Shown here: piece by piece, positions 1 to 64,000 of the stretch
How positions within the stretch are numbered: position 1 is the first letter of the stretch
Layout: each line of letters starts with the position of its first letter
From: a virus
Taxonomy: Duplodnaviria; Heunggongvirae; Uroviricota; Caudoviricetes
Reading direction: 5' to 3' (one strand)
Length of the DNA: 64,000 bases
Virus record (IMG/VR): IMGVR_UViG_3300031949_000001
Location: 32,001 to 96,000 of that record
Notes under the pieces: generated by a model
Seen by the model: the letters and a program-made list of their open reading frames with translations, nothing else
The model's database searches: none
Told to the model about the DNA's origin: nothing
Program-made: the position numbers and the translations under genes

Positions 1-76
1 GAATACAACACTTTTATTAAAATGGATAGGCTTTTAAAAACGTTGGGTTTCATCCAAAACAAAACAGGAAGACAAA

Positions 77-415
77 ATGAAGATAACAATTAATCAAGTA
101 GTATATGAACAGTTCCAAGCGTTCATGATTGCCTATGATGCAATGATGCAAGACGCTCGAAAACTTAATAATGAGTATCAACCTCTTAGCTCTCCGGTTC
201 TGATGAACGATGCAGGTAGTAAAGAATATTATGAGCATGAGCAAAAAATGAATGCTGTCCAGCACAGAACTTATCGATTCGGTCAAGTGGTTCTGGAGAA
301 TGTATTTGTCACTAGCTATAAGGCAATTCATAACAATCGTTTTCAAATAAAAGATGGACATGTTGTTCCGATCTATGTTGATCTGGAAATCGAATTTTCC
401 TATTGGTTAAAATAG
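77..415 (+). CDS. hypothetical phage protein
   Basis: ORF with upstream AGGA, in a tightly packed + strand run. Confidence 0.6.
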   Translation: MKITINQVVYEQFQAFMIAYDAMMQDARKLNNEYQPLSSPVLMNDAGSKEYYEHEQKMNAVQHRTYRFGQVVLENVFVTSYKAIHNNRFQIKDGHVVPIYVDLEIEFSYWLK

Positions 416-423
416 GAGCTATC

Positions 424-663
424 ATGAACGAACGTGGATATGAAATTGTAACTCAGAAAATTTACGACACGATTATTTCTCCGTGGTTTGGAAAGATTAA
501 TGTAAATTCAGACGAAGAATATAAAAGAAGTATGTTTACTGATCCAGAGACAAATACTCGTTCCATTGTGATAGACGGCAAGAAGTATCGTATGGCTGAT
601 CTCCTACCTTTTGCGGTCAAAGCAATGAAAGAATTTGGTGAACAGCTTGGGATATCAATGTGA
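424..663 (+). CDS. hypothetical protein
   Basis: AGGAG RBS before ATG 424. Confidence 0.6.
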   Translation: MNERGYEIVTQKIYDTIISPWFGKINVNSDEEYKRSMFTDPETNTRSIVIDGKKYRMADLLPFAVKAMKEFGEQLGISM

Positions 664-1100
664 ATAAAGTTATAGAAGAACGGGATGGATTGGCTGATAT
701 TCTTGGAAAAATGGAATATCAAATTATTGAAGGGGCGACTGGAGTTAAACGTTGTCCAAGAAAAGTTCCCGAAGAGCAGTCTATATACGCCTATGGTAAT
801 TCGCCTGCTGCGGTAAATCTGTTTGATATTCTTCAGAAGGCACCAAAATCTGTACGTTCTCACATGACTCGGATTATGACTCGATATAGCACGATCCTTA
901 ACAAGTTAACGATAGGAGACAGTACAGAACGCTATGTTGCAAAAACGATGTTGCTTGATTCGATTGATGAAGTTGAAAGGCATCCAGACCTAGAATATAT
1001 GGCTGGAACCCACACGTGTAATGTCTTAAAGACACGACACAAAGAATGGTTGAGAGGTTATAATGTTGGTAAACAAAGAACAATGTCACCACACGGGTGA
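660..1100 (+). CDS. hypothetical protein
   Basis: GTGA overlap with upstream ORF. Confidence 0.6.
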   Translation: MNKVIEERDGLADILGKMEYQIIEGATGVKRCPRKVPEEQSIYAYGNSPAAVNLFDILQKAPKSVRSHMTRIMTRYSTILNKLTIGDSTERYVAKTMLLDSIDEVERHPDLEYMAGTHTCNVLKTRHKEWLRGYNVGKQRTMSPHG

Positions 1101-1440
1101 AGTTTATTATGATTTGGGTATGGACAATTATTACTGTGCTGATTGTTCAAAAGGTATGGGTGTTCAATATTATCGTCTCGCTAAGAAGTATGAGGCGTTG
1201 GAGAAACTAAGTATGATCGAAACAAAGCCATTATATGCGGTCGGTGATTATCTTGTGAGACGCTTCAGAGATATTCCGTCTTTGAAGAAGTATGTAGGTT
1301 CGGATGCAACCGAAGAAAATTTATTGGAAATTATTGTCGAAACTCTTAAAACTGTTCCCGAGGGTTATGAATTTTTCCAATTCATGAACTTTACTTTGGG
1401 TGCAACGTTTGTTGTTTACAAAAAGATAAAAAATAATTAA
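1063..1440 (+). CDS. hypothetical protein
   Basis: ORF continuing the gene run. Confidence 0.55.
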   Translation: MLVNKEQCHHTGEVYYDLGMDNYYCADCSKGMGVQYYRLAKKYEALEKLSMIETKPLYAVGDYLVRRFRDIPSLKKYVGSDATEENLLEIIVETLKTVPEGYEFFQFMNFTLGATFVVYKKIKNN

Positions 1441-1521
1441 AATAAAAATTATGAGGGAAAGTACTTGTAACTGGCATGTGCTACGGGTATAGTTAACAAA
1501 ATTTAATTTAAGGAGAACATA

Positions 1522-2136
1522 ATGTCTGCTCTGATTATCGGATTTATATGGTTGTTGAATCTTGGTATTTCTTACTGGAACTGTCGTGTTGTTGGTCTAA
1601 TATGGAATTCCTCCAAAGAAATGGGTGGTGGGGTTCGTTTCATGACCTGGATGGGTGCAATTATGGGAGCCAGTGGCTTCTCATGGTGTTTGCTTATTCT
1701 TCTTTTTATAGGTGGTGGTATATTATTTCCCACGCACGTTACCCCTCAAATGGTTAATTCCGGCTTGTCCTTAGGCTATTTAGTTATCCTTCCGGGTATT
1801 CTTTTTTCTGGTTTTGCGATCTGGATTGATTCTTTGGTACAAGCCTGGAGACGCCGTGATATGGTCAGTATGGGTGTTGCTGCTTGGAACACATTTGCAC
1901 AAATCACAAATACAGTAAGTGCATTCCGTGATGTTCCGATGGCTTTCAAGGAAGTTGGTAAATTATTTAGTGGTGGTGGAGACGCTCGCGGTAAGGCTGT
2001 CATGTTGGTAATTGTTCTTGTGGCTGTGTCCGTTCTTGGTGGTATCATTATTGCCGCCTCGATTATCAGCCATTACGCTAAACAAGAATTAGACGATTTG
2101 TATGGTCTACGTTCTGATGCAAGAGGTTCTCGATGA
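1522..2136 (+). CDS. multi-pass membrane protein
   Basis: AAGGAG RBS; about 4 hydrophobic segments. Confidence 0.75.
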   Translation: MSALIIGFIWLLNLGISYWNCRVVGLIWNSSKEMGGGVRFMTWMGAIMGASGFSWCLLILLFIGGGILFPTHVTPQMVNSGLSLGYLVILPGILFSGFAIWIDSLVQAWRRRDMVSMGVAAWNTFAQITNTVSAFRDVPMAFKEVGKLFSGGGDARGKAVMLVIVLVAVSVLGGIIIAASIISHYAKQELDDLYGLRSDARGSR

Positions 2137-2463
2137 AAGTTAAAGTAACCATTACACGTCAAGAATTAAATGCTATAATACGGAATTATATCGCTACTGC
2201 TATTCCAGGTAGTAATGTTCTAGGTAGTTTAGAATTTGTAGGTGAAAATACCGGCATTGAATGGCGCGATGATGGTAAGCTAAATCGCGCCTCGACGCTT
2301 AATTGTGTTGAAGCAATGGTGACATGTGCTGCGCCCAGCCATTCGACTTGAAAAAGGTCTTTGGTTGGTCTATTTACATTCAGAAAGTCTATATGGATTT
2401 CCCGGATTAAACGCTGTAGAAGCTTGGAATAAATACAAAAGCTGGCTCAACCGAACCTGAATC

Positions 2464-2492
2464 TTGACATCACCCGCGCCCTGTAGTATAAT
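2464..2492 (+). promoter_or_regulatory. sigma70 promoter
   Basis: TTGACA-17 nt-TATAAT. Confidence 0.8.
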
Positions 2493-2522
2493 TTCGCCTT
2501 CTTACCTGAACTGGAGCATCAA

Positions 2523-3461
2523 ATGAGACATTTGATTGGGTTTTTCTGTTTTCTTTTATCGCTGGCAGCTAATGCCGATGCGGTGGACGAGCTAATGGAA
2601 CCGTATTTGATTATTGATATTCCACAATGCTGCGACATTAGCCAGCAGGAAAGATTTGATATCACAGATTTTATTTCTCCTTCTCATCCTTACAACTTTA
2701 CATCGGTCAGACTTAAAGCGGCTAATGTTCTTGTGATAGACCAAGAAACCGGAGAAATTCTCTTCTCAAAAAAAGCAGATGAAATCGTTTCTATCGCTTC
2801 AGTCACCAAACTTATGACTGCTATGGTTGTATTGGACGCTGATCTTTCTATGGACGAAATAATAACAATCACTCGGGCAGATGTTAATTGGCTAAAAAGA
2901 ACCCGTTCTCGTCTTCAAGAAGGAACAAAGCTCTCTCGTGCTGCAATAATGCGCTTGGCACTTATGAGTTCTGATAATCGCGCCGCTCATGCTCTTGCGC
3001 GAACTTATCCGGCAGGCTTCAAAGCGTTCATTATTGCTATGAATGATAAGGCACAAAACCTGGGAATGATGAACAGTGAGTTCTTCGATCCAACAGGTTT
3101 GACTCCTAAGAATACAAGCACGGCGCGTGATCTTGCTATAATGGTTGGAGCGGCTTATGGCTATGATGAAATCCGAGAGTTTAGTACAACTGAGCGTTAC
3201 ACGATAAAGCTCTCTAAGAAGCGTAACGCACGTCCTACACGGTTCATGAATTCGAACGCATTGATCCATACTCACCAATGGAAAATTGGTTTGAGTAAGA
3301 CGGGCTATATTTCGGATGCTGGTAGGTGTGTTGTTATGCAAGCACAAATTTCAGATCGTCCGGTTATCATTATTTTAATGGATAGCCTGACAAAAAGAAC
3401 TCGCGTGAAAGATGCCAATGCTTTAAAAGCTTGGTTGCAAACTATTTTGGAAGGAATTTAA
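2523..3461 (+). CDS. pbpG: D-alanyl-D-alanine endopeptidase, PBP7-like (peptidase S11)
   Basis: signal peptide; SVTK (SxxK), SDN and KTG motifs; DPTGL. Confidence 0.85.
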   Translation: MRHLIGFFCFLLSLAANADAVDELMEPYLIIDIPQCCDISQQERFDITDFISPSHPYNFTSVRLKAANVLVIDQETGEILFSKKADEIVSIASVTKLMTAMVVLDADLSMDEIITITRADVNWLKRTRSRLQEGTKLSRAAIMRLALMSSDNRAAHALARTYPAGFKAFIIAMNDKAQNLGMMNSEFFDPTGLTPKNTSTARDLAIMVGAAYGYDEIREFSTTERYTIKLSKKRNARPTRFMNSNALIHTHQWKIGLSKTGYISDAGRCVVMQAQISDRPVIIILMDSLTKRTRVKDANALKAWLQTILEGI

Positions 3462-3677
3462 CATGTTGAAAGTTACCATAAGTTTTGGACCGGAAGAGAT
3501 TGAAGAAATTTTCAGATGGTTTGTTCAGACTCACTATCCTGATTTGAATCCAGGTTCAGTTAAGACTAATATCGATACTCTTGATAGGGGTGGTGGCACA
3601 TACGTTTCTAGCATCACGGTAACCTGTACCAAAGACAAAAAGCCAGAAATCACGTCTGTTATACGGGATCACTAATC

Positions 3678-4100
3678 ATGAAAAAAGTGAGTGTATATCA
3701 CGGTGAAGTGAGTGCCGTTCGCGGTCTAGAAAGTTTTATCTTTGTTCTTTTTGATGAAGCCAATAATCCAATCATAGAAACAACAGTTTCTATGGAAAAT
3801 TTGGGAGCCTTGTTATTTGGGGATCGGGTAAAATGTGTTTATATCCCAACAGGTGTTGACAGAATTGGAAAAAAGACACAGACTAAACAGGAAGAAGTCT
3901 TCGTGAAATTCGGACCATGGGAAGAGCGCGAGGCTGATGTAGATGTTGCCCTTGCTCCATTTGAAGTCGATGGTTGGTTTGCTAACCGTCGCAATTTGCA
4001 GAGTCCTATGACTTTCATAAGACATGAAAATGGAAACAAACTTCAAGGTGCTTACTACGATGTTCGTTTTGAGAGATACGTTGATAATTCAATAGAGTGA
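3678..4100 (+). CDS. hypothetical protein
   Basis: ORF in run. Confidence 0.6.
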   Translation: MKKVSVYHGEVSAVRGLESFIFVLFDEANNPIIETTVSMENLGALLFGDRVKCVYIPTGVDRIGKKTQTKQEEVFVKFGPWEEREADVDVALAPFEVDGWFANRRNLQSPMTFIRHENGNKLQGAYYDVRFERYVDNSIE

Positions 4101-4108
4101 GGTTAATC

Positions 4109-4288
4109 ATGGGTGATGTTATTCCACTACCACGTAGACAAACATTAGAAGAATTGTTTTTCAACTATGTTTATCTCCTGGGTAAAAGAGATTATGAAAA
4201 GGATATTTGCTTTCGAGACAATCCATATCCTTATGATTCGATGGAACGAGAAGTATGGAATAGCGGTTGGTGGCCAGATTGGACGTAA
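4109..4288 (+). CDS. small Rmf/CrpP-like motif protein
   Basis: G..DY......DNPY......W..GW motif. Confidence 0.5.
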   Translation: MGDVIPLPRRQTLEELFFNYVYLLGKRDYEKDICFRDNPYPYDSMEREVWNSGWWPDWT

Positions 4289-4639
4289 ATGTCAATGAAA
4301 CTATACGATGAATCCGAATATGGTTCGGAAACTCTAGTCTCGCTTAAGCAAGAAGGTGAAAAGGCTTACAATGATGGTAAAAACATTGGTGATAATCCCT
4401 ATCCGTTTGCCACTGTAGATTTCAAGTTTTGGGACGCTGGTTGGTGGGAGACGTTTTACGCAAAGACAAAATTCTTTGTTGAAAGTCTTCATGCTATCTC
4501 TGAAAATCAACAATATTGTGATTCATTCACCGAAGATAGCAAATATGGCAAAGCCAAAGTGTTTGATCTGAATGCTGAGAGAAAAATGAGGAGCAACAAA
4601 AGAGGACTAAATATAAAAACTAACCCTCCTTTGGAATAA
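4289..4639 (+). CDS. Rmf/CrpP-like motif protein
   Basis: EGEKAYNDGK...DNPY......W..GW motif. Confidence 0.55.
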   Translation: MSMKLYDESEYGSETLVSLKQEGEKAYNDGKNIGDNPYPFATVDFKFWDAGWWETFYAKTKFFVESLHAISENQQYCDSFTEDSKYGKAKVFDLNAERKMRSNKRGLNIKTNPPLE

Positions 4640-4646
4640 AAGCCTG

Positions 4647-5075
4647 ATGAAACTTGAAAGACGCGCCGGAATGCTCCCATACTTTGTCCATCCAGACGGG
4701 AAGATTGAATTTCTATTGATGGTTCCAACTAACCCTAAACTAACTGATAAGCCTCAGATCGCTAAGGGTTGGATTGATGAGGGAGAAGATCCATACAAGA
4801 CAGCCCGCCGAGAAGCCAAGGAAGAACTTGGTTTAAAAAAGAAAAATATGAAACGTATTCCATTACACTTGGGATTATGGGATAAAACAGAAATTTTTAT
4901 AGTTGAAGTTATCGCAAAAGAAAAGTTCAAACCAGTCGATAAAGAGGAAGTACGAAGAGTTCTTTGGATGACGACGGAAGAATTCCGAAAATCTGGTCGA
5001 AGATCCAATCGAGCAGTCATTGAATTGGCTAATATTATAGCCAAGCGCATTCGAGAAATTGAAAACGAGAAATAA
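4647..5075 (+). CDS. NUDIX hydrolase
   Basis: Nudix box GWIDEGEDPYKTARREAKEELG. Confidence 0.9.
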   Translation: MKLERRAGMLPYFVHPDGKIEFLLMVPTNPKLTDKPQIAKGWIDEGEDPYKTARREAKEELGLKKKNMKRIPLHLGLWDKTEIFIVEVIAKEKFKPVDKEEVRRVLWMTTEEFRKSGRRSNRAVIELANIIAKRIREIENEK

Positions 5076-5077
5076 TC

Positions 5078-5899
5078 ATGATACCTGATGTTCGGAGCAA
5101 TGTCTTACATTTGCCAGCAAATGAAGACGGTCGGGATTTTATTATTGGAGATTTACACGGCTGCTACGATGAACTACTAGCCGCGATGACCTACGTCAAG
5201 TTCGACTATGCTAAAGACAGAATGATTTGTGTTGGTGATTTAATAGACCGAGGTAAAAAATCATACGAATGTTTGAAGCTCCTTGATAATCCATGGTTCT
5301 TTTCGACTTTTGGGAATCATGAAGAGATGATGTACAAATCGATCATGACTGGAGACCCCGACTGGATTAGCCAATGGAAAAAGTATGGTGGTATGTGGGC
5401 GTGGGATTGGAATTTTGTCGCAACAGTTGATCGGTGGGATTTGGTAAAGAAATATTTGAAAAATTTACCGTTGATTATTACCGTTGGAGAAGGCAAGGAT
5501 CGATATAATGTTTTACATGCTGAAATTCACAATGGTTTAACTCCGGTGACTGATGAAAGTATTGACAAATGGGAATTTAAGAATTGTAATCCGGCTTATA
5601 TACGTGAAAAGATACTTTGGGGTAGAGCCATTATAGAAGGTAGGTTATATAACAAAGCGCATGAGATTCAAAAAGACATGTCGATAACGTACTGCGGTCA
5701 TACGCCAGTTGAGAAAGTAGTTCGTAAGGGCGCTCAAGTTTATATCGACACAGGTATTGTGTTTGGAGATTATTTAACGATGGTTGAACACAAGACACAA
5801 AAACTGATCAAGTACTACCCTGTCGGTGAGAGATTTGTTGAAAGCTATCTTGCTGATGTTGTAGATCGAGATTTAAATAAGTGGACACCAAATGGCTAA
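5078..5899 (+). CDS. Ser/Thr protein phosphatase (PPP/lambda-phosphatase-like metallophosphoesterase)
   Basis: GDLHG, GDLIDRG, GNHE, GHTP motifs. Confidence 0.9.
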   Translation: MIPDVRSNVLHLPANEDGRDFIIGDLHGCYDELLAAMTYVKFDYAKDRMICVGDLIDRGKKSYECLKLLDNPWFFSTFGNHEEMMYKSIMTGDPDWISQWKKYGGMWAWDWNFVATVDRWDLVKKYLKNLPLIITVGEGKDRYNVLHAEIHNGLTPVTDESIDKWEFKNCNPAYIREKILWGRAIIEGRLYNKAHEIQKDMSITYCGHTPVEKVVRKGAQVYIDTGIVFGDYLTMVEHKTQKLIKYYPVGERFVESYLADVVDRDLNKWTPNG

Positions 5900-6338
5900 A
5901 ATTTTAATGTTGATGGTAGTGCTTTTCTATATGTCGGTTTGTGGTGCGGTGGATCTTTCTAAGTTGGATAGTGGGCAGGCTCCTGGTTCGGGTTGTGAAA
6001 ATGTAGCACAATATTTTTTCAGTGTAGCCAAATTTGAAAGAGATAAAGGTGTTGATGTGCGCTTACCAAAGATGGTTTTAGTTGCTAATTTTGAATATAA
6101 CATTAACTCAAAATTAATTTTTGCTCTAGGAAGACCTTACTTCGATGAACTTCTAGCCTTCTTTCAGAAAGGTGTTGATGACGTGTGGCGCCTTAAAGAC
6201 ATTCCAGCCGAAGAATTCAGAGAGATGATTCGTGTAAATTGTGAAGCAACGAAGGCTGAAACATCGGAATTTATTTCTTTTGATACTTTGTACGCTTTTC
6301 GTAAACAATCAAAAGAACTTATTCAACCACAAAATTAA
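5892..6338 (+). CDS. secreted two-Cys protein (paralog family)
   Basis: signal peptide; C...RDKG...C pattern. Confidence 0.6.
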   Translation: MAKILMLMVVLFYMSVCGAVDLSKLDSGQAPGSGCENVAQYFFSVAKFERDKGVDVRLPKMVLVANFEYNINSKLIFALGRPYFDELLAFFQKGVDDVWRLKDIPAEEFREMIRVNCEATKAETSEFISFDTLYAFRKQSKELIQPQN

Positions 6339-6861
6339 AATGCTTTTTTGGAGAACTGCGTGGAAGCCCACACACGAGGAGAAGCTTTCCCTAATTTTAC
6401 CTGATTGTGACAGCCTGAAAAACTCTCTTCAGAAATGGAGAAAGCGCAACTTCATCATTGCGTATTGCTCGGAAACTTTCGTTATATATGTTTTTGTTGA
6501 AGGTGATATAGGTTTTAATATCGAAGGCTGGCAGTATTTTAACGTTGAAACAGTTAACAACTGTGGTCCTATTGAGGTATTGACTTTTCCTCCATTAGCG
6601 GGTAAAATAATATTTCATGATTCGAGAACTTAAATGGATCTTTCTTTTTTAGATGAAAGCAAGTTTGAATATAAAGACACTGGCTTGATCTTTGAAGCCG
6701 TTGATATGAGTACTTGGTTATGTCGCGAAAAGAGAATGTGGCTAATTTGTTGTTTTGGTAATTGGAAAACAGCGAAGTATGTTAATCGAGAGACAGTCTA
6801 TACTGACTACGATTCGTTTGAAAAGGCTTGTGATGCGATTGTTAAATCATAAAGGATAATA

Positions 6862-7131
6862 ATGAGTTTCTATCAAAAATCAAATAGTATGCAAGTGGCT
6901 TTGGATCGCATCTCTATATCTATGTTTGGGCGTTCGATAACCGAAGCGTTGGAGAAGAAGATATGCGTAATGTGTGCTTCTTCAGTCTATGATGTTGAAG
7001 AAGATAAGTGGGGATTTAGGGACAATCTATCACTGGTGGAATATCAAATTAGTGGAGTTTGTCAGGCTTGCCAAGACCCTATTTTCGGACTTGGAGAATA
7101 TGCTGAGAAATTCAGTAAAGACGAGATGTAG
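6862..7131 (+). CDS. small zinc-binding protein
   Basis: CVMC and CQAC motifs; RBS. Confidence 0.6.
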   Translation: MSFYQKSNSMQVALDRISISMFGRSITEALEKKICVMCASSVYDVEEDKWGFRDNLSLVEYQISGVCQACQDPIFGLGEYAEKFSKDEM

Positions 7132-7139
7132 GAAAAAGC

Positions 7140-7168
7140 TTGACAAGGCATAAATAGTCTTGTATAGT
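7140..7168 (+). promoter_or_regulatory. sigma70 promoter of tRNA cluster 1 (late-type ATAAATA in spacer)
   Basis: TTGACA-17 nt-TATAGT. Confidence 0.8.
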
Positions 7169-7217
7169 ATCAAAACTGAGAACGCGGGCATCCCGTCAAA
7201 CTGTTTAAGGAATAAAC

Positions 7218-7325
7218 ATGGTTACGCTTAAAGTCATCACTAACGCAGCAGAACATACATTTGCAGAGGCATTTACTGCCCCTGCGGAACCTGTTCGCGC
7301 CCTTGAGGATGGTCCTGGTGTGTAA
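7218..7325 (+). CDS. attenuator leader peptide 1, MVTLKVITNAAEHTFAEAFTAPAEPVRALEDGPGV
   Basis: TAAGGA RBS; 35-codon ORF whose 3' end covers the antiterminator strand. Confidence 0.75.
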   Translation: MVTLKVITNAAEHTFAEAFTAPAEPVRALEDGPGV

Positions 7326-7374
7326 GTAACCAAAGATCAACCAAAAAGGGCGCTTAGAAATAAGTGCCCTTTTT
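7297..7374 (+). terminator. attenuator: antiterminator GCGCCCTT (7297-7304) and intrinsic terminator (7343-7374)
   Basis: AAAAAGGGCGCTTA-GAAA-TAAGTGCCCTTTTT hairpin; GCGCCCTT is complementary to its 5' arm AAGGGCGC. Confidence 0.8.
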
Positions 7375-7377
7375 ATT

Positions 7378-7392
7378 TGCTCTTTTAAAATT
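7378..7392 (+). promoter_or_regulatory. boxA-like Nus antitermination site
   Basis: TGCTCTTTTAAAATT vs rrn boxA TGCTCTTTAACAATT. Confidence 0.6.
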
Positions 7393-7403
7393 CGGAAAAC
7401 TAT

Positions 7404-7478
7404 GGTGGTATTAGTGTAGCGGCTCTGCACATTTGCCTGTGAAGCAAAAAGTTTGGGATCGACCCCCAAATATCACCC
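7404..7478 (+). tRNA. tRNA-His(GTG), G-1/C73, CCA not fully encoded
   Basis: cloverleaf; TTTGC-CTGTGAA-GCAAA. Confidence 0.85.
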
Positions 7479-7524
7479 TTGTTGTTTGATGATAAATACC
7501 AGACAACAAAGGTGATAGAGAGCC

Positions 7525-8178
7525 ATGATTCATTATTTGTATCGAACTACGAATGTTTTGACGGGAAAATATTATCTCGGTATGCACTCAACGAAAAATC
7601 TTGACGATGGGTATATTGGGTCGGGTAAAATTTTACGACGTTCGATTAAGAAATATGGTTTGATAAATCATTTAAAGGAAGTATTTTTGTTTGTAAAAAC
7701 TAGAGAAGAATTAGTACAAAAAGAAAAAGAATTAATTACAGAAGAATTGTTAAAAGATCCATCAATAATGAATTTACGTTTAGGTGGTGAGGGTGGTGGT
7801 AATTGGACGAATGAACAACAACGAAAAAACAACGAAAAATCACAACAAGCGCAACGGAAGTTGATTGAAAATAACCCTCAATGGGTTGAATCGCGGTCGA
7901 GAAAACTTAGTGAGGCGCATAAACGTGCGTATGATAGTGGTAAAAGACCAAAAAAGCAACCACTTGATTGGACCGGACGGAAGCATTCTGAAGAAACGAA
8001 AGAGAAGCTTTCTAGGATTAAAAAAGGAATCTATGCAGATGGAAAAAATCCAAAAGCAAAGAAAGTAAAAGACGATGAAGAAAATATTTTTGCGACCTAT
8101 AAGGAATGTGGTATGTATCACAACATACATCCAGAAACGGTAGCAAGAAGAATAGCAAAAGGTTTGTACAGTGTTTAA
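7525..8178 (+). mobile_element. free-standing GIY-YIG (Seg-like) homing endonuclease with NUMOD3-like motif
   Basis: YLYRTTN...YYLG...YIGSG; GRKHSEETKEKLS; lies within the tRNA cluster. Confidence 0.85.
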
Positions 8179-8182
8179 TAGT

Positions 8183-8256
8183 GTGTGCGTGTTGTAATGG
8201 TAGCAACCGATCTTGTGACGGTCGTAGAGCGAGTTCGAATCTCGTCGTTCACTCCA
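8183..8256 (+). tRNA. tRNA-His(GTG)-like, atypical (U73, no encoded G-1)
   Basis: CGATC-TTGTGAC-GGTCG; T-arm; CCA. Confidence 0.7.
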
Positions 8257-8267
8257 ATAAACATTAT

Positions 8268-8342
8268 GCTGTTCTAGCTGAGATGGATTAGCGCGAGTCT
8301 GAAAAGCTCGAAAGGGTGGATCGTTACCACCGGATGGCACCA
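8268..8342 (+). tRNA. tRNA-Phe(GAA)
   Basis: CGAGT-CTGAAAA-GCTCG; ACCA end. Confidence 0.85.
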
Positions 8343-8346
8343 ACGA

Positions 8347-8469
8347 ATTTGTGAACGACTCGGTTGAAGAGTTATGGCTTCCGCCACTATGGGTGAACTA
8401 ATTATCCACCCTATTATGCAGTGTGGTCTATGTGCGCAGGACTGAAATGTGGATTTGTTGTTCACAGAT
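8347..8469 (+). ncRNA. unknown structured RNA
   Basis: 13-bp closing helix ATTTGTGAACGAC/GTTGTTCACAGAT between two tRNAs. Confidence 0.45.
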
Positions 8470-8477
8470 AGAATTAT

Positions 8478-8555
8478 CAGGGTGTGATGCCAATTGGTAG
8501 GCGACCTCTTTTGGAAAGAGGAATACTGTAGGTTCGAGCCCTATCACCCTGACCA
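8478..8555 (+). tRNA. tRNA-Pro(TGG)
   Basis: CCTCT-TTTGGAA-AGAGG; C1-G72, ACCA. Confidence 0.85.
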
Positions 8556-8557
8556 GT

Positions 8558-8677
8558 GTTTGTGTAGTGTGAATGGGTAGCACACCCCCCAATAGGGGTA
8601 GCTTGCGTAGTTCGATCTGTGCCTTGCAAGGCTGGGCTAGTTCGGAGGTCTCGGTTCGAGTCCGGGTACGAGCACTA
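8558..8677 (+). ncRNA. tRNA-like RNA with 6-nt anticodon loop and ~50-nt extra arm
   Basis: acceptor GTTTGTG/TACGAGC, D-arm, GGTTCGAGTCC T-arm; ends ACTA. Confidence 0.6.
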
Positions 8678-8688
8678 AAGAATTTGAT

Positions 8689-8764
8689 GGGTCTATGGCG
8701 TAAGTGGTCTGCGCGCATGCCTGAAGAGCATGAGGAGACGGTTCGATCCCGTATGGACCTACCA
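8689..8764 (+). tRNA. tRNA-Phe(GAA), G37 variant
   Basis: CATGC-CTGAAGA-GCATG; ACCA. Confidence 0.8.
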
Positions 8765-8781
8765 GAAGTTGTTGTACATAT

Positions 8782-8856
8782 AACCCGCTGGATTTCCGGG
8801 TAGATCAGGAGGCTTTCAACCTCACGAGACGGGTTCGACTCCCGTGCGGGTTACCA
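8782..8856 (+). tRNA. tRNA-Glu(TTC)
   Basis: GAGG-CTTTCAA-CCTC; acceptor AACCCGC/GCGGGTT; CCA. Confidence 0.8.
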
Positions 8857-8878
8857 CTTTAGAGTTTGGAGTATTACA

Positions 8879-9100
8879 ATGTTAACGCTTAAGGAGATGG
8901 TAAAAGGCGGTAAGAGAGTTAGATTTTCGTTTTACAGAGAGAAGGAATTGTGGTATACTACTGAGGATGGATTTGAATTTCCCGTCCCAATAGGGGATAT
9001 AGGTAGTGCGATATTTTTGGCTGAAGATAAAGCGATTTTGTTTATGCGATACATCCGCAAACATCTGTCTTATCTTGAGGAAGCCAAGTTAGAATCTTAA
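8879..9100 (+). CDS. small phage protein
   Basis: GGAG RBS; ORF between tRNAs. Confidence 0.7.
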   Translation: MLTLKEMVKGGKRVRFSFYREKELWYTTEDGFEFPVPIGDIGSAIFLAEDKAILFMRYIRKHLSYLEEAKLES

Positions 9101-9174
9101 CGTTTGGTTGGCAGATCAAGCGGAGAGTGAGGTTACACATGTAGATACGAGCCTGCCAGCCCAAATGCTACATG

Positions 9175-9250
9175 TGGTTCGTAGTTTAATGGCAGAACTG
9201 CCCCCATTGACGGGGTGAGTGTAGGTTCGATTCCTACCGGACGTTAACCA
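9175..9250 (+). tRNA. degenerate tRNA (TTG anticodon position, A33, broken acceptor stem)
   Basis: D- and T-arms intact; GCCCC-CATTGAC-GGGGT. Confidence 0.55.
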
Positions 9251-9256
9251 ATTTAT

Positions 9257-9331
9257 ACACTGTTCGACTAATGGCTAGGTCGCGAGTCCCTCAAACTTGA
9301 AATACCGGTTCGAATCCGGTACGGTGTACCA
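9257..9331 (+). tRNA. tRNA-Glu(CTC), C33
   Basis: CGAGT-CCCTCAA-ACTTG; ACCA. Confidence 0.8.
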
Positions 9332-9346
9332 ACAAAAGGAAATTAA

Positions 9347-9835
9347 ATGTTAGTGTTCTTAGATACCGAGTTTACGGACTTTATCAATATGGAGATGCTT
9401 TCAATTGGTATGGTTTCTGCTGACGGTAAACACGAATTCTACGCCGAAAGAACTGATTATTCTTTGAAAATGTGTTCAGGATTTGTGAAAGAAGAAATTC
9501 TTCCCTTGTTCGACAAGAGCGGTTTTGTTGGAACGAAAGAAGAAATTGGTTTGAAAGTGATTGACTGGATCATCGGTTTGCCGTATAATGAAGTTGTTAT
9601 AGTTATTGACTATCATGGAGACTGGCAAATCTTAGCTGATTTATTGCCTTCAGTGCCAATGAAACTTAAACGAAGTCCAGAATATATACAAACACTGACT
9701 GATTTTGCTACGAATGTATCGATTCAAGGCGTTGAAGAGTATTTTGAAAAGGTAGATAAGAGACGGCATCATGCTTTAGTTGATGCGAAAGCCAATAGGC
9801 ACGGTTGGCTGGCTGCAATGAAGACGTTGTATTAA
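9347..9835 (+). CDS. DEDD 3'-5' exoribonuclease-like protein
   Basis: FLDTEF...D...HHALVDA. Confidence 0.8.
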   Translation: MLVFLDTEFTDFINMEMLSIGMVSADGKHEFYAERTDYSLKMCSGFVKEEILPLFDKSGFVGTKEEIGLKVIDWIIGLPYNEVVIVIDYHGDWQILADLLPSVPMKLKRSPEYIQTLTDFATNVSIQGVEEYFEKVDKRRHHALVDAKANRHGWLAAMKTLY

Positions 9836-9837
9836 AT

Positions 9838-9912
9838 GGGGGTGTGGTGAAATTGGTATCACGCTAGCCTTGCAAGCTTGAATCCGGGGTCCGAATCCCC
9901 GTACCTCCACCA
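9838..9912 (+). tRNA. tRNA-Ala(TGC)
   Basis: G3-U70; CTTGCAA loop; ACCA. Confidence 0.9.
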
Positions 9913-10261
9913 ATAGTATTTTTATAAGGAAAAATAAAAATGAATGTTGTGATGCATAAAGAGACCATATTTTTATTAAATTCGATTTTTAAGATTTGTG
10001 CTCCAGAAGGTGCTATAAAGAGTGTTAATGAACGATATTATACCGATATGTTCGATGTTGACACAGTTCAAATCAAAATTGGTTTTGTTTGGGAAGGTAT
10101 GAGTTGGATGGCACTAAAGAACGAACGTTCAGATGAAATCTTTGTTGATTTGGCAAATTCTGAAAAAGCAAATGAAATACAGAAAGAAATTATGAGTAAG
10201 TTGAAAATTGCTCTTAATAACGAACTTGTTGTAGTTTTATAAAATTTAATTAAAGAATTCG

Positions 10262-10657
10262 AAGTATTGGCTCGATTGGCTGATACAAGATACACCCTCG
10301 CCACGGGGCGGAATCCGGAGCATGCAGAAGGATTTTTGAAGCACTGAATACAATCGATATGTTCAGTGAAACGTGGCACTTATGGGGAATTCGTCTAAGA
10401 TCAAGGACGCTGCCCAATACAGGCAGAAATGGAGGTCCGAATCCTTCATTCCCCACCAATACGTCGCAAGGCGTATAAGACAATGTGAAACGAAGGACTA
10501 CCTTAAGCCAGTAAAAGTCTGGTGCTGTACTATCACTTCGGTGAGAGAAACAGAACGTCACTGATCAGCGGAGTAATATTGTATCGCTTGGGAAACATAT
10601 TGAATGTCAGCCCAAGGGCTTGCGGTTAATGAGGCATCATTTCCGTGGCAAGCACCT
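10262..10657 (+). ncRNA. candidate ~400-nt structured RNA containing a tRNA-like element
   Basis: long-range pairs 10300-10306/10643-10649 and 10282-10288/10579-10585; GCAA and UUCG hairpins; no credible ORF. Confidence 0.5.
10384..10458 (+). tRNA. tRNA-like element with aberrant loop CAATACA
   Basis: GGGGAAT/ATTCCCC-ACCA; CTGCC/GGCAG stem. Confidence 0.65.
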
Positions 10658-10658
10658 T

Positions 10659-10734
10659 CCCCCCGTAGCGTAATCTGGCAGCGTACATGCTTTGGGAGCA
10701 TGTGGTGCTGGTTCAAATCCAGCCGGGGAGACCA
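10659..10734 (+). tRNA. tRNA-Pro(TGG)
   Basis: CATGC-TTTGGGA-GCATG; ACCA. Confidence 0.85.
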
Positions 10735-10740
10735 ATTTAT

Positions 10741-10815
10741 GCCTGTTTAGTGATAACGGTAGCACGCATCTTCGGTAAAGATGTAGTATCAGTTCAACTC
10801 TGATAATAGGCTCCA
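10741..10815 (+). tRNA. tRNA-Thr(GGT), C33
   Basis: CATCT-TCGGTAA-AGATG; TCCA. Confidence 0.8.
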
Positions 10816-10818
10816 AAT

Positions 10819-10893
10819 GGGAGTGTAGCTCAGGACAGAGCGCAGAGCATTAGGCTCTGAGGTCGGTTGGTGTAAGTCCATCCATTCCCGCCA
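10819..10893 (+). tRNA. tRNA-like, TTA at anticodon position, A33
   Basis: CAGAG-CATTAGG-CTCTG; GGGAGTG/CATTCCC-GCCA. Confidence 0.6.
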
Positions 10894-11089
10894 AAATAAT
10901 CGATAAGGAATAATATGAACGGTAAAGCTGCTAAAATGTTGAGAAGGATTCGACGCTCAGATCATAAGTCCAAAAAACATTATAGATCATTGACACATAC
11001 TCAACGCAGTAAAGTGAGAACGGCACACGCAAAAAGCGGCAATAGCAGTATCGATTATCTAGAAACATTTTTTCCTGTGAAAAAGAAAA

Positions 11090-11596
11090 ATGGATGAGTT
11101 AATTGAAAAAATTCTCACGTTTGGTGATTTTTGGGATTACCAACACGAAGAAATCTTTTTTAAATTTGATATGCATGATGAAGCTATTATATTGGGACAA
11201 GATGAATATGAAGAAAAATTTCAATCATTACTGTTGGATATATTCGTGTTGGCTAGAAAATTGAAGGAAAGCAAAATGCTTAAAGAAGGCGTAAGAGAAA
11301 AGTTCTTGACGAACACCGACGAAACCGGTCGGTTTGTGATTTATTCACCCCGAACCGGCAGATCTTATTACATCGAGCCAATTGGTGATTCCCATATTAA
11401 ATGGGGGTCAGTTGATCCATCATCCAAAGGGTTGATGGTAAAAAAGGGTTGGAAGAAGCATACCGGCTCGATTAGCGAAGATGAAAGTCTGATTATCAAA
11501 GAGAATGGGTTTGAAAACATTCGAATGTTAGAACCGGGTGTTAGCCCGTTGAAAGCTATCGAATATATTGATGATCAATATCCGGATTCAAACTAA
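11090..11596 (+). CDS. hypothetical phage protein
   Basis: ORF. Confidence 0.6.
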   Translation: MDELIEKILTFGDFWDYQHEEIFFKFDMHDEAIILGQDEYEEKFQSLLLDIFVLARKLKESKMLKEGVREKFLTNTDETGRFVIYSPRTGRSYYIEPIGDSHIKWGSVDPSSKGLMVKKGWKKHTGSISEDESLIIKENGFENIRMLEPGVSPLKAIEYIDDQYPDSN

Positions 11597-11711
11597 TGAA
11601 CAAACTTGTTGGGTGTATAATGATATTCTTCAAGCTGTCATGAAAATTAAAAAAGAAGAATTAGTTAAATTTTTAAGTGAAGATTGGAAAAGGGGTAGAA
11701 AAATAAATTAT

Positions 11712-11789
11712 CTGGATGTGGGCTAATTGGTAAGCCGCTTCGTTCGGGGCGAAGATATCATGGAGGTTCAAGTCCTCTCATCTAGACCA
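11712..11789 (+). tRNA. tRNA-Pro(CGG)
   Basis: CTTCG-TTCGGGG-CGAAG; ACCA. Confidence 0.85.
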
Positions 11790-11793
11790 ACGT

Positions 11794-11944
11794 TTGGGCT
11801 AGGCACTAAGGCAAGAATTGAAAGGCTCTTGACAGCAAACCACCTTCGGGATGTTAGGCTGAAAGCTCCCGCGTACAAGTGTGCGCAGTACGGATACGAA
11901 GCATTAGATCCTTCGTCGCAATGCCGTGAGCCTTCGAGGTCCAA
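11794..11944 (+). ncRNA. unknown structured RNA
   Basis: closing pairs TTGGGCT/GGTCCAA and GGCA/TGCC; UUCG and GAAA loops; between tRNAs. Confidence 0.45.
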
Positions 11945-11974
11945 CACGTAGAAAAATACCTCCAAGAACACATT

Positions 11975-12049
11975 GTTCTCATCTTCTAACGGCTAGGAAA
12001 TCTGACTTTCAATCAGATAATAGGGGTTCGATTCCCCTTGAGAACGCCA
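11975..12049 (+). tRNA. tRNA-Glu(TTC)
   Basis: TCTGA-CTTTCAA-TCAGA; GCCA. Confidence 0.9.
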
Positions 12050-12053
12050 GTAT

Positions 12054-12184
12054 GCCGAGATAGTGTAATGGCTGCACGCTAAAACTATCTCTAAGAAATT
12101 TTCTCAGCGAAAGCTGAAGTGGAATTTAGGGTTACTTCTATCATAAGGAAGAAGTGGAGTGTTCGAATCCTCCTCTCGGCACCA
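12054..12184 (+). ncRNA. tRNA(CAT)-like RNA with ~55-nt hairpin between D-arm and anticodon arm
   Basis: GCCGAGA/TCTCGGC-ACCA; CTTCT-ATCATAA-GGAAG. Confidence 0.65.
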
Positions 12185-12220
12185 GTTTTACCCATAAAAA
12201 ATAATAATAAGGAGAACACC

Positions 12221-12673
12221 ATGAATAGCCAACAAGAATGGGATGATTTTTATCTCGGTTTAGCTAAGTACGTTTCAACCAAATCAAAAGACCCTAGCAC
12301 CAAAACTGGTGCTGTCATCGTAAAACCAAATAAACGCCCCGCCACTTTCGGGTTCAATGGATTCCCTCAGAAAATGGAAGACAAGCCAGAATGGTACGCA
12401 AACCGCGACGAAAAATACAGCCGTATTATTCATTGCGAAATGAATGCTGTTTTGTTCGCCGAATCCGACCTGACCGGATGTACTCTCTACACCTACCCAT
12501 TCATGTCTTGTGACCGTTGCTTTGTTCATATGGTACAAGCAGGTATCACTCGTTTCGTAGCTCCACAAGCAACACCAGATCAACTCACCCGTTGGGGTGC
12601 CGCATTTGACAAGGTTCGCGGGTACGCAAAAGATATGGGTGTCGTCATTGAAGAGCTTGAGTGGAATAGTTAA
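12221..12673 (+). CDS. dCMP deaminase
   Basis: KSKDPS, HCEMNA, SCDRC; AAGGAG RBS. Confidence 0.9.
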   Translation: MNSQQEWDDFYLGLAKYVSTKSKDPSTKTGAVIVKPNKRPATFGFNGFPQKMEDKPEWYANRDEKYSRIIHCEMNAVLFAESDLTGCTLYTYPFMSCDRCFVHMVQAGITRFVAPQATPDQLTRWGAAFDKVRGYAKDMGVVIEELEWNS

Positions 12674-12701
12674 TAAATACGAGTGTACATAGGAATACGC
12701 T

Positions 12702-13223
12702 ATGAAACTATTTGATTTAAATATACTTACAGAAGCTGAATTGGGAAATCGTCCAGTTTATGTTTTCCGTCGTATTAATCGCGATGGGAAGTCTCAGTAC
12801 GCTTTTGTAAAACATGAAGGTCCAACCTCTACCATAACATTTAATCCAACAGGAGATTCGCGCCTCCTTTTCTACACAAGTGGAGAAACCGCGAGGGTTC
12901 GTCTACAAAAATTTAATGATCCATCCATAAAACTTTCTGTAATGCCGATCAGTCAAATAAGAAACATAGAGAGAATCGCAAATAAAAAACCAGACGAGAG
13001 TGGTTATGTGCTGTTCTTTCAGACCCCAAGCGGCGAAGATTTTGGTTATCAAGCGATTTTTCCGAATGGAAAGTACCAATATGTAGTTGGCAAATCGAAG
13101 GCAGCACCGAGAAATAGAATTCTTAAGTTCAATAGTGCGAAAGATGCCTCTTATTTTGCTAGTCATTATTTTCCAGGTAAAAGAGTTGCCGTTCGACCAG
13201 TTGAGGGTTCTACGACCACCTAA
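12702..13223 (+). CDS. late protein, putative head-internal
   Basis: ATAAATA upstream; MKLFDLNILTE N-terminus. Confidence 0.55.
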   Translation: MKLFDLNILTEAELGNRPVYVFRRINRDGKSQYAFVKHEGPTSTITFNPTGDSRLLFYTSGETARVRLQKFNDPSIKLSVMPISQIRNIERIANKKPDESGYVLFFQTPSGEDFGYQAIFPNGKYQYVVGKSKAAPRNRILKFNSAKDASYFASHYFPGKRVAVRPVEGSTTT

Positions 13224-13244
13224 CAACATTTTAGGGAGGTCTAA

Positions 13245-13556
13245 ATGAAAAGGTTAATATTGACAATAGTGCTTGTAATGAGTTCTCTCTTAGCATATTC
13301 TCAGGAAGAGACATACGTTTCATGCGCAGATCGCGCTTTTATATACTCAGAAGTTGTAAAGCTTCGGGACACAAAAAAATACTCCGAATTAAACATATTA
13401 CGAGGCTTGGCTAAGTATTTTGATTATCGAGGCGTACCAGTATCCGAAGGAAAAGAAATACTGCTTGAATCCATCGTTGCTATGGAAAATAAAAAGTTAA
13501 ACGCAAAAAAGACTTTTCTTAAATACTTAGCAGTTTGTGGAGGAACTCAAATTTAA
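13245..13556 (+). CDS. secreted two-Cys protein (paralog family)
   Basis: signal peptide; C...RD...C pattern. Confidence 0.6.
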   Translation: MKRLILTIVLVMSSLLAYSQEETYVSCADRAFIYSEVVKLRDTKKYSELNILRGLAKYFDYRGVPVSEGKEILLESIVAMENKKLNAKKTFLKYLAVCGGTQI

Positions 13557-13909
13557 GGACAATATGGAAGAACCAAGATATATCCTAGATTGTTATACAA
13601 TAGACTCTCTGGAACATGGATTTCCAGAGAGCACTATAAACCTAGTGTCACCCCGAGAAGTTGCTGAATATGTCGCCAACCGCACTCGCGAAATGGCAGG
13701 AATCGAAGAAATTCGTATACGAATCATCAAGAAAGATGTTGATTATGATTGGGCTAAATATTGGCGTGTGGAAGCACAAATTCACCGTGAATATGAATTC
13801 AAATTTCGGGATGAAGTCGCCCGCTATCTTCCATTCATACAAGTCATGTCATTCGCTGGTCCTAAAGCTATCGTTGACTGGATTTTTAAACAAGTGGAGA
13901 TAAAGAAAA

Positions 13910-14392
13910 ATGACAACGATAAATGATTTTGGTATCCCAATTACGGGTCTTGAAGGCACGGATGTCTTACAACCCCTCCCCGGTAATAATTCAAAGATGT
14001 ATTTTTCTTGTCTGAGTCGTGAGGACAATGACTTTTTAAACACTAAAATAAAATGGTTAGGTAAACCAATATTGATTTTCAATGAATTACAAATTAATTT
14101 TTGTTGGGACGATCCACACGATCCTCCAACTCGACAAAGATTTTTTAATTTACTGAAGTCGATTGAAGGTCAAAATACCGATATGTTCGGCGCCGTACAT
14201 CTGTATAAAAATTGTAGTGCAGACCATGGTTTTTGTTATTTGAACTACGTTGGAATGACACATGAGTGTAATTCAAAAAGAGAAGAGTATTCAGATACGA
14301 AGGCTTACTACTATAAAGTAATTTTTAATTTTGTTAAATATGAAAAGCATCTACTTTACGGTAATCGAGACAGTATCAGACAACCAGTTTGA
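13910..14392 (+). CDS. hypothetical protein
   Basis: ORF. Confidence 0.55.
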   Translation: MTTINDFGIPITGLEGTDVLQPLPGNNSKMYFSCLSREDNDFLNTKIKWLGKPILIFNELQINFCWDDPHDPPTRQRFFNLLKSIEGQNTDMFGAVHLYKNCSADHGFCYLNYVGMTHECNSKREEYSDTKAYYYKVIFNFVKYEKHLLYGNRDSIRQPV

Positions 14393-14818
14393 ACATCGGC
14401 TTGAATATAATCAGACGTTGTATGGTCACGAGAATCTATCCCGTGATGGACGTTGTCGCGACTATCATATCCCAGGTTGTATCTGCTTTATAAACAAACT
14501 ATTTGCGTCACCAAAAGCTGGCACGTTTCAATATGTTGACAACGAGGGTGATTTGAGGCATTATACATGGAGGATGGAAGATGAACGAAATCCAACGATA
14601 TGATATACCAAACCTTGATGGTCGAGTTGAAAGTGGTCCTGTGCAATTCAATAATGACTGGGTAGGAGTCTTTTTTCGTGGTGACAATGCTCTCCACTAC
14701 GCTTTTGTCCTACGTCAAATAATCAACACCGGCTTGGCTGATTTAACGGATACCTTAACTTACAGTTATCTTGAAGCATTGGCGCAAGAACTTGAGTCTT
14801 GCAGACAAGGAGGATAAA

Positions 14819-15277
14819 ATGATCCCACGAGAAATGATAGTTGAAATGGTTCAGTTCATCTTATTGACATTACCCGGATCATCTGTAAATTTGAATAACC
14901 TTCCAGAAGTTGTCGGGGTAGCGCCAATTGAAATGGCACAAACGGTTTGTGCCTCTGTTGACCCCGAAAAAACACAAGGATGTATGAGTCGGGCGGCTTC
15001 TATTTCAGCAGCTTATGTCCGGAAAGAAAAAAAAGTTTATTACAATGCATTTATTATTCATCCAGAATCGTCTGGTGGTCTTGGAAAGTCGTATCTCGTT
15101 CACGAATTGGTGCATTGGAAACAAGATGTAGATTTTAGTACATTAACATGCGATCAGCTTAAAGAAAAAGAACTCGAAGCCTATCGAGTACAAGACGCGT
15201 ATCTGGCTTCGTTTGATGTAAAGAGTAATTTTGCTGGTAAATTTGGTGAGCGGTTTGTTTGTAATGACAAAAACTAA
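14819..15277 (+). CDS. zincin-like HEXXH protein
   Basis: LVHELVHWKQ...ELEAY. Confidence 0.65.
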   Translation: MIPREMIVEMVQFILLTLPGSSVNLNNLPEVVGVAPIEMAQTVCASVDPEKTQGCMSRAASISAAYVRKEKKVYYNAFIIHPESSGGLGKSYLVHELVHWKQDVDFSTLTCDQLKEKELEAYRVQDAYLASFDVKSNFAGKFGERFVCNDKN

Positions 15278-15545
15278 AGTTGTAAACCGCCATCATGGTC
15301 CATATGATATTTACATCGGAAGACCAAGTAAATGGTCAAACCCTTTCATTATTGGACGGGATGGTACTCGGGAAGAAGTTATAGAGAAATACAGAGAATG
15401 GATTTTAACACAATCAGAACTATTAAGTCAGTTGCCAGAATTAGAAGGAAAACGAATTGCATGTTCATGTGCGCCCAAGGCATGCCACGGAGATGTTTTA
15501 GTTGAACTTTTAGATGGTATGATAACAAATGAGCTTTTACAGTAG
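15264..15545 (+). CDS. DUF4326-like protein
   Basis: DIYIGRPSKWSNPF...CSCAPKACHGDVL. Confidence 0.85.
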   Translation: MTKTKVVNRHHGPYDIYIGRPSKWSNPFIIGRDGTREEVIEKYREWILTQSELLSQLPELEGKRIACSCAPKACHGDVLVELLDGMITNELLQ

Positions 15546-16049
15546 GAGACTATAATGTCTAAGAATAGTAAATCAAGAAATAAATTAGCAGTCGCTAAGC
15601 AATGGTCTGCTCAACGAAAACAAGGTCGTAAGGGACCGAAGGCTACCATCAAAAAGAACACGAAGGTTAATGTTTGGTGGAAGAAATCGGCTGAAGAGCG
15701 TGCCAAAATGAAGAAAAAATTGAATCCAGAAGAGCAATCATGAGTCGCACGATTGTTTTAACCTTGCGGGTTCTGAATGGTTTTAGATTAGATGATAACT
15801 TTGTTCCGGCTGAGATAGATGATGACCTTTATAATTTCACCTATGTTGAAGGTGAACCCGGTCCTTCAAATGATGAGGTTAAAGGAAACAAACAATTGCT
15901 GATTGGTTTATTGAGGCAATTCGCCGACAGGCTAGAAAGTCCAGATTGGCAAGAGGTAAAATACGTCTATGAGACAAAGGAATCCAGCGCTGATGAAGTG
16001 TTGGGAAAACCAGCAACAACATAAATATTCTTTAGGTAAAAGTTCTTAA

Positions 16050-16125
16050 GCCATCTTAGCTCAATTGGTGGAGCAGTTGTTTCGTAAACAACCGGTTAAG
16101 AGTTCGACTCTCTTAGATGGCTCCA
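16050..16125 (+). tRNA. tRNA-Thr(CGT)
   Basis: GTTGT-TTCGTAA-ACAAC; TCCA. Confidence 0.9.
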
Positions 16126-16394
16126 AGCAGAGGAGTAATAATATGCGCCGCGTAAAGAAGGCTTAAATGTTTGTTCCTAAAAGGTATCAATGGGATACCA
16201 CAATGGAACCATCGTTTTTTGAATGTGATGAATGTCAGGCGACGTTCAATGGGTCTAGTTTTCCGAATTACAACGGAATCCTTTTTAGATTCTGTCCAAA
16301 TTGCGGCAAGCCTACGGGTGACTATAGGTATCAACGCAATGCTGGAAAAAATGATGATTGACATTGATGTTAAATTGTGGTAAGTTGTAATTAT

Positions 16395-16489
16395 GCTAGG
16401 TTGGCCTATTGGTTGGGCTCCGGCTTTATAATCCGGCGATGCGTCCAGATGGGGCGATGAAGAGAGTTCGATTCTCTCACCTAGTACCA
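16395..16489 (+). tRNA. tRNA-Ile(TAT) with long variable arm
   Basis: CCGG-C-TTTATAA-T-CCGG; ~25-nt V-arm; ACCA. Confidence 0.75.
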
Positions 16490-16917
16490 TTAACATAAGG
16501 AATAATATATGGGTTCAAAGGCTTGTTACGCGGTTGCAAAAGCGACTGCTGGTAAACTCCGTTCGGGCAACCGGTTCCAATCAACTAAAGATGGAGTGCT
16601 TAGGGTTGATCGTTCCTCGCTTGACTTTATTAAATGGACGGGTACCGCTTATATTTTTCTTTTGCTCATACTATTAGTAAGCTTGTTTGCAGGATGGAAG
16701 CTTGTTATCTTTACTTGCCTAGCGTTATTTGCTTTTACTTACGTCGCAACAGCATGGATAATCGTTTCATATGTGTGCCTTTCAGAGCATGAAGATGATC
16801 TTGAAGATCGATACACATGGAAAACTGGTTGGACGGTTTTCAAAAGAATTAACACCATTATGTATTTTGGTTTTACATTATGGTTTAAAAATGAATTAAA
16901 AATGATGTAATAATTGT

Positions 16918-16991
16918 AGGGGTATAGTATAATGGCAGTGCAACGGTCTCCAAAACCGTGAGTGGGAGTCCGATTCTCTCTACCCCTGCCA
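16918..16991 (+). tRNA. tRNA-Trp(CCA)
   Basis: ACGGT-CTCCAAA-ACCGT; GCCA. Confidence 0.9.
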
Positions 16992-17222
16992 CATAACATA
17001 AAGGAAATTAAATGGATAAGACAGAAATGGTAGTAGAATATAGCTGGGAAGATATTGAAAGCATTCTCGTGTTGCTAACAAGGCTTGAAAATCCTGAGGC
17101 GGATGTGGATTCATTTGCGATTCAAAATGTCTATGAAAACCTAAGTGATGTTCATCCAGACGCGTTGAACGGCATCACTCCACTGACTCATATTCTGGTT
17201 TCATTTACAACCGAAGGATAAT

Positions 17223-17561
17223 ATGAGTACGATTTTAGACGTTAATTTAGACAACTTTCAGGCAGAAGTTAAAGAACATAAAGGTCCAGTTCTTGTGGAC
17301 TTTTGGGCGCCTTGGTGTGCTCCATGCCGCATGATGGCACCTATTCTTGAGCAAGTAGCCGCTGAAATGGGCGATAAAATCAAAGTCGTGAAAATAAACA
17401 TTGACGAAAACCCCGATCTTGCTGTACGATATTACGTTAGAGGTATTCCAGCATTTGCCGTCCTTCGAGATGGAGCAATTCTAAGTGCTCAAATGGGTGC
17501 TCAACCCAAAGCAGTATTTCAGATGTTTGTTGAACGCGCATTGTCGGATAACCCTATTTAA
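17223..17561 (+). CDS. trxA: thioredoxin
   Basis: DFWAPWCAPC; VRGIP. Confidence 0.9.
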   Translation: MSTILDVNLDNFQAEVKEHKGPVLVDFWAPWCAPCRMMAPILEQVAAEMGDKIKVVKINIDENPDLAVRYYVRGIPAFAVLRDGAILSAQMGAQPKAVFQMFVERALSDNPI

Positions 17562-17905
17562 AGAAACTGCAACAAAGAGAAAATACAACTATATAACCCC
17601 ATAATACAGAAGGAGTAACACCATGGAAACCGCACAGATCGTTTACAAGCCGCTCGTCAAAGATGTAATGAATGGTTGGGTCAAAGTCCCAGCAGGAGCT
17701 AAGGTTCGCGTTCGCAAGAATCGTCGTCATCAAGACGTGATTCAACAGCGCACGACATTCGTTACCACACGTAGCGTTGAATACTTTGCATCGGGTCGCA
17801 TCGGCGTAAGCTGGAAGCGCAACGGCTACAAGGCTTCAACAATCGTTGCCGCGTAATCGAAACTACCAAACACTGAAAATGGGGCTTAATTGCTCCATTT
17901 TTTTC

Positions 17906-17934
17906 TTGACATATGTTTTGAACAAGAGTATTAT
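17906..17934 (+). promoter_or_regulatory. sigma70 promoter, just after a terminator hairpin
   Basis: TTGACA-17 nt-TATTAT. Confidence 0.65.
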
Positions 17935-18517
17935 GATCGTCTTTCAACAAACCGAAGGAATGATCATGGATGTGACTATTGACCAATTCTCAATGTATGT
18001 TTCAAAAGCCTTGCGAAAGGCTAGTGTAAATAAAAACCGAAAAATCGTAGTCAACGGAAGTGCATCCGGCATCGAAGTAATTCTCGAAGCTCAGCGCTTT
18101 CATGTATCAAATCCCAAAGCCCTCAAGGCAGAGGCTCAAGCACGATTCGAAGAGTTGTGGAAATGTAATCCGAGTTATCCCGATCCCACTTATCTCGCCA
18201 GCGTCGCGTACGAAGAAACAATAAGAAAGTACCCCGCAAATGGAAGCAGAACTACAGAGACTTGAACTATTGATACACCACATGGGTGTAAGTAAAGAGA
18301 TGGTGACAAAGGCGTTTTTAGATGCTTGTAAAGATTATGCCGAAAGAGAAGGCTTTGATTTAGAAAACGGTTGCATGGCTATTCATCGAGCCGTAGTTCC
18401 ATCATTGGTGGAATTTGATGAAGCAAAAGAACACATAATTATTCATGATGGAAATAAATTCCCCCTTAATTCAGTTGTATTTTTTACCGAAGATTATCTA
18501 CTAGACAAAGGATAGAA

Positions 18518-19657
18518 ATGATAGAGTTTATTGGTGGTCGTAATTATTTTTACGATTTTAATAAGATTGTAGAAAAAGCTACTACCGAGTACTCTGGTCC
18601 TACGCTCTATCTAAGTGAATCCGGCATCGAACAAAAGATTCGTATGTTCAAAGATGCTCTGCCGTCTATCAAACCACACTATGCCGTTAAGGCTAACCCA
18701 AGCATTCGCGTTCTGGAAATTCTGGAACGGGAACATTGTAATTTTGAAGTTGCTTCTTATGAAGAATTTAAAATTCTCCAACAAATGGGTGTTGGTGTGG
18801 ATCGAATCCTTTACAGCAATCCAATCAAACCAGCCTGGATGATGCGCCAGCTCGATATGGAACACGTCGGCTGTTTCGTGGCTGATAACCTCAATGAAAT
18901 TAAGAGAATTGTTGCTGTTAACAGCAACATCGCCATTTATTTGCGTATGCATTTAGGAGATGACGCCTCAGGAAGTGTCATACCTCTTTCTGGAAAATTT
19001 GGTGCATCACCGGTCAATATCGCCGATATTATTAAATATTGCGGTTCTAATCGTGTTAATCTTTGTGGATTGGGCTTCCATGTCGGCTCTCAATGTCTTG
19101 ATCCGTTAAGCTGGAGAGATGGAATCCAAACAGCCAAGCATTACTTTGATGTGATGAAAGAAGAAGGGTTGACACCTTACTTCTTAAATATCGGTGGTGG
19201 TTTTCCTGTGTATTACAAGCAGACTCTAGGAAACACGTTCAGAAACATAACGAGCACTATCAACAAAGAAATAGCCGGAATGGATGAATATCGTATTGTC
19301 GCCGAACCGGGTCGATTCCTGGTGGCTGACTGTGGCGTTTTTGTTGCTCAAGTCATCAACGTGACCGTTCGAAATGGTATGAATTGGGCGTATCTTGATG
19401 CTGGGTTGTTTAATGGTCTATTCGAAATCCATGAAGGTATTGAGTATGAAATCCGTTCGAATGCATCTGGTGAACGCAGAATGTGGACATTAGCCGGTCC
19501 GACATGTGATTCGTTTGATATTATTACCAAAAAAGCTAACCTACCTACCAATCTAAAAGAAGGCGATTTCCTTTATTTTATGAACGGTGGCGCTTACACA
19601 ACCGCCTATGCAACGACCTTCAATGGTTTTCCGCTACCACAAGTTGAATTTCTATAA
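18518..19657 (+). CDS. ornithine/lysine decarboxylase (PLP fold III)
   Basis: YAVKAN, KFG, HVGSQ, IGGGFP, EPGRF, GPTCDSFD, GAYT. Confidence 0.9.
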   Translation: MIEFIGGRNYFYDFNKIVEKATTEYSGPTLYLSESGIEQKIRMFKDALPSIKPHYAVKANPSIRVLEILEREHCNFEVASYEEFKILQQMGVGVDRILYSNPIKPAWMMRQLDMEHVGCFVADNLNEIKRIVAVNSNIAIYLRMHLGDDASGSVIPLSGKFGASPVNIADIIKYCGSNRVNLCGLGFHVGSQCLDPLSWRDGIQTAKHYFDVMKEEGLTPYFLNIGGGFPVYYKQTLGNTFRNITSTINKEIAGMDEYRIVAEPGRFLVADCGVFVAQVINVTVRNGMNWAYLDAGLFNGLFEIHEGIEYEIRSNASGERRMWTLAGPTCDSFDIITKKANLPTNLKEGDFLYFMNGGAYTTAYATTFNGFPLPQVEFL

Positions 19658-19708
19658 CTGTTTTCGCTTTGGATATAAATACCTGAAGTATAACGGGAGG
19701 ATTATCCA

Positions 19709-22700
19709 ATGGTTACAGTAACAAGTCTTGACCAATACAAGTCAAAAATTTCATTCGGTGGCGGTGATAACGACGCAGCCGTAATAGGTGGCGTGAATAC
19801 TGCTCTATTGGGCAAAAACTGGACAGTTCATGACGCGCTTGCGAATACATCTGGCACACAAGCAGCCGCTTTCGGCTCTACTTTAGTTGGTGGTAACGCA
19901 AGTGGTCTTGCAAACGATGCTACAGTATATACAGCTACTATTACTGTAGATGGCGCTGCGACACCTATTTCCATCGCTGGTAATGCTGCCCAAACATTTA
20001 CTACTTTGATCAATGAAATTAACACTGATCTTGCCGCCGCAGCCGTCGCATCTCTCCTTGGAAACACAATCCTCGTTACAAGCGCATCAACCGGTTTGAC
20101 ATCTACTATTTCCATGGTAGATGCACCAGTATTCGGAGTGTCTCTCCCGTTGTTCGCTTCCGTGTCTGGTTTTGCAAGATTCAATTCTCCAGTAAACGGT
20201 ATTCTTGGAAAAACTTACACCACCGCTGTTGATGGTGGAGCCGCTTCTGGTTATCAAGAAGTAAACGTTGGTGGAGCTAAGGTTGCCGGCTCAGCCTCTG
20301 GCTTGACAAACACCGCCGCCGCTCTTTACAAAGCTACCATCACTGTAGATGGTGTTGCAACCCCAATTTCTATTGCTGGTAATGCTGCCCAAACATATGG
20401 CACCGTATTGTCAGAACTTAACACAGACTTGGGTGCTTCAGCCGTTGCATCTTTAATTAACGGTAACATAAGAGTAACCTCTGCAACTACTGGTGTTAAT
20501 TCTACCATTGCAATTCTGGATACTCCAGCAACATTCGGATCACAAACAGTTAATGTTGGTGGTAACAAGACCGGAGCATCCGCAACTAACCTTGTAACTG
20601 ATACGGCTGGTTTTGATACAGTCACTTTCACCGCTCCTCCAGTAGGTGGTGGTGCAACTGGTCTTGCGGTTGATACTTCGGGTTATCAAGTTGTAGATAC
20701 TGGTGGTGGCCATGTGGGTGGAGATGCAACAGGTTTGACAAATGATGGAACAGATTATACCGCAGATGTTGTTATTGATAGTGTTACATATCCAGTTTCG
20801 GCAATTGGTAGTGCAAACCAAACATATACATTACTTTTGGGAACAATTAATGCAGCAATTGGTGCAAATGGTTTAGCTGCTATTGTTTCTGGAAACATTC
20901 GAGTTACTAGCTCTTCGACTGGTATAAGTTCAACTGTTGCTATTACAGATACTGGTGCAAATCATTTGTTCGCGTCATTGACTGGTTTTGTGGCAATTGA
21001 TGCTGCTGTTGATGGAACGACAACCAACTATACCGCTACTATTACAATTGATGCCACTGGATATCCAGTGATTGCAAATGGTGAAACAAACCAAACGTTT
21101 ACGCTATTGCTCGCCACGATTCAAGCAGCTATTGGTGCATTTGGTACGGTAGCAATCGTTGGTAGCACAATCAAAGTCACGAGTGCAACAACTGGTACAG
21201 GTTCAACAGTCGCTATTGTTGATACTGGTGCAAATCATCTATTTGATAATTTGATGAATTGGATGTCAACAGATGCTGGTACTCCTGGAACAACAACCGA
21301 TTACACCGCTACGCTTACAATCAACGGTACTGGTTATCCGGTTACAGCCAATGGTCAAACAAACCAAACATACACTTTATTAATCGCTACGCTTCAAGCG
21401 GCGGTCGGCGTGAATGGTACAGTAGGATTGGTCGGCGGAAACGTCAAAGTAACAGCAGCAGGTACACCGGGCGTTGCCTCCATTGTAGCAATTACTGCTG
21501 GTACACTTTTTGCCGCCCCATTGAATGGTTTTGTTGCTGTTCTAGCAGCGGTAGACGGAACATCTCCTGTATTCGCTTCTCTAACAGGATATGTGGCAGT
21601 TAATACAGCGGTTGCCGGTGTGGGTGCTAGTACTTTTGGTGGTTATCAAAACGTCTTTGTTGCAGGTAATAAAATTGGTAGTAGCCTTACTGGTCTAAGT
21701 AATGAGACAGCCGGTCGCCAAGATGTTGTGTTTGTTTACCAAAAGGTAGCTTCAGATTTTACTGGTCTCGCAAATGATGCCACGGCATACACTGCGGATA
21801 TAACAGTTGATGGTGTAGTTACTCCTATCTCAGTTGTTGGTTCTACCGCGCAAACATTCACCACATTACTTTCACAAATTAATACCGACTTAGGTATTGC
21901 AGCAACAGCAACATTGTTCAACGGAGTCCTTCGTGTAACAAGCGCAACAACTGGCGTTTCATCAACCGTTGAAATCGCTGATTCTGGTGCTCATCCACTA
22001 TTCGCAAGCATTGCAAATTACTATTTGGTTGCTCCAGCAGTCGCAGGTACTGCTCAAGCATACACATTCCAGGTTCTATTCGACAATGGAGTTATCAACG
22101 GATATCAAGTTGTAAATGTTGGTGCTAATAAAGTTAGCTCCTCTCTAACTAATCTTGTTGGAGTTACAACTTATACAGCAACTGTTACAGTTGATGGTGT
22201 AGGTCATCCAGTTTCGATTTTGGGTTCAACCGCTCAAACGTATGGCGAATTGGTTGCTCAGATTGAAGCAGACCTAGCTAATACCGCAGTAGTTGGACTA
22301 TCGGGTGGTAATATTCGTATCGAGTCTGTTTCAACGGGTTCAGTTTCAACTGTAGCAATAACTGCTGGTACTCTTTTTGCTGCTCCATTGAATGGATTTG
22401 TAGGATTGGTAGCAGCAATTCCAGGAGTAGTTATTGATGTTTCAGTAGCTGGCTCTGTATCTCAAACATACACTGCTCTACTAGCTGCAATTAATGTCGA
22501 TTTGGGTGCTTCCGGAGTTGCGACATTGAATAACGGTAACGTGCGTATTACAAGTGCTACAACTGGTCCAACATCCGCAGTAGTCATTCGTAATGCTGGT
22601 ACATTGTTTGCAACCGGAAGTGCGCTTACTGATTGTACCGGTCCTGGACCATCAGTCCCAGGCGCAGCAGTAACGCCAGTAACTAAGTACTACGTGGTTG

Positions 22701-22879
22701 CTACTGTCGAAGATGGTAAGTTCTCATATCAGCGTTGGACGACATGGGACGCTGGTCTACACACCGGTACCCTACCTGGACCATTGTTTGGTTTCAGCCG
22801 AAATCCACTTCATGCAGGCGCTATCTACATGTACTCCGATTACGATGTCAGCAATTTAGAGTCGTTAACCTTTGCGTAA
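19709..22879 (+). CDS. large repetitive Ala/Gly/Thr/Val-rich virion structural protein
   Basis: TATAAATA late promoter at about 19674; about 8 repeats of YTATITVDG...QT(Y/F)..L...IN.DLG...GNIRVTSATTG. Confidence 0.75.
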   Translation: MVTVTSLDQYKSKISFGGGDNDAAVIGGVNTALLGKNWTVHDALANTSGTQAAAFGSTLVGGNASGLANDATVYTATITVDGAATPISIAGNAAQTFTTLINEINTDLAAAAVASLLGNTILVTSASTGLTSTISMVDAPVFGVSLPLFASVSGFARFNSPVNGILGKTYTTAVDGGAASGYQEVNVGGAKVAGSASGLTNTAAALYKATITVDGVATPISIAGNAAQTYGTVLSELNTDLGASAVASLINGNIRVTSATTGVNSTIAILDTPATFGSQTVNVGGNKTGASATNLVTDTAGFDTVTFTAPPVGGGATGLAVDTSGYQVVDTGGGHVGGDATGLTNDGTDYTADVVIDSVTYPVSAIGSANQTYTLLLGTINAAIGANGLAAIVSGNIRVTSSSTGISSTVAITDTGANHLFASLTGFVAIDAAVDGTTTNYTATITIDATGYPVIANGETNQTFTLLLATIQAAIGAFGTVAIVGSTIKVTSATTGTGSTVAIVDTGANHLFDNLMNWMSTDAGTPGTTTDYTATLTINGTGYPVTANGQTNQTYTLLIATLQAAVGVNGTVGLVGGNVKVTAAGTPGVASIVAITAGTLFAAPLNGFVAVLAAVDGTSPVFASLTGYVAVNTAVAGVGASTFGGYQNVFVAGNKIGSSLTGLSNETAGRQDVVFVYQKVASDFTGLANDATAYTADITVDGVVTPISVVGSTAQTFTTLLSQINTDLGIAATATLFNGVLRVTSATTGVSSTVEIADSGAHPLFASIANYYLVAPAVAGTAQAYTFQVLFDNGVINGYQVVNVGANKVSSSLTNLVGVTTYTATVTVDGVGHPVSILGSTAQTYGELVAQIEADLANTAVVGLSGGNIRIESVSTGSVSTVAITAGTLFAAPLNGFVGLVAAIPGVVIDVSVAGSVSQTYTALLAAINVDLGASGVATLNNGNVRITSATTGPTSAVVIRNAGTLFATGSALTDCTGPGPSVPGAAVTPVTKYYVVATVEDGKFSYQRWTTWDAGLHTGTLPGPLFGFSRNPLHAGAIYMYSDYDVSNLESLTFA

Positions 22880-22894
22880 TAAGAAATAAAGCGG

Positions 22895-22988
22895 CGGAAG
22901 GAAGGGGATTTGGACCCCTGACACGATGTATGAGATCGTATGTCCAGCCCTTAACTGGATGCCTTAAACCAGGCTCAGCCATCCTTCC
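22895..22988 (-). tRNA. tRNA with Ser-type body and Leu anticodon AAG
   Basis: reverse complement: GGAAGGA/TCCTTCC-G73, TCCAG-TTAAGGG-CTGGA, long V-arm; ends CCG. Confidence 0.75.
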
Positions 22989-23032
22989 GTCCTTATTTAT
23001 CGATGTCAAGAATCCAACCCGAGATGATTATC

Positions 23033-23061
23033 TTGACATTTCTCAAATAGAAGAGTAGAAT
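23033..23061 (+). promoter_or_regulatory. sigma70 promoter
   Basis: TTGACA-17 nt-TAGAAT. Confidence 0.7.
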
Positions 23062-23371
23062 CGCTAATCGTTGTGATTCTACTCTTTTTATTTGAGGATA
23101 ATATGGAAACGCTTAGACTGTTTGGATTGAAACAAATTGGTGGATCGGAACTCCTAATTGCCGATCTTTTCTTCTCAAAGAAAGAAGCCGCCAAGAAAGA
23201 GCGCATTAAGCGCAATCAAAAAGACAAAGACGGGATTGAAATCCTTGATTTCGTTGTTACCCGTGGTCCGGACCATATGGATGGATTTTCCCGCCCATCA
23301 ACCTACCGTACTGAACCTGGACGTAAGGGTGTTAAGCGTGGTACCAAATCCATGATGAAGGCGTTCGGAAA

Positions 23372-23731
23372 ATGAAATTCATTTGTGTGATGAAACAAAA
23401 CGGAGAGGGTTGTGATTACACAATCGGTTGTGGAATGAGATTTTTTACACTCAACGCGGAAACGCCCGAGGAAGCTACCGATAAAATAATCAAAAAGCTC
23501 GATTTTGAGGATTATGAATCTGGTAATTCTAATCCTGGATACCATTGTAAAGATGGTGAGCAGGAATTATCCATATGGCGGCTGTTTGAAATCAAAGCAG
23601 AATATAATTTGCTTGAATTGCTTCATCAATGGGAAGTAAATTTTAATGAAGCAGAAAACACAAGAAAGACAGCCAAAAAAGAAGCAGAAGATAGAGTGAA
23701 ATACGAAGAACTAAAACGTAAGTTTGGCTAA
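23372..23731 (+). CDS. hypothetical phage protein
   Basis: GEGCDYTIGCG motif; ATGA coupling. Confidence 0.65.
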   Translation: MKFICVMKQNGEGCDYTIGCGMRFFTLNAETPEEATDKIIKKLDFEDYESGNSNPGYHCKDGEQELSIWRLFEIKAEYNLLELLHQWEVNFNEAENTRKTAKKEAEDRVKYEELKRKFG

Positions 23732-23735
23732 AATG

Positions 23736-23810
23736 GGGTCTGTAGCTTAAAGAAGAAGCGGCGTGCTCATAACACGAGGAGTGTTGGTTTGAGTCCAACC
23801 GGACCCACCA
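23736..23810 (+). tRNA. tRNA-Met/Ile2(CAT)
   Basis: CGTG-CTCATAA-CACG; ACCA. Confidence 0.8.
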
Positions 23811-23821
23811 AGGAGAAATAT

Positions 23822-24301
23822 ATGGAATATAATATCGTACCAGACTATAACATCAAATACGAAAGGCGTATTTCTCGCTTTTGGGGATTTGATATCGATA
23901 AGGTTGAAAAACTTAAGAATGCTAAATTCGTTTGTGAAGTTGCCATTCGTACGCGAGGCGGAAGCTGGTCTGATAATCCTGTTGCTATCTTTTGGCAAGA
24001 AACGCCACCAGATTTGACCTACAGCAATTATTTCGGTTTGTTGGAGCAGATGGGTAGTCTGTATATCACAAGTGGTCAGGAAGCCGTAGAAGACGGCTTG
24101 ACGGGTATTGTTGCAGCCAATGGTGACGTAGTGTATAGTGCATATCGTCATGATTTTCGTTACAGCCCGGATAAAACTGTATGGATTGATGGAGGGCGAG
24201 ACTATGTTCGCTGTAGTGGTGCTGCTGCTGGTTTCGTCACTCTGAAGTTTGTTAAAGACAAACTAGTTGTAGATGGAATAGTAAATAGTGATTTGCAGTA
24301 A
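23822..24301 (+). CDS. hypothetical phage protein
   Basis: YRHDF...IDGGRDYVR; AAGGAG RBS. Confidence 0.7.
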   Translation: MEYNIVPDYNIKYERRISRFWGFDIDKVEKLKNAKFVCEVAIRTRGGSWSDNPVAIFWQETPPDLTYSNYFGLLEQMGSLYITSGQEAVEDGLTGIVAANGDVVYSAYRHDFRYSPDKTVWIDGGRDYVRCSGAAAGFVTLKFVKDKLVVDGIVNSDLQ

Positions 24302-24329
24302 CTAACCTAGAAGGAGTCGTAGAAATAAA

Positions 24330-24626
24330 ATGATTAACCCTAATGATCCAATTGACGTAGATGTTTTTGATGAAACAGACCACGCTCAATTGTTTGACCT
24401 AAATTGGACCGCAAAATCCATAGAAGACGTTAGAAATCTTGTTAAAACTAACACAATGTCACCGATAGAAATTGCCGTTCTGATAGCAAATAGTCCAGTT
24501 TTATGTGAAGAATGTGATGATCCAATTGATGACCGCCGAAGGCACTTAGAACCAGGAACAAAGCATTGTACCGATTGTCGCGAATTTTTAGATAAGAAAA
24601 CACGGTTGACAGGAATAACGCATTAA
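24330..24626 (+). CDS. DksA/TraR-type C4 zinc-finger protein
   Basis: CEECDDPI..RR...PG...CTDC. Confidence 0.7.
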   Translation: MINPNDPIDVDVFDETDHAQLFDLNWTAKSIEDVRNLVKTNTMSPIEIAVLIANSPVLCEECDDPIDDRRRHLEPGTKHCTDCREFLDKKTRLTGITH

Positions 24627-24647
24627 GCTATACTGCTTGCCCCGTAA

Positions 24648-25169
24648 GTGAATAAAGAAAAGGTTAAGGAAATGTTTAAGGTTGTAGAACATCTACGTCC
24701 ATATGCTCTAGTGTTAGTCGGTCTTCCTGGGACTGGCAAGTCTACTTTTGTCTCTCAACTCCCCCCACATTTCGTTGTTTTGTCTACTGACAACGTTATG
24801 GAGCGTCTGGCTAAGGAATTGGAAGTATCTTATAACGAAGCCTTCAATCTTGTTGGTTGGGAAGCGGCTGAACATCAGTATTACGAAGAATTTGCCGCTG
24901 CCACTGCGGCAGGTAAGGATATCGTTATCGATCAGACCAATGTGAGTATAAAGGTTCGTCGTCGTAAACTCTCACGTATTCCGGCTCACTACCACAAAGT
25001 AGCGGTTATCTTCACTCTTCCGGAAGATGTCCTGGCGGAACGGCTCACTGTGCGTGAAGCAAAGACCGGCAAGAAGATTCCACCACATATCATGGCGGAT
25101 ATGATCGAACGTTGGGAAGATCCAACCAAGGCAGAGGGCTTTGATAACATTGTTATTTTTAAAGATTAA
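24648..25169 (+). CDS. P-loop kinase (AAA_33/polynucleotide-kinase-like)
   Basis: GLPGTGKST, STD, IDQTN, EGFD. Confidence 0.8.
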   Translation: MNKEKVKEMFKVVEHLRPYALVLVGLPGTGKSTFVSQLPPHFVVLSTDNVMERLAKELEVSYNEAFNLVGWEAAEHQYYEEFAAATAAGKDIVIDQTNVSIKVRRRKLSRIPAHYHKVAVIFTLPEDVLAERLTVREAKTGKKIPPHIMADMIERWEDPTKAEGFDNIVIFKD

Positions 25170-25220
25170 AAAGAAAATATTATAAATACTCCCATAACCC
25201 AAATTTCGGGAGTTTAAAAA

Positions 25221-25580
25221 ATGATCAAAGCCATTCTTTCTTGTTTCGAAACAAGAATGAGAACATTTATAACCTTAATTTCGTTGATCACTGGATTGTT
25301 TGGAATTATTAGTGGTCTTTATTCCGCCGCCTCGTGGGCGGATTCTCGTTATGCTCATGCTGCTGATGTCAATAGGCGATTGGATGGTATACAACGGGAT
25401 AGTCTAATAATCCGCCGCCAACAACTAGACGATAAAATCTTCGAACTAAAACTCCAAAAACCGAAAACAGACGCGGTGCAAGCTTTGATCGAACGCTACA
25501 CAAACCAAATGCAGGCACTTGACGAGCAAATTACTAATATGATAGACTCACAGAACGCTAGCAATAAACCAAATCGCTAA
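25221..25580 (+). CDS. late membrane-anchored coiled-coil protein
   Basis: TATAAATA upstream; one TM segment plus coiled coil. Confidence 0.6.
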   Translation: MIKAILSCFETRMRTFITLISLITGLFGIISGLYSAASWADSRYAHAADVNRRLDGIQRDSLIIRRQQLDDKIFELKLQKPKTDAVQALIERYTNQMQALDEQITNMIDSQNASNKPNR

Positions 25581-25598
25581 GCAAGTTCTGGAGGTTTT

Positions 25599-25841
25599 AT
25601 GCCGATTCGAGAATATAAATGCTCAGATTGTGCCCACCGTTTCGAAACAATTCAAAAACTCAGTGATCCCGTCTTGACAAACTGCCCTAAATGCGGGCAT
25701 GATACGTTACTCAAACTGATATCTGCTGCGGGTTTTCAATTGAAAGGTACGGGTTGGTATAGCACTGATTTTAAAACACCTACTACTCTTCCTACTGTCG
25801 ATACTACAACAATCGTTGATAAACCACCCACACTAACATGA
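25599..25841 (+). CDS. FmdB-family zinc-ribbon protein
   Basis: MPIREYKCSDC...CPKCG...KGTGWYSTD. Confidence 0.85.
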   Translation: MPIREYKCSDCAHRFETIQKLSDPVLTNCPKCGHDTLLKLISAAGFQLKGTGWYSTDFKTPTTLPTVDTTTIVDKPPTLT

Positions 25842-26190
25842 TACAACTTTACACTATCCATAAGTTTATAAGAAACAAACTATTTAAAGCGCCATATAAT
25901 TCTTTGTCGGTAGAAGAGACGAAATATTATTCAATTCATCCAGTTGAATTGTATTATGAGTGTGTACGATTGGCACAGCTTCATTTATCTGAAATTCATG
26001 CCGCCAATCCAAGCACCAAATATTCATTATTGCTTGATAGATATACTGTCGTCTTTCGTCCAGTTGATAGTATAGAAAACGTAAGTAATTATCCAGGACT
26101 TGAACTCTTGGACGACGGTGATGAAAGATATGCTGTCGCTTGGTTGGTTGTTCCGGTTTTAAACAACGAAGAAATAAATGAAGAAGTCCC

Positions 26191-26219
26191 TTGACTTTTA
26201 GTTTCGGACTATATATACT
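26191..26219 (+). promoter_or_regulatory. sigma70 promoter of tRNA cluster 2
   Basis: TTGACT-17 nt-TATACT. Confidence 0.8.
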
Positions 26220-26295
26220 GTACAGACGTTGTTAATTCCGTTTGAATTAACTGGTGGAGGCGGTCTGGAAACCAGACGCCCTTTTGGAGATTAAA

Positions 26296-26376
26296 ATGTT
26301 TACAGCAACTCAGACAAAGCGTATTGCGAATGTGGTCGATAATCAAAGACCACAGGGGTTTTTCGTGTCTAAGTAA
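26296..26376 (+). CDS. attenuator leader peptide 2, MFTATQTKRIANVVDNQRPQGFFVSK
   Basis: GGAG RBS; 26 codons; 3' end covers the antiterminator strand. Confidence 0.8.
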   Translation: MFTATQTKRIANVVDNQRPQGFFVSK

Positions 26377-26426
26377 GCTGAAACTAAGCAAGCAAACATG
26401 AAAAGCCCTAGAGATAGGGCTTTTTT
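26355..26426 (+). terminator. attenuator: antiterminator (26355-26368) and intrinsic terminator (26401-26426)
   Basis: AAAAGCCCTA-GAGA-TAGGGCTTTTTT; GGGGTTTTTCGTGT pairs with ACATGAAAAGCCCT (14 bp, 3 G-U). Confidence 0.85.
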
Positions 26427-26446
26427 ATTTGTATGTTTTTGTTGAC

Positions 26447-26462
26447 TGCTCTTTAAAAATTT
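26447..26462 (+). promoter_or_regulatory. boxA Nus antitermination site
   Basis: TGCTCTTTAAAAATTT, near-identical to rrn boxA. Confidence 0.75.
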
Positions 26463-26584
26463 GGTAGCATATATAAGCTTTACTATCCAGTTTGTAGGAT
26501 GGGTAAGTGTTGTCACCGGCTAGTGGATAACCCTCGGGTCTTACGGTTAGCGTTGTGTTAACTGTTCACTAAAAGGAGATTATC

Positions 26585-26929
26585 ATGAACACATTTTACG
26601 GAAATTGGGGATGTAAAGAGGACGTTGCTGGCGATTTTGCTGTTGATATGAAGGCTTTGCGAGGAGTGAAGATTCTGTTCGCTTGGTATAGCTATGAAGA
26701 CTATTCTGGTTCGGCATTCGTGTTGTTTCAGAAGGGACGAAAGTTGTATGAAGTGCATGGAGGGCATTGCTCTTGTAATGGTCTGGAAGGTCAATGGGAA
26801 CCGACAGTAGTTTCAACCGCTGAGTTGTTGTATCGTTTAGAGAATGGGGAGTGTTACTATTTTCCGAGCGATCACAAGGACGAAATGGTTGCATTTTTGA
26901 AGGGAGGAATGAAAAGCAATCGTCAGTAG
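26585..26929 (+). CDS. hypothetical phage protein
   Basis: YEDYSGSAF...EVHGGHCSCNGLEGQW; strong RBS. Confidence 0.75.
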   Translation: MNTFYGNWGCKEDVAGDFAVDMKALRGVKILFAWYSYEDYSGSAFVLFQKGRKLYEVHGGHCSCNGLEGQWEPTVVSTAELLYRLENGECYYFPSDHKDEMVAFLKGGMKSNRQ

Positions 26930-26976
26930 TAACATGGTTTTGCTAGTTGTACCGGTACAAGAACAACTAGCATTTT

Positions 26977-27050
26977 GGTCCCTTGATGTAATGGTAACGT
27001 GCTTCGTTTACACCGAAGATTCAACAGTTCGATTCTGTTAGGGACTACCA
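26977..27050 (+). tRNA. tRNA-Val(TAC)
   Basis: CTTCG-TTTACAC-CGAAG; ACCA. Confidence 0.9.
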
Positions 27051-27055
27051 ACTAT

Positions 27056-27129
27056 TCCCGATTAGTATAATGGCAACACGCGCGCCTTGTAAGCTTGAAA
27101 TGAGGGTTCGATTCCTTCATCGGGAACCA
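27056..27129 (+). tRNA. tRNA-Thr(TGT)
   Basis: CTTGTAA loop, weak anticodon stem; ACCA. Confidence 0.75.
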
Positions 27130-27146
27130 AATTTAAGGAGGATGTC

Positions 27147-27314
27147 ATGGATCAGTCAGAAGATTTGGATTTATTTAGCGTAATGAAAATGGACCCACCT
27201 ACAGGTCAAATCTTCAAGCTGAAATTGGTTGAAAGATTTGGTAATGTAAAAACTGAGGAGGATGCTATGACACCGCTAAACGCAAATGGAAACGACACTA
27301 CGGTCTCCGAGTAA
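27147..27314 (+). CDS. small protein with gp23-like motif
   Basis: AAGGAGG RBS; MDQSEDLDLFSVMKMDPPTGQIFKLK... Confidence 0.55.
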   Translation: MDQSEDLDLFSVMKMDPPTGQIFKLKLVERFGNVKTEEDAMTPLNANGNDTTVSE

Positions 27315-27343
27315 TAGGAAAAACCGAAGATGATAAGGATGTA

Positions 27344-27598
27344 GTGTTCGGAAGTGATGTTTTTAATCTCTGTGATTCACAGGGGATGCCATTAGATTCA
27401 GTTCTAGATCGGCTAAAAGAAGATGAGAAGCTAGTAAGCTGGTGTGATTATTTCGAAGCTGGAGTTGATCATGGCTGGAAATGGGACCGAATCTTCAGCA
27501 TGATTGAATATTCTCTGGACGACATTTATGGAAGAGAGTATTCTGGAGAAGTGTTAAAGAGATTGAGGGTTTATATAAGAGGAAAATTAAATGTATGA
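27344..27598 (+). CDS. AlaRS helical-subdomain-like small protein
   Basis: GSDVFNLCDSQGMPLD resembles AlaRS G..AF.LYDTYGFP.D; start uncertain. Confidence 0.5.
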   Translation: MFGSDVFNLCDSQGMPLDSVLDRLKEDEKLVSWCDYFEAGVDHGWKWDRIFSMIEYSLDDIYGREYSGEVLKRLRVYIRGKLNV

Positions 27599-27885
27599 AA
27601 TCATTTTTATGGGAGTTGTTTTTGTGATAGGATGTGTTTTTGTGTTTTACCCGCGACATCCGAAAGGCGATTCAAGACGTAATTTAGAGTTTTTAGTAAT
27701 TAATAGTTTCTTTAAGAGACCAAAAGCGGCTGAGAAAAATTTAGATAAATTTGTTCGACAAAGACTTGAACAAATTTTGAAAGATGAAACGGATTGAAGT
27801 TTTACGTGGTCAGGAGAGTAAACGGAGAATGGGCACCGAAAAGCCTTTGAAGCTTAGTAGGAGATACCTCACCCGCCACATTTTT

Positions 27886-27960
27886 GGGACCGTAGTTCAG
27901 TGGTAGAATGCTACAATGACACTGTAGAGGTCGAAAGTCCGATTCTTTCCGGTCCTACCA
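27886..27960 (+). tRNA. tRNA-Val(GAC)
   Basis: CTACA-ATGACAC-TGTAG; ACCA. Confidence 0.85.
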
Positions 27961-28290
27961 ATTTGGAGAATAGTAATGATTTTAACGTTTAAGTGTAGAA
28001 ATTGTGGTTCGGATATAACCACAAAAGATTTCAAAGATAAAGTTGCAGAGGCTTGCGATTCTTGTGGTATTATTTGGGAAGCTAAACCAGATGGAACGGT
28101 TGAATTAGAACTGACGCAATTAGTTGGTGGTAAGTTCGGAGAAGATGGCGTGTGTGATAAGAGTTTACGCTGGAGTGTGTTTCCAGAAATACTACGGAAA
28201 GCTGTGTTGAAAGATGTGCGTGAAGAATTTTATGAAAAAGAAGTTCAGGTAATGGAAAAAGAAGATGCCTGGATGCGTAAGTAGTACAAT

Positions 28291-28367
28291 GGGAGTGTCG
28301 TATAACGGCTCATTACATTCGGCTCTTAACCGATAAAATTAGGGTTCAATTCCCTACGCTCCTACCA
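28291..28367 (+). tRNA. tRNA-Lys(CTT)
   Basis: TCGG-CTCTTAA-CCGA; ACCA. Confidence 0.9.
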
Positions 28368-28372
28368 AATTT

Positions 28373-28469
28373 GGGACAATAGTTCAAAAGTAGAACGGTA
28401 ATCTCGGCGTTCATAGACGTGTGATATTAGTCCAGACAGATACGGGTGAGAGTCCTGTTTGTTCCACCA
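28373..28469 (+). ncRNA. tRNA-like RNA with elongated anticodon arm (TCATAG loop)
   Basis: GGGACAA/TTGTTCC-ACCA; D- and T-arms present. Confidence 0.6.
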
Positions 28470-28477
28470 AAGTTTAA

Positions 28478-28548
28478 CTCCTGTCTGATGGACAGCATTT
28501 AGGTTGCGAGCCTAAATTGGGTCGGTTCGATCCCGACACAGGGGTCCA
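28478..28548 (+). tRNA. tRNA-Arg(GCG), truncated D-arm
   Basis: TTAGG-TTGCGAG-CCTAA; TCCA. Confidence 0.7.
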
Positions 28549-28789
28549 ATTTTTAAGGAAAGACAATGAATAAAGTGAAAATAGTGAAAGGCGAAAATTG
28601 GATTTTTTTGAACAATAAAGACACTGGATATGTTTTTTGTGGTGTTGAGGATGAATTTCCATCAGGATTAATTTTGGATTTAGCTTGGGCGCTTAAAGAG
28701 GAGCTAAAGAATGATAGGAGATTTTCAGAAGACGAAAAAGAAGCAATCCTCGATGAAGTAGAAAAACATGCTAGCATGATTATAGAAAT

Positions 28790-28864
28790 GGCTTCTTAGC
28801 TCATCGGTAGAGCGTCGTCTTGATAAGGCGGGGGCGGAAGGTTCGATTCCTTCAGGAGCTACCA
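28790..28864 (+). tRNA. tRNA-Ile(GAT)
   Basis: TTGATAA loop; ACCA. Confidence 0.85.
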
Positions 28865-29113
28865 GTTAACGGAGAGAAACATGACAGAGGAACCTAGTAT
28901 TTTTATTGATATTGTTGCGGAACCTACAAAATCGATTGTTTTGAAAAAGAATGGACCGGATTGGTTTACTCTTTGGGTTTGGGATATTGATCCAACCAAA
29001 CCGACTTGCTGGTGCGAAGGCGATTCGTATCACTTCAACGCAGAAATGGTTCAAGAAATTCAAATCTCGAAAAAAGATTCGCTTGACAAGTTAGGTGTAA
29101 AGTAGTACATTAC

Positions 29114-29184
29114 GCCCCTACCAAGGGATGGAGGCAGAACTTCTAATTCAGCCGTTGCAGGTCCGAATCCTGCTGGGGGTGCCA
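29114..29184 (+). tRNA. tRNA-Arg(TCT), degenerate D-arm
   Basis: GAA-CTTCTAA-TTC; T-arm; GCCA. Confidence 0.7.
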
Positions 29185-29641
29185 TTTTAAGGAGAGAAAA
29201 GATGTTTGTGAAACGATCCGTTACTTGGGAAGCTTTTGATAGAGATTGGTGTCCCACTTGTGTGAAGAAAGTTGTGATGAAACATATTCAGACAAACTTG
29301 CCGGGTATCGCTGCACAACAGTGTCCCGAATGTAAAACTGGTTATCAGGCAAACTACCTCGAAGACGGAGAGGATTTGTTGGATGTGCCCGAACATTTGA
29401 AATTCGAAGAGGTCTAAGGGAATATATGAGAACAAAGAAAACATATGCGTTAGATTTAGTGGATGATATTATTTCCGATTATTTTTACTATAACCGAAAA
29501 GACGATGATGTGTTGGGTCGAAATGATATGAAAGCGTTAATTGAAAGCGGCGAATTAACGGCTGATGAAATCGTTGAAAGGTTTCGTGAAGGTATTAATG
29601 ATGCTATGGCAAATTTCAATTTGCTGAAGTGAGAAGACTAA

Positions 29642-30088
29642 ATGAGTACTCTGGAATTTTGGGAAATTTTGGTTCCAACGACTCGTCCTGACGGGAGACC
29701 GATCAAGGTTCGTTACCACAAAGTTTGGGATAAAATGATCAATGGCATTGCCGGTGGTTGTACAGTGTTGAAACCAACCAAAGGCAAGTGGGTTGCTCCT
29801 GATGGGGCAATATTTGAAGAAAGAATGATTCCGATCAGGATCGGATGTACAAAAGAACAGATTGACATCATCATCGATTTGACCTTAGAATACTATGACC
29901 AGAAGGCGGTTATTGCATATAGAATCAGTAACGAAGTCATTCTGAGACATAGGAGCAGTCATGGTAAAGAGCGAATTGATCAAAAGATTGGAGCAGCTAA
30001 TAAAGCAGTGGAGAGAACCGACAGGTTGGATTGCACTGACGGGCTTGCACAACACCAGCAACGAGATGAAGGAATATCTCAGGGGTAA
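29642..30088 (+). CDS. hypothetical phage protein
   Basis: WEILVPT...G.W...ERMIPIRI. Confidence 0.65.
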   Translation: MSTLEFWEILVPTTRPDGRPIKVRYHKVWDKMINGIAGGCTVLKPTKGKWVAPDGAIFEERMIPIRIGCTKEQIDIIIDLTLEYYDQKAVIAYRISNEVILRHRSSHGKERIDQKIGAANKAVERTDRLDCTDGLAQHQQRDEGISQG

Positions 30089-30367
30089 GGAAGCGGCTGC
30101 TGAAGATTGTTCTAGAGATTTGCAGGATGTGATTGATGAAGCAAAAGACTGAACTCAGACTTTTGCAAGCGAATCTATGTGTCGATTTAGAAGGTAGAAA
30201 ATGAATAATAAATTACCAATTTTTTGTATCTTTTAATGCGAGACTACTTGCCAACTGGTGTGGTCTGTAGTATAATCGCCGAAGTTGAAAAAGTAAAAGG
30301 TGAGCCAGAGTTCACTAACAAAGAACTTGCTGAGATGGCTCAGCGATATAGTAAAGAGATAGACAAT

Positions 30368-30460
30368 TCCACGGTACTCTAATGGTAATGAGGACGCACT
30401 GTTAATGCGTTGCAATCCGTCTTGAACGGTATGGAGGTTCGAGTCCTCCCTGTGGAGCCA
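30368..30460 (+). tRNA. tRNA-Asn(GTT) with long variable arm
   Basis: ACGCA-CTGTTAA-TGCGT; U1-A72, G73; ~22-nt V-arm. Confidence 0.8.
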
Positions 30461-32421
30461 AAGCACACTAAAGAGAGCATGGTTCAATTCCATGCCAATG
30501 ACCATAAGCCTACGGGTAGCTGGTAGGAAGCATATTGGTGGATGCGACTTAGTGTAAGAATAATGCCGGAACACTACCGGTATGTAGGTATATGGATTCG
30601 GCGCCGAGATCTAAGTACTGAAAAACAAATTGTGGGCGGTTTCTGGTTCCCTCCCAGCCCAAAACCAGAACAATTTAATAAGGAGATACAATGAAAAACG
30701 TAGTTTATACTGAAAAAGAATGGATCAAAAGATGGAATGAGCTTGTTTTAAGTTCCAGTGAAATATTCTATCCAGCAGTAGTAGACGCCCCCGAAAAAAT
30801 GGAAGGTGCAATGTTCGTTGGAAATGTGGATCAAAAGACCAACATATTTGTTAAAAAATAGCATGAATGGAGAAGATAATGATATCAGGTAAAGAGTGGG
30901 ATGATGTAAACACGTTGTTATCTTTTTTGCGGTCTTCAAATGTTGTGAATCTTGTTGATGAATACTACAAGCAATACAACAACGAGGCTCCTGCCATGTT
31001 ACTATCTGATCAGATGGCGATAGTTCAGCGTGATTTGAATGCTGGAAGTAGAAATTAAATGGAAGAAATTAAAGTAGGTGATGCGTTTTTGGATTGTTGT
31101 TACCGTCCAGTGAGATGCACAACGATTGATGAAGAAGAGATTGAAGGTATTTCAATACTCGATGGAACTGAATGTTCTTGCAGCATAGCATATTGTGTAG
31201 TCAGTAAGATTAACGAGGAAGAAGTTCTGGCAACAGTAGCAGCTTTCGAAAAGGATGGAGAACGAGGTTTGATGCGACTTCGTGGTTGGACCGAAGAAAG
31301 CATTGACAACTTTATGAAGGAATGGCGCTAATGGCAACAATTAAACAACGTATTCCAAATTGGGCAGATATACCAGCGAAAACCTCAGAGTTTAACTCTT
31401 TGGAAGAATTGCTAAAAATAGATTTTGTGGAGCATTTCAAAGGTCTAAATAATTTTTATAGATATAGTATATCCAAAGAAGTTTATCAATTTCATAAATC
31501 ATCTTTCTTGATGTGTGAATTGGACGAAGGAAAAAAGTGGTGGGTGGTCGGTTTTCTTGATGATGCCGACGAATTGGTTTTGAAGCTTCCTAAATGGGAG
31601 CCAATTAACGAACAGGAGAGTAAAATGACATAGGTACCAGAGCAATTTGAAGACGCAATTATCGTGATTCACTACAACAAGGCTCATAATCAGGATCAAA
31701 ACATCCCGCCTTGGGTGGTGAAAGTGAAAGGTGAAAGCTACTATGTGTGGCACTTCACTGTGGAACCGGGAGTTGGATTTTCGTCTAAGGAAACACCGGC
31801 TAATCCCCACACTAAAGCATCTCTCAAATTTAAAGGGAATCTACGCTTTGAAGAAAATGAAGGTAAGTTAGAGGCGGTGATTTATGATGGGAAAACTGAA
31901 GGAAATCATCCTTCATGGTTGAATAAGGAAAAGAAATGACATTAGATAATGTAATGTGGATTGTATCGGCTTTGTACATAGGCGGATTGGTATTAATGCT
32001 ATACACGAAGCGGGGTCGTAGAATACTTAATAGATTAATTATTAAAGACGAGAAAGAGGGTTAATATGGAACTATTGTATGATGGAACGCTGAATAGACT
32101 TACGATTGAAAGCGTAAAAACCAGTATGGCAACTAACTCTTGTCCAGTAGAAGTTGATGTTGAAACTAATAAGTTTTGGGAAGCGTTTCAACCGTTTAGC
32201 AAGACAATCATGCGTCAGATTCGAGAAGTTTTGGAATACGGTGATGGTAGTCCTCGTATCTATAATGGTCCGAGTTATATAACATCACACAAGAATGATG
32301 AAGAAACAGTTTATTTTATTTTCTTTCGATTTGAAAGTGATAGGGATGCTTTTAAGGAACATTTCAAGCATCTGAAAATGAATTGTTCGCCGTTCAAAAC
32401 GGTGATTAAATAAGAGACAAT

Positions 32422-32687
32422 TCTGTTGTAGTTTAGAGGAAAGGAATTAGTAGTTAGTTGTCAAGATCAGGATATACATTGTTGAGCGAAATATTGGTAA
32501 CATCGCATTGGGCTTCCCAAAAAAACGTTGAGCCAGGGGTGGCGCCTGGACAGACCAGTATAGTACCAATAGACTTTTGAGACCTGTGAGCGACTAGCGA
32601 AGAACCGAGTACGTGGAAGAACACTGGCACCCAGCACAATGCGATTAGAGCCAGCGACGGTGTGTTCGAAGCCACCCAACAGAGCCA
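32422..32687 (+). ncRNA. 266-nt tRNA-framed structured RNA
   Basis: TCTGTTG/CAACAGA-GCCA acceptor; T-arm; ~180-nt D-loop insert; 21-nt anticodon loop. Confidence 0.7.
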
Positions 32688-32700
32688 ATTTGGAGGTAGT

Positions 32701-33210
32701 ATGGAAAATAATAAAAAATATCATTTGTTTTGGAACGGACCATTTAGTAACTGGTACCCATCCAATATCATAGTTGAAGGGGTTGCGTACAACTGCACCG
32801 AGCAACATATGATGGCTGAAAAAGCAAAGATGTTCGGTGATAAGGAAATGTATCAACGAATAATGATGTCCAACAGTCCAGCCGATCAAAAGGCGTATGG
32901 AAAGAAGGTTAAGGACTTTAATAAGATCGTATGGGAGACTTCTGCTAGAGATATTGTCTACAAAGGCAATCTATGTAAGTTTACCCAACATGCTGACCTC
33001 AAGGAATATATCCTCGGAACTGGTGACGACGTGATTGTAGAAGCCAGCCCATATGACGTGATTTGGGGAATTGGTCTTTATGAAACTGATAAACGTTGTT
33101 TAGATCCGAAGCAATGGAAGGGATTGAACTGGTTGGGTGAAGTGCTCATGCGCGTGCGTGATTGGATTAAAAAAGAACAAAATGGAGAAATAATAAATGT
33201 TAACAGTTGA
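32701..33210 (+). CDS. NADAR family protein (YbiA/DUF1768-like)
   Basis: FSNWY, EQHMMAEKA, KFTQH, EASPYDVIWGIG, GLNWLG. Confidence 0.9.
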   Translation: MENNKKYHLFWNGPFSNWYPSNIIVEGVAYNCTEQHMMAEKAKMFGDKEMYQRIMMSNSPADQKAYGKKVKDFNKIVWETSARDIVYKGNLCKFTQHADLKEYILGTGDDVIVEASPYDVIWGIGLYETDKRCLDPKQWKGLNWLGEVLMRVRDWIKKEQNGEIINVNS

Positions 33211-33407
33211 ATACTATCTTCCTGATGGAAGTTTCTTTTACGTAGATAAGATTACGGGACACGTCCCACAGAAGGGTGACAAGGTTGTTCATCCGTTTTC
33301 TCAACAAGCATTTTTTGTGAGAGAAGTTCCTGAGTTTTGGGTTGCAAGGCAGATGGTTAAGATTCAAATGAGCCAGCAAGCCAATGACCCAATGAATATG
33401 TAACAAT

Positions 33408-33481
33408 TGCCTCATGGTGTAATGGAAACATGTTTCGCTTTGAACGAAAAGTCCTCGGTTCGATTCCGAGTGGGGTTGCCA
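33408..33481 (+). tRNA. tRNA-Gln(TTG)
   Basis: TTTCG-CTTTGAA-CGAAA; GCCA. Confidence 0.85.
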
Positions 33482-33483
33482 AT

Positions 33484-33867
33484 TTATAGGATTTGAAAAG
33501 ACAACACGTGTCTTGCTACATCCTTCGAAGTATGGTCCAGGACGAATTGATGTTTGGCGCATCGCAATTGAAGCGGTAGTGCGTCGAGCGATCCTCCGGT
33601 TTGACCATTCAACATATTTAGAGTAACATGAAGGTCATGACTTGCGACAGCGTCGATGATCTTTAGAAAGCCTTCTATCCCGGCGTGTTCAACGATTAGT
33701 AGGATAGACTTACCAGCAAGATCGAGAAGGACAGTAAGAACCTGCATGGTGAATTTTGAGGTTTGATCTTCGTCTAGGAAAGCGCTTTTAACATGAACGA
33801 AGAATTTATCCGCACTATGGGGCGGGAGAATGTTGAGATCGAAATTTGACGGCTTAGGCGTTTCCAT
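33484..33867 (-). CDS. hypothetical late protein
   Basis: minus-strand GGAGG RBS and ATAAATA upstream. Confidence 0.65.
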   Translation of the reverse strand: METPKPSNFDLNILPPHSADKFFVHVKSAFLDEDQTSKFTMQVLTVLLDLAGKSILLIVEHAGIEGFLKIIDAVASHDLHVTLNMLNGQTGGSLDALPLQLRCAKHQFVLDHTSKDVARHVLSFQIL

Positions 33868-34187
33868 GTATAATGTCCTCCAATATGTGATATTTATCTA
33901 GAGGAATTTTATGTGGATTAAGGTTTGGCAACGGTGGGCGCACGGAGAATACAAGGAATCTTGTACCTATCATGAGGTTGAGGCTGATACTGACATCGAA
34001 AATGTTCTCGATTTTAAGAACCAAGCGAACGAATGGTCAGATAAGTATCGTGGATCATTTTACGAAGTCATTCAGTCACCACCAGAAAAATGGTTGAAAG
34101 TAGAGATTGAAAAACTCATTTTGATTGAAGAGAGTGCAATTAAGAAATCAAAGAGATACATAGAGTTGTTAGAGAAAATTTAATTAT

Positions 34188-34262
34188 ACCGTCATAGTGT
34201 AGTGGTCTGCACGTGAGATTGTCAATCTTAAAGTCGGGGATCATTCCCCCGTGGCGGTGCCA
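34188..34262 (+). tRNA. tRNA-Asp(GTC)
   Basis: TGAGA-TTGTCAA-TCTTA; GCCA. Confidence 0.85.
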
Positions 34263-34712
34263 AATTTAGGAGAAGAGAATGGATGATTTATTGTTTGTTT
34301 TGTATCGCATGCGCGGAGTTATTTCCTACGAAGAATTGAAAAATATGCCTGATGATGAAAGGCGAACTTTGGTGAGTTTCGTGAGGGAATATGGAAGAAT
34401 TTAAAATGTTTGCGCTTAAACTGGGCGAAGAAGTAACAATACGAATTTTGGATGTTCGGTACTTTGTACATAAGATTAAACCGATACTAACTCAACATTC
34501 AGCCGGAACACTTCCTGGGTGCCCGTTGTGCGAAGCTGGATATCCAGTAAGGATCAGATAAAAATGACGTTTAAGATAAAAACATACAAAGAAGCTTGTG
34601 ACGCTCTTGATACATCAAAGAGATCTTTTACTTTGCCAGTATATGATCATGTTAATGATGAGTGGTTAGTTGGTGAAGAAGATGTGAAACAAGAATGGAA
34701 AGATAAAAATTT

Positions 34713-34786
34713 GGGGCTGTAATTCAATGGTAGAATGCCCGTCTGTCCAACGGAGAACGAGGGTTCGATTCCCTTTAGTCCCGCCA
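34713..34786 (+). tRNA. tRNA-Asp(GTC)
   Basis: CCGT-CTGTCCA-ACGG; GCCA. Confidence 0.85.
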
Positions 34787-34801
34787 GATTTAGGAGGAAA
34801 T

Positions 34802-35194
34802 ATGGAATTAAAAAATCAAATTTTAAAAATTGCCGATGTTGCACAACGCAACGGTCATGTCTACACACAAGATGCATTGGAGAAAGCTGTAGATAATGCT
34901 CAAGAACGGATCAAGAACCAAGATGGTATCTTGGGTGTACTTGGTGAACCTAGAAATGAAGGTTCAATCGACATAGCAGAAATCAGTCATGCCATTACCA
35001 ATATCAGAATGGACGGTGACAAAATGGTTGCTGACTTCAAAATTTTGAGTACTCCAAAGGGAAACATATTAAGGCAATTGTTGGAAGCTGGTATTACTCC
35101 GCAATTTAGCGTTTCAGGTTTTGGTACTGTTGCTGAAGATGGTACGGTAAGTGATTTTGAATTGGTCACGGTCTATGCTAAATACCATGCGTAA
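34802..35194 (+). CDS. T4 gp21-like prohead protease homolog (short)
   Basis: RNGHVY...ISHAIT...ILSTPKGNIL..LLEAG...SVSGFG. Confidence 0.7.
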   Translation: MELKNQILKIADVAQRNGHVYTQDALEKAVDNAQERIKNQDGILGVLGEPRNEGSIDIAEISHAITNIRMDGDKMVADFKILSTPKGNILRQLLEAGITPQFSVSGFGTVAEDGTVSDFELVTVYAKYHA

Positions 35195-35198
35195 CAAT

Positions 35199-35273
35199 TC
35201 TCCTGTAGTTCAGTGGTAGAACGGCTGACTGTTAATCAGCGTGTCGGAGGTTCGATCCCTTCCTGGAGAGCCA
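35199..35273 (+). tRNA. tRNA-Asn(GTT)
   Basis: GCTGA-CTGTTAA-TCAGC; GCCA. Confidence 0.9.
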
Positions 35274-36279
35274 ACTAAGGAGCTATGTATGTCTATCAGA
35301 GTTAGAATAGTCGATGATGAAGTCCTGGAAAGTATTAGTCCAGAAAACCTCAGTGCTCATTTACATCGCACTGGTTGGATTCTTGGTGGCGTTAGTAGTT
35401 ACGGAACGTATTTTTATAAAGATGAATATGAAATAATGGTAGCAGAAAGATCGGCTCGTGATTTTAAAAATTTGATGTATATGATGTTTCAAGTTTTAGA
35501 AGAAGTTGAAGACCGATCACAATTAGATATTTGGGAAGATTTAAAATGAAAACAGCCAAAATGAGAATTACGGTAGAAGCTTTGTCGGATTTTCTCAAGA
35601 TTAGCGGTCTCAACATTTGGGTGACCGGTGGAAAAATGACAGAAGATCAAGATGATGTTATGGAATTGACGCTAGCTGGTTCCGGTTTACCGGAAGAGTG
35701 TGCTACCGATCCTAACAAGTTCATAATGATTTCAGTAACTGTGAATATCTTAGAATTCGACGGAACAGATGTTGGTGCAAAAATAACTCACGCAGATAAC
35801 ATTGATCTTTCGAAAGGATATTTGATTATCCCAGTAAAAAATGCTATATTGTATGGAGTAAGAGATAACGCATATTCGATGTAATGTTGAGAGGTTATAT
35901 GAACGCAAAAGAAGCAGCAGCAAAAGTCAGGAAATTAGAAGCAAAAGAAAGAGCAGAGGCTGCTGTGGTGGAGAAAGCTAGAGTAACGCGTGAAAAAAGT
36001 AGAGTATCCAATGCTTCGCGGTCTGCTAAAAAGTGGTTTGAAGGAAGCGTGACGGAAGCGATTACAAAAGCAGTTGAAGATAAATGCCGACAAACTGTAA
36101 TACCAGTTTATCCGAATTCAGAGGGCGGAAAAGCTGAAATACGAGCATTGCAAAAAATATTGCGTGCTAATGGATATACTGTTTCTGATGAAGCGTCTTA
36201 TAGCGAAGATATAGGACATGATCCTGATTGGGGTCATTACGATCATTCGTATCATTATTTAACAGCGTCGTGGTAAAAT

Positions 36280-36353
36280 AGGGGTGTGGTGTAATGGTAG
36301 CAAGGCTGGCTCTGAACCAGTAGGCGAGGGTTCGATTCCTTCCACCCCTGCCA
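36280..36353 (+). tRNA. tRNA-Gln(CTG)
   Basis: GCTGG-CTCTGAA-CCAGT; GCCA. Confidence 0.9.
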
Positions 36354-36423
36354 AAAGTAGTTGATTTTTCCTAAGACAAGGTGTATAGTACGAAACGCTT
36401 TGTTCAAAACTTAGGAGAGAAAC

Positions 36424-37326
36424 TTGAAAAATTTATTGCTTGTAGTTGGATTGCTTTTCCCGATGTTCGTAAATGCGGCTGACGGCGATGTCTATATCAT
36501 GTTCGGTGGACTCACCGGATTGGGTGAAAAGACATATGCTTATCAGGCTGGTTTCGACAGGAATGTTTCAGAAAATTTCTCGATTGGTGCTACGTATTAC
36601 AACGAAGGACACCTACCGAACGACCATCGAGATGGTCTCTCAGTTCAAGGTTGGTATGGTCTCAAGTTGTCTCATGATCTTGCTTTAAAGCTTGGTATTG
36701 GTCCGTACCTAAGCATGGACGGTAACTACAGCGGCACAGAAGTCAATCAAAAGGGTTACGGTATTCTGTCTTCGGTAGCTTTAAAGTGGTATCCGACTAG
36801 TTCTTCCTGGTATCTCAGAGCACAATACAACAACGTGCTTCTGGTTAATGGATACGGTTCAAATGCCGTGCTGTTGGGTATCGGAACCGATTACGAGAAG
36901 CGTAAAGCCAGTCTAGTACCAGATACTGAATTTGGTGTTTGGGGTGGTATCTCTAGAACAACGAACGCGAATACGAATAACGGTCTGGCTTTTCAGATCG
37001 AAGGTAAGCGCCCGATCAATGACTACTTGTCATACTCGGTTGCGTATCTTGACGAAGGTAATAATGGCAGCACAAACAGACAAGGTATTATGGGTCAGCT
37101 TTGGTTGGAAGGACATTCCGAGAAGTGGAATTATGGTGCCGGTTTTGGACCGTATCTAGCTTACGATAAGATGCAATCCGGTCCGAATCTTTTGGCTGCT
37201 GGTAGCTTCAGATTAACAAGAAATGTAACAAAGAGCACTCAACTTGGATTTACATATAACCGGGTAGTCTCGACATATAACCGAGACGCGGATGTATATT
37301 TGTTTGGTGGCTCAGTAAAATTTTAA
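36424..37326 (+). CDS. outer-membrane beta-barrel protein (two internal repeats)
   Basis: signal peptide; amphipathic strands; duplicated Y..EG....R.G...Q.W motif; C-terminal Phe. Confidence 0.75.
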   Translation: MKNLLLVVGLLFPMFVNAADGDVYIMFGGLTGLGEKTYAYQAGFDRNVSENFSIGATYYNEGHLPNDHRDGLSVQGWYGLKLSHDLALKLGIGPYLSMDGNYSGTEVNQKGYGILSSVALKWYPTSSSWYLRAQYNNVLLVNGYGSNAVLLGIGTDYEKRKASLVPDTEFGVWGGISRTTNANTNNGLAFQIEGKRPINDYLSYSVAYLDEGNNGSTNRQGIMGQLWLEGHSEKWNYGAGFGPYLAYDKMQSGPNLLAAGSFRLTRNVTKSTQLGFTYNRVVSTYNRDADVYLFGGSVKF

Positions 37327-37332
37327 CAATAT

Positions 37333-37406
37333 TGCCTCATAGTTTAACGGAAGAACAACACCCTTTGAAGGTGTCTGTCTTGGTTCGATTCCAGGTGGGG
37401 TAGCCA
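37333..37406 (+). tRNA. tRNA-Gln(TTG)
   Basis: ACACC-CTTTGAA-GGTGT; GCCA. Confidence 0.9.
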
Positions 37407-37417
37407 AAGGAAAATTT

Positions 37418-38203
37418 ATGTTTTGGGTATTACAGAAAAATCTTTACAATGAAGATGCTTTTGAGGAGCTTCTTCGTCAATTGGAGTTGCAAAACACTTC
37501 CTATCAAGTCGTCAGCATAATTCCATTCGCTCATGAAATGGAGCCAGATGTTAATCCCGAAGGTCATGTTATGACTCTTGGTGCTACATCAATGGCTAAA
37601 ATTTCGAAAAAGAAAGGATGGTTTCCAGGATACTTTGATGAAAATCTTCAGTATTCCTACCTTCTATATGCTTACCAAAAGCATATGCTAAACGCAGAAA
37701 GCGTTATTTACCCATTGCGTGAGCTTCCGAAGCTTTGGGATGAATTCTTCATCCGCCCGAACAATGATAATAAACAGTTTGCTGGATCGACCATGACTTG
37801 GGAGTATTTTGAAACATGGCGTCAAAATCTTATTGCCTTGGATGGTGAAAGTTCATTGACAACTATGACGGCTGATGATTTAGTTGTGATGGCACCGCTT
37901 CAGGACATTTACGCTGAATATCGTTTCTATGTAGTCGATGGAAAAGTTATCACCGGGTCTATATACAAGCGTTCTAATAGGGTGTACTATGTAAATATAA
38001 CGGAATATTCGGACCCTGAGTTGTGGCAGTTCGCTCAAAAGATGGTTAATTTGTGGAGTCCGAATCGTGCGTTTGCGCTGGATGTTGCGTTGACTGAGAA
38101 CGGCTATCATGTCCTTGAGATCAATGCTATCAACTCCGCTGGGTTTTACGCTTGTGACATGGGGAAGTTCATAAATGCGATCAATGGGATGGAATTCAAC
38201 TAA
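37418..38203 (+). CDS. ATP-grasp domain protein (DUF4343-like)
   Basis: FFIRP..D.KQFAG, EYRFYVVDGK, LDV...VLEINAINSAGFY. Confidence 0.8.
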   Translation: MFWVLQKNLYNEDAFEELLRQLELQNTSYQVVSIIPFAHEMEPDVNPEGHVMTLGATSMAKISKKKGWFPGYFDENLQYSYLLYAYQKHMLNAESVIYPLRELPKLWDEFFIRPNNDNKQFAGSTMTWEYFETWRQNLIALDGESSLTTMTADDLVVMAPLQDIYAEYRFYVVDGKVITGSIYKRSNRVYYVNITEYSDPELWQFAQKMVNLWSPNRAFALDVALTENGYHVLEINAINSAGFYACDMGKFINAINGMEFN

Positions 38204-38230
38204 ATATTCCTTATCCTCAAGGAGATTAGT

Positions 38231-38653
38231 ATGAAACTAGATGAAATTTGGAATTCTCACCCAAGACGCGGTTTCTCAGAAACATTTGATGTTGATCACA
38301 TAGCATTGGATTATGAATCTTTGGAGGATGATCCTCCTAACAGTCACAATATTAAAGCCTGGATGCCTGACATGCGTAACCGTCCAGACTATGCTGCCAA
38401 GTTTGAATACGAATATACACCCGCAGAGCGCGGATCACGTGAACGCGGTGGACTGCAATTGGAACCTGATTATGCGGCTGGTGTAGATATCACCGGAGCA
38501 CAGATTTACGATCCGCGTGTTAAACAGTGGATCGCGGTTGATCCGGAACTTTATTTTAGCAAGCATGCGCTTGAAAAAATAAGTCATGATGTCATGGATA
38601 GTTTGGAATACGCTCCTCCAGAGCGCGAGGATCGATACGAAGACGATTATTAA
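38231..38653 (+). CDS. acidic late protein
   Basis: CTAAATA upstream; MKLDEI N-terminus. Confidence 0.6.
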   Translation: MKLDEIWNSHPRRGFSETFDVDHIALDYESLEDDPPNSHNIKAWMPDMRNRPDYAAKFEYEYTPAERGSRERGGLQLEPDYAAGVDITGAQIYDPRVKQWIAVDPELYFSKHALEKISHDVMDSLEYAPPEREDRYEDDY

Positions 38654-38664
38654 TAGGGGGTTTT

Positions 38665-39003
38665 ATGTCTCGACTGCTGCTTGCTTTGATTTTGTTGGCT
38701 TCGACTACGTGTTTTAGCGCTTCTTCGGCTAATCTTTTGATTGACAAAAATTGTAAAATTTGGGGTGAGATTGCAAAGACGGTGATGCAGGGGAAGCGCG
38801 GAGGGCTTACAAAGGATCAGATTTTAGGCGATCTTTCAAACGGTTTAACTGGGCAAAAAATTAAGAAGGAAATCGTTGATTCTGTCCTATTGAATATGGG
38901 ATTGTTGTACGATCAACAGCCGAAATGGAGAGAACCACAAGAAATGTATGACGCGACATATCTAGCCTGCTGGGCGCAAGCATATACAAAGCAAGGTCGA
39001 TAA
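38665..39003 (+). CDS. secreted two-Cys protein (paralog family)
   Basis: signal peptide; C...KRGG...C pattern. Confidence 0.65.
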   Translation: MSRLLLALILLASTTCFSASSANLLIDKNCKIWGEIAKTVMQGKRGGLTKDQILGDLSNGLTGQKIKKEIVDSVLLNMGLLYDQQPKWREPQEMYDATYLACWAQAYTKQGR

Positions 39004-39005
39004 TC

Positions 39006-39338
39006 ATGAAAAATGTCTTGCTAACTTTGTTTCTTTTGGGTATAGTATCGGTCTGCTTCGCTGATGGGGGCGAAGTAAACGAAAGAGAATTTCAATGTTC
39101 CAAGATGGGACATTTAGCCAAGCAGATCGTAATCGACCGAGATGCTGGAACCCCAAAAGAAGAAATGATTGCTGAATTCACTGCACTTTATGATCAGATG
39201 TATGGTGAAAGTGATTTAAAAACAAAGTTATTGGAATATGTCGGTATCGTGTATGATGACAAGGAGGATAAGACTCCGAGCGCTGCCTATGCAACGCAAT
39301 ATACACGCTGTTTGACAAAAGGTTATTTTGAATATTAA
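39006..39338 (+). CDS. secreted two-Cys protein (paralog family)
   Basis: signal peptide; C...RDAG...C pattern. Confidence 0.65.
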   Translation: MKNVLLTLFLLGIVSVCFADGGEVNEREFQCSKMGHLAKQIVIDRDAGTPKEEMIAEFTALYDQMYGESDLKTKLLEYVGIVYDDKEDKTPSAAYATQYTRCLTKGYFEY

Positions 39339-39342
39339 GGAT

Positions 39343-39637
39343 TTGGTTAGCCAGATGATCGCTGTGAGAGTAATCTCATAGAAGAAAGTCGGGACTGCAC
39401 TGGCACAGCTTAGGAGTTAATGGCTCCCCACGGTAACGTGAGTGACGGCAACAGAGACGAGTCCGCATAAATAACATTTATGTGGGGTGAAACGGGCGAC
39501 AGCGTAGGTGCAGCAACTATAGACAGGGGGTGTTGATAGTGCCAGGGAGCCTCCGGGTAATAGGCAAAGATTTTAATGGCGACATTGAAACGAGACGAAT
39601 GATCATCCTCGATAGAATCCCGCTTACGTCTAACCAA
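39343..39637 (+). ncRNA. rnpB: RNase P RNA (bacterial type, compact)
   Basis: P1 TTGGTTAG/CTAACCAA; GAAGAAAGTCGGGAC and ATAGAATCCCGCTTA form P4; ACAGAGA and GTGAAACG conserved segments. Confidence 0.9.
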
Positions 39638-40054
39638 AAGGATTTTAAATGAAACTAAGAGAATTAGAAGAAGCAAAAGACCAAATGGCTTTGATTGTCG
39701 ATTGGATAGCTCAGCGTATCGTTCGAGAAGCTCAACAAGAAGCAGCCGTTGCTCAAGAAGTTAAAGGTATCGCTGCTGATAGTGCTATGCTTCATAAAGA
39801 AGCAAAAATGAAGTTGAAAGATTTGATGGATCGGGTTGATACTGAGATATATCACCTTATCTTCAAATGAGAGAATGTTGGGTCTGCTCCGAGCCCATTT
39901 TTGAATGTATGGGATTTGTAGCAGCCGGTGATTTGAATGATTTTTTGGAAGGTAAACGAACGTCGGTTCGTGAAACTTGTGGTGGTTGTATTTTACGTTG
40001 TATGTATGCGGAAGAGATGGGTTTACCCCGACCATTTCCGTATCCAAATGAAAT

Positions 40055-40129
40055 GCCTTCTTAGTTAAATGGATATAACACAAAACTACGAATTTTGAAT
40101 TACGGGTTCGATTCCTGTAGAGGGTGCCA
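40055..40129 (+). tRNA. tRNA-Arg(ACG)
   Basis: CAAAA-CTACGAA-TTTTG; GCCA. Confidence 0.9.
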
Positions 40130-40186
40130 CTTTTAGTTGCTTTTCCGTCCTTTTTATGCTAGGCTAACTCCAAACAGGAGAAGTCT

Positions 40187-41230
40187 ATGCTTTTCAATAT
40201 CTGTCTTTTCGGCTACGGTCTAATTGGTCGCACAATCAACGCATATCTACGCGATCTTCATATCTACAATGTCGATGTCTTCGATAAAAATAAAGTCAAT
40301 TTAAACAAGAAAGGTAAGCCGATAAATCTTGATAATGCGGACGATGTAACCAAGCTACTTAGGGATTACGATGCGGTAATTGCTGCAACACCATATCAAG
40401 TAAACGAATTTATTGCTCATTGTGCTGGTGTTGCTGGTATACCATACTTCGATTTAACTGAAGATGTTGCCACCACAAAAGCCATCACAGCTATGCGAAT
40501 CGATTACGGTTCTACTTTCATTCCTCAATGTGGTCTAGCTCCAGGAGCTATTGGTATTATCACTCGTGACCTTATAAGAGGTTTCGAGGAAATCGATGAA
40601 ATCAAGATGCGGGTAGGAGCGCTTCCAATCACAACCAGCAACCAAATGAAGTATTATCTCTCATGGTCGTCTGAGGGTTTAGTGAATGAATATTATGAGC
40701 CGTGCCCAGCCATCATAAACGGGCGCTACGAGCTTTTAGACCCGCTGGAAGGTTACGAGACATTGTTGCTCGATGGCTGCGAATACGAGGCATTTAACAC
40801 GTCCGGAGGCATTGGTGAATGGGCTAATGATATTCGAATCGCTGGTCCAATTAAGAAGTTGACATACAAAACTATCCGTTACAAAGGACACCGCGATCAA
40901 ATTCTATTCCTGAAAGAAGACTTGGGTCTTTCTAAAGAGAGAATGACTGACATTTTCAATGCTCAGGTTCCGCACAATGAAAATGATGTAGTTCTGATCT
41001 TTTCCGAGGTTATCGGTAGAAACGATGGGACACGCATCCGCAAGAGCTATTTCAAAAAGATTTACGGTGATAAAGGTATTTCTGCTATTCAGAAGACAAC
41101 TGCTGCCGGCATCGTATCGGTGGTTCAGAATTTCTTTAGCTTAAGGAACTCAAAACGAGCCTTTGAATCCAATGAGGGATTGGATTACACGGATTTCATT
41201 ACAAACAAATACGGAGCAATCTTCGCCTAA
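40187..41230 (+). CDS. saccharopine dehydrogenase/lysine 6-dehydrogenase-family oxidoreductase
   Basis: GYGLIG Rossmann motif, YFDLTED, CGLAPG, WS.EGL.NEY, YKTIRYKGH. Confidence 0.85.
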   Translation: MLFNICLFGYGLIGRTINAYLRDLHIYNVDVFDKNKVNLNKKGKPINLDNADDVTKLLRDYDAVIAATPYQVNEFIAHCAGVAGIPYFDLTEDVATTKAITAMRIDYGSTFIPQCGLAPGAIGIITRDLIRGFEEIDEIKMRVGALPITTSNQMKYYLSWSSEGLVNEYYEPCPAIINGRYELLDPLEGYETLLLDGCEYEAFNTSGGIGEWANDIRIAGPIKKLTYKTIRYKGHRDQILFLKEDLGLSKERMTDIFNAQVPHNENDVVLIFSEVIGRNDGTRIRKSYFKKIYGDKGISAIQKTTAAGIVSVVQNFFSLRNSKRAFESNEGLDYTDFITNKYGAIFA

Positions 41231-41994
41231 TAAATAGCAATTGACAATTAAAGGAATCATATATGATAAATGTAGAGATTAAAAATAACAAAGTATTTTT
41301 GAATGGTGAAGCAACTATAATCGAGTGGACAGACAATATAAAAGAACTCGAAGTATTTCATGATATACAATTAAATGATGAAGTTGTTGAAATGTTTAAA
41401 TATGTGTTAACTGATTGTTCTTACACACCAGAAGAAAATGAAGCGATTTTAACGGCTATATCAGAATATTTTAAATCTAATAAATTATCGGATTTAGAAA
41501 AAGATAAAATCCGAGAAGCCATACAAAAAGAATTTGATAATTTAGTCATTCGAGATTGACAACAAACGAAACCCGTGATATATAATGAGATACCATTACA
41601 AAAATAGAACTGCTGCGCACGTCATGGAACAAATCATTGACGAAGCATGGACGCAATGGTCGCTTTATCCATCATTTACTCAACAAAGAGGTATGCCGAG
41701 TGATTGGAAAAAGCCGGGTATGTTGGTTACAAGACTATCTGAAGAAGATAGAAAGTTGTTGGTAGAATTAACAACTAAAAATATTGATCATCGAATTGAT
41801 TTTGCAAGACCGTATCAAGGCATTCCTAAGAAATTGGGATATAGAAGCCGATACACAAAGGGGTTGGAAGAGTTGGTTCCAATCGAGCATCGATGATCTA
41901 AGAGCTTTGAAGGTTGGACATAGGGTTGAACCTTCACTAAACTGACTTTAATTTATTAGGTATCCAGTCAGTATACCGTATAATAGGAGCAACA

Positions 41995-42882
41995 ATGATG
42001 TACGCAGATAAGTTTGCCGCCGCTATTAAGTGTGGTCGCGCCTTCCTTCGCGAGTTCAAGGATATCACCTATGTGCCATTCGGTTCCGAATACAGCATAT
42101 ACCTCAAAAACCTAAACAATGTTCGTGCCTTGGTTAGTATTACCATAGATGGCAAATCTGCCACTGATGGCGTTAACCTCATGCTACAGCCTAATAGTGA
42201 AGCTGTTCTTGAACGCTTTATTAAGAATGGCAACTTTAAAGAGGGAAATCGTTTCAAATTCATTGAACGCACGGCAGGGGTTGAAGCTCATCGCGGCATT
42301 GGTGCCGAAGATGGTTTGATTCGTATCGAATATTGGTTCGAAAAAGAGCAACCGAAGTATGATCCAAACTGGTACAAACCTAAGCCTTGGGTTCGTCGTA
42401 AACAAGACTGGTGGCTGGATAATAACGTTGAATATAGAGATGATGATGGTGGAGAAGTCTCTTGTTCTGGCGCTTCTGGTGCTATGGGCGATGATACTCT
42501 ACGATCTGTAGACCGTGGTATTTCTTCGACCGCCACATATTCAGCAAACAACATCCAGACCAAGAGTTTTGTTGCACAGAACCGGCTGATGAAAAGCGCT
42601 TCAATAAAGAAGTTCGTGGATACTGGTGAACAAAATGAAGTTGGTGTCACTGCTCCTGGTTCAGTTTCGAATCAGTCATTCCATGAAGCTTCTTGGTTCC
42701 CAACCGAAACACAAAGCCATGTTATTGTTCTTCGCCTGTTGGGTGAAACTGAAGAAGGTAGACGTGTTAGTAAGCCCGTTACAACAAGAATGAAATCGAA
42801 GTGCGTTTCTTGTGGTCATGTTAATAAAACAAGCAACAAGTGTTGTTCAGAATGTGGAACCTCTTTAATTATCATTATATAA
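41995..42882 (+). CDS. phage protein with C-terminal double zinc ribbon
   Basis: PFGSEYSI...; CVSCG and CSECG. Confidence 0.75.
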   Translation: MMYADKFAAAIKCGRAFLREFKDITYVPFGSEYSIYLKNLNNVRALVSITIDGKSATDGVNLMLQPNSEAVLERFIKNGNFKEGNRFKFIERTAGVEAHRGIGAEDGLIRIEYWFEKEQPKYDPNWYKPKPWVRRKQDWWLDNNVEYRDDDGGEVSCSGASGAMGDDTLRSVDRGISSTATYSANNIQTKSFVAQNRLMKSASIKKFVDTGEQNEVGVTAPGSVSNQSFHEASWFPTETQSHVIVLRLLGETEEGRRVSKPVTTRMKSKCVSCGHVNKTSNKCCSECGTSLIIII

Positions 42883-42895
42883 CTTACATTTGAGG

Positions 42896-42924
42896 TTGAC
42901 AAAAAGCATAAGGTGGGTTATAAT
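42896..42924 (+). promoter_or_regulatory. sigma70 promoter
   Basis: TTGACA-17 nt-TATAAT. Confidence 0.8.
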
Positions 42925-42963
42925 CCACCTTATGTCATTTAAAGTGGATTAAAGTGTGTTATA

Positions 42964-43371
42964 ATGGATGTTAAGCAAGTGATTTGCATGAGGAAAGACT
43001 TGAATATGAGAAAGGGCAAACAAGTTGCTCAGGGTGCTCACGCGTCCATGCTCGTTCTTTTGAATATGATGAATCAACATCATTCTGAAGACTTGGATAT
43101 GACAACCTTGACACTTAAAATCGATGATGGTAGTTCTTTAGCACGATGGTTGTTAACCGGGACGTTCAAAAAGATCGTGGTTTCGGTAGACAGTGAAGAG
43201 GAATTGCTTGACATTTATCAAAAAGCGTTGGATAATCTATTTCCCGCCGCATTAATTACAGATTCCGGATTAACAGAATTTGATGGTGTTCCGACGAAAA
43301 CATGCATAGCGATTGGACCGGCAATTTCCGAACGATTAGATAAGATTACGGGACATTTAAAGCTTTTATAA
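42964..43371 (+). CDS. pth2: peptidyl-tRNA hydrolase, Pth2 family
   Basis: KQVI.MRKDLNMRKGK.VAQGAHA, DSGLTEF, TCIAIGP, ITGHLKLL. Confidence 0.9.
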   Translation: MDVKQVICMRKDLNMRKGKQVAQGAHASMLVLLNMMNQHHSEDLDMTTLTLKIDDGSSLARWLLTGTFKKIVVSVDSEEELLDIYQKALDNLFPAALITDSGLTEFDGVPTKTCIAIGPAISERLDKITGHLKLL

Positions 43372-43382
43372 ATAGTATTCTT

Positions 43383-43475
43383 GGAAGGTAAACCAGTCAG
43401 GGATTGGACTTGTTTGCTAAACAATGGGAGCCGCTATAAACGCGGCTTGAGTTTCAAGTACTCTGCCTTCCGCCA
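43383..43475 (+). tRNA. tRNA-Ser(GCT)
   Basis: TTGT-TTGCTAA-ACAA; long V-arm; GCCA. Confidence 0.9.
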
Positions 43476-43506
43476 GCACATAAAACATAATATATAGGAG
43501 ATCATC

Positions 43507-44184
43507 ATGTTTTTCAAGAAACTTATTCTTGCGATTAGTATTTTCGTATTCACTGCTTCCACATTCGCTGGTATTCCAGGTTACGTAACCGATTCAAATG
43601 GTAAGCTCGTCCGTGATACAATCAATCATCATTGCGTCAAGACTGGCACTTGGGAACTCAAGAACCTGATTCCTGAGTGTGATACAACCCGGCGTGCCGA
43701 AGTTATACTGGGTATCATTGCACCACAACCAAAGGCTCAAGAAGAAGTAGTCGTTGTTACGAAGCCTCTCGCGCAACCAGTAGTAATTGTGTCTGAGCCA
43801 CTTGTTCTAGAAAAATCTGTTGCTCTTGTTCTTAACGCAGCCGTTTTGTTCGATTTCGATAAGTCAACACTCACCGTTGTAGGAAAAGATGCATTGAATT
43901 CCGTTGTCGAGGCTCTAAAGACCGCTGAATACAAGACTATCAATCTTGATGGCTACACAGACCGAATTGGTACCGTACAGTATAATTTGAAGCTATCACA
44001 AAAGCGTTCTAATGCGGTTAAGGCGTATTTGGTCGCCAACGGTATTGATGCTGCCAAGATCAAGTCAAATGGTCATGGAAAGACAAAGTTTCGCACAACA
44101 AGCACCGATTGTAAGAATTTGAAGGGTGCTAAGTTGAAGGCTTGTTATAGTAACGACCGTAGAGTAGAGTTGACTTTGGAGTAA
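43507..44184 (+). CDS. OmpA-family peptidoglycan-binding protein
   Basis: LFDFDKS, GYTDRIG, YNLKLSQKR, DRRVE. Confidence 0.9.
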   Translation: MFFKKLILAISIFVFTASTFAGIPGYVTDSNGKLVRDTINHHCVKTGTWELKNLIPECDTTRRAEVILGIIAPQPKAQEEVVVVTKPLAQPVVIVSEPLVLEKSVALVLNAAVLFDFDKSTLTVVGKDALNSVVEALKTAEYKTINLDGYTDRIGTVQYNLKLSQKRSNAVKAYLVANGIDAAKIKSNGHGKTKFRTTSTDCKNLKGAKLKACYSNDRRVELTLE

Positions 44185-44472
44185 ATTTACGCTACAATGC
44201 GTCTCTACATATTGGAGAGAGAAAATGGCAGTCGCAAAGCATGGATCGGGAAAGAAAGTCCCACAAAAAGTGCGTAAGCTTGGAGAAAAGCTTGTCAAGA
44301 TGGTTCTTTACAATGGTAAAGCTATCGGACATGGCAAATACTTTACTGGTGAAGTTGATGGACAACTCGTGTCAGATGCTAATGGTAAGCCTGTGCCGCT
44401 CCGTTCAATTGGAGAACTTGTTTGGGATATTCCTGTTAAGAAGTAAATAAATACTCCATATTTGGAGTGTTT

Positions 44473-44748
44473 ATGAAGATTACGGATTTGTTCGAACGAG
44501 AGAAAGACATAAGTAAGCTTGGTTGTGGTCCTCGTCGCAAACAGTTGATAGGAGCGATTGCTCAATCAACTCACGAACCGTCGTTGCTAAAAAATCCGAA
44601 TTATATCATGACAATTGCTAAATCGTTTCTATCCAATCCTCCGTATTCTGATTGGTCAGAAAGAGAGCAGCGTAGAATGCTCGCTGATATAATGGATGCG
44701 TTCGGTATGATGCCACCAGATCAAAACACGGCAGTTTTCAAACGTTAA
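44473..44748 (+). CDS. late protein, putative head-internal
   Basis: ATAAATA upstream; MKITDLFE N-terminus. Confidence 0.55.
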   Translation: MKITDLFEREKDISKLGCGPRRKQLIGAIAQSTHEPSLLKNPNYIMTIAKSFLSNPPYSDWSEREQRRMLADIMDAFGMMPPDQNTAVFKR

Positions 44749-44757
44749 TAATTTAAT

Positions 44758-44834
44758 ACCCTTGTAGCTCAAATGGATAGAGCACTGCGATCCTAACGCA
44801 GCGGCTGGAGGTTCAAGTCCTCTCAAGGGTGCCA
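44758..44834 (+). tRNA. tRNA-Arg(CCT)
   Basis: CTGCG-ATCCTAA-CGCAG; GCCA. Confidence 0.9.
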
Positions 44835-44850
44835 ACCTTTGGAGGTATCT

Positions 44851-45204
44851 ATGCTTAAAACTATATTATTCTCCTTGTTATTTGCCGCTAGTATCGCTAT
44901 TGCAGCAGACAAAAACGAAGACTTTTACGTCAACGATTGTGATTCATACGGTCAGTTGGCATATTCGACAACGTACCTTCGTCACCATCCTGTGATGTTT
45001 GAAGATGGTGTTAAGCGTATAATGACAAGAAACGAATTTGTTATTCGTTTCAAAGCATATATGGAAAAGAGCAAGATAGATGAAAAAGAAACAAATCGTC
45101 TATTGACAGATATGTTGGAAATATGGGATAATGAAGCAAGTGATGACCCGGTTGATTTATACATCGAGAACAAAGCAAAGTGTGAGAAATCAGGAAGGCA
45201 ATAA
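44851..45204 (+). CDS. secreted two-Cys protein (paralog family)
   Basis: signal peptide; C...R...C pattern. Confidence 0.6.
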   Translation: MLKTILFSLLFAASIAIAADKNEDFYVNDCDSYGQLAYSTTYLRHHPVMFEDGVKRIMTRNEFVIRFKAYMEKSKIDEKETNRLLTDMLEIWDNEASDDPVDLYIENKAKCEKSGRQ

Positions 45205-45656
45205 ATTAAACACTTAATGTGAGAAGATAAAGAAATGAGCGCATTAGAGCAAGCAAGGGCTGTGAAGAAGGAAAAAGAAGACAAAGCCGCTGAGAGAAAG
45301 AGAAAGGACGAAGAAGCATCAACCCGAGCAGCGAAAGTTAAGAAAGATATTGAAAAAGTTATTAGAACTACTTTTAAAGAATTTGATGGGGTTTCTGGAA
45401 TAGTTCTAAAAACCAAGGATCTGTATCCTTTCAATATCGTTGAATTGGAAAAGAATGGGCATTTTATTGCTGGTGCTCATGCGGGTTATGGTGAATGGGA
45501 CAACCCAAACTACGATTATAGAGTAACTGAAGGTTGTACTGGAGTTTATTGGGTAGTAGGAGAAATCAAAAATCGCGGTGAACAATTTTCTTCGGATGTT
45601 GATTGGTTCGTAAAGGAATTTGGAAACGCGATGGCGAAACATATATAAGTAACGTT

Positions 45657-45731
45657 GGTGATTTGGTGAACTGGCTATCACGCGACGCTCATAACGTTGA
45701 GTAAACGGATCGTAACCGTTAATCACTACCA
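45657..45731 (+). tRNA. tRNA-Met(CAT)
   Basis: CGACG-CTCATAA-CGTTG; ACCA. Confidence 0.8.
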
Positions 45732-46006
45732 ATAAGGAGGAGAATATGTTTAGTTTAAGTGATGAACAATGGAAGAAGTTACATGAATGGCATTCACAAA
45801 TTTTGGAAGAAGTGGCTACTGGACAATGGGAAAATTTAGATATTAGGCAGCATATGATAGACTCAAAAACGCCATATGGCGGTGCAGTCGGTGGTACATT
45901 AACTTACATGTTTACACCTACAAACCTTGGAACAGTCGTGAAAGTTGAAGACGGTTTTACTGGCGAAAAAATCGATTTGACAGACTACGAAGATTGGTAA
46001 TATAAT

Positions 46007-46082
46007 GCTTCCGTAATTTAATTGGCTAAAATGATCGCCCGATTAGCGATTTTTGTTGGTTCGAATCCAGCCGGAAGTACCA
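46007..46082 (+). tRNA. tRNA-Ile(GAT), C33/U37 variant
   Basis: ATCGC-CCGATTA-GCGAT; ACCA. Confidence 0.75.
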
Positions 46083-46097
46083 ATAGGAGATTTTGAA

Positions 46098-46541
46098 GTG
46101 AAGTGGGTTAAGGTAAATGGACGTATAATGTACGATCCAAAGCGTGAGGACTTGCGCAAAGAAGAGCGCAATACTCCGTGGTGGGTTATCGCGCAGCTTA
46201 CTGGACGCGACCTAGAGGATTTCAGCGATTATTATCGCTGGATTTTGCGTATGCGTGGTATTGGTATGATTCAGATGCCAGCGTGGAAACCACACGTTAC
46301 GATTCTTGACGGACGTTATCCTGTAGCAGATTCGTACCTACCAGCGTGGAAGAAGCACGACGGAGAACTCATTCAGTTCGAATACTGTGTTGAAGAGTTG
46401 TACAAACAATGGAAGTTTTGGGTACTACCGGTTCGATGTGTGTACTTTGATGAAATTCGTAAAGAGTTGGGTTTCTATAAGACGTACCCGTATCACATTA
46501 CTGTTGGGCGAGAATATGAACTCCCGAAAAAAGAGGAGTGA
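46098..46541 (+). CDS. 2H phosphoesterase
   Basis: two HxT motifs (PHVT, YHIT); AGGAG RBS before GTG. Confidence 0.7.
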   Translation: MKWVKVNGRIMYDPKREDLRKEERNTPWWVIAQLTGRDLEDFSDYYRWILRMRGIGMIQMPAWKPHVTILDGRYPVADSYLPAWKKHDGELIQFEYCVEELYKQWKFWVLPVRCVYFDEIRKELGFYKTYPYHITVGREYELPKKEE

Positions 46542-46564
46542 GAGAAATCTCACTCCTCTTTTTT
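46527..46564 (+). terminator. intrinsic terminator (bidirectional-type)
   Basis: AAAAAAGAGGAGTGAGA-GAAA-TCTCACTCCTCTTTTTT. Confidence 0.85.
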
Positions 46565-47343
46565 AATTTAAAGGACAAATTATGAAAGAAGATGAAATGG
46601 AAATTATAGTCGCCGTTGTTAAATGGATCAAAACCGCTCGCGAAGCTCGTGAGAATATCGCTTGGCTTCCTATGGCTACGGATGTTGTTCACAGCGCTTT
46701 ACTAAAGCGAATTATGGATGGGGGTGAACCTCTCCCCTATGCACCACCCATAGCGTTTTCGTATCCTTGGTATGATCTATATGACAAGCCGACCGAAGAC
46801 CATTTAGCTGTTGAGGTTCATATACGAAATCAATTTGAAATTGTTATCAATCACGTTGTTTGGAAGGCGCATGAAGAGGAGAAGGATATGCATTACACTG
46901 TGATGTACGGCAATAATCCTGATATTTTCGATCTTAAATTGAAACCATATATAAAGCAGGTATTTCTAAGGAGTACCAAAACAATGGTTGACGTTCCTGG
47001 AGAGGGTTGGTTTATAAAGAAACGATGAACTAAAACAAGAACATTTAAAAGGGATGGTTCTTGCTATCCCTTTTTTATTGGTGTATAATAAACGAGATTT
47101 AACAAATAGGAAGTATGATGGAATCAGTAAAACATACCGGACGTATGGTTTATACGGATGGACACGTCGAGTTTGACGCGAAGACGCTTGATGAATTCAT
47201 GGATTTGCTCTTGGAGCATTATCCAAAGCGCGTTGGAATGCAGTACGCAACGTTCAAATCTGGTTTGGATGGGAAGGAACTTTTTCATATCACACATGAA
47301 GAATTGTTCGGAATGCGACGTGAACAAATGAAGGAAATAAGAG

Positions 47344-48174
47344 ATGACTAACGACCAGTTCGGCGATAGAATGAAAGAGTATGAAAACGTTGAGTCTAGC
47401 CGCAAGGCTATGCCAGGATTGCCCGTATTGGCTCGTCTAGATGGTCGAGCATTTCATACCTTCACAAAAGGAATGAATCGTCCATACGATATCGATATGT
47501 CAGAAGCGATGATCGAAACCACCAAGTTTTTGGTGGAAAAAACACATGCCGATCTTGGATATACACAAAGCGACGAAATCACTTTGTTCTGGTATGGAGC
47601 AACCGATGAATCAGAATTTTTGTTTGATGGACGCTTTCAAAAACTGACTTCGGTTTTAGCTGGTATGGCATCGGCACAATTCATGAAATTTATGATCACG
47701 ACCTCGCGCTACGCTGACCGCGCAATTAAGCTGACGCCCTCGTTTGATTGTCGTGTTTGGCAAGTTTCAAACCTGGATGTTGCTGCCGATGTTTTTGCAT
47801 GGCGGGTTGGCGATGCTATCAAAAATAGTATCTCGATGGCGGCGCAGGCGCATTTCAGTCATAAAGAACTACAGAACAAAAACAGCGTGACCAAAAAACA
47901 AATGCTTTTGGTAAAAGGTGTTGTTTGGGAACACTATCCACCATTTTTTACACAAGGAACTTTGGTAGCTCGAACTACAAGAGAAGTGATACTTACCCCG
48001 ATGGAATTGGATAAAATTCCAATGAAACATCGTCCAACTGGTCCTGTGATTCGTACTATTGTGTCAGAGCTTCCAGAATTCGCACCATTGGGTCGTGTAA
48101 CGAACCGTGCTGGTTATTTGTTCGGAGGAGAAGAAGCTGTTGTGAAACCGCTTCTAGATGGATTTGATGAATAG
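47344..48174 (+). CDS. tRNA-His guanylyltransferase Thg1-like protein
   Basis: RMKEYE, RLDGRAFHTFT, YTQSDEI, GRFQKL, FDCRV. Confidence 0.9.
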   Translation: MTNDQFGDRMKEYENVESSRKAMPGLPVLARLDGRAFHTFTKGMNRPYDIDMSEAMIETTKFLVEKTHADLGYTQSDEITLFWYGATDESEFLFDGRFQKLTSVLAGMASAQFMKFMITTSRYADRAIKLTPSFDCRVWQVSNLDVAADVFAWRVGDAIKNSISMAAQAHFSHKELQNKNSVTKKQMLLVKGVVWEHYPPFFTQGTLVARTTREVILTPMELDKIPMKHRPTGPVIRTIVSELPEFAPLGRVTNRAGYLFGGEEAVVKPLLDGFDE

Positions 48175-48182
48175 AGGTTATC

Positions 48183-50318
48183 ATGAATGTAGCAAAACTA
48201 CTGACGAGAGAGGAATTTCGAACTAAAGTTTTCGAAAGGGACCACTATCGCTGTGTATTTTGTAAGGCTGACGCTGTTGATGCCCATCATATTATGGAAC
48301 GGCGCCTGTGGGATGATGGAGGATACTATCTTGAGAATGGCGCCTCGGTCTGTACACCATGTCACATTCTTTGTGAAAAGACCTATTATTCGACTGCTGA
48401 TGTAAGGAAGGCTACTGGGATCACTCGTATCCTGCTTCCGGATCATTTCTATGATGACCAGGAGTTCGATAAGTGGGGTAATCCGGTTATGCCGAATGGT
48501 CAGCGTCTTCGTGGAGAGCTTTTTTATGACGGAAGCGTTCAGAAAATCATGGCTGATTACCTACATTTGTTTACGAAGTATATCAAATATCCACGCACAT
48601 TTCACTTACCATGGTCAGATGGAATGCACGATGATGATAGAATGATGCCAGATGTTAAGATTTTTGAAGGTAAGCGAGTTATTGTAATGGAGAAGATGGA
48701 TGGGGAATGTTTGTTAGCGTCCACAAAAATAACTATGAGTGATTTTAGTAAAATTAACATACGTGATATTTATAAAAATAAAATTATAGGACAGCATGTA
48801 TTGGGAGTAAATCAACGAGGTGAAATAGTTCCATCCAAAATATTGAATGTATTTTTTAATGGAGTCACTGAGGAATGGTTAAGTGTGAATGTTAAGGGGC
48901 AACATGGACCATATGTTAAAATAATTTGCACTCCAAATCATAAATTCAATGTTAATGACAATTATATTGAAGCCAAAAATATGAAGGGTGGTGATATGGT
49001 AAAAATAATTGATTATTCTCCTGATTTAACTTCAATACAAGAACAAATTTTATTAGGAATGTTGTTGGGAGACGCATCTATTCATAATGTAAAAGATCAT
49101 GGTTGTAAAAATGTCAATAAAATGGTAATTCAATTTAGCCACAAAAAAGAACATTTAGAATATATTGAATGGATTAATAAGAGACTTGGTGATATCGCTC
49201 GCCAGTATTGTTTTTGTACCTCAGGTTTTGGTTCTACAATGATTAAATGTTGGACGGCTTCTTCAAATTCTATCTTTAATTCTTTTAATTCGATGATAGT
49301 GAATGGTAAGAAAATCGTCCCGAATTGGGTTATTGAAAAAATAACACCATTATCATTAGCATTTTGGTATATGGATGATGGAAATTTACTACATAATTTC
49401 AAACAACGCGATAGAGCACAGTTCTCAGTCTGTGGATTTGACCGAGAAAGTTGTCTTGTTTTACAACAATGTCTTGAAAAGTTTGGTATTAATTCAGTAT
49501 TGGAAGAATATAAAAATTATTTATATTTACGTTTATTTACAAACGATTCAGAAAGATTTTTTGAATTAATTTCACCACATATTCCACCGTGTATGCAGTA
49601 TAAATTACCAGAGAAACTTAGAGGCAAAGAACTGACTATACCAAAAGTTGAACATAATATTTCTGTTCCTAGATTACGTGAAGTGGAGGTTAAATCGGTT
49701 GAAAAATATTTACATAACACTAATCGTGGAAAATATGATATAGAAACTGAAACACATAATTATTTTGCTAATGGAGTATTAGTTCATAATTGCACCACCA
49801 TGTACAATGATTACATCCATGCGCGTAGTATTGATTCTGGTTCTCATGGTTCAAGAAATTGGATCAAGGCATTCCATGGACAAATGTGTAATAATATTCC
49901 AGATGATTGGCGGATCAACGTCGAAAACGTTTATGCCAAGCATTCGATTTTTTACAAAAACTTACCGACTTATGCTTATGGTTTTGCTCTCTGGAATGAA
50001 AAGAACTATCTTCTGGATTGGATGACCTCACTGGAATGGTTTGAACTCCTTGGAATAACTCCATGTCCGTGGTTCTATTGGGACACATATGACAGAAAAA
50101 AGATTCATTCTTTATATGAGGAACTTTCCAAGGATCACGAAACCGAAGGTTATGTAATCAGAGTTGACGAACCGTTTCATTATGGTCAATTCCGAACACA
50201 CGTTGGAAAATTCGTGAGAAAGGGTCATATTCAAACTACAAAACATTGGGCGTATGGTCAGAAAATTGAACCAAACATATTAAAAGAAGGAGTTACGGGA
50301 TTTGAGGCTCTATTGTAA
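48183..50318 (+). CDS. HNH domain-RNA ligase fusion containing an intein
   Basis: N-terminal CVFC..DAHHI...CTPCH; KYPRTFHLPWS...EKMDGE|C; EGYVIR, KFVR. Confidence 0.85.
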   Translation: MNVAKLLTREEFRTKVFERDHYRCVFCKADAVDAHHIMERRLWDDGGYYLENGASVCTPCHILCEKTYYSTADVRKATGITRILLPDHFYDDQEFDKWGNPVMPNGQRLRGELFYDGSVQKIMADYLHLFTKYIKYPRTFHLPWSDGMHDDDRMMPDVKIFEGKRVIVMEKMDGECLLASTKITMSDFSKINIRDIYKNKIIGQHVLGVNQRGEIVPSKILNVFFNGVTEEWLSVNVKGQHGPYVKIICTPNHKFNVNDNYIEAKNMKGGDMVKIIDYSPDLTSIQEQILLGMLLGDASIHNVKDHGCKNVNKMVIQFSHKKEHLEYIEWINKRLGDIARQYCFCTSGFGSTMIKCWTASSNSIFNSFNSMIVNGKKIVPNWVIEKITPLSLAFWYMDDGNLLHNFKQRDRAQFSVCGFDRESCLVLQQCLEKFGINSVLEEYKNYLYLRLFTNDSERFFELISPHIPPCMQYKLPEKLRGKELTIPKVEHNISVPRLREVEVKSVEKYLHNTNRGKYDIETETHNYFANGVLVHNCTTMYNDYIHARSIDSGSHGSRNWIKAFHGQMCNNIPDDWRINVENVYAKHSIFYKNLPTYAYGFALWNEKNYLLDWMTSLEWFELLGITPCPWFYWDTYDRKKIHSLYEELSKDHETEGYVIRVDEPFHYGQFRTHVGKFVRKGHIQTTKHWAYGQKIEPNILKEGVTGFEALL
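48708..49790 (+). mobile_element. intein with LAGLIDADG endonuclease
   Basis: starts CLLAST; CTPNHKF; LGMLLGDA and WYMDDG; ends VLVHN followed by Cys+1; lower GC. Confidence 0.9.
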
Positions 50319-50377
50319 TAGGGCTTCGAATCTGTTATACTGTCGTAGTCCTATTACGAATTTAAGGAGTTTCCTAA

Positions 50378-50926
50378 ATGAGAATCTATTGCTTTGGTAA
50401 CTTTTATCTGTCTTCGATCCAGCAAGGCATTCAAGCCCTTCATGTCCTTGGTGAGATGGTCGCTAAGTATGGAATCAAGCGGGTTGCCCAGGATGCTGGC
50501 TACAATGAAAGTGTCTTTTCGGGATCAACGCCTCAATCAACGATACTTGCTGATTACATAGCTAATCACAAGACTGCTATTCTTCTCAATGGTGGAGCGC
50601 AGAAAGAACTCGAAAATCTTTATGGGTTTTTTAGTTCTGGTTTTATATCTGAAAAGAACGAATTTCCATACACTTTCTTTGGGGAAGAGAAAGCTGCTCT
50701 CAACAACGCTCTCACTTGTGTTGGTATCGTTCTTCCATTCCGAATTTATGAACTGGCAGACCGGCTCAAGAAAGATACTGACAAACTCATTCAATTTCGA
50801 ATTGAAGAACAGCTTAACCGAAAAGGTTTTGCACACTATGACTATGAAAACCCGGAATGCGTAATCAACAATCGTTGGGAGTATGATCTTGCACAACTTA
50901 TCACGACTTACCGATTAGCGTCGTAA
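50378..50926 (+). CDS. phage Pth2-like protein
   Basis: YLSSIQQGIQALH...HKTAILLNGG...LTCVGIVLP. Confidence 0.55.
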   Translation: MRIYCFGNFYLSSIQQGIQALHVLGEMVAKYGIKRVAQDAGYNESVFSGSTPQSTILADYIANHKTAILLNGGAQKELENLYGFFSSGFISEKNEFPYTFFGEEKAALNNALTCVGIVLPFRIYELADRLKKDTDKLIQFRIEEQLNRKGFAHYDYENPECVINNRWEYDLAQLITTYRLAS

Positions 50927-51385
50927 TAAGGTTGAAACTGACTCTTCTAAATACCGCCAGTTAGTTTAGGAGATAAAGAAATGGAAAAATTGGTTGAAAC
51001 CTGGGATGAGATGTTACCAACTCTCAATTCATACGATATGACCGATGCGGATAAGATTTCTCTAGCGGAAATTCTTATCCAGATGTTGGAAAATAGTGGT
51101 GCCGATGATTGGGAAAGTCTAGTTGATGATCCTATTCTTTACGAAGCAGCCCGCAACTTACACCCTGATTTCGATTGGGATAATGACGAGGAAGATGTAG
51201 ATGACGAGGATTAATAATGTACTACTGTTATTGTATAAAATGGATTGAATACCAAAAAATCGAACAACGCGAACGTTCTTATCTTTTTGTACATGGATTT
51301 CTTTACACCGGACCTACCTTCAAGTTCTGCCCGTTTTGTGGTAGTGAATTAGAAAACGATGACCCATCAGCAGGAGGATTCGAAA

Positions 51386-52624
51386 ATGAGAATTCTTGAC
51401 GATATAAAACTAGACTATCAAGATGTATTGTTCGTTCCGCAACGCGCAGACTTTGATTTAGATAGTCGATCCAAGATCAAACTTACCCGTCCTTTCAAGT
51501 TCAAATACGGTACTCCCCAATACGAAGGAACTCCGATTATCGCCGCCAACATGGATTCGGTTGGGACAATGGCAATGGCAAATGCTTTCAAGCCATATAA
51601 CATGGCTGTAGCTCTTCATAAATTTTATTCTGCTGATGATCTTATTAAATATTTCAAAAGAGAAGACAAAAATCCCCACACTTTCTACTCAATGGGAATC
51701 TCGGATGATGACCGAGCAAAGTTCGACAAGGTCATGTCCTACGCACCCCTCGAATACGTCTGCATTGACGTAGCCAATGGTTACTCACCGAAGCTTTCAG
51801 TATTCGTTCAAAAACTTCGCGAGGAATACCCTCAGTTGGTCATTATGGCTGGCAACGTTGTAACTGGTGATATGGTACATGAACTGCTCTTGAAGGGCGC
51901 AGATATCGTTAAAATAGGTCTTGGGAGCGGCTCTGTTTGTACCACAAGGCTCCTGACAGGTGTGGGATATGCACAATTCAGTGCAGTGATTGAATGCGCA
52001 AATGCAGCCCATGGATTAGAAAATGGATTGATTTGTGCCGATGGTGGAATAGTTGATCCAGGTGATGTTTCAAAAGCTTTTGGCGCTGGAGCAGATTTCA
52101 TTATGTGTGGCGGTATTTTCGCTGGTTATGCTGAGTGTGAAGGTGAATTGGTTGGTGAAGAATTACCACCAGAGGCTTTCGATTTCGACACGGGCATTTC
52201 GGTAGATCCAAAAACGTTTGAAGAATATTTTTATTTAAAACGAGCCTTAAGAGAATTTAAGACAAAAGGAACTCTCGGGTTTCAAACAGTAACCTTCTCT
52301 AAAGATAGGCAAACAATCATCAAGAAAACACCAACGCCGCTTAGTTTTTTCAAAGACCCGACAAATCTAAAAATGAAATTTCATGGAATGTCTTCCAAAG
52401 AAGCTATGGAGCAGCATTATGGTGAGAAGGCAGACTATCGCGCAGCGGAAGGGAAAGAAGTTGAAATTCCGTTTAAGGGTCCGGTTAAGAATATGATTGA
52501 ACAGATTCTTGGTGGTATTCGAAGCACTTGCACCTATATTGGCGCTCGTCAACTCAAACACATGTCTAAGTGTGCTTTATTTGCTAGGGTCAGCCGTCAA
52601 TACAATACTGTGTTTGGTTCTTAA
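51386..52624 (+). CDS. guaC: GMP reductase
   Basis: PIIAANMD, IDVANGY, GSGSVCTTR, DGG, GMSS, AEGK, STCTY. Confidence 0.9.
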   Translation: MRILDDIKLDYQDVLFVPQRADFDLDSRSKIKLTRPFKFKYGTPQYEGTPIIAANMDSVGTMAMANAFKPYNMAVALHKFYSADDLIKYFKREDKNPHTFYSMGISDDDRAKFDKVMSYAPLEYVCIDVANGYSPKLSVFVQKLREEYPQLVIMAGNVVTGDMVHELLLKGADIVKIGLGSGSVCTTRLLTGVGYAQFSAVIECANAAHGLENGLICADGGIVDPGDVSKAFGAGADFIMCGGIFAGYAECEGELVGEELPPEAFDFDTGISVDPKTFEEYFYLKRALREFKTKGTLGFQTVTFSKDRQTIIKKTPTPLSFFKDPTNLKMKFHGMSSKEAMEQHYGEKADYRAAEGKEVEIPFKGPVKNMIEQILGGIRSTCTYIGARQLKHMSKCALFARVSRQYNTVFGS

Positions 52625-53277
52625 AACGAACCTTCGAACATCGATTCGAAGTCTAATACACCGCACATCTTTCTGATTCGACGCGCCGCTTCCAAGGATA
52701 ACAAAGCATCTTCCAATGAATTATGTTTGTCTCTTTTAATTCCAATGGCTTCAAAAAGCTTATCTGATGTAAACATCCCCATTGTAGCCCAACCAATGGT
52801 GTTTGTATCGATTACTTGATTAGATACTGGAAAGAAGGGAACATCATAACGGTCGAATAAGTTTCGTAGGAAGAAAATATCGAAAGAAGCTACGTTTGTA
52901 CCTAGACAATGAACGATTCGATCCTTACTATATTCAGCATTGATATCCCAATATGTCGAGATGAATCCAACTATTTCTGCTAATGCTTCAACGTCAGTTT
53001 TACCGTTTCTTGCGAGATATTCCTTTGAAAGTCCGTGTTTCTTTTCGGCACCAGCATTCCAAAGACTTTTTCCATCCCACTTGATTTCGATGTAGAGTGT
53101 GTCTACTGGCTTGAGGGTCTCGGTATCGGCAATAGCCATTCCAACTGAAACCATTTGATAGTATTCCCCGTTTTTGAGGTTTACACATGGGTTACCTGAT
53201 GAACGAACAATACCACTTGTTTCTACGTCCACGGCTAAGACTTTGTCAAAATATCCAATATCGCTAGCGTTATCCAT
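52621..53277 (-). CDS. DEDDh 3'-5' exonuclease (DnaQ-like)
   Basis: DVETSG, SFD, HNSLEDA. Confidence 0.85.
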   Translation of the reverse strand: MDNASDIGYFDKVLAVDVETSGIVRSSGNPCVNLKNGEYYQMVSVGMAIADTETLKPVDTLYIEIKWDGKSLWNAGAEKKHGLSKEYLARNGKTDVEALAEIVGFISTYWDINAEYSKDRIVHCLGTNVASFDIFFLRNLFDRYDVPFFPVSNQVIDTNTIGWATMGMFTSDKLFEAIGIKRDKHNSLEDALLSLEAARRIRKMCGVLDFESMFEGSF

Positions 53278-53344
53278 ATTATTTTCCTTCTTGATTTCTG
53301 ATTGTATTTAGGCTATAATCCAAGCATACTTGAAAGGAGAGTTT

Positions 53345-53848
53345 ATGTCAATATCAGAGGATAAAATTAAAAAGTTATTTTTAACAGGTATTGTGTGTTT
53401 ATTTCTGGTAAGTTGCAATAATAAAGAAAAAACCCAAAAATCGATTAACGAAGCCGTTGATTCAACGGTAGTTAAGGATAAAATTGACCCGGTCGAAGAA
53501 ATTAATAAACATCTTGAAGCTGTTTTACAATATTACCACAGTATAAATAAACCACAGACAACACCGACTAGAGCATGTTATGATGCGACCAGTAAAATTT
53601 ATTTTTTAAAATTTCCGGTTGATGATAGGTATTCATACAAAGACGATGATGGTAATTCTCAAGAGACGGTTTATCACTATGCTGGCTGGAACGCAATCTA
53701 TGAAGAAAATCTTACGTTCGTGACTATTGGAAACGGTTCAATGACTTTAACAAATGCTCCAGATACATCACAAAATATATCTGTAAACTTGGATGGATTG
53801 CCATGTATGAACTTTTCTCAACTAATGAAAGTATGGGATAATCAATAG
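53345..53848 (+). CDS. putative lipoprotein
   Basis: LVSC lipobox. Confidence 0.6.
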   Translation: MSISEDKIKKLFLTGIVCLFLVSCNNKEKTQKSINEAVDSTVVKDKIDPVEEINKHLEAVLQYYHSINKPQTTPTRACYDATSKIYFLKFPVDDRYSYKDDDGNSQETVYHYAGWNAIYEENLTFVTIGNGSMTLTNAPDTSQNISVNLDGLPCMNFSQLMKVWDNQ

Positions 53849-54032
53849 TTTATAATTGACATTCCATGAAATTGCTGCTACGATAAATACTTGTGAGCGT
53901 GGTGCTCAAAAGGCGCAGGGTAGTCTCTTAAATGTAGACTATTGCTGGCGTCGCTCTAATTTTAAAGGAATGAAAAACATGTACTATGATCCGATTGATC
54001 CACCATCGCCACCACCGCGCCCCAGGAATAGA

Positions 54033-54125
54033 GGAAGGTAACCCTGTCAGGGATGGGCAACGCCTGGAAAGCGTTTGGAACTGGCTAAAACCCGGTTTGA
54101 GTTTCGAGTACTCTGCCTTCCGCCA
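54033..54125 (+). tRNA. tRNA-Ser(GGA)
   Basis: AACGC-CTGGAAA-GCGTT; long V-arm; GCCA. Confidence 0.9.
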
Positions 54126-54410
54126 AATTTTAGGAGACTAGCATGCCAATTACAAGAGGCTAGATCATGTTGTTAACACTTGAAGAAGCACAAAAAATAT
54201 CGACTGAACTGAAAAAAAGTCATGTTCAAGCATCGGTAGGCGTAGGGCTTGACAAGCTCTATTTTTATGTGTATAGTATTGATCCTGCAATGACTTGTTG
54301 TGCTAGGAAAAGTTTTGATGCACGAGCAAAGAAAAAAGTCGAAGAGGCGGTCTTTAAGTATGAAAATGTGGTTGTAACAATTACTGGTCCTGGTATAGCT
54401 GGATAATAAT

Positions 54411-55172
54411 ATGTTTTGGATTTTACAGAAGAATCGATACGACGAAATCCAATTCCAAGAAATTTTAAAGGTGTTAGAAGAACAGAGCACGTCGTATGAA
54501 CTTGTTGACCTAACACCAAAAATGGAACCAGATGTTGACCCGGTTGGTTCTGTGTTCGTAATCGGTGAATCAGCATTGTTTAATATTTCAAAAGAGAAAG
54601 GTTGGCTTCCTGGATGCTTCGGCGAAGGATTAGAATATAGTAACATGCTTGATAAGTACAAGAATTGGGCGCTTAATGAAGATAGCGTGATTGTACCGCT
54701 TAAGGATGTTGAAGAGAAATGGGATAGATTTTTTGTACGTACTAACGCGGCAATGAAGCAATTTTCCGGGCGGGTAATGACTTGGAAAAAGTTTGAAACA
54801 GTGTGGAAACCACGGATTCTGAAGATGACGACCGTGACAGAAAATGACCTCATTGTTATGGCTTCATTTAAAAAAATCTACGATGAATATAGGTTTTACA
54901 TAGTTGATGGAAAAGTTGTTACTGGCTCCTCGATTTACAATCAAGAGCGTAAAGTGTTCTACTTCAATGTGACTGATGCCAGCAATCCCGAACTTTGGGC
55001 GTTTGCGCAACTGATGGCTGATTTATGGAGTCCAAATAGAGCGTTTTGTTTGGGAATTTGTAGTACAGTAGATGGTTATCGTGTCACAAAAGTGAGCGCA
55101 ATTAATTCAACTTGTTTTTGTGCCTGTGACATGAAGCAGTTTGTAGAAGCAATAAATGCGATGAATTTTTAG
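54411..55172 (+). CDS. ATP-grasp domain protein, paralog of 37418-38203
   Basis: MFWILQKN start and colinear similarity. Confidence 0.8.
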   Translation: MFWILQKNRYDEIQFQEILKVLEEQSTSYELVDLTPKMEPDVDPVGSVFVIGESALFNISKEKGWLPGCFGEGLEYSNMLDKYKNWALNEDSVIVPLKDVEEKWDRFFVRTNAAMKQFSGRVMTWKKFETVWKPRILKMTTVTENDLIVMASFKKIYDEYRFYIVDGKVVTGSSIYNQERKVFYFNVTDASNPELWAFAQLMADLWSPNRAFCLGICSTVDGYRVTKVSAINSTCFCACDMKQFVEAINAMNF

Positions 55173-55263
55173 GAGATTAAAGCAAACAGGGTTTTGCCGC
55201 CGCCTCGAAAACGGCTGGAGCCACGAAAAGTGGCTTGGGGATCGATACCTCTAATCTCCGCCA
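55172..55263 (+). tRNA. tRNA-Ser(CGA)
   Basis: CTCGAAA loop; long V-arm; GCCA. Confidence 0.85.
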
Positions 55264-55285
55264 TTTTAAAATATAGGAGTTTGAT

Positions 55286-55867
55286 ATGAGCACACCAAGA
55301 ATTTTGGCTTTGGACCGAGGCGGCAACCCATGGGGTTGGATCACCTGGGAAGATGCTGTAACTTACCACGCTAAGGGTCTTGTGGCGTGGGAAGCGGGTG
55401 AGAGCGATTTCGAGTTTCATGGTGGTCACTCACGCATGACTGGTGAACGTTCCACAATTACTACACAGTCCATCATCGCCGTCAAGGGTATGGATTTGGG
55501 TAAGCTCGGCGCTAAGATTTTTAAGGAGCCGACTGTTGATAACGAACTGTTGTTCCGTAGGGATCGTCAGCTATGTGCTTACTGCGGTAACATCTATGGT
55601 GACGACAAGCTTACCCGTGATCACATTTTCCCTGTGTCAATGGGCGGCAAGGACAAGTGGATGAACTTGGTGACTGCATGCAGACCATGTAACCATAGAA
55701 AGGCTGACAGAACATTGGCTAATGCTCGTATGGAATTGCTATACGTACCATACGTGCCGAACAGATACGAATATTTGATTCTCCAGAACCGCAAGATTTT
55801 GGCTGATCAGATGGAGTTCTTGATGTCTGGTGTTCCAGAACATAGCCGTATTAGAAAAGAACATTAG
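55286..55867 (+). CDS. HNH endonuclease
   Basis: RD..LCAYCG, TRDHIFP.SMGG, N.VTAC..CN. Confidence 0.9.
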   Translation: MSTPRILALDRGGNPWGWITWEDAVTYHAKGLVAWEAGESDFEFHGGHSRMTGERSTITTQSIIAVKGMDLGKLGAKIFKEPTVDNELLFRRDRQLCAYCGNIYGDDKLTRDHIFPVSMGGKDKWMNLVTACRPCNHRKADRTLANARMELLYVPYVPNRYEYLILQNRKILADQMEFLMSGVPEHSRIRKEH

Positions 55868-56456
55868 GGGTTGCTCCCGTTATCGGGGGTAACCACTTTT
55901 GTAAAGGATAAAATAGATGGTATTGCTTCCAAATTGGGTTAAACGTTTAAACAGATGGTATGACGGTCTCCAGGAGCCTTGGCGAATGTTGATCTATGTT
56001 GTTCCAATAACTTTGTCAATATTTGCTATTAATAAAAGTGTTGAAAAAATTCTTAACGCTCCGTGGTTGTTTATACCGGGTGTTGTGCTTTTCTCTATTA
56101 TGATAGCTTGGGGAATATCTCGATACTTAATGTATTATAGTGATTAAATGCTCGGTAAGGACAAGAGGAAGAATTTGGTAGCACGTTGCTCATGTAACTA
56201 CAGAAACGCTGATATAACATTAGAGATTCATCTTATAAGGAGAGAATAATGAAATTTATTAGGAAAGAGATTCGTGAAGATGGGAAAACCGTTCTTTATG
56301 TCGAAGATAAAGGATGGTTTAGAAAAAAGATTAGATCATTTGTTGCTAATCGTTTATATGTAGCAGATTATTGGGAATGGTTAGAACTTCCTGATAACAC
56401 TCTCGTTGAAGATATATTGTCGTTTCAACTTGATGTTTGGAAAAATAATTAAAGAT

Positions 56457-56530
56457 GCCCCGTAAGGTGTATTGAATGCACGTTGCGCTTCGAACGCAAA
56501 AGAACGGTTTGATTCCGGTACGGGGTGCCA
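56457..56530 (+). tRNA. tRNA-Arg(TCG)
   Basis: TTGCG-CTTCGAA-CGCAA; GCCA. Confidence 0.85.
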
Positions 56531-56542
56531 ATTGGAGAGAAC

Positions 56543-56884
56543 ATGGATTACGGATATCATAAAGAAATATCAGAAAAAGATCCACGCCAAGCGCGTTGGA
56601 CTGAACAACGCGAGGCGCGTGGCTTCGATGATACAGAATTGTGGAATCTTGACTTCACTATTGCAAGATTCGTTTTACCTCGCCTAAAGGCGTTCAAAAC
56701 AATGGGTCATGGCTATCCTGGTAATTTGACTTTTGATGAATGGAATACGATACTCGATAAGATGATATTTTCATTTGAATACGCCGCAAACGGCGACAAA
56801 TTATTCGGTGATTCGGAATTTCATGAGACGGTTAACGAAGGTATGCAATATTTCGCTGATTATTTCTTTCATTTATGGGACTGA
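56543..56884 (+). CDS. hypothetical phage protein
   Basis: [11 protein letters not shown]...EWN.ILDKMI...YF.HLWD. Confidence 0.7.
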
Positions 56885-56885
56885 C

Positions 56886-57215
56886 ATGGACAACATTCTA
56901 AACATTACCGACAATTGTCTCATAAAAGTAAAGGAGCTTCTAGCTGAAGAAGGTGCTGATTTGAAGCTTAGGGTGTTTGTCCAAGGTGGAGGTTGCTCAG
57001 GTTTTACCTACGGATTTACTTTTGAAGAAATGGAAACAGATGAAGATACTGTAGTTTCTAAAGATGGTGTTGATTTTTTAGTTGATATGATGAGTTATCA
57101 ATACCTCGCAGGCGCCGAAATTGATTATGTCGAGGATACTGCTGGGGCGCAATTCGTGATTAAAAATCCAAATTCGACTGGAAATTGCGGATGTGGTTCA
57201 TCTTTTAGCGTGTAA
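56886..57215 (+). CDS. erpA: A-type Fe-S cluster carrier, ErpA-like
   Basis: [16 protein letters not shown]...CGCGSSF. Confidence 0.85.
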
Positions 57216-57216
57216 T

Positions 57217-57543
57217 ATGTTTATCGAGTTTACCTCGGCTCTTAAAGAGCATCTAAAAAAAGTTTATCCAGAAGTAAATGAGTTTCTGCTTACTATCAAA
57301 AAAGTCGGATGTAATGGCTTTGCATACGATCTAAAGCCGTTGGAACCAGTTGAAGGTAAGTGTGATTTCGTTTGGATTAGTGAATGTGATAATATGTGGG
57401 CGATGATTCCCGAGGAACACACACCAATTTTCGACGGAGCGAAATTTGATTTCGTACGTGAAGGCTTAAACTACAAAATGAAAGTCTCGAATCCAAACGA
57501 AAAAGGGCGCTGCGGTTGCGGTGAATCTTTTAATTTAGTCTAA
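57217..57543 (+). CDS. A-type Fe-S cluster carrier, IscA/SufA-like
   Basis: KKVGCNGFAY, REGLN, NPNEKGRCGCGESF. Confidence 0.85.
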   Translation: MFIEFTSALKEHLKKVYPEVNEFLLTIKKVGCNGFAYDLKPLEPVEGKCDFVWISECDNMWAMIPEEHTPIFDGAKFDFVREGLNYKMKVSNPNEKGRCGCGESFNLV

Positions 57544-58239
57544 ACACCAATCAATTGGATCAAGTCCATTAGCAGTAAGATACTCGTTAGTTTTAGAAAA
57601 CGGCTTGCTTCCAAAGAATCCACCATGCGCAGACAATGGAGATGGATGAGAAGACATTAGAATTAGATGCTTTGAATCGTCAACGAATCGTGCCTTTAAT
57701 GAAGCCGATTTGCCCCATAAAATGAATACGACGTTTTTTCGAAATTCACTGATTGTTGTGATTATTTCATTGGTTAGTATTTCCCAACCTTTTCCCGCGT
57801 GTGCCCCTCTATTTTTTGCTTCGACCGTCAGAACTGTGTTCAGTAATAACACACCTTGATCAGCCCAATGTTCGAGGTTACCTGTTTTTGGGTAGGAAAC
57901 ACCCGTATCGGATACAAGCTCCTTGAAGATGTTTACCAAGGTTGCTGGAAGCTCTGTAACATCCTCAGGAACACTAAAAGCAAGTCCGTGAGCGTGTTTT
58001 GGATTTGGGTATGGGTCTTGACCTAAGATTACCACCTTAACGCATTCTAGAGGCGTTAAAGCGAGCGCCCGAAGAACACTCGTGAATTCAGGTATAATGA
58101 TCTTGCCCTGTTGTTTCTCTTGTTTGAGAAACGTTACAATGTTTGAAAATTGGGGACTTCTGAAAAATTCAAGATAGTCCCAAGAACTAACATCATTATC
58201 CATATACTTTTGGATCGTTTTGCGCCATGTATTTGACAA
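57535..58239 (-). CDS. ung: uracil-DNA glycosylase
   Basis: GQDPY, LLLNTVLTV, SHPSPLS. Confidence 0.95.
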   Translation of the reverse strand: MSNTWRKTIQKYMDNDVSSWDYLEFFRSPQFSNIVTFLKQEKQQGKIIIPEFTSVLRALALTPLECVKVVILGQDPYPNPKHAHGLAFSVPEDVTELPATLVNIFKELVSDTGVSYPKTGNLEHWADQGVLLLNTVLTVEAKNRGAHAGKGWEILTNEIITTISEFRKNVVFILWGKSASLKARFVDDSKHLILMSSHPSPLSAHGGFFGSKPFSKTNEYLTANGLDPIDWCLD

Positions 58240-58792
58240 AGTTTCCTATGTCTTGCACACGGTCGTCTAGATCCATCTTGTTAACATAGTGAAGACGGTT
58301 TTTAGGTGTCATTTCTTTAACGTAGTGATCCATTACTAAATCAACCATCTTACCATAGTGTTGATTGATTCCTCGAACTCCATCATCGCGGATTGGAAAG
58401 AAGCCGCCAGGAATATAGATCACGGCTGTATAATATCGCTGGTACTCTCTGCATCGGTCGTAGTACTTATTGAGCCATTCATCGTATTCGTTGTTCTTGC
58501 CGAAGTTTACGAGAGTGTATGCGAACACATCTGTATAGCTTCGTTCGATGAACCAAACTCGATCTTTGTCGGTGATAGCTTCCATCTCATCTTCGTGTTT
58601 ACGTTTGATGACTGCTTCTTGGAACTTGAGAGACAAGTTGAAATCGTTATTCACATCATGAAGTGTGAGACCCCATTCACCTAAAATGGAACGGGCAGTC
58701 TTACGTGTTATGATTGGGAAACCTAGATTTTGGTAGTACTCGACAAGCGTGCTCTTGCCGCCGCCCTGGGGACCAGTGAGTGATACTAGCAT
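58196..58792 (-). CDS. P-loop nucleotide kinase (AAA_28/NadR-like)
   Basis: GPQGGGKST, ERSYTD, DDGVR. Confidence 0.75.
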   Translation of the reverse strand: MLVSLTGPQGGGKSTLVEYYQNLGFPIITRKTARSILGEWGLTLHDVNNDFNLSLKFQEAVIKRKHEDEMEAITDKDRVWFIERSYTDVFAYTLVNFGKNNEYDEWLNKYYDRCREYQRYYTAVIYIPGGFFPIRDDGVRGINQHYGKMVDLVMDHYVKEMTPKNRLHYVNKMDLDDRVQDIGNFVKYMAQNDPKVYG

Positions 58793-59480
58793 GAGGATTT
58801 TCTCCTTCTTATTGTGTCTTATGAGTATAGCGAGAAAACGACTAAGAGTCAATATTAAACTGTGGCTTCTGCTAGTTCTTCTACTTTAGGTTTCTGTGCA
58901 TCTCTTTCTTTTTGTTCCAACTGTTCGGCGAACCCGAGGAGCAATTCGATTCTCTTGTTGTTTCGAACCATTTTCTTGTAGAAATAATCAACCTTTGTTC
59001 TTGTTTTGGCTGTTTTAATATTTTCGTGAAAAGCTAATGTCTTATTTGTTAGAACTCCGATTTCGTGGAACACAATTTCGGATGGCTTCTTTTTAGGATT
59101 TTCCATCGGTTTCTCCAGATTGTCTCTTTCTTATATCTATCTCTGATTCTTCTTTGATTTTTCTTCTAATCATTTTGCGTAATAGAGTCATACCAGCAGC
59201 CATTTGCTCTGCTATGTCCGGTCGCGCCATGCCTAAAATTGTATAATATCGACTTTCCAGAATTGTATATTGGTCATGTAGATCAGCAGAAGACATGTCC
59301 TTCCAAGCTAATTTATTGACTTGGGGAATTGGTTGACGAGAAATTGGGGTAACAGCATCTACAGATAGGTCTATAGGAGCCATTTCTGGTATCTCAGATT
59401 CATCATAGATTTTTTCGGTGAATCTAGGTAAAAACTCAGGATTTTTCATTGCTACTCTCTATTTGAGAGGTATATATGGA

Positions 59481-60185
59481 TTAATTAGGTAACCCTACGA
59501 TGTGCATCATTTGTACATCTCCAATTGTCCAAAGGTCGTATTGTTGTGACCCATCTTGAGATTGCATTCTCTCAATCGGAATGTCCGTAGCGGCTAGAAT
59601 TTGTTGGCGAACTTTAGAATCATCACGAATGTCTTTTTGAATTTTGTATACCCAAAGTTCATTGTACGTGCCGTCTTCTTCCTTGCGTTTGAACACAAGA
59701 TGCGCTCCTGAAACCTTTCTGATTAGACCTTGACGATTTGGATCTTCTCCGGGTTGTTCTGGATCATCTTCACCATCTCCAAGTCTAACTGGGGTATCAC
59801 TCATGGTAGGCTTAGGATTATCGGCTTGCTTCTCACGCTCCGGGTCTTGTTCAGCATGATTGTTTGATGCTGCGGAGTCACCACGGTCTTCCTGGTAGCT
59901 CCTATCACGAGGATTAGAGTCACCTGGAACGGCATTTTGCATGTTTGGTTCTTCGTTTTTTGGATTTGGACGAAAACGGTTGACCCCTTTCTTACGAGGA
60001 GTTTCTTCACCTTCTCCACCCATACCTAAGCCCAAACTAGCACTCATGTTGTCAGCGTCGGCATTTGGAGTTGGTCCATTCTTGGGACCATATTCACTAT
60101 CTGGATATGGAGTTTGGAATTGACGAAGTTTCGTCAGCGTAGCACGCTGCTTGTTACCCCTTAGATAGTCCTTTAATGAAATCAT
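59481..60185 (-). CDS. late protein with low-complexity N-terminal half
   Basis: ATAAATA upstream on the minus strand. Confidence 0.65.
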   Translation of the reverse strand: MISLKDYLRGNKQRATLTKLRQFQTPYPDSEYGPKNGPTPNADADNMSASLGLGMGGEGEETPRKKGVNRFRPNPKNEEPNMQNAVPGDSNPRDRSYQEDRGDSAASNNHAEQDPEREKQADNPKPTMSDTPVRLGDGEDDPEQPGEDPNRQGLIRKVSGAHLVFKRKEEDGTYNELWVYKIQKDIRDDSKVRQQILAATDIPIERMQSQDGSQQYDLWTIGDVQMMHIVGLPN

Positions 60186-60254
60186 ACATAATCCCTTGTT
60201 TAATATTATTTATCGGCGCGGGATAAATAATTACACCAAATCTAGGATGAACCC

Positions 60255-60710
60255 ATGGAGATAACAACAGAACAAGTCGTTAAAAGGTCTTTTCCTTTTA
60301 TAATACAGAATCACCCGATAGAATATACCGGATATCCTTTTCTTTCAGTAATTCAATACAAGAACCAACATATCATATCTATCATTGACAACATCAACAA
60401 GAAGACTGTCAAAGCCTTTGTGTTAGATTTGTGTGCGCCTGAGGGTGTGGATGAAGAGCTTGTAATCAATATCGCTGGTTATTGGTATGAATTCGAAAGG
60501 AATCGTTATCCTCTTTCAATTGAATTTTCTAAGCGTGGTATGGCTGGTATTACTGCCAAGATTTTGAAAACCTATACCATCGATTCTATTTCTAGGATCA
60601 TGGGACCATTATACGTTTACCCAACAGAAAATAACATAAAAATCAAAAGACGCAAGCGACGTGAGATATCTCCAACTGTGGAAATTAAACGGTTAATAGC
60701 AATTAAATAA
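60255..60710 (+). CDS. hypothetical protein
   Basis: ATAAATA upstream; divergent ORF. Confidence 0.65.
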   Translation: MEITTEQVVKRSFPFIIQNHPIEYTGYPFLSVIQYKNQHIISIIDNINKKTVKAFVLDLCAPEGVDEELVINIAGYWYEFERNRYPLSIEFSKRGMAGITAKILKTYTIDSISRIMGPLYVYPTENNIKIKRRKRREISPTVEIKRLIAIK

Positions 60711-61191
60711 TTTTGAGATAGTCTTTGAAAGAGAACTTGGCACTTTCGTTTTGGAATGGAATGTTAAGACCGCTTGGAGAAGGTGCCGGTGAAGCAGCAG
60801 AACCTTGTCCACCGTTTCCTTGGGAAAGAGCCGCTGGTGGTGTAGTAACCACAGAAGGAGCTACTGTCGATTGAGCGCCAGTCTCGCTTGTGCCATACGC
60901 TAAGTCTTTACCAAACTCAGTAAGCTGATTGTTCTCGTCTGTAACACCATCTTCTTGCATAGCGCCAGCGCCAGCGTCTGTAACACGCACTCGATCTGTT
61001 TGTGGATCACGTTCCACGTATTGAATTCGTTCAAGGGTGTCCAAAGCATCAACCAACTTTTCATCATTCAAAGCCAATTTTTTAAACCCATCCATATTTG
61101 GATCGGGTGAGGCGGTAATCTTCGCCAGGATGCGCTTTTGGTTGGTTGTAAGATTGATATCTTGACCAATTTGAATTTCAAACAATCTCAT
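60703..61191 (-). CDS. late protein, putative head-internal
   Basis: TATAAATA upstream; MRLFEI N-terminus. Confidence 0.6.
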   Translation of the reverse strand: MRLFEIQIGQDINLTTNQKRILAKITASPDPNMDGFKKLALNDEKLVDALDTLERIQYVERDPQTDRVRVTDAGAGAMQEDGVTDENNQLTEFGKDLAYGTSETGAQSTVAPSVVTTPPAALSQGNGGQGSAASPAPSPSGLNIPFQNESAKFSFKDYLKII

Positions 61192-61215
61192 AAAAGTTCC
61201 TCTAGAGACAAGTAT

Positions 61216-61785
61216 TTATAATAATCCAGCCTTCACGAGATGAAGTTGAAGAACTATAGTTGCGGAATAAGCGACTGCGTGAGGCTTTTTGAAAAAATAT
61301 TTATCGGTTTTTCTATATATTTCTTTTCTGATTGTGTCTTTATCTTTGATATAAGCATTGAGTAAATAGCGCTTACCCGGTCGAATTAAAGCAATACAAT
61401 CTGCCAATTCTATAATTGACCTCGGACGAATGGCATCAACTACATCAAAATGGTTCTTGATTTGGTCTAATTTCTTGACGACCCCAGGACTTTGGAGAAG
61501 ATTCCAGTCTGGTTCAATCCGGAGTAACGCGCGCATCTCTTCCTTGGATTCAAAAGAATCCAATGCGCTTAGATGTAAAAAATCAACCTTGAAGAATCCT
61601 TCTTTTTCTGCTTCTTTGAACGGAATAGCCGCCAATCCAGTTTCTTGGTCTTTGGCTATGTTCTGAAAGTACACACCAACTGGGTGTTTTATTAGTTCAC
61701 CATTTTCGACCTTTGAGGCTAAAATGATAGTCGGAAAAATATCTTTTGGGTTAAAGTTTATTTTTGTATCGAGGTCAATATCCAT
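61216..61785 (-). CDS. truncated DnaE (Pol III alpha)-like protein
   Basis: DIDLD, HPVGV, KVDFL, ALIRPG, FKKPHAVAY. Confidence 0.75.
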   Translation of the reverse strand: MDIDLDTKINFNPKDIFPTIILASKVENGELIKHPVGVYFQNIAKDQETGLAAIPFKEAEKEGFFKVDFLHLSALDSFESKEEMRALLRIEPDWNLLQSPGVVKKLDQIKNHFDVVDAIRPRSIIELADCIALIRPGKRYLLNAYIKDKDTIRKEIYRKTDKYFFKKPHAVAYSATIVLQLHLVKAGLL

Positions 61786-61816
61786 CTATGTAATATAGCC
61801 GATAGACTGAAAAAAG

Positions 61817-62161
61817 TCAATTTGGGGTGATGCGTGATACGCAATCGGTTAGGTAATCTGTTTGCTCTTCATCGATAGAGCGTTTTGAATGGTATACTTT
61901 CTCTAACAAAGAAAAGAATGCTTCATCATCTGCTGGATCTAACACGAAAGCCTTTTCTGGTTTAACTATACGAATAGCATCCATGTGGTTTCTAATTGCT
62001 TCTTCGATTTGTTCATAAGGTATATTTTGATCTCTTGCTCCAATCGTGGTGGTAATCCACTCAGTTACATCGAGACATTGATTAAATGTAAACGTGTGTG
62101 ATAAAACAGAATTAGAATAAAAGATTCCTATTAGCGCAGCAATTTTAACAAAATTACGCAT
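61817..62161 (-). CDS. secreted two-Cys protein (paralog family)
   Basis: signal peptide; C...RDQN...C pattern. Confidence 0.55.
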   Translation of the reverse strand: MRNFVKIAALIGIFYSNSVLSHTFTFNQCLDVTEWITTTIGARDQNIPYEQIEEAIRNHMDAIRIVKPEKAFVLDPADDEAFFSLLEKVYHSKRSIDEEQTDYLTDCVSRITPN

Positions 62162-62568
62162 TACTCGCTGTTCTCAAACAATTCTACGTATACGATCCAT
62201 GTTACGGTATCGCCTGTATTGCCTTTAACTTCAATCTTCAATGAACCGTTTGTGGTATCTGCTGTTATTTGAATATCCCAAGCAGCATCGTCTTCTTTTG
62301 TTAAAATAGTGAGAGTTGTTGTATCAACGATAGCTGTTGAACCGTTTGTTGTTACGCGTTTGATGCCTCCGACGACAATGTACGTAGCGGCATCTACGAG
62401 AGGAGTTGTACGACCGACGAATGTGGCTTTGAATCCCCATACAACATTATCACCTAGAGTTAAACGAGAATCCATTACACCTTCTAGAAACAGTTCATGA
62501 AATGCATTGTCTGTCGTTGTTCCTGTAAAACGATTCGTAAGTTGATCGGCGCCAATTTTATTTCTCAT
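62161..62568 (-). CDS. putative virion/tail-fibre-associated beta protein
   Basis: Thr-rich beta strands; late promoter upstream. Confidence 0.5.
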   Translation of the reverse strand: MRNKIGADQLTNRFTGTTTDNAFHELFLEGVMDSRLTLGDNVVWGFKATFVGRTTPLVDAATYIVVGGIKRVTTNGSTAIVDTTTLTILTKEDDAAWDIQITADTTNGSLKIEVKGNTGDTVTWIVYVELFENSE

Positions 62569-62592
62569 GGTATGTCCTCAATGATCTGATAT

Positions 62593-63162
62593 TTATATTT
62601 TTGGTTTATTTACTCGGAGAACAAATCGTATCTCCTGACAGACCCCAGGAATGGATTTCATTTTGATTTCTGCTGTCTTATCGCTCCAACCTTCGATCAC
62701 TGATATTTGTGCCCAATAAGGGTCTGGAATATAATTCAACTCTTCCATTTTGAAGTCTACGTCAATCATCAGTCCAAGTTTGCTTTCTGAACCTTTGTTT
62801 TTGAGATCATTGAGGTTTCTATCTTTGTCGAACATAGCGAGACCTACTGGTGTGACTATTCGGCAATGTGTTGGGTCGTGTGCAAAGTTTTCATGCATCC
62901 AGTGAGGGACATTGATAAAAAGTTTGGCATCGTGTTTACAAATTCGGTATAGTTCTTTTATGATTTGAAGATAGGTCTTGCTATCGTTTCCGAGATGTTC
63001 CAAGACATGATCCATATAGATCTCGCTGATAGAGTTATTTTCCCACGGATAAGGAAATTTTTCTAGATCATGGAGCACGTCTGGATTACACATGGGAAAA
63101 TTGTCCACATTAGTGCAATTGTGCTTGTGGTTGAAGCCACACCCAAGGTTAAGTTTTTCCAT
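62593..63162 (-). CDS. SAM-dependent methyltransferase-like protein
   Basis: LNLGCG, HVLEHL, DPTH. Confidence 0.8.
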   Translation of the reverse strand: MEKLNLGCGFNHKHNCTNVDNFPMCNPDVLHDLEKFPYPWENNSISEIYMDHVLEHLGNDSKTYLQIIKELYRICKHDAKLFINVPHWMHENFAHDPTHCRIVTPVGLAMFDKDRNLNDLKNKGSESKLGLMIDVDFKMEELNYIPDPYWAQISVIEGWSDKTAEIKMKSIPGVCQEIRFVLRVNKPKI

Positions 63163-64000
63163 TTTTGATGTCCTGTTCGATCCAGTTATAGCAATTTTGA
63201 ATTGCCTCGTCCCAATTATCGAAGCTGGTTTGTCTGAATATTCTTATGGTGGGATACCAGATCGATGTATCTTTTAGTTCTGCCCAAGGAAAGTATGGCA
63301 CGAACGGGGCTATTAGGCAAACCTTCTTACCCATTGCAGCAGCGGCATGTGTTATAGATGTACAACTTGTGACGATGTAATCCATGTTTGCCATATATCC
63401 AAGAGTGTCTTCCCATGTCTGTAAGTCGTCTCTTAAATCAACTAATGGATCACCGATGCGAAGATCATCGAAATCACCATCGCGTTGTAGAGAATAGAGC
63501 TTACCGAGAGTTGCGAATTTCAATAGTTTACGTGCTGGGATGGTTCTAAATTGTTCATGTTCAAACATTGGATTACCCGACCAACGAATACCAATCTTGA
63601 GAATTGGCTCATCTATGTTCCGTCTTTTTTCCAATATCTTTTCAGGTAATGGCTCGATATACGTCATATTCGAGACAATGGGATCATTCAGTTTTAAAAG
63701 ATTGACACTGTTCATGCTTGGGAGGTAATAGTCGTAATCCCATTTTTTGACTTCTTCGATGGTACCGACGCGATCAACAAATGGAAGTCGTGAAAAGACC
63801 GACACTAGATGAGGGCTACATCCTACGTTAACAATAGCACCCCTTTCTTTTAACATCTGTGCAAAACGAACGAAAATGATTTCATCACCCTGACCACCTT
63901 CGCACGCAAAAAAGATGGTTTTTCCCTTTATGACCGTGGTGGTTTTCATTCTTTTGTATCGTGGTAAATCAAATAAATGTTCAGATCCCCAAGCACGTTC
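63149..64000 (-). CDS. GT9-like glycosyltransferase domain protein (start probably outside window)
   Basis: EGGQGDEI.F.RF, IGIRWSGNP, TSITHAAAAMGK, WYP..RIFRQ. Confidence 0.75.
   Translation of the reverse strand, partial: ERAWGSEHLFDLPRYKRMKTTTVIKGKTIFFACEGGQGDEIIFVRFAQMLKERGAIVNVGCSPHLVSVFSRLPFVDRVGTIEEVKKWDYDYYLPSMNSVNLLKLNDPIVSNMTYIEPLPEKILEKRRNIDEPILKIGIRWSGNPMFEHEQFRTIPARKLLKFATLGKLYSLQRDGDFDDLRIGDPLVDLRDDLQTWEDTLGYMANMDYIVTSCTSITHAAAAMGKKVCLIAPFVPYFPWAELKDTSIWYPTIRIFRQTSFDNWDEAIQNCYNWIEQDIKNGKT

Follow-up and report, generated by a model that had tools for sequence, protein, structure and literature searches.

Transcription of a tRNA block in the genome of a large phage is likely gated by a ribosome-mediated leader-peptide attenuator, here termed leader 1, which is followed by a boxA element of the type found in ribosomal RNA (rrn) operons. 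The sequence features suggest that the phage probably makes the tRNAs of this block mostly when ribosomes read the codons sampled by the leader slowly. The window (i.e., the whole 64,000-nt stretch of DNA that was analyzed) comprises bases 32001-96000 of an IMG/VR virus record (IMGVR_UViG_3300031949_000001; 378,912 bp, ~94% complete, 41.5% G+C), and contains 39 tRNA genes and a class A RNase P RNA. Positions are those of the window unless given as genome coordinates, and the features of leader 1 and its tRNA block are as follows:

7140-7168, plus strand: sigma-70-type promoter, TTGACA-17-TATAGT, with 11/12 consensus matches
7207-7211, plus strand: Shine-Dalgarno sequence AAGGA, 6 nt 5' of the ATG, read from the sequence
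7218-7325, plus strand: leader 1 ORF, 35 codons and TAA, with the promoter 50 nt upstream
7245-7292, plus strand: regulatory run of 16 codons (A10-P25), encoding only Ala, Glu, His, Thr, Phe, and Pro
7296-7314, plus strand: antiterminator segment within ORF codons 27-33, with the core GCGCCCTT at 7297-7304
7343-7374, plus strand: intrinsic terminator (5' arm 7343-7356, loop 7357-7360, 3' arm 7361-7374)
7378-7395, plus strand: rrn-type boxA, TGCTCTTTTAAAATTCGG, assigned from the consensus and from identity to the betaproteobacterial rrn spacer boxA
7405-12049, plus strand: tRNA block in the order His, His, Phe, Pro, Phe, Glu, Gln, Glu, Ala, an odd tRNA (anticodon ATA), Pro, Thr, Pro, Glu
7525-8178: GIY-YIG homing endonuclease, one of several small ORFs interspersed among the tRNAs

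The promoter is the top promoter match within positions 5000-13000, and would place the start of the leader 1 transcript near 7175. A first-pass annotation of this DNA had reported a promoter, leader ORF, antiterminator, terminator, and boxA, and each of these elements was found where it had been placed. The run of 16 codons (codons 10-25) that it described as restricted to six amino acids is likewise present, and tRNAs for all six are encoded in the downstream block; codons 2-9 (VTLKVITN) lie outside the amino acid set of this cluster apart from Thr. The leader 1 peptide has no match in Pfam or PHROG, and no identical protein is on record. A comparison of 7100-7420 with Rfam returned no leader-family or T-box match at the gathering score or at E ≤ 1, and identity as a T-box or as a known Rfam leader (Trp_leader, His_leader, Thr_leader, Leu_leader, and others) was rejected, given that no covariance model matched.

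The terminator has 14 pairs (-18.1 kcal/mol) and a T-run that reaches 7377. The proposed antiterminator core, GCGCCCTT (7297-7304), is the exact complement of AAGGGCGC (7346-7353) in the terminator 5' arm, and lies within the last nine codons of the ORF. The extended duplex (7296-7314 with 7338-7353) has a predicted energy of -19.6 kcal/mol vs. a shuffle mean of -12.6 (p = 0.007), where both values refer to the most stable pairing of the ORF region with the terminator 5' arm and the null comes from dinucleotide shuffles. The two predicted folds are mutually exclusive: the minimum free energy (MFE) structure without the terminator 3' arm has 12 antiterminator pairs, and the full-length MFE structure contains the terminator. 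Because the antiterminator forms first, read-through would be the structural default, and truncated transcripts adopt the antiterminator by default in 11 of the 11 leaders analyzed, of which three are from this genome and eight from other contigs of phage or metagenome origin. An anti-antiterminator (1:2) helix as in trp was not found in these folds, which give local pairings and no consistent 1:2 helix.

This pairing potential is specific to the leaders of tRNA clusters. As a genome-wide control, 78 strict intrinsic terminators from both strands were collected, and each 5' arm was scored against the upstream 120 nt. The strongest upstream complements belong to leaders 3, 2, and 1 of this genome (-21.7, -20.0, and -18.3 kcal/mol, respectively; each p ≤ 0.005), and the next two terminators are not significant.

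Together, these elements suggest how the leader would operate. The transcript would start at the strong promoter, and a ribosome would enter the 35-codon ORF, which is presumed to be translated and in which the RNA of codons 27-33 is complementary to the terminator 5' arm, 20 nt downstream. When the 5' arm leaves RNA polymerase with this segment still unoccupied, the two would pair, no terminator would form, and polymerase would read through. A ribosome in step, positioned on the last codons or the stop, would mask the segment, in which case the terminator would form and transcription would stop before the tRNAs. A delay on any upstream codon (Ala, Glu, His, Thr, Phe, and Pro for the most part) would lead to more tRNA transcription; since a delayed ribosome would leave the antiterminator free, output should rise when the sampled amino acids are decoded slowly. 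Stalling would in this way cause read-through, and the signal may be tRNA supply or, alternatively, amino acid supply. Given the placement of boxA after the conditional terminator, only read-through transcripts would carry it. There, it may bind Nus factors, and probably recruits host NusB/NusE for crossing the untranslated, structured tRNA region.

Two further leaders occur in this genome, and the first-pass annotation had raised the prospect of one beyond leaders 1 and 2. A scan of the genome identified this third leader, rich in Leu, Lys, Trp, and Tyr, ahead of its own tRNA block. The features of both are:

26191-26464, plus strand: leader 2 unit, with the promoter at 26191-26219 and a 26-codon ORF at 26296-26376
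26354-26464, plus strand: remainder of the leader 2 unit, with the antiterminator at 26354-26369, the terminator at 26400-26426, and boxA at 26447-26464
302144-302061 in genome coordinates (outside the window), minus strand: leader 3 ORF, 27 codons, with a GTG start and GGAG 6 nt upstream

The leader 2 antiterminator duplex is predicted at -20.6 kcal/mol (p = 0.001 vs. shuffles). Leader 3 has a promoter-like TTGACT upstream and adjoins a minus-strand block of Lys, Lys, Leu, Leu, Trp, Tyr, Met (three copies), and Arg tRNAs. The peptide preceding its antiterminator is QTLLTLLKLWLGYKS, its codons for LGGVL are complementary to the terminator 5' arm (-23.2 kcal/mol for this duplex, p = 0.001), and the terminator itself (-24.4 kcal/mol) is directly 5' of tRNA-Lys. 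Leader 3 has no boxA.

Leaders of the same layout were sought in other genomes by boxA-based pattern scans of IMG/VR and the JGI metagenomes. The scans gave many matches, of which a distinct subset heads tRNA arrays; the remaining matches mostly have no tRNA nearby, and were set aside as resembling chance occurrences or bacterial rrn spacers. The tRNA-Gln region of Cronobacter phage GAP32 was also discarded, as it matches through the tRNA alone. Eight contigs (G001/L156, L024, L210, L026, L206, L182, L016, and L183) share the order of promoter, 30-43-codon ORF, terminator, and boxA with unrelated sequences, and a tRNA array lies behind the module in all of these except L206, where the contig is too short. 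Of 10 leaders in which its position was measured, eight have the 5'-arm complement ending 3-14 nt upstream of the stop codon, and this complement beats shuffles (p ≤ 0.009) in 10 of 11. In four cases (L024, L210, L026, and L206), the ATG is located 7-10 nt past the -10 box, an arrangement suggestive of translation that is leaderless or nearly so; no ribosome-binding site is recognizable in L016 or L182. One additional candidate, L055 (tRNA-Met, a 56-aa ORF, terminator, boxA, and 12 tRNAs), was excluded as ambiguous because its 5'-arm complement falls past the stop codon. Two other contigs, L023 and L029, have only a promoter, boxA, and tRNAs, and for this reason the ORF-terminator module appears to have been inserted into the leader of a tRNA operon. 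In G001 (a 292-kb phage), no such leader precedes the other tRNA blocks, whose first tRNAs are Asp, His, and Met.

The codon content of the leaders follows the tRNAs that they precede. Of the 25 codons that precede the leader 1 antiterminator, 18 belong to the set of the corresponding cluster (background 0.383, p = 7e-4). The regulatory codons of leader 2 include 14 of 18 in the set V, T, K, R, I, N, Q, D (p = 6e-3), with all eight members represented, and those of leader 3 include 10 of 15 in its own cluster set (p = 1e-3). In G001, the 21 codons after Met encode K, T, I, N, A, and V only; the seven tRNAs behind the leader (Ala, Thr(CGT), Thr(TGT), Ile, Asn, Lys, and Val) precede an 18-kb tRNA-free gap, and 21 of 22 regulatory codons are in the set A, I, K, N, T, V (p = 4e-8). 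In L016, 29 of 33 codons specify amino acids of the 16 tRNAs that come next (R, I, F, D, H, E, Q, K, W, C, M; p = 2e-7), and 10 of these 11 amino acids are represented in the leader, and L183 has 10 of 16 regulatory codons in its set (p = 1e-3).

We compared the six leaders ahead of partial tRNA sets with all six clusters in a 6 × 6 matrix. Every leader (6/6) scores best against its own cluster, the diagonal sum ranks first among 720 permutations, and the Fisher combined p for the six leaders is ~5e-19; within this genome, the 3 × 3 leader-cluster diagonal is the best of six. The earlier argument that matching leaders speak against chance is modest for leader 1 alone (p = 7e-4) and decisive when the other leaders are included. 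Both the architecture and the leader-cluster match recur in these other leaders, which supports the attenuator interpretation first proposed for this site.

Five leaders (L024, L210, L026, L182, and L206) contain all 20 amino acids within 39-42 residues, for which the chance is 0.005-0.01 each, as estimated from random 40-42-residue windows of phage proteins. The first four precede near-complete tRNA arrays, and the L206 contig is too short to include tRNAs. L024 and L210 are diverged homologues that differ at 19 of 39 aligned positions and have their single Cys, Asp, and Gln at different positions, and both retain all 20 amino acids.

A signal at the level of synonymous codons was not detected in the leaders: 179 of 245 regulatory codons are readable by downstream anticodons vs. 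174 expected given the amino acids alone (z = 1.0). Several codons lie outside the range of the phage isoacceptors under standard wobble, including ACA in leader 1 (beyond the reading range of the Thr(GGT) of its cluster), CGC, CGT, and AGA in L016, and AAA in L183. As the choice among synonymous codons does not favor the phage anticodons beyond expectation, the data support tuning to amino acid families and not a closed loop at each isoacceptor. Each amino acid occurs one to seven times per leader with no long tandem runs, and sensitivity to a mild shortage should be low as a result. By the general principle of amino acid operon attenuation, as given in PMC1183508, the design seems to fit the detection of severe tRNA loss rather than mild starvation.

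The element at 7378, previously described as boxA-like, is supported as a boxA by its identity to that of the betaproteobacterial 16S-23S spacer. The motif TGCTCTTTWAAAA has only two occurrences in the 379-kb genome, one immediately 3' of the leader 1 terminator and one immediately 3' of that of leader 2, and near-identical boxA motifs head at least eight phage tRNA arrays. The extended motif, TGCTCTTTAAAAATTYGGAAGAAG, is present in the genomes of Thauera, Burkholderiales, and other Betaproteobacteria; at the two bacterial loci that were checked, it lies between tRNA-Ala and the 23S rRNA, which is the position of the rrn spacer boxA. Given its identity to this bacterial element, the phage motif can be considered a boxA of host type. 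Separately, the type of boxA gives a weak hint of betaproteobacterial hosts for some of the leader-bearing phages. The E. coli rrn boxA consensus is TGCTCTTTAACAA, and the phage core, TGCTCTTT(A/T)AAAA, is nearly equal to it. The placement also resembles that of rrn antitermination (boxB-boxA-boxC, with NusB, NusE, NusA, NusG, and SuhB), in that boxA precedes a long, untranslated, structured transcription unit. However, the phage element is ahead of tRNA arrays and 3' of a conditional terminator.

The tRNA block behind leader 1 opens with tRNA-His at 7405, 9 nt beyond boxA, and includes two His, two Phe, three Pro, three Glu, one Ala, and one Thr(GGT). The first-pass annotation had described the leader as using exactly the amino acids of this cluster. 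That correspondence stands for His, Phe, Pro, Glu, Ala, and Thr, but it is slightly overstated, because ARAGORN also calls a Gln(TTG) at 9174 and the odd tRNA with anticodon ATA at 10384 (labeled Tyr), and leader 1 contains neither Gln nor Tyr. Strong promoter-like sites occur inside the block (e.g., 9561-9589, with 11/12 matches), and none was found in the interval from the terminator to tRNA-His. In leader 2, a promoter-like TTGACT-17-TAGCAT spans boxA, and it is possible that this region acts as a promoter; in leader 1, a promoter role for the boxA region was ruled out, as there is no acceptable -35. G001 has a promoter-like site just after boxA. In view of the internal promoters and of these sites at or after boxA in leader 2 and G001, gating may be partial, and the attenuator may control only part of tRNA expression.

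Other explanations of leader 1 can be weighed against the same observations. It is unlikely, though worth considering, that the leader acts as a general sensor of translation capacity or timing that has no specificity for individual amino acids and a composition that is only loosely tuned. Here, host shut-off, ribosome-targeting defences, or the stringent response would slow ribosomes and lead to read-through. The fold logic is compatible with such a sensor, as it gives read-through whenever the ribosome is late or absent, and so are the absent synonymous-codon signal and the five leaders that hold every amino acid; the mycobacterial whiB7 uORF (PMC10274678) is a precedent for a broadly responsive attenuator. 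Nevertheless, a pure capacity sensor has no need to draw 21 of 22 codons from six amino acids that are exactly those of the seven tRNAs behind it (as in G001), and the six partial-set leaders, three of which are in this genome, match their own sets and not the others.

The abundance of small ORFs with strong promoters and terminators in phage genomes raises another explanation, namely that leader 1 is an ordinary small early phage gene, with the tRNAs transcribed from other promoters or by leaky read-through. A peptide with no detectable homologues and a block with internal promoters are in keeping with this, yet we consider it very improbable: the interval from the terminator to tRNA-His is free of promoter-like sites, only three tRNA-cluster leaders stand out among the terminators of the genome, and the peptide sequence varies between phages whereas the layout, the antiterminator position, and the composition rule are conserved. 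There is similarly little chance that the hairpin and boxA constitute an rrn-like boxB-boxA antitermination leader in which the ORF is incidental. The boxA is genuine, rrn leaders do have a hairpin (boxB) just 5' of boxA, and some phage arrays consist of a promoter and boxA with no ORF, but the hairpin in question is a canonical terminator with a 14-bp stem followed by a U-run, and the upstream complement in the last codons of the ORF would be left unexplained, as would the composition match.

As a proposed leader-peptide attenuator, leader 1 shares several properties with the enterobacterial leaders (thrL for Thr/Ile; ilvL for Leu/Val/Ile; trpL, hisL, pheL, and leuL): a short leader ORF, an intrinsic terminator, an exclusive antiterminator set by ribosome position, and regulatory codons that correspond to the products of the controlled genes. 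It differs in that the enterobacterial leaders precede genes for biosynthetic enzymes and those of the phages precede tRNA genes. Furthermore, the phage leaders sample 6-20 amino acids, mostly one to seven times, in place of tandem runs of one to three kinds, and their design has three segments, with no 1:2 anti-antiterminator found and with boxA after the terminator. The phage leader also lacks a match to the Rfam leader families.

Attenuators of the Actinobacteria offer additional parallels. According to PMC10274678, the whiB7 uORF responds to the loss of many amino acids, tRNAs, and synthetases; stalling on the whiB7/wblC uORF leads to antitermination, and the uORF sequence varies by species, with a conserved composition that sets the response. 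That system differs from the phage leaders in being bacterial and not viral, in controlling the transcription factor of a stress/resistance regulon, and in being enriched for a single amino acid, Ala. The leaderless polycysteine short ORFs of mycobacteria, which bioRxiv 10.1101/834739 describes as amino-acid-responsive attenuators, are located at the 5' end of the transcript and can be compared with the near-leaderless L024, L210, L026, and L206. These polycysteine ORFs respond to one amino acid (Cys) and precede protein-coding operons, and leader 1, in contrast, has a normal 5' UTR with a Shine-Dalgarno sequence. Full-text searches of the literature turned up neither a leader peptide that controls tRNA genes nor a boxA ahead of phage tRNA arrays.

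DNA that is near-identical to this phage is present in soil and freshwater-sediment metagenomes. Near-identical strains occur in four other soil or freshwater-sediment DNA runs, in which the leader 1 ORF is unaltered, and in one divergent metagenome contig the interval 7305-7366 is replaced. No close relative was found among GenBank phages by megablast, or in IMG/VR with three flanking proteins as queries, and the public runs searched for the phage sequence list no RNA run.

The purpose of phage tRNA genes has been debated for decades, and their control has hardly been addressed. Proposed roles include codon compensation, the replacement of decaying host tRNAs, and the evasion of tRNA-cleaving defences (PMC10264068, PMC11464382). 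A leader spelled in the amino acids of the downstream tRNAs implies the measurement of decoding speed and an on-demand supply of tRNA, which in giant phages would apparently be organized block by block. At slightly less than an even chance, large phages may more generally operate a modular, demand-driven tRNA supply in which each block has its own leader composed of the amino acids of that block (or of all 20 where the array is complete), the loss of particular host tRNAs switches on exactly the replacement set, and boxA makes the read-through polymerase processive. Host tRNAs could be lost through anticodon-nuclease defences or through decay after host shut-off, and the system would then serve as an inducible counter-defence and, if true, be the first case of leader-peptide attenuation of tRNA genes. 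The attenuator reading would extend classical attenuation to RNA genes, to sensors of 6-20 amino acids, and to a combination with rrn-type antitermination. It would also offer synthetic biology a compact natural sensor of tRNA availability, and provide a sequence signature for locating the heads of phage tRNA operons.

Besides the attenuators ahead of the tRNA blocks in the window, this genome has a third putative leader-peptide attenuator, which lies outside the window:
Genome 302144-302006, minus strand: third leader-peptide attenuator (putative).
Here, an ORF of 27 codons in which Leu, Lys, Trp, and Tyr are abundant is followed by a terminator, and the tRNA genes right after this terminator occur in the order Lys, Lys, Leu, Leu, Trp, Tyr, Met (three copies), and Arg. 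No boxA, the rrn-type antitermination motif, is present in this leader (genome 302144-302006, minus strand).

A naturally occurring variant of the middle part of leader 1 is found in X3, a freshwater-sediment DNA run. On one low-depth contig, window positions 7262-7304 and 7367-7396 are kept, while the 62 nt at 7305-7366 are replaced by 71 other letters; beyond 7396, the contig leads into another variant of tRNA-His.

The boxA of leader 2 is spanned by a promoter-like TTGACT-17-TAGCAT (window 26444-26472), and in the 292-kb phage G001, TTGAAA-17-TATAAT lies immediately past boxA. These motifs suggest that behind some attenuators there may be a second promoter, which would be ungated. In the bacterial-looking metagenome contigs L199, L209, L211-L214, and L220, a tRNA 3′ end and a hairpin with a T-run are followed by TGCTCTTTAAAAATTCGGAAGAAG, which genome matches identify as the boxA of the Betaproteobacteria rrn 16S-23S spacer.

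Genes resembling tRNA-Ile(TAT), of unusual length (92-110 nt), recur across unrelated phage tRNA arrays:
Window 16395-16489: long tRNA-Ile(TAT)-like gene.
L024:5403-5494: the same.
L026:3543-3637: the same.
L016:8388-8479: the same.
L225:1198-1307: the same.
The surplus length falls within the anticodon arm or close to it; the L225 gene has a 41-nt insert in its anticodon loop. In cluster 1, the tRNA block behind leader 1, one of the ARAGORN calls is a tRNA whose anticodon is ATA (window 10384-10458); the program also calls CTA-anticodon tRNAs (amber-suppressor-like, labeled "Pyl") in three of the phages compared (genome 268404, minus strand; G001rc 67575; L222:13860).

Between both tRNA-His genes of cluster 1, directly behind the leader 1 attenuator, is a homing endonuclease ORF, and the window encodes further proteins, including four auxiliary metabolic genes:
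Window 7525-8178, plus strand: GIY-YIG-type homing endonuclease ORF (PHROG 314).
Window 48183-50318, plus strand: 711-aa ORF with RNA ligase, intein splicing, and LAGLIDADG endonuclease domains.
Window 2523-3461: D-Ala-D-Ala carboxypeptidase (auxiliary metabolic gene).
Window 18518-19657: Orn/DAP/Arg decarboxylase (auxiliary metabolic gene).
Window 40187-41230: saccharopine-dehydrogenase-like enzyme (auxiliary metabolic gene).
Window 51359-52624: IMPDH/GMP reductase (auxiliary metabolic gene).
Because it combines these three domains, the 711-aa ORF looks like an RNA ligase interrupted by an intein. The saccharopine-dehydrogenase-like enzyme possibly has a role in polyamine synthesis.

An RNase P RNA gene also sits within the phage tRNA region:
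Window 39343-39641, plus strand: bacterial class A RNase P RNA (142 bits, E = 1e-43).
The occurrence of this RNA on a phage, beside ∼40 tRNA genes, is unusual.

Follow-up and report, generated by a model that had tools for sequence, protein, structure and literature searches.

A candidate ribosome-mediated attenuator with leader codons matched to the downstream tRNA array in a giant phage genome

The tRNA-rich region and the parts of unit 2

The window, i.e., the whole 64,000-nucleotide stretch of DNA that was analyzed, comprises bases 32001-96000 of a 378,912-bp IMG/VR phage record and contains 39 of the 56 tRNA genes in the genome. An earlier note on this DNA had proposed that one of its tRNA arrays is preceded by a promoter (26191-26219), a leader ORF (26296-26376), an intrinsic terminator and a boxA, and that these together form a tRNA-sensing attenuator. 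All of these parts were identified in the sequence. The promoter consists of TTGACT, a 17-nt spacer and TATACT, the leader ORF has a GGAG, an ATG, 26 codons and a stop, the terminator has an 11-pair stem (26400-26425) followed by a T-run, and there is a boxA-like 13-mer, so called from its sequence, at 26447-26459. We refer to this locus as unit 2, and to two further loci in the same genome as units 1 and 3. The features of unit 2 and its surroundings are as follows.

26191..26219, + strand: sigma-70-type promoter (TTGACT, 17-nt spacer, TATACT), kept in the relatives L053, L054 and L048
26226..26295, + strand: 5' leader RNA with two predicted hairpins (26231-26251 and 26256-26284), near-invariant in sequence among relatives
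26286-26289, + strand: Shine-Dalgarno sequence GGAG, 6 nt ahead of the ATG
26296..26376, + strand: leader ORF, 26 codons plus stop (stop at 26374-26376)
26311..26349, + strand: putative regulatory run, codons 6-18 (12/13 read by the array, 11/11 anticodon types)
26355..26368, + strand: predicted antiterminator strand at the 3' end of the leader ORF, partner 26396-26409
26400..26431, + strand: intrinsic terminator, 11-pair stem (26400-26425), then a T-run
26442..26470, + strand: candidate second promoter (TTGACT, 17 nt, TAGCAT, with an upstream TG; 9/12 matches)
26447..26459, + strand: boxA-like 13-mer, invariant in relatives, with a twin at 7378-7390
26585..26929, + strand: 114-aa ORF 3' of the attenuator and ahead of the first tRNA, a member of a phage protein family
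26977..40129, + strand: tRNA array 2 (Val, Thr, Val, Lys, Arg, Ile, Arg, Asn, Gln, Asp x2, Asn, Gln x2, Arg)

The promoter is followed by a short ORF preceded by a ribosome-binding site, all on the same strand as the tRNAs and upstream of them, which is likewise the case in units 1 and 3, and an intrinsic terminator lies between the unit 2 leader and its tRNA array; this is the layout of an attenuator. The boxA-like 13-mer is identical at 12 of 13 positions to the Escherichia coli rrn boxA consensus. Only two sites within one mismatch of it occur in the 379-kb genome, each of them just 3' of an attenuator terminator; they head the two long arrays (units 1 and 2), and the motif is absent after unit 3, whose array is compact (1.7 kb). 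The candidate second promoter overlaps the boxA-like motif, and its first hexamer is TTGATT in L053. The family of the 114-aa ORF is found in many large phages, with some records labeling its members as integrase, probably wrongly, and the homolog in L004 (4001-4288) is likewise situated inside the tRNA array of another phage.

The tRNAs listed in the earlier note were all recovered by ARAGORN: Gln(CTG), Thr(TGT), Lys(CTT), Arg(GCG/ACG), Ile(GAT), Asn(GTT)x2, Val(TAC), Val(GAC), Asp(GTC)x2, Gln(TTG)x2 and Arg(TCT). One of these, Arg(GCG) at 28478-28548 (+), is an ARAGORN call that was not reported by Rfam. Adjoining it is a 94-nt tRNA-like gene (28373-28466, +) that is present in the Rfam results and was missed by ARAGORN, and several tRNAs of the window are unusual in length or anticodon, e.g., Tyr(ATA) at 10384. 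Promoter-like sites with 11/12 matches occur inside the array at 29862, 30248 and 33846; given these and the site at 26442-26470, some of the array may have transcription that does not depend on the attenuator.

Other RNA-related genes were identified in this genome. A class-A bacterial RNase P RNA (RF00010, 142 bits, E 3e-44) is located inside the tRNA array at 39343-39641 (+), with 299 nt relative to the 367 positions of the model; no such RNA was found in four other giant phages that were checked. An RNA ligase gene (48183-50318, +), interrupted by an intein with a LAGLIDADG endonuclease, adjoins a gene for a Thg1-like tRNA-His guanylyltransferase (47344-48174, +), and together with a kinase-like ORF (24648-25169) these suggest a tRNA repair kit. 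Outside the window there is a tRNA with a CTA anticodon (genome 268404-268479, -; called as Pyl by ARAGORN), which is also present in the phages G002-G005 and in Pectobacterium phage CBB. Such a tRNA would read the TAG stop, hinting at stop-codon suppression or recoding.

Codon match and predicted RNA folding of unit 2

Codons 6-18 of the leader ORF are CAG ACA AAG CGT ATT GCG AAT GTG GTC GAT AAT CAA AGA. The claim that these codons correspond to the anticodons of the tRNAs that follow was upheld, as the array can decode 12 of the 13 and each of its 11 anticodon types has a codon in the run. For a genome background we used 102,311 windows of 13 codons taken from 582 crude gene calls, none of which covered 11 anticodon types, while a single window covered 10 and five covered nine. 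A chance test of leader codons against anticodons had been suggested with the original claim; with 13 codons drawn independently at genome codon usage, the probability of the match is 3.1e-8 per window, and no gene window equaled it. We also scored unit 2 on its own at the amino-acid level under an array rule fixed a priori (same-strand tRNAs to the next unit or to the first gap of >5 kb), which gave p = 0.005. This rule extends array 2 to 46082, taking in Arg(CCT), Met and Ile. Where the array ends is partly arbitrary, as tRNAs for Arg(CCT), Arg(TCG) and Ser(GGA) farther downstream have no codon in the run. Nevertheless, chance cannot account for the match in unit 2, even if one allows generously for the post-hoc choice of codon window and array end.

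A second claim, that a 14-bp antiterminator in the 3' end of the leader is mutually exclusive with the terminator, was also substantiated. Positions 26355-26368 and 26396-26409 can form 14 contiguous pairs, three of them G-U, the helix and the 5' arm of the terminator use common bases, and none of 1000 dinucleotide shuffles of the 90 nt upstream gives a duplex as strong (p = 0.001). When transcription has passed the 5' arm of the terminator, this helix is predicted as the structure of lowest energy for the nascent RNA (-22.5 kcal/mol, z = -4.4), with 0 of 200 shuffles folding as well. When both conformers were folded for the full leader, as had been suggested, those with the antiterminator and with the terminator were nearly isoenergetic. 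In the trp three-hairpin design a 1:2 protector hairpin sequesters the antiterminator when no ribosome is stalled. On this point the folds of unit 2 differ: in the minimum-energy fold of the full-length RNA, the run pairs with the antiterminator strand and the terminator is formed, and in that of the ribosome-free nascent RNA, the antiterminator is formed.

The nascent transcript was then modeled with the footprint of a ribosome masked at each leader codon in turn. The antiterminator forms in these folds when the A site is at codons 1-17, is lost progressively from codon 18, and is gone from codon 20 through to the stop, so that the matched run, codons 6-18, ends at the modeled boundary. With the modeled ribosome halted at the very end of the run, on its last one or two codons, part of the antiterminator is already masked. 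The equivalent comparison for unit 1 has the matched run ending at codon 25 and the modeled antiterminator boundary at codons 24-25. In the model the antiterminator thus excludes the terminator and is available according to the position of the ribosome. Against shuffled sequences the antiterminator duplexes gave p values of 0.001 (unit 2), 0.009 (unit 1) and 0.001 (unit 3), and the Fisher combination over seven independent units, which includes phages described below, was 3e-9. Ranking terminators by the energy of the upstream duplex alone did not single out the attenuator units, because long weak hairpins in coding DNA also score high.

Sister units, relatives and other phages

Unit 1 lies on the same strand as unit 2, in the first part of the window, and has the following features.

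7140..7168, + strand: promoter (TTGACA, 17 nt, TATAGT)
7218..7325, + strand: leader ORF, 35 codons
7245-7292, + strand: matched run, codons 10-25, solely Ala, Glu, His, Thr, Phe and Pro
7297..7304, + strand: predicted antiterminator core, 8 nt, GC-rich, able to pair with the 5' arm of the terminator (p 0.009)
7343..7374, + strand: intrinsic terminator, 14 pairs
7378..7390, + strand: boxA-like 13-mer, twin of 26447-26459

All of the amino acids in the unit 1 run have tRNAs in the block that follows, and a stretch of equal length (16 residues) drawn from that set of amino acids was found in one of the 582 genes. The first tRNA, tRNA-His, starts at 7405, 30 nt past the terminator, and no promoter-like site was seen in the 14 nt between the boxA-like motif and this gene. 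Unit 3 is on the minus strand outside of the window (genome about 302144-302001), where it heads a minus-strand array of Lys-Lys-Leu-Leu-Trp-Tyr-Met-Met-Met-Arg. Leu, Lys, Trp and Tyr abound in its leader, and 13 of the 14 positions of its predicted antiterminator are paired with the terminator arm. A BLAST search with this minus-strand array returned only generic tRNA-Met matches. Units 1 and 3 are unrelated to unit 2 in sequence and alike in the order of their parts. Under strict wobble rules their codon matches are weaker, the best segment of unit 1 having 10 of 11 codons matched and unit 3 giving p = 0.03.

BLAST of the unit 2 locus against GenBank phages, in near and distant modes, identified no relative. 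IMG/VR searches with three neighboring proteins gave either no relatives or only distant ones, a protein search with a 40-aa extended leader had no matches, and the pattern of the 5' UTR was absent from the viral contigs searched. Relatives of unit 2 were recovered from metagenomes, and none of them departs from unit 2 in the DNA of the regulatory codons. This applies to four relatives, one of which is a contig whose flanking protein is only 43% identical and for which 61 nt were available. The tail of the leader has changed in a different manner: in L053 there are two non-synonymous changes, each of which converts a G-U pair of the antiterminator to a Watson-Crick pair, and in L054 a one-base insertion shifts the reading frame and moves the stop while 13 pairs are kept. 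The antiterminator helix therefore exists in three sequence variants, of 14, 14 and 13 pairs, all of which fold. It is apparent that the 3' tail of the leader ORF evolves as RNA rather than as protein. The upper stem of the L054 terminator is altered on both strands, with a remodeled hairpin and the T-run retained, and the boxA-like motif and the 20 nt that follow it are invariant among the relatives of unit 2. Close relatives of unit 2 also carry an insertion of ~150 nt between the promoter and the leader (L054 about 507-632), which holds a 41-codon hydrophobic ORF without a counterpart in the window.

Other giant phages were reached via their homologs of the Thg1-like protein. In total, about a dozen further places with a like design were found, comprising the sister units and units in four uncultured giant phages, a 10.6-kb viral contig and three cultured phages. 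When eight leaders were scored against eight tRNA sets (8 x 8) with the array rule given above, each independent leader was highest on its own set, and the related leaders of G003-G005 scored best within the sets of their own family. Such units also ranked top in an unbiased scan of 586 short ORFs ending <=700 nt upstream of tRNA arrays, which yielded a new unit on the 10.6-kb contig (L015) with 5/5 types covered and a terminator present. At the strict codon level the strongest units were G002_A, with 15/15 codons matched, and L015, with 14/15 codons and 6/6 anticodons; the leaders of G004 and G005 were not significant at this level. Under the a-priori array rule G005_B gave p = 0.15, owing to the fact that no tRNA-Tyr was detected in its array, while its G003 counterpart was significant.

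A scan of cultured phages gave four units. That of Xanthomonas phage XacN1 (46104-46229) is unannotated and covers 8/8 amino-acid types, its hairpin has no T-run, and the stop is followed 36 nt later by the start of a tRNA. In Ralstonia phage RsoM2USA there are two units, neither annotated, one of which covers 9/9 types, and the leader of Vibrio phage D69, annotated as hypothetical protein VPHD69_0165, covers 11/11 types. None of 2,000,000 random peptides scored as high as the leaders of XacN1, RsoM2USA (its best) and D69. Hairpin and T-run terminators follow the leaders of units 1-3, G002_A, the G003-G005 units, L015, RsoM2USA unit B and D69, and across the units the leader ORFs end 17-60 nt ahead of the terminator stem. 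The design is not universal among the tRNA-carrying phages examined. Pectobacterium phage CBB, which has a similar genome size and a Thg1 homolog, has no unit in its tRNA region, where the sole terminator near the tRNAs ends an ordinary gene. Neither KVP40 nor Atu_ph07 had a high-scoring leader, the power of the search being low in both because their arrays cover most amino acids, and phage T5 had no clean unit. T5 gene T5.072 (NC_005859 35617-35892, -) is a 91-aa ORF just upstream of promoter P14a and a Tyr-Glu-Trp-Phe tRNA cluster, and includes a short segment with a very high content of Trp, Glu, Tyr and Phe, which echoes the cluster without making up a clean attenuator.

G003, G004, G005 and L057 belong to a single family, in which the promoters are of the Bacteroidota type and each member has two arrays. 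Array-2 leaders of this family have codons for Phe, Asp, Val, Asn, Ala, Ser, Lys, Thr, Ile and Trp, in each case with the tRNA downstream, and lack Glu, Pro, Leu, Arg and Tyr, for which the tRNAs are upstream; Gly, whose tRNA is upstream too, is present a single time, in one phage only. In G003 the array-1 leader has 9/9 types of its own array (p = 1.5e-6), with 6 of its 27 residues fitting array 2. The earlier note had suggested that leader codons be compared with tRNA content in related phages, and here the correspondence was largely, if not entirely, retained: His is present in the array-2 leader of G005 only, the sole phage of the family with a tRNA-His downstream, and Cys is present in that of G004, which has a tRNA-Cys downstream, but the G005 run also has a Cys codon, and in this case no tRNA-Cys was detected. 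In G003 (L032 about 12306-12330) the array-2 terminator is followed within a few bases by a sequence like the first nine bases of boxA, and this resemblance is not retained in G004 or G005.

Proposed mechanism, alternatives and known systems

We consider unit 2 to be a ribosome-mediated transcription attenuator of a phage tRNA operon that would sense the decoding of its own codons, and give this reading, which draws on sequence and on folding models, a probability of about 0.8. Its regulatory codons are cognate to the tRNAs it would regulate, and the attenuator interpretation of the earlier note fits well with the architecture, the statistics, the replication both in the same genome and in unrelated phages, and the evolution of the locus. 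In outline, transcription would begin from the promoter at 26191 and a ribosome would load at the GGAG and ATG. If codons 6-18 were decoded quickly, the ribosome would move onto the last eight codons, covering or melting 26355-26368 as the polymerase made the terminator, which would then form and end the transcript at about 26431. If a tRNA were scarce, decoding of its codon in the run would be slow, and the ribosome would wait upstream with the antiterminator strand free to pair with 26396-26409, so that no terminator would form and the polymerase would read into the array. There the boxA-like site would probably load host Nus factors, enabling the polymerase to cross a long and largely untranslated array. 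Unit 2 would thus combine about 11 tRNA species in the manner of an OR gate, and the tRNAs made would speed decoding and restore termination. Because what is regulated is the very set of tRNAs by which the run is read, the negative feedback would be direct. That the leader is translated, which way and how strongly read-through responds, that Nus factors load and what serves as the physiological trigger are all matters that we infer. As more tRNA does not cure starvation for an amino acid, shortage of tRNA seems the more sensible signal, and such a shortage could stem from host shut-off, tRNA decay, codon demand or a tRNA-cleaving defense.

It is feasible that the correspondence between leader and tRNAs is real and that the switch is not of the trp type, acting instead through access of Rho, through processing or stability of the tRNA precursor, or with the opposite sign. 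The XacN1 unit would suit this explanation, as its codon-matched ORF is followed by a hairpin without a T-run and by a tRNA 36 nt past the stop, and so would the boxA-like motifs, which point to control of Rho or elongation, the preference of ribosome-free nascent RNA for the antiterminator, and the untidy thermodynamic models of G002_A and G005_B. We nonetheless judge it unlikely, since canonical hairpin and T-run terminators follow the leaders named above, the complementarity of the antiterminator is significant and is preserved by one-sided changes, and the leader ORFs stop 17-60 nt before the stem, too far away for a translating ribosome itself to block the hairpin. Much the same distance led us to reject a coupling attenuator of the pyrBI type, as the ORFs end well before the terminator. 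A T-box riboswitch was also rejected, there being no Rfam T-box match in 22000-42000 at E up to 1.

An appreciably less probable explanation is that the terminator serves as an insulator which stops upstream transcription, with 26442-26470 driving the array constitutively and the ORF being incidental or encoding a small protein. The TG-extended promoter-like site is directly 3' of the terminator, and short genes with their own promoters and terminators are common in phage early regions. However, this would leave the codon match, the matched leaders in unrelated phages and the antiterminator all unexplained, unit 1 has no promoter-like site between its terminator and tRNA-His, and the tail of the leader peptide is not conserved as protein. 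That an ordinary small hydrophilic ORF merely happens to resemble the tRNA list and was picked post hoc we regard as scarcely credible: the codon window and array end were indeed chosen after the data were seen, and p for unit 2 alone is 0.005, but the match has a probability of 3e-8 per window, no gene window equals it, and there are about a dozen independent replicates scored by rules fixed beforehand.

To our knowledge, essentially nothing is known of how phage tRNA genes are regulated. The debate on why phages carry tRNAs has weighed codon usage, decay of host tRNAs and escape from anticodon nucleases, and has had no regulatory handle. We think it possible, at somewhat less than even odds, that codon-barcoded attenuators represent a general and modular means of on-demand control of tRNA arrays in phages of several bacterial phyla, responding to shortages that include those caused by tRNA-cleaving defenses, and coupled in the present phage to antitermination of the Nus type. 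With each array headed by a leader that lists its own tRNAs, a phage would then replace exactly those host tRNAs that run short. If correct, phages would gauge decoding speed codon by codon and respond by making the tRNAs that match, attenuation by leader peptides would apply to tRNA genes as well as to amino-acid operons and would there involve direct feedback by the product, the leaders would delimit phage tRNA operons from sequence alone, and the units would be natural multiplexed sensors of tRNA availability.

We found no published account of a codon-matched attenuator of a tRNA array in the full-text literature, a search in which most subscription journals were outside the coverage and older work could be missed. 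The XacN1 genome paper nowhere mentions a leader, terminator or attenuator (PMC5852040). The presence of units in the cultured phages XacN1, RsoM2USA and Vibrio D69, and of sigma-70 promoters, makes the proposal directly testable with standard reporters.

The amino-acid leaders of enterobacteria have the same parts as the phage units, i.e., a promoter, a short leader with regulatory codons, and an exclusive antiterminator and terminator, with a stalled ribosome leading to read-through. Those of thr (Thr and Ile codons) and ilvGMEDA (Ile, Leu and Val) respond to more than one amino acid, and others include trpL, hisL, pheL and leuL. They control biosynthetic enzymes, whereas the phage units would control tRNAs, so that, unlike in the amino-acid operons, the product itself would relieve the stall. 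The codons also differ, the phage runs having single codons for 5-11 tRNA species in place of tandem repeats for one to three amino acids, and the phage units differ further in having the antiterminator strand inside the 3' end of the ORF and a boxA-like site (in units 1 and 2) after it. The pheM leader of E. coli pheST monitors how a single tRNA is faring in decoding and has a component of the translation machinery under its control, and is alike in both respects; it differs in being specific for one amino acid and in regulating a synthetase rather than tRNA genes. T-boxes similarly sense the status of tRNA and choose between antiterminator and terminator upstream of translation-related genes, although a T-box contacts a single tRNA itself, by means of a specifier codon and the T-box sequence, and no translation is involved. 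The rrn boxA/Nus system shares with the phage loci a 13-mer (12/13 identical to the consensus) early in a long, largely untranslated RNA operon. The phage site differs in standing after a conditional terminator, and would therefore be transcribed only by polymerases that have passed the attenuator. The mechanism class is that of the classical leader-peptide attenuator, within which the leader of pheST and the thr and ilv leaders, the latter two multivalent, come closest in logic. What is new is that the regulated genes are tRNAs, that single codons for as many as 11 tRNA species are strung together like a barcode, and that the unit is found in phages and followed by a boxA-like site.

What the first reader, a model, noticed from the sequence alone, without database searches (positions are those of the whole stretch)
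32422..32687. 266-nt RNA with a tRNA frame whose enlarged anticodon loop pairs with a giant D-loop insertion
Seen: acceptor stem TCTGTTG/CAACAGA plus G-CCA, a T-arm with GTTCGAA, and a D-stem GTTT/GAAC enclosing ~180 nt. The insert has helices ATTGGTA/TACCAAT, GGCTT/GAGCC and CCAGG/CCTGG. The anticodon stem CTGGC/GCCAG has a 21-nt loop containing CAATGCGAT, which is perfectly complementary to ATCGCATTG in the insert (a pseudoknot). It lacks the G3-U70 pair of tmRNA and I see no group I core. Inference: a new tRNA-mimic class, possibly a decoy, an aminoacylated scaffold or a processing-dependent tRNA.
Basis: partly seen in the sequence, partly recalled or inferred. Interest (0 to 1): 0.8.

Follow-up and report, generated by a model that had tools for sequence, protein, structure and literature searches.

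The report
Phage tRNA-shaped RNA with giant D-loop domain
A 379-kb jumbo phage carries, among its ~55 tRNA genes, a conserved 266-base RNA built on a tRNA frame: a 184-base folded domain sits in the D-loop and base-pairs with an oversized anticodon loop, so it is probably a non-decoding tRNA look-alike of a kind not yet described.

Summary
Window 32422-32687 (+) has a 7-bp acceptor stem, G73-CCA, a T arm (GUUCGAA loop, one bulged U), a 4-bp D stem around 184 nt, and a 5-bp anticodon-like stem with a 21-nt loop. That loop pairs with the insert.

A homolog of about 66% identity (L009) was found upstream of the orthologous NADAR gene. Of 30 pairs predicted from the window alone, 29 form there. 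Nine carry compensatory double changes and none a single-sided change; slid controls give 8-15 of 30.

In a closer relative (L008) the insert is 98.4% identical, while flanking genes are 68-91% identical. This indicates strong selection on the RNA.

Rfam (E up to 10) and ARAGORN find no family. No tmRNA, group I or Y RNA features are met. No single excision yields a shared anticodon with U33.

Only three lineages of one phage group carry it.

Best reading: a tRNA-processed, non-decoding tRNA mimic whose D-loop domain locks its own anticodon loop. The nearest precedent is the unexplained T4 tRNA-cluster RNA rnaC. Its function is inferred, not shown.

The scan noted this same stretch before, and no other DNA.

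The parts
32422..32428 (+). Acceptor stem, 5' strand (UCUGUUG); preceded by AAU at -3..-1
   Evidence: Pairs with 32677-32683. There are 2 compensatory changes in L009 and 1 double plus 2 G-U changes in L008. 47 of 56 phage tRNAs have T at -1.
32431..32434 (+). D stem, 5' strand (GUUU)
   Evidence: Pairs with 32619-32622 (GAAC). L009 has GUGU/GCAC, one compensatory change.
32435..32618 (+). 184-nt domain inserted in the D-loop. Its conserved blocks are UAGAGGAAAG, UGAGCGAA, UGAGCCAGGG, CUGGACAG, UAGUACCAA, UGAGCGA..AGCGAA and GAGUACGUGGAAG
   Evidence: 98.4% identical between the window and L008, where flanking genes are 68-91% identical. Blocks of 9-13 invariant nt are shared with L009. D-loop-like RGGAA(A)G occurs at both borders, so the exact insertion point is ambiguous.
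32491..32498 (+). Tentative helix Px, 5' strand (pairs with 32554-32561)
Evidence: An 8-bp helix sits at the same place in L009 (71-78/127-134) with a different sequence. 59 of 5000 shuffles give such a helix there.
32502..32514 (+). Pseudoknot, insert strand (AUCGCAUUG + GCU)
   Evidence: 9 bp plus 3 bp with 32633-32645. L009 has 8 bp plus 4 bp, with 2 compensatory changes in the shared 8 bp.
32533..32549 (+). Hairpin CCAGG-GGUGGCG-CCUGG inside the insert
   Evidence: Conserved as CCAG-GGAAGGG-CUGG in L009. The stem is invariant, so there is no covariation.
32554..32561 (+). Tentative helix Px, 3' strand
   Evidence: See 32491-32498.
32619..32622 (+). D stem, 3' strand (GAAC), preceded by the D-loop-like GUGGAA
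   Evidence: The D arm resembles that of the phage tRNA-Gln at 37333 (GTTT-AACGGAA-GAAC-A).
32624..32654 (+). Anticodon-like arm: 5-bp stem (32624-32628 / 32650-32654) with a 21-nt loop (32629-32649). Loop positions 32633-32645 form the pseudoknot
   Evidence: The stem is CUGGC/GCCAG here and GAGGC/GCCUC in L009 (2 compensatory changes). The loop is 21 nt in both lineages.
32659..32676 (+). T arm GGUG-U-G UUCGAAG CCACC, with a bulged U
   Evidence: L009 has GCCG-U-G UUCGAGA CCGGC (2 compensatory changes, bulged U kept). Two other odd tRNA-like genes of this phage share this T arm.
32677..32687 (+). Acceptor stem 3' strand (CAACAGA), discriminator G, encoded CCA
   Evidence: 53 of 56 phage tRNAs end in an encoded CCA. 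The NADAR Shine-Dalgarno GGAGG starts 5 nt downstream.

Best explanation
This is the gene for a stable, non-decoding, tRNA-shaped RNA of a XacN1-like jumbo phage.

Proposed mechanism:
- It is transcribed with the neighbouring small ORFs and tRNAs of the + strand tRNA island.
- It is cut out like a tRNA. The 7-bp acceptor stem stacked on the T arm, U at -1 and the encoded G-CCA make it an RNase P and 3'-end processing substrate (inferred).
- It folds into a tRNA L-shape. A 184-nt domain grows out of the D-loop, runs back along the D/anticodon arm and closes on the enlarged anticodon loop with a 12-13-bp pseudoknot (shown by covariation).
- With the loop sequestered and no conserved anticodon, it cannot read codons (inferred from sequence).
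- It would act through its tRNA-like acceptor/T/elbow surface together with the very conserved insert. It could be a mimic, decoy or adaptor for a tRNA-binding factor of host or phage: a processing or modifying enzyme, a defence nuclease or transferase acting on tRNA ends, or an RNP partner.

The T4 tRNA-cluster RNAs rnaC and rnaD are presumed to be of this kind, though nobody has shown what they do. Which factor this RNA engages is not known.
For: Structure:
- 29 of 30 pairs predicted from the window form in L009, with 9 double compensatory changes and none single-sided. Slid controls give 8-15 of 30.
- The loop is 21 nt in both lineages, and the pseudoknot extends to 12-13 bp in both.

Selection:
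- Between the window and L008 the RNA is 96.2% identical and the insert 98.4%. NADAR is 90.8%, the upstream ORF 67.5% and downstream DNA 73.8%.
- 4 of the 9 substitutions lie in the acceptor stem and all keep pairing.

Genomic setting:
- It sits in a tRNA island of a phage with about 55 tRNAs and its own RNase P RNA.
- The 5' context AAU|U and the encoded CCA match the phage's tRNAs: 47 of 56 have T at -1 and 53 of 56 end in CCA.
- Gene callers placed no gene in the homologous gaps.

Not a known family:
- Rfam is silent at E up to 10.
- ARAGORN is silent for tRNA and tmRNA.

Precedent:
- T4 rnaC (139 nt, in the tRNA cluster) has an acceptor-like stem stacked on a T arm, an extra domain and no 7-nt anticodon loop. 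Its function is unknown.
- XacN1 has unannotated tRNA-framed RNAs of 109 and 125 nt.
- Two other odd tRNA-like genes of this phage share the bulged-U T arm.
Against: - No expression, end-mapping or binding data.
- Only three lineages are known (window/L064, L008, L009), so most of the insert's fold is unresolved.
- The MFE is not better than shuffles (z = +0.89).
- The 4-nt linkers on either side of a 12-13-bp loop helix are short, so perhaps only the 8-9-bp core forms.
- D-loop-like RGGAA(A)G at both borders of the insert would allow a clean excision that restores a normal D arm. This keeps a splicing model alive.
- The phage encodes a Ro60 ortholog, so a Y-RNA-type role cannot be excluded.
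Confidence: 0.55

Rival explanations
1. It is the precursor of a working tRNA. The D-loop domain and 14 nt of the anticodon loop are introns, and their mutual pairing brings the splice sites together. They are removed by self-splicing or by an unknown enzyme, leaving a ~76-nt tRNA.
For: The flanks form a complete tRNA frame with covariation. RGGAA(A)G at both borders of the insert (RNA 15-22 and 193-198, in both lineages) would let excision restore a canonical GUUU-AGAGGAA-GAAC D arm. The phage encodes an RNA ligase.
Against: No same-position excision of the 21-nt loop gives the same anticodon in the window and L009 (for example UUA vs UUU, CUA vs CUU, CCA vs CCU), and none gives U33 (read). 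No group I or other ribozyme model matches at E up to 10. Known bacterial tRNA introns sit in the anticodon loop, not the D-loop (own knowledge). There is no EndA or RtcB in the phage. The insert is more conserved than the exon-like frame.
Confidence: 0.12
2. It is a Y-RNA-like partner of the phage's Ro60 (Rsr) ortholog. The tRNA-like module would tether an effector, and AGCGAA-type motifs in the insert would bind Ro.
For: A 540-aa TROVE-domain ORF exists in the phage. Bacterial Y RNAs (YrlA) mimic tRNA, and one is cut by RNase P and receives CCA (PMC4201824). The insert has conserved AGCGAA(N)G, which resembles the reported Ro-contact motif GNCGAAN0-1G.
Against: The motif does not fit: every copy has A where G is required (read). 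In Y RNAs the 5' and 3' ends form the Ro-binding stem, whereas here they form the acceptor stem. YrlA genes lie within 4 kb of rsr on the same strand; this RNA is about 256 kb away on the other strand. Better candidates lie directly upstream of rsr: a T arm, a promoter, a terminator and three repeated hairpins. There is no Rfam Y RNA match.
Confidence: 0.08
3. It is chiefly a cis-acting processing or regulatory element for the downstream NADAR mRNA. A tRNA-like punctuation mark would be cut by RNase P or 3' processing to set the 5' end and translation of NADAR.
For: The RNA lies immediately upstream of the NADAR ortholog in all three lineages. In the window and L008 the CCA end is 5 nt from the NADAR Shine-Dalgarno.
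Against: A plain tRNA or a hairpin would suffice for punctuation, which does not explain a 184-nt domain at 98.4% identity or a covarying pseudoknot. In L009 the NADAR start is about 50 nt further away. NADAR orthologs at 58-60% identity have no such RNA upstream.
Confidence: 0.1
4. It is a divergent tmRNA-like ribosome-rescue RNA.
For: It has a tRNA-like acceptor/T module plus a large pseudoknotted domain. Some large phages are reported to carry tmRNA (own knowledge).
Against: ARAGORN and Rfam tmRNA models are silent. There is no G3-U70: position 3:70 is U-A, or U-G in L008. No reading frame is conserved between the window and L009. It has D and anticodon-like stems that tmRNA lacks. The phage has no SmpB gene.
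Confidence: 0.02

Closest known systems
Bacteriophage T4 species 1 RNA (rnaC) and species 2 RNA (rnaD), stable RNAs of the T4 tRNA cluster
   Same: Both are encoded among phage tRNA genes of a T4-type myovirus. rnaC has a 7-bp acceptor-like terminal stem stacked directly on a GGUUCGAAUCC T arm, an extra ~60-nt domain where the D arm would be, and a hairpin without a 7-nt anticodon loop. It is expressed and stable, and its function is unknown (PMC9697503, PMC3014915). It is not in Rfam.
   Different: No detectable sequence or model similarity. rnaC is 139 nt, has no encoded CCA, no D stem and no pseudoknot to the anticodon-like loop. The present RNA keeps a full cloverleaf frame and carries a 184-nt domain inside the D-loop.
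Bacterial and phage Y RNAs of the YrlA type (partners of Ro60/Rsr)
   Same: Both are non-coding RNAs that mimic tRNA with T and D arms. One YrlA is cut by RNase P and receives CCA (PMC4201824). This phage encodes a Ro60 ortholog.
   Different: In YrlA the tRNA-like module is permuted: the ends form the Ro-binding stem and the acceptor is closed. YrlA is 80-150 nt and lies next to rsr. Here the ends form the acceptor, the Ro motif is not met, and the gene is about 256 kb from rsr.
tmRNA
   Same: A tRNA-like acceptor/T domain is joined to a large pseudoknotted domain, and the 3' end is CCA.
   Different: There is no G3-U70, no tag reading frame and no model match. The extra domain leaves from the D-loop rather than from the anticodon-stem position, and an anticodon-like arm is present.
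Bacterial tRNA genes interrupted by group I introns
   Same: A tRNA frame is interrupted by about 200 nt of conserved structured RNA that pairs with the anticodon-loop region.
   Different: Here the insertion is in the D-loop, with a second 14-nt expansion in the anticodon loop. There is no group I core or model match, and no conserved anticodon after excision.
T-box Stem I and the RNase P S-domain bound to tRNA ('molecular rulers', PMC4919913)
   Same: It works like these only in geometry. An RNA domain spans the distance between the tRNA elbow/D region and the anticodon and pairs with the anticodon loop.
   Different: In those cases the contact is in trans, uses 3 bp at the anticodon and senses charging. 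Here it is in cis and uses 12-13 bp. There is no T-box model match. This is a resemblance, not membership.

Membership tests
canonical tRNA | 7-bp acceptor stem, discriminator, CCA end | tested here: met
   Pairs 1-7/256-262, then G263 and an encoded CCA. Covariation in L009 and L008.
canonical tRNA | T arm with GTTCRA loop, and D stem with a GG-bearing loop | tested here: met
   The T arm covaries but has a bulged U. The D stem covaries, and GG is present at both borders of the insert.
canonical tRNA | 7-nt anticodon loop with U33 and an anticodon; recognised by tRNA models | tested here: not met
   The loop is 21 nt in both lineages and is mostly paired to the insert. ARAGORN makes no call (with or without introns) and the Rfam tRNA model does not match.
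tmRNA | G3-U70 alanine identity pair | tested here: not met
   3:70 is U-A in the window and L009, and U-G in L008.
tmRNA | Tag reading frame with resume codon; tmRNA model match | tested here: not met
   No frame is conserved between the window and L009 (read). ARAGORN and Rfam tmRNA models are silent.
group I intron in a tRNA gene | Group I catalytic core (P3-P9) detectable by covariance model | tested here: not met
   No Rfam intron family matches at E up to 10 with permissive filters on 411 nt.
group I intron in a tRNA gene | Excision restores a functional tRNA with a conserved anticodon | tested here: not met
   The D arm could be restored. But no same-position excision of the 21-nt loop gives the same anticodon, or U33, in the window and L009 (read).
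protein-spliced (archaeal-type) tRNA intron | Splicing endonuclease and ligase available | tested here: not met
   PF01974 (EndA) and PF01139 (RtcB) are absent from the 379-kb phage record. Host genes are unknown.
Y RNA / YrlA | Ro-contact motif GNCGAAN0-1G in a stem formed by the 5' and 3' ends | tested here: not met
   All copies read AGCGAA (A instead of G), and the ends form an acceptor stem (motif taken from PMC4201824).
Y RNA / YrlA | Gene within about 4 kb of rsr on the same strand | tested here: not met
   rsr is at about 319.6-321.2 kb on the minus strand. The RNA is at 64.4 kb on the plus strand.
T4 rnaC-type tRNA-cluster stable RNA | Located in a phage tRNA cluster; terminal acceptor-like stem stacked on a T arm; extra domain; no 7-nt anticodon loop | tested here: met
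   for this RNA; for rnaC.
T4 rnaC-type tRNA-cluster stable RNA | Sequence or model homology to rnaC | tested here: not met
   Model R1 finds nothing in the T4 tRNA region. The shared GAGGAAA after the acceptor stem is too short to count.
T4 rnaC-type tRNA-cluster stable RNA | Accumulates as a stable processed RNA during infection | not testable with these tools

The most novel reading that the evidence does not exclude
This would be a new class of phage RNA: a tRNA that carries within its own D-loop a folded ~180-nt domain that clamps its anticodon loop. That amounts to a tRNA and a tRNA-binding 'ruler' RNA joined in one molecule. Such a molecule could be a locked tRNA that a factor opens. 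Or the extremely conserved domain could be a ligand-binding or catalytic RNA that uses the tRNA body for processing, stability and delivery to tRNA-binding machinery.
Probability: 0.2. Interest if true: 0.85.

Novelty: new variant of a known kind. Interest (0 to 1): 0.62.

Why it matters
Large phages are now known to use their tRNAs in conflicts with host defences that cut or modify tRNA. The tRNA-like 'extra' RNAs of T4 have stayed unexplained for fifty years.

This RNA is a large, clearly selected example with a defined architecture: a full cloverleaf, a D-loop domain and a covarying pseudoknot onto the anticodon loop. That architecture makes concrete experiments possible, including processing by RNase P, probing of the lock and pull-downs of partners.

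Cultured relatives such as XacN1 also carry unannotated tRNA-framed RNAs. The theme could therefore be studied in a laboratory system.

If the insert proves to be a binding or catalytic module, this would be a natural counterpart of the engineered 'tRNA scaffold' and a new kind of tRNA mimicry.

Tried and rejected
Family searches:
- Rfam at gathering threshold on the whole window and at E up to 10 on 32350-32760 gave only a chance snoRNA match.
- ARAGORN, with and without introns, made no call on the window, the genome, L008 or L009.

Searches for more homologs that found nothing new:
- blastn against 50,697 phage records.
- Exact 3' end in IMG/VR.
- GAGTACGTGGAAGNAC in IMG/VR: 39 hits, all chance.
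- A two-block pattern in JGI metagenomes: only L064, which is the same phage.
- A pattern scan of GTDB genomes: 2 chance hits.
- A third pattern in IMG/VR.
- Covariance model R1 on XacN1, Xoo-sp13, CM1, RsoM2USA and Phosso: only a tandem tRNA-Asn pair.
- R1 on four IMG/VR relatives.
- R1 on the phage's own genome: no paralog.

Other dead ends:
- The upstream ORF is an ORFan.
- NADAR orthologs at 60% identity or less lack the RNA.
- The contig of the 70%-identical NADAR (P0003) has no DNA on hand.

Readings considered and rejected:
- RNAalifold on three sequences gave an unreliable interior fold.
- The tRNA species from which the frame derives is ambiguous: Asn-like in the window, not in L009.
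- RNase P CR-I (GAGGAAAG) and T-box Stem I resemblances rest on short purine motifs only, with no model match.
- TRAP- or CsrA-type repeat binding sites are not conserved in L009.
- The minus-strand 140-aa ORF over the region overlaps the real NADAR gene and is not called in the homologs.
- The XacN1 125-nt RNA is not a homolog: 6 bits, T arm only.

Full report
**Where it lies.** The window is bases 32001-96000 of a 378,912-bp IMG/VR virus record judged 94% complete. Its large terminase is 48% identical to that of Xanthomonas jumbo phage XacN1. It is more distantly related to Xoo-sp13, CM1/RAS14, RsoM2USA, Phosso and PA5oct. ARAGORN finds 39 tRNAs in the window and 56-58 in the genome, and Rfam finds a class A RNase P RNA at 39343-39641. 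Nearly all tRNAs are on the + strand between small ORFs. 53 of 56 end in an encoded CCA and 47 of 56 have T at -1. The finding fills the gap between an ORFan (32066-32413) and a NADAR-domain gene (32701-33210; Pfam 6.8e-49). It starts 9 nt after the stop codon and ends 5 nt before the NADAR Shine-Dalgarno.

**The observation.** Numbering the RNA from 32422:
- Acceptor stem 1-7/256-262, then G263 and CCA.
- U8 A9.
- D stem 10-13/198-201, around 184 nt.
- A202.
- 5-bp stem 203-207/229-233 with a 21-nt loop.
- 4-nt variable region.
- T arm 238-255, with loop UUCGAAG and one bulged U (U242).
- AUCGCAUUG (81-89) is complementary to CAAUGCGAT-type loop positions 216-224, and pairing resumes at 91-93/212-214.

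Rfam finds nothing even at E up to 10. ARAGORN finds nothing with or without introns. The MFE is no better than shuffles (z = +0.89). The sequence alone would therefore not prove anything.

**Homologs.** Sequence searches of phage records, IMG/VR, JGI metagenomes and GTDB genomes found only the same phage again (L064). The way in was the neighbouring gene. NADAR orthologs at 95% (L008, an NCBI assembly contig) and 66% identity (L009, a 2-kb Logan contig) both have an uncalled gap upstream that holds the RNA. L009 is syntenic further on, with a small ORF, tRNA-Gln and tRNA-Asp. A covariance model of the 3' 162 nt scores L009 at 58.7 bits (E 5e-14). It finds no copy in five cultured relatives, four IMG/VR relatives or elsewhere in this genome. 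The family as known is three lineages of one phage group.

**Test of the structure.** I took the 30 pairs that can be read from the window alone: acceptor 7, D 4, anticodon-like 5, T 5 and pseudoknot 9. I mapped them to L009 by the conserved blocks that flank them, not by pairing.
- 29 pair in L009.
- 20 are unchanged, 9 are changed on both sides and still pair, none is changed on one side, and one (the ninth pseudoknot pair) is broken.
- Beyond that pair both RNAs go on pairing in slightly different registers, giving 12-13 bp in each.
- Sliding the 3' partners by 1-3 nt gives 8-15 of 30.
- The bulged U in the T stem and the 21-nt loop length are kept.
- L008 differs from the window at 9 positions and one deletion. 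Four of these lie in the acceptor stem and all keep pairing.

Inside the insert, the CCAGG hairpin is conserved without variation. GGCTT/GAGCC overlaps the hairpin and is not conserved. An 8-bp helix (70-77/133-140 in the window, 71-78/127-134 in L009) is kept in place with a different sequence. It arises in about 1% of shuffles, before correction for roughly 8 candidate helices. The rest of the insert cannot be solved with two divergent sequences.

**Selection.** The window and L008 are 90.8% identical in NADAR, 67.5% in the upstream ORF and 73.8% downstream. They are 96.2% identical in the RNA and 98.4% in the 184-nt insert. Such conservation of sequence, beyond what pairing needs, argues for a functional RNA and against a disrupted pseudogene or a passive spacer.

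**What it is not.**
- tmRNA: there is no G3-U70, no conserved frame, no model match and no phage SmpB.
- Group I intron: there is no model match, and the insertion is in the D-loop.
- Protein-spliced intron: the phage has no EndA or RtcB.
- A decoding tRNA after excision: the D arm could be restored cleanly, because RGGAA(A)G stands at both borders of the insert. But cutting the 21-nt loop back to 7 nt at any one position gives different anticodons in the two lineages and never U33 (read).
- Y RNA: the phage does encode a Ro60 ortholog, and bacterial Y RNAs mimic tRNA (PMC4201824). However, the Ro-contact motif is not met, the ends form an acceptor stem rather than the Ro stem, the gene is about 256 kb from rsr, and better Y RNA candidates lie right upstream of rsr.

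**What it most likely is.** It is a tRNA-processed, non-decoding tRNA mimic.
- Shown: the cloverleaf frame, the long-range pseudoknot, the strong constraint on the insert and the tRNA-like genomic punctuation.
- Inferred: excision by RNase P and 3' processing, an L-shape whose D-loop domain reaches back to the anticodon loop, inability to decode, and action through tRNA-binding machinery or a dedicated partner.

The nearest precedent is T4 rnaC. This 139-nt stable RNA of the T4 tRNA cluster has an acceptor-like stem stacked on a T arm, an extra domain in the D region and no 7-nt anticodon loop. Its role is still unknown. It is not in Rfam either and is not detectably homologous.

The theme seems wider in this phage group:
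- Two other odd tRNA-like genes here share the bulged-U T arm. One is at window 12054-12184 (131 nt). The other is an 89-nt tRNA-Met-like gene.
- XacN1 holds unannotated tRNA-framed RNAs of 109 and 125 nt.
- Earlier first-stage notes on this genome list more such elements; I did not check those outside the window.

**Verdict.** The feature is real, selected and structurally unusual, and no described family fits it. Its function is unknown and its distribution is narrow. I rate it a new variant of a known kind (phage tRNA-cluster tRNA-like RNAs), with interest 0.62. There is about a one-in-five chance that the D-loop domain is a binding, switching or catalytic module, which would make it a new class.

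Noticed in passing
window 39343-39641 (+): Phage-encoded bacterial class A RNase P RNA. It is compact (299 nt) and scores 142 bits, E 1e-43, covering the full model. I did not search for an RnpA protein gene.
   Followed up: partly
window 12054-12184 (+): A 131-nt tRNA-like gene. It has acceptor GCCGAGA/TCTCGGC plus ACCA, a normal D arm, about 55 nt inserted between the D and anticodon arms (including a GAAA-capped hairpin) and a CAU-containing loop. Its T arm has the same bulged U as the finding (GGAG-U-G UUCGAAU CCUCC). ARAGORN does not call it.
   Followed up: partly
G000:C1:301034-301122 (-), outside the window: An 89-nt tRNA-Met(CAU)-like gene with a long variable arm and the same bulged-U T arm (GGCG-U-G UUCGAAA CCGUC).
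   Followed up: partly
window 16395-16489, 30368-30460, 28373-28466: tRNA-Ile(UAU) and tRNA-Asn(GUU) have class-II-like long variable arms (95 and 93 nt). A 94-nt Rfam tRNA match is not called by ARAGORN. L008 has the same long-armed tRNA-Asn.
   Followed up: no
L008:2618-2721 and L009:about 520-624, directly upstream of the RNA; absent from the window and L064: A conserved ~100-nt structured element. It has a GNRA-capped hairpin with 2 compensatory changes, an invariant CCAC-CUAGA-GUGG hairpin, a (C/U)CUAAG receptor-like motif and an outer stem. There is no Rfam match, and IMG/VR and this phage hold no copy.
   Followed up: partly
G000:C1:about 319563-321185 (-) = L103:841-2463:-, and L103:about 2560-2870:-: A Ro60/Rsr ortholog (TROVE domain, 540 aa). 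Just upstream lie a promoter-like site, an RNA with a T arm (GAUGGG-UUCAAAU-CCCAUC) and a terminator. There are also three copies of a hairpin GAAGUGG-N7-9-UACUUC. These are candidate phage Y RNAs.
   Followed up: partly
L103:3033-3121:- (G000:C1:about 321755-321843): An 89-nt tRNA-Sec/Ser-like gene with a long variable arm. It scores 32 bits against the tRNA-Sec model, below the cut-off, and ARAGORN does not call it.
   Followed up: no
window 48183-50318 (+): An RNA ligase gene interrupted by an intein with a LAGLIDADG endonuclease domain (Pfam RNA_ligase, Intein_splicing, LAGLIDADG_2).
   Followed up: no
G000:C1:268404-268479 (-): An amber-suppressor-type tRNA with anticodon CUA. XacN1 has two such tRNAs (PMC5852040).
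   Followed up: no
XacN1 AP018399.1 30282-30390 and 36856-36980 (L106:10682-10790, L106:17256-17380): Two unannotated tRNA-framed RNAs in the cultured relative XacN1. The first is 109 nt, with normal D and T arms and a branched anticodon region. The second is 125 nt, with U1-A72, G73-CCA, a T arm and no canonical D or anticodon arm. Neither is detectably homologous to the finding.
   Followed up: partly
window 32606-32613 versus 32661-32668: The invariant block CGAGUACG (RNA 185-192) can pair, with 3 G-U pairs, to UGUGUUCG of the T arm (RNA 240-247) in both the window and L009. This alternative pairing would compete with the T stem. UGAGCG motifs at RNA 62 and 166 could do the same more weakly. 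It may be chance.
   Followed up: no
window 18518-19657, 40187-41230, 51359-52624, 2523-3461: Auxiliary metabolic genes: a PLP-dependent ornithine/arginine decarboxylase, a saccharopine-dehydrogenase-like enzyme (polyamine synthesis), IMP dehydrogenase/GMP reductase and a D-Ala-D-Ala carboxypeptidase.
   Followed up: no

Follow-up and report, generated by a model that had tools for sequence, protein, structure and literature searches.

Introduction

The removal of 5' leaders from new tRNAs is catalysed by RNase P RNA, one of the few universal ribozymes, whose gene (rnpB) is regarded as belonging to cells or organelles. The natural point of comparison for the locus reported here is the M1 RNA of Escherichia coli, a type-A RNA of about 377 nt (Rfam family RF00010, RNaseP_bact_a). 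Smaller relatives are found in nature, because bacteria have lost P13/P14 (and P16/P17) while retaining the core, a loss that was termed 'not unusual' (PMC8172020). These reduced RNAs are the sole, essential chromosomal copies in their carriers, and two-thirds of them are devoid of the CCA-binding motif (PMC8172020). The megaphages of the same paper (Lui et al. 2021) had 'only tRNAs and a tmRNA'. Co-oriented tRNA arrays and tmRNA are known from huge and jumbo phages (Al-Shayeb et al. 2020, PMC7162821; XacN1, with 56 tRNA genes, PMC5852040), and RNase P RNA goes unmentioned in both of these studies. The literature that we searched (on huge phages, XacN1, jumbo-phage reviews, a survey of viral structured RNAs, and rnpB annotation, with most subscription journals outside the search) held no account of a virus-encoded RNase P RNA and no report of a second rnpB beside tRNA arrays.

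Here we describe a phage-borne, shortened bacterial type-A RNase P RNA gene that lies in a tRNA region. It is a member of a known RNA family in an unusual carrier. What is new is a copy that keeps its S-domain and is detectable by standard annotation, together with evidence on the mobility of its clade, carriers among cultured bacteria, and an apparently compensated change in the catalytic core.

A shortened type-A rnpB in the tRNA region of a jumbo phage

The window that we analysed is a stretch of 64,000 nucleotides, bases 32001-96000 of a 378,912-bp IMG/VR virus record. In a first-pass annotation of this DNA an RNase P RNA had been read at 39343-39637 from P1, the P4-forming segments and internal conserved motifs. 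This reading was borne out by a covariance-model search (cmscan, whole window, Rfam 15), in which RF00010 matched at 39343-39641 on the plus strand with 142.3 bits (E 1e-43), the gathering score of the family being 100 bits. The match spans model positions 1-367, is not truncated, and is the single RF00010 match in the entire record. The end at 39637 that had been read by eye is the last base of P1, to which the Rfam match adds four unpaired bases. The resulting length of 295-299 nt is, as had been remarked, below the usual size of the gene (about 340-410 nt in the cellular-type copies that we compared), because model positions ~160-202, which form P13/P14, have no counterpart in the window.

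The carrier is a tailed jumbo phage, and we saw no signs of a chimera. CheckV estimated the record to be 94% complete, and among its genes is one for a terminase large subunit (PF17289), whose best cultured matches are those of the Xanthomonas phages XacN1 and Xoo-sp13 (48% identity), followed by jumbo phages of Stenotrophomonas, Ralstonia, Sinorhizobium, Pseudomonas and Agrobacterium. GC skew and composition run smooth and uniform through the rnpB region. The gene is embedded among short phage-type ORFs on the same strand, with the closest tRNA genes 1.9 kb upstream and 0.4 kb downstream:

37333-37406, plus strand: tRNA-Gln-UUG, nearest upstream tRNA gene (ARAGORN)
38665-39003, plus strand: tandem paralogue, also phrog_2315, of the ORF that follows
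39006-39338, plus strand: upstream phage ORF of 110 aa (phrog_2315), its stop codon 4 nt before P1
39343-39641, plus strand: rnpB, bacterial type A, reduced, without P13/P14 (Rfam RF00010)
39649-39870, plus strand: downstream ORF without an assigned family (73 aa), whose ribosome-binding site, AAGGA, overlaps the 3' tail of rnpB
40055-40129, plus strand: tRNA-Arg-ACG, nearest downstream tRNA gene (ARAGORN)

The rnpB neighbourhood is flanked by genes for an R2K-clade ATP-grasp protein (window 37418-38203, plus strand) and a saccharopine-dehydrogenase-like protein (40187-41230, plus strand). In a synteny search, rnpB was absent from three IMG/VR fragments that hold relatives of the latter gene with 50% amino-acid identity.

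The tRNA complement is large. ARAGORN found 39 tRNA genes in the window and 56 in the genome, and Rfam cmscan matched 33 in the window, so that the figure of about 45 tRNA or tRNA-like genes in the first-pass annotation was about right. A CCA 3' end is encoded by 53 of the 56 phage tRNA genes; a CCA-adding enzyme was not detected in the phage genome. Several members of the set are unusual in their own right. ARAGORN reported a tRNA-Tyr with anticodon AUA at window 10384-10458 and, outside the window, a tRNA with anticodon CUA (labelled Pyl; G000:C1:268404-268479, minus strand) that may be an amber suppressor. Short Arg tRNAs of 70-73 nt, with the anticodon at position 29-31, lie at window 28478-28548 and 29112-29184, and short Arg tRNAs also occur beside clade members on unrelated contigs (L184 6097-6325, L163 1728-1799, L176 933-1005 and L181 5409-5478). 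The tRNA region further contains an intein-interrupted RNA ligase gene, an ORF of 711 aa (window 48183-50318, plus strand) with an RNA ligase domain and an intein (Intein_splicing) that bears a LAGLIDADG homing endonuclease.

The window copy has a complete type-A fold

We mapped the Rfam structure line onto the window sequence and added both pseudoknots (P4 and P6) by hand. The helices drawn in this way are P1-P12, P15, P16 and P18, the two pseudoknots included, and 92 of the 93 pairs of the full type-A fold are standard. P1, the segments that form P4, and the internal conserved motifs of the first-pass annotation could each be located in it:

39343-39352, plus strand: P1 5' strand, pairs with 39628-39637; an uninterrupted 8-bp run (39343-39350 with 39630-39637) plus C10-G286
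39354-39360, plus strand: P2 5' strand, 7 Watson-Crick pairs with 39601-39607
39362-39381, plus strand: P3 hairpin, 8 bp, GUAA loop (relatives have only 3 bp)
39386-39393, plus strand: P4 5' strand (CR-I), AAG-U-CGGG, with the bulged U at 39389
39402-39406, plus strand: P6 pseudoknot 5' strand, GGCAC, pairs with GUGCC at 39539-39543; read by eye, then pair-checked
39413-39442, plus strand: P8 and P9 hairpins, L9 being GUAA
39451-39492, plus strand: J11/12 (ACAGAGACGAGU), short P12 and J12/13 (GUGAAA), that is CR-II/CR-III, the module that reads the tRNA elbow
39517-39563, plus strand: P15-L15-P16, with the CCA-binding GGU at 39556-39558
39539-39543, plus strand: P6 pseudoknot 3' strand, in the loop closed by P16
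39571-39590, plus strand: P18 hairpin, 8 bp, GCGA (GNRA) loop
39619-39625, plus strand: P4 3' strand (CR-V), CCCGCUU, 7 pairs with 39386-39393

The features that set type A apart from type B are all present, namely the P6 pseudoknot, P15-L15-P16 with its GGU, and P18 with a GNRA loop. In the specificity domain, the P7-P11 cruciform, P12, J11/12 and J12/13 could likewise be drawn with standard pairs. Single-stranded motifs were kept as well: CR-I, J5/15 (GCAA), the L15 GGU, J18/2 (AGACGAAUG), CR-V and CR-II/CR-III. The main inter-domain contacts of type-A RNAs are given in PMC8457005 as L8-P4 and L18-P8, and the hairpins that form both are present in the window copy. Thermodynamically, the fold was only weakly better than that of shuffled sequences (z -1.9).

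The reduction concerns two elements. After J12/13 two unpaired bases (C151 and G152) lead directly into the 3' strand of P11, where other type-A RNAs have P13/P14, and the 43 model positions of P13/P14 correspond to no base in the window. P17 is vestigial, with no real helix, and the Rfam columns for P17 are mismatched. The window RNA thus shares with E. coli M1 RNA the P1-P5, P15 and P18 core, the P4 pseudoknot with its bulged U, the P6 pseudoknot, the L15 GGU for CCA, and the CR-II/CR-III elbow module. It differs from M1 RNA in being virus-encoded without rnpA, in its shorter length, in having no P13/P14 and only a vestige of P17, and in lying between protein genes without a detectable promoter or terminator. 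Unlike two-thirds of the reduced bacterial RNAs discussed above, it keeps the CCA-binding motif.

Two bases of the core depart from the consensus: CR-I reads GAAG where the consensus has GAGG, and CR-V reads AUAG where it has ACAG. Both departures co-occur in the window copy and in one of its nearest relatives (G010), whereas 36 other copies read G and C at these positions (the eight remaining rows of this count were regular-expression failures, or G and C by eye). This suggests that A 39383 and U 39613 form a compensated J3/4-J2/4 contact in the catalytic core. In P4 itself, the window has a G-C pair where E. coli has C-G.

The fold is under selection

We next consider whether the helices have been maintained in related sequences. 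Pair counts were taken from a MAFFT alignment of 12 sequences, with the structure derived from the window copy, itself a member of the alignment; this choice of source favours the fraction of cells that are paired, not the compensatory counts. Over the 12 members, 87.9% of the cells were paired, compared with 36-44% when the partners were slid by 1-3 columns. Changes on both sides were seen in 44 of the 88 pairs, and none of 500 shuffles reached any of the five measures. Compensatory pairs were found in P2 (4 of 7), P6 (4 of 5), P15 (4 of 4) and P18 (6 of 8). In this 12-sequence alignment the cells of P6 were 100% and those of P4 98.8% paired, and one P4 pair flips across the clade, being GC 8 times and CG 4 times. 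P1 scored poorly, which we rejected as a real weakness since MAFFT had mis-set the 3' ends; each clade member has a P1 of 4-10 bp, with a sequence of its own. The CGGGU of the L15 region is invariant in the 12 sequences. For ACAGAGACGA and UGAAAC, the only deviations in the clade are single substitutions in two members (G012 and L184).

The comparison with G010 gave the same picture, in that 24 helix pairs differ, 17 by double and 7 by single changes, and not one is broken. The compensatory changes within the clade and the lack of any broken pair against G010 therefore identify a fold that is under selection and, most probably, an active ribozyme.

Related copies head tRNA arrays in uncultured large phages

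The first-pass annotation had called phage rnpB genes uncommon. For cultured phages this held: RF00010 had no match in eight related cultured jumbo phages (XacN1, Xoo-sp13, CM1, RsoM2USA, Phosso, PA5oct, XaC1 and Atu_ph07). The larger of these RF00010 searches used stricter filters, under which weak copies could be missed. In uncultured large phages, by contrast, the gene recurs. A degenerate CR-I pattern occurred in 92 stretches of IMG/VR; 38 such records were searched with RF00010, of which 31 matched, 26 of them above the cut-off. The rnpB-bearing matches include complete jumbo phages of 369 kb (G024), 169 kb (G008) and 463 kb (G007), two of them with terminal repeats. At the nucleotide level the window gene stands apart, with no blastn match in 50,697 phage records even at E 10 and nothing in an exact 20-mer scan of IMG/VR. 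Its nearest relatives (G010, G028 and G012) have ~70% identity and the same architecture.

A dense, co-oriented tRNA array surrounded rnpB in all eight of the 20-kb regions that we fetched, and every clade member examined, whether on viral or metagenome contigs, adjoins or lies in a tRNA array. One example, L184, has 31 tRNA genes in 12.5 kb. In the relatives, rnpB usually follows a tRNA-Pro gene by ~20 nt, and in one of them (L213) another tRNA starts 2 nt after rnpB. The junction UGAAACGGGCGACAGCG, which served in the scans by which metagenome members were added to the clade, is invariant in the clade. A metagenome scan with a 17-mer of the junction returned at least 120 stretches, of which only 12 were real rnpB by nhmmer, and the others were discarded as chance matches.

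Two of the rnpB-bearing arrays also hold a tmRNA (L128, on G010, 14924-15286; L134, on G026, 449-816), one of them permuted and with a long tag. Two viral contigs carry candidate miniature RNase P RNAs of 191 nt (L123, G032:C1:482-672, 106.8 bits) and 198 nt (L127, G006:C1:54324-54521, 63.9 bits), whose RF00010 matches both span the whole model. Some apparent phage copies were set aside. With the G007 copy as query, blastn gave rnpB-like matches in a Salmonella record and in two records filed as phages, Microcystis phage MaAM05 and Acinetobacter phage MD-2021a (MW495066.1, 115323-115368, L280; CAKLQF020000022.1, L281). All three have a housekeeping context, in the two named phages with fabI, engB, mtgA and coaD, and are probably cellular DNA within the phage collection.

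One clade in viral contigs and bacterial chromosomes

To place the copies relative to each other we used a quick maximum-likelihood tree (44 copies, 292 columns), which is unrooted and compositionally uneven, and we relied only on its supported groupings. Twenty-one reduced copies form one clade (SH-aLRT 99%), separate from the cellular copies sampled, and the window copy falls within a subclade of seven (96% support). The rnpB clade does not follow phage kinship. RF00010 matched none of the eight cultured phages closest by terminase, and the terminase of our phage had no detectable homologue on the four contigs that carry the closest rnpB copies, although these contigs are only 69-89% complete.

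The clade also extends into bacteria. When each bacterial species was represented by a single genome, a scan for the clade junction found it in Inquilinus limosus and in eight genomes of Mesorhizobium. All five genomes that we then searched (L274-L278: Inquilinus limosus and Mesorhizobium temperatum, M. wenxiniae, M. sp. M1312 and M. ventifaucium) have two RF00010 matches each. One is a canonical rnpB of about 400 nt (280-314 bits). The other, shorter copy (285-304 nt, 132-145 bits) adjoins a small tRNA array, with 3-11 tRNA genes in the fetched stretches. The second copies sit among ordinary chromosomal genes, e.g. those for a DbpA helicase, hydrolases and AcrB, and have a host-like GC content of 65-67%. 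Their identity to the window copy is ~61%, but only 55-58% to the canonical rnpB that the respective genome carries. Between the two genera the second copies share 86% identity, and in the tree they nest inside the phage clade. Copies of this kind were not found in a further 200 genomes from the family.

Taken together, the mismatch with phage kinship and the nesting of bacterial second copies inside the phage clade point to horizontal spread of a cassette of rnpB plus tRNA array. A wider reading is that the reduced rnpB marks a mobile module of tRNA array and processing ribozyme, a lineage distinct from the cellular ones that is swapped among unrelated large phages and occasionally lands in bacterial chromosomes. 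We put this forward tentatively, at a little under even chances.

Other readings of the locus

Could the gene be a functionless passenger, or not phage DNA at all? A decaying, recently captured fragment of a host rnpB would agree with a length below that of cellular copies, with two substitutions at highly conserved core positions and with the patchy occurrence among related phages. Against this, no pair is broken after ~30% divergence from the relatives, the clade is deep and stands apart from cellular copies, and the two core substitutions appear to compensate each other. The absence of broken pairs, the covariation across the clade and the apparently compensated core therefore exclude a decaying pseudogene for practical purposes, and we regard the captured fragment as extremely improbable. 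The same low weight is given to an assembly chimera or to misfiled cellular or plasmid DNA. Viral collections do contain cellular DNA, as the two accessions filed as phages illustrate, but the record in question has a terminase, with a TerL like that of XacN1, and the near-complete CheckV estimate; rnpB has phage ORFs on both sides and on the same strand, within DNA of uniform GC skew and composition; and its relatives occur in other viral contigs with tRNA arrays.

Two further readings grant that the RNA is functional and dispute what it does. According to one, which takes up the remark in the first-pass annotation that the RNA was perhaps suited to aberrant substrates, the reduced S-domain would be an adaptation to remodelled tRNAs and tRNA-shaped RNAs of the phage. 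The short Arg tRNAs in the window and beside clade members L184, L163, L176 and L181 fit this, as does the fact that P13/P14 belong to the domain that reads the tRNA elbow. Yet the elbow-reading module itself, J11/12 and J12/13, is conserved, RNAs with the same reduction stand at the head of ordinary tRNA arrays in other phages as well as in Mesorhizobium and Inquilinus, and the absence of P13/P14 has been described as 'not unusual' among bacteria (PMC8172020). The remark on aberrant substrates is thus unsupported, and we consider altered specificity unlikely. Less likely still is a decoy or regulator that soaks up host RnpA or competes with host RNase P, and so cuts the host tRNA supply or blunts defence. 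Such an RNA must compete for the host protein, as rnpA was not found in the phage, and it could be dispensable, as rnpB is in related phages; for a decoy, however, the protein-binding part alone would suffice, and what is maintained goes well beyond it (L15 GGU, CR-II/CR-III, the P4 core and apparently compensated core changes). We therefore prefer, with good though not full confidence, the view that the tRNA region of this ~379-kb tailed phage contains a functional gene for the RNase P catalytic RNA.

A proposed role in the maturation of phage tRNAs

The phage would provide only one of the two subunits. A search for RnpA (PF00825) gave no match at E<=1 in the phage, nor in the rnpB-bearing G010, G028, G012, G024 and G007, in a search whose control found the protein in 10 of 14 reference genomes. 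The earlier statement that the phage supplies its own 5' maturation therefore stands for the RNA subunit alone, so that either a host protein or activity of the RNA alone would be needed. Bacterial P RNAs and RnpA proteins of different species reconstitute active enzyme, which makes the use of host RnpA plausible, and since RnpA was not detected in the phage we infer that the protein subunit is the host's.

Expression would likewise lean on the surroundings. The search for a promoter or terminator near rnpB returned nothing above chance, and TTGACA at 39312-39317 was discarded as a promoter, being by eye without a usable -10 box. Wedged in 4 nt after a stop codon and running into the next ribosome-binding site, without a promoter or terminator of its own, the RNA would have to be cut from a longer transcript. 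In the relatives tRNA genes lie so close to rnpB that ordinary tRNA processing would release the RNA there.

For the phage of the window we propose that rnpB is transcribed with its co-oriented neighbours in a long transcript, from which host nucleases may excise the RNA. The excised RNA would fold into the type-A core, would most likely bind host RnpA, and would then trim the 5' leaders off precursor tRNAs. Its main substrates are predicted to be the phage's own 56 tRNAs, nearly all of them encoded with a 3' CCA to which the retained L15 GGU can pair. Since ORFs on the same strand lie between the tRNA genes, every such cut would at the same time split polycistronic transcripts. The likely benefit would be an extra, or host-independent, supply of RNase P RNA for a large burst of phage pre-tRNA. 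XacN1, with an equally large set of 56 tRNA genes, has no rnpB match; a large tRNA set thus does not require rnpB, and the gene is an accessory, presumably helpful and not necessary.

Significance

The clade offers naturally minimised type-A RNAs for RNase P biochemistry. The window copy should be easy to work with, since it is detected by standard annotation and retains the S-domain, and because clade relatives are present in cultured bacteria (Mesorhizobium temperatum, M. wenxiniae and Inquilinus limosus), expression and function are testable without culturing a phage. If the reading of a mobile module is true, phages would depend only in part on the RNase P RNA of the host for their supply of tRNA. 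More generally, a conserved and selected lineage of phage rnpB means that the translation toolkit of large phages, known for its tRNAs and tmRNA, reaches as far as the maturation of tRNA.
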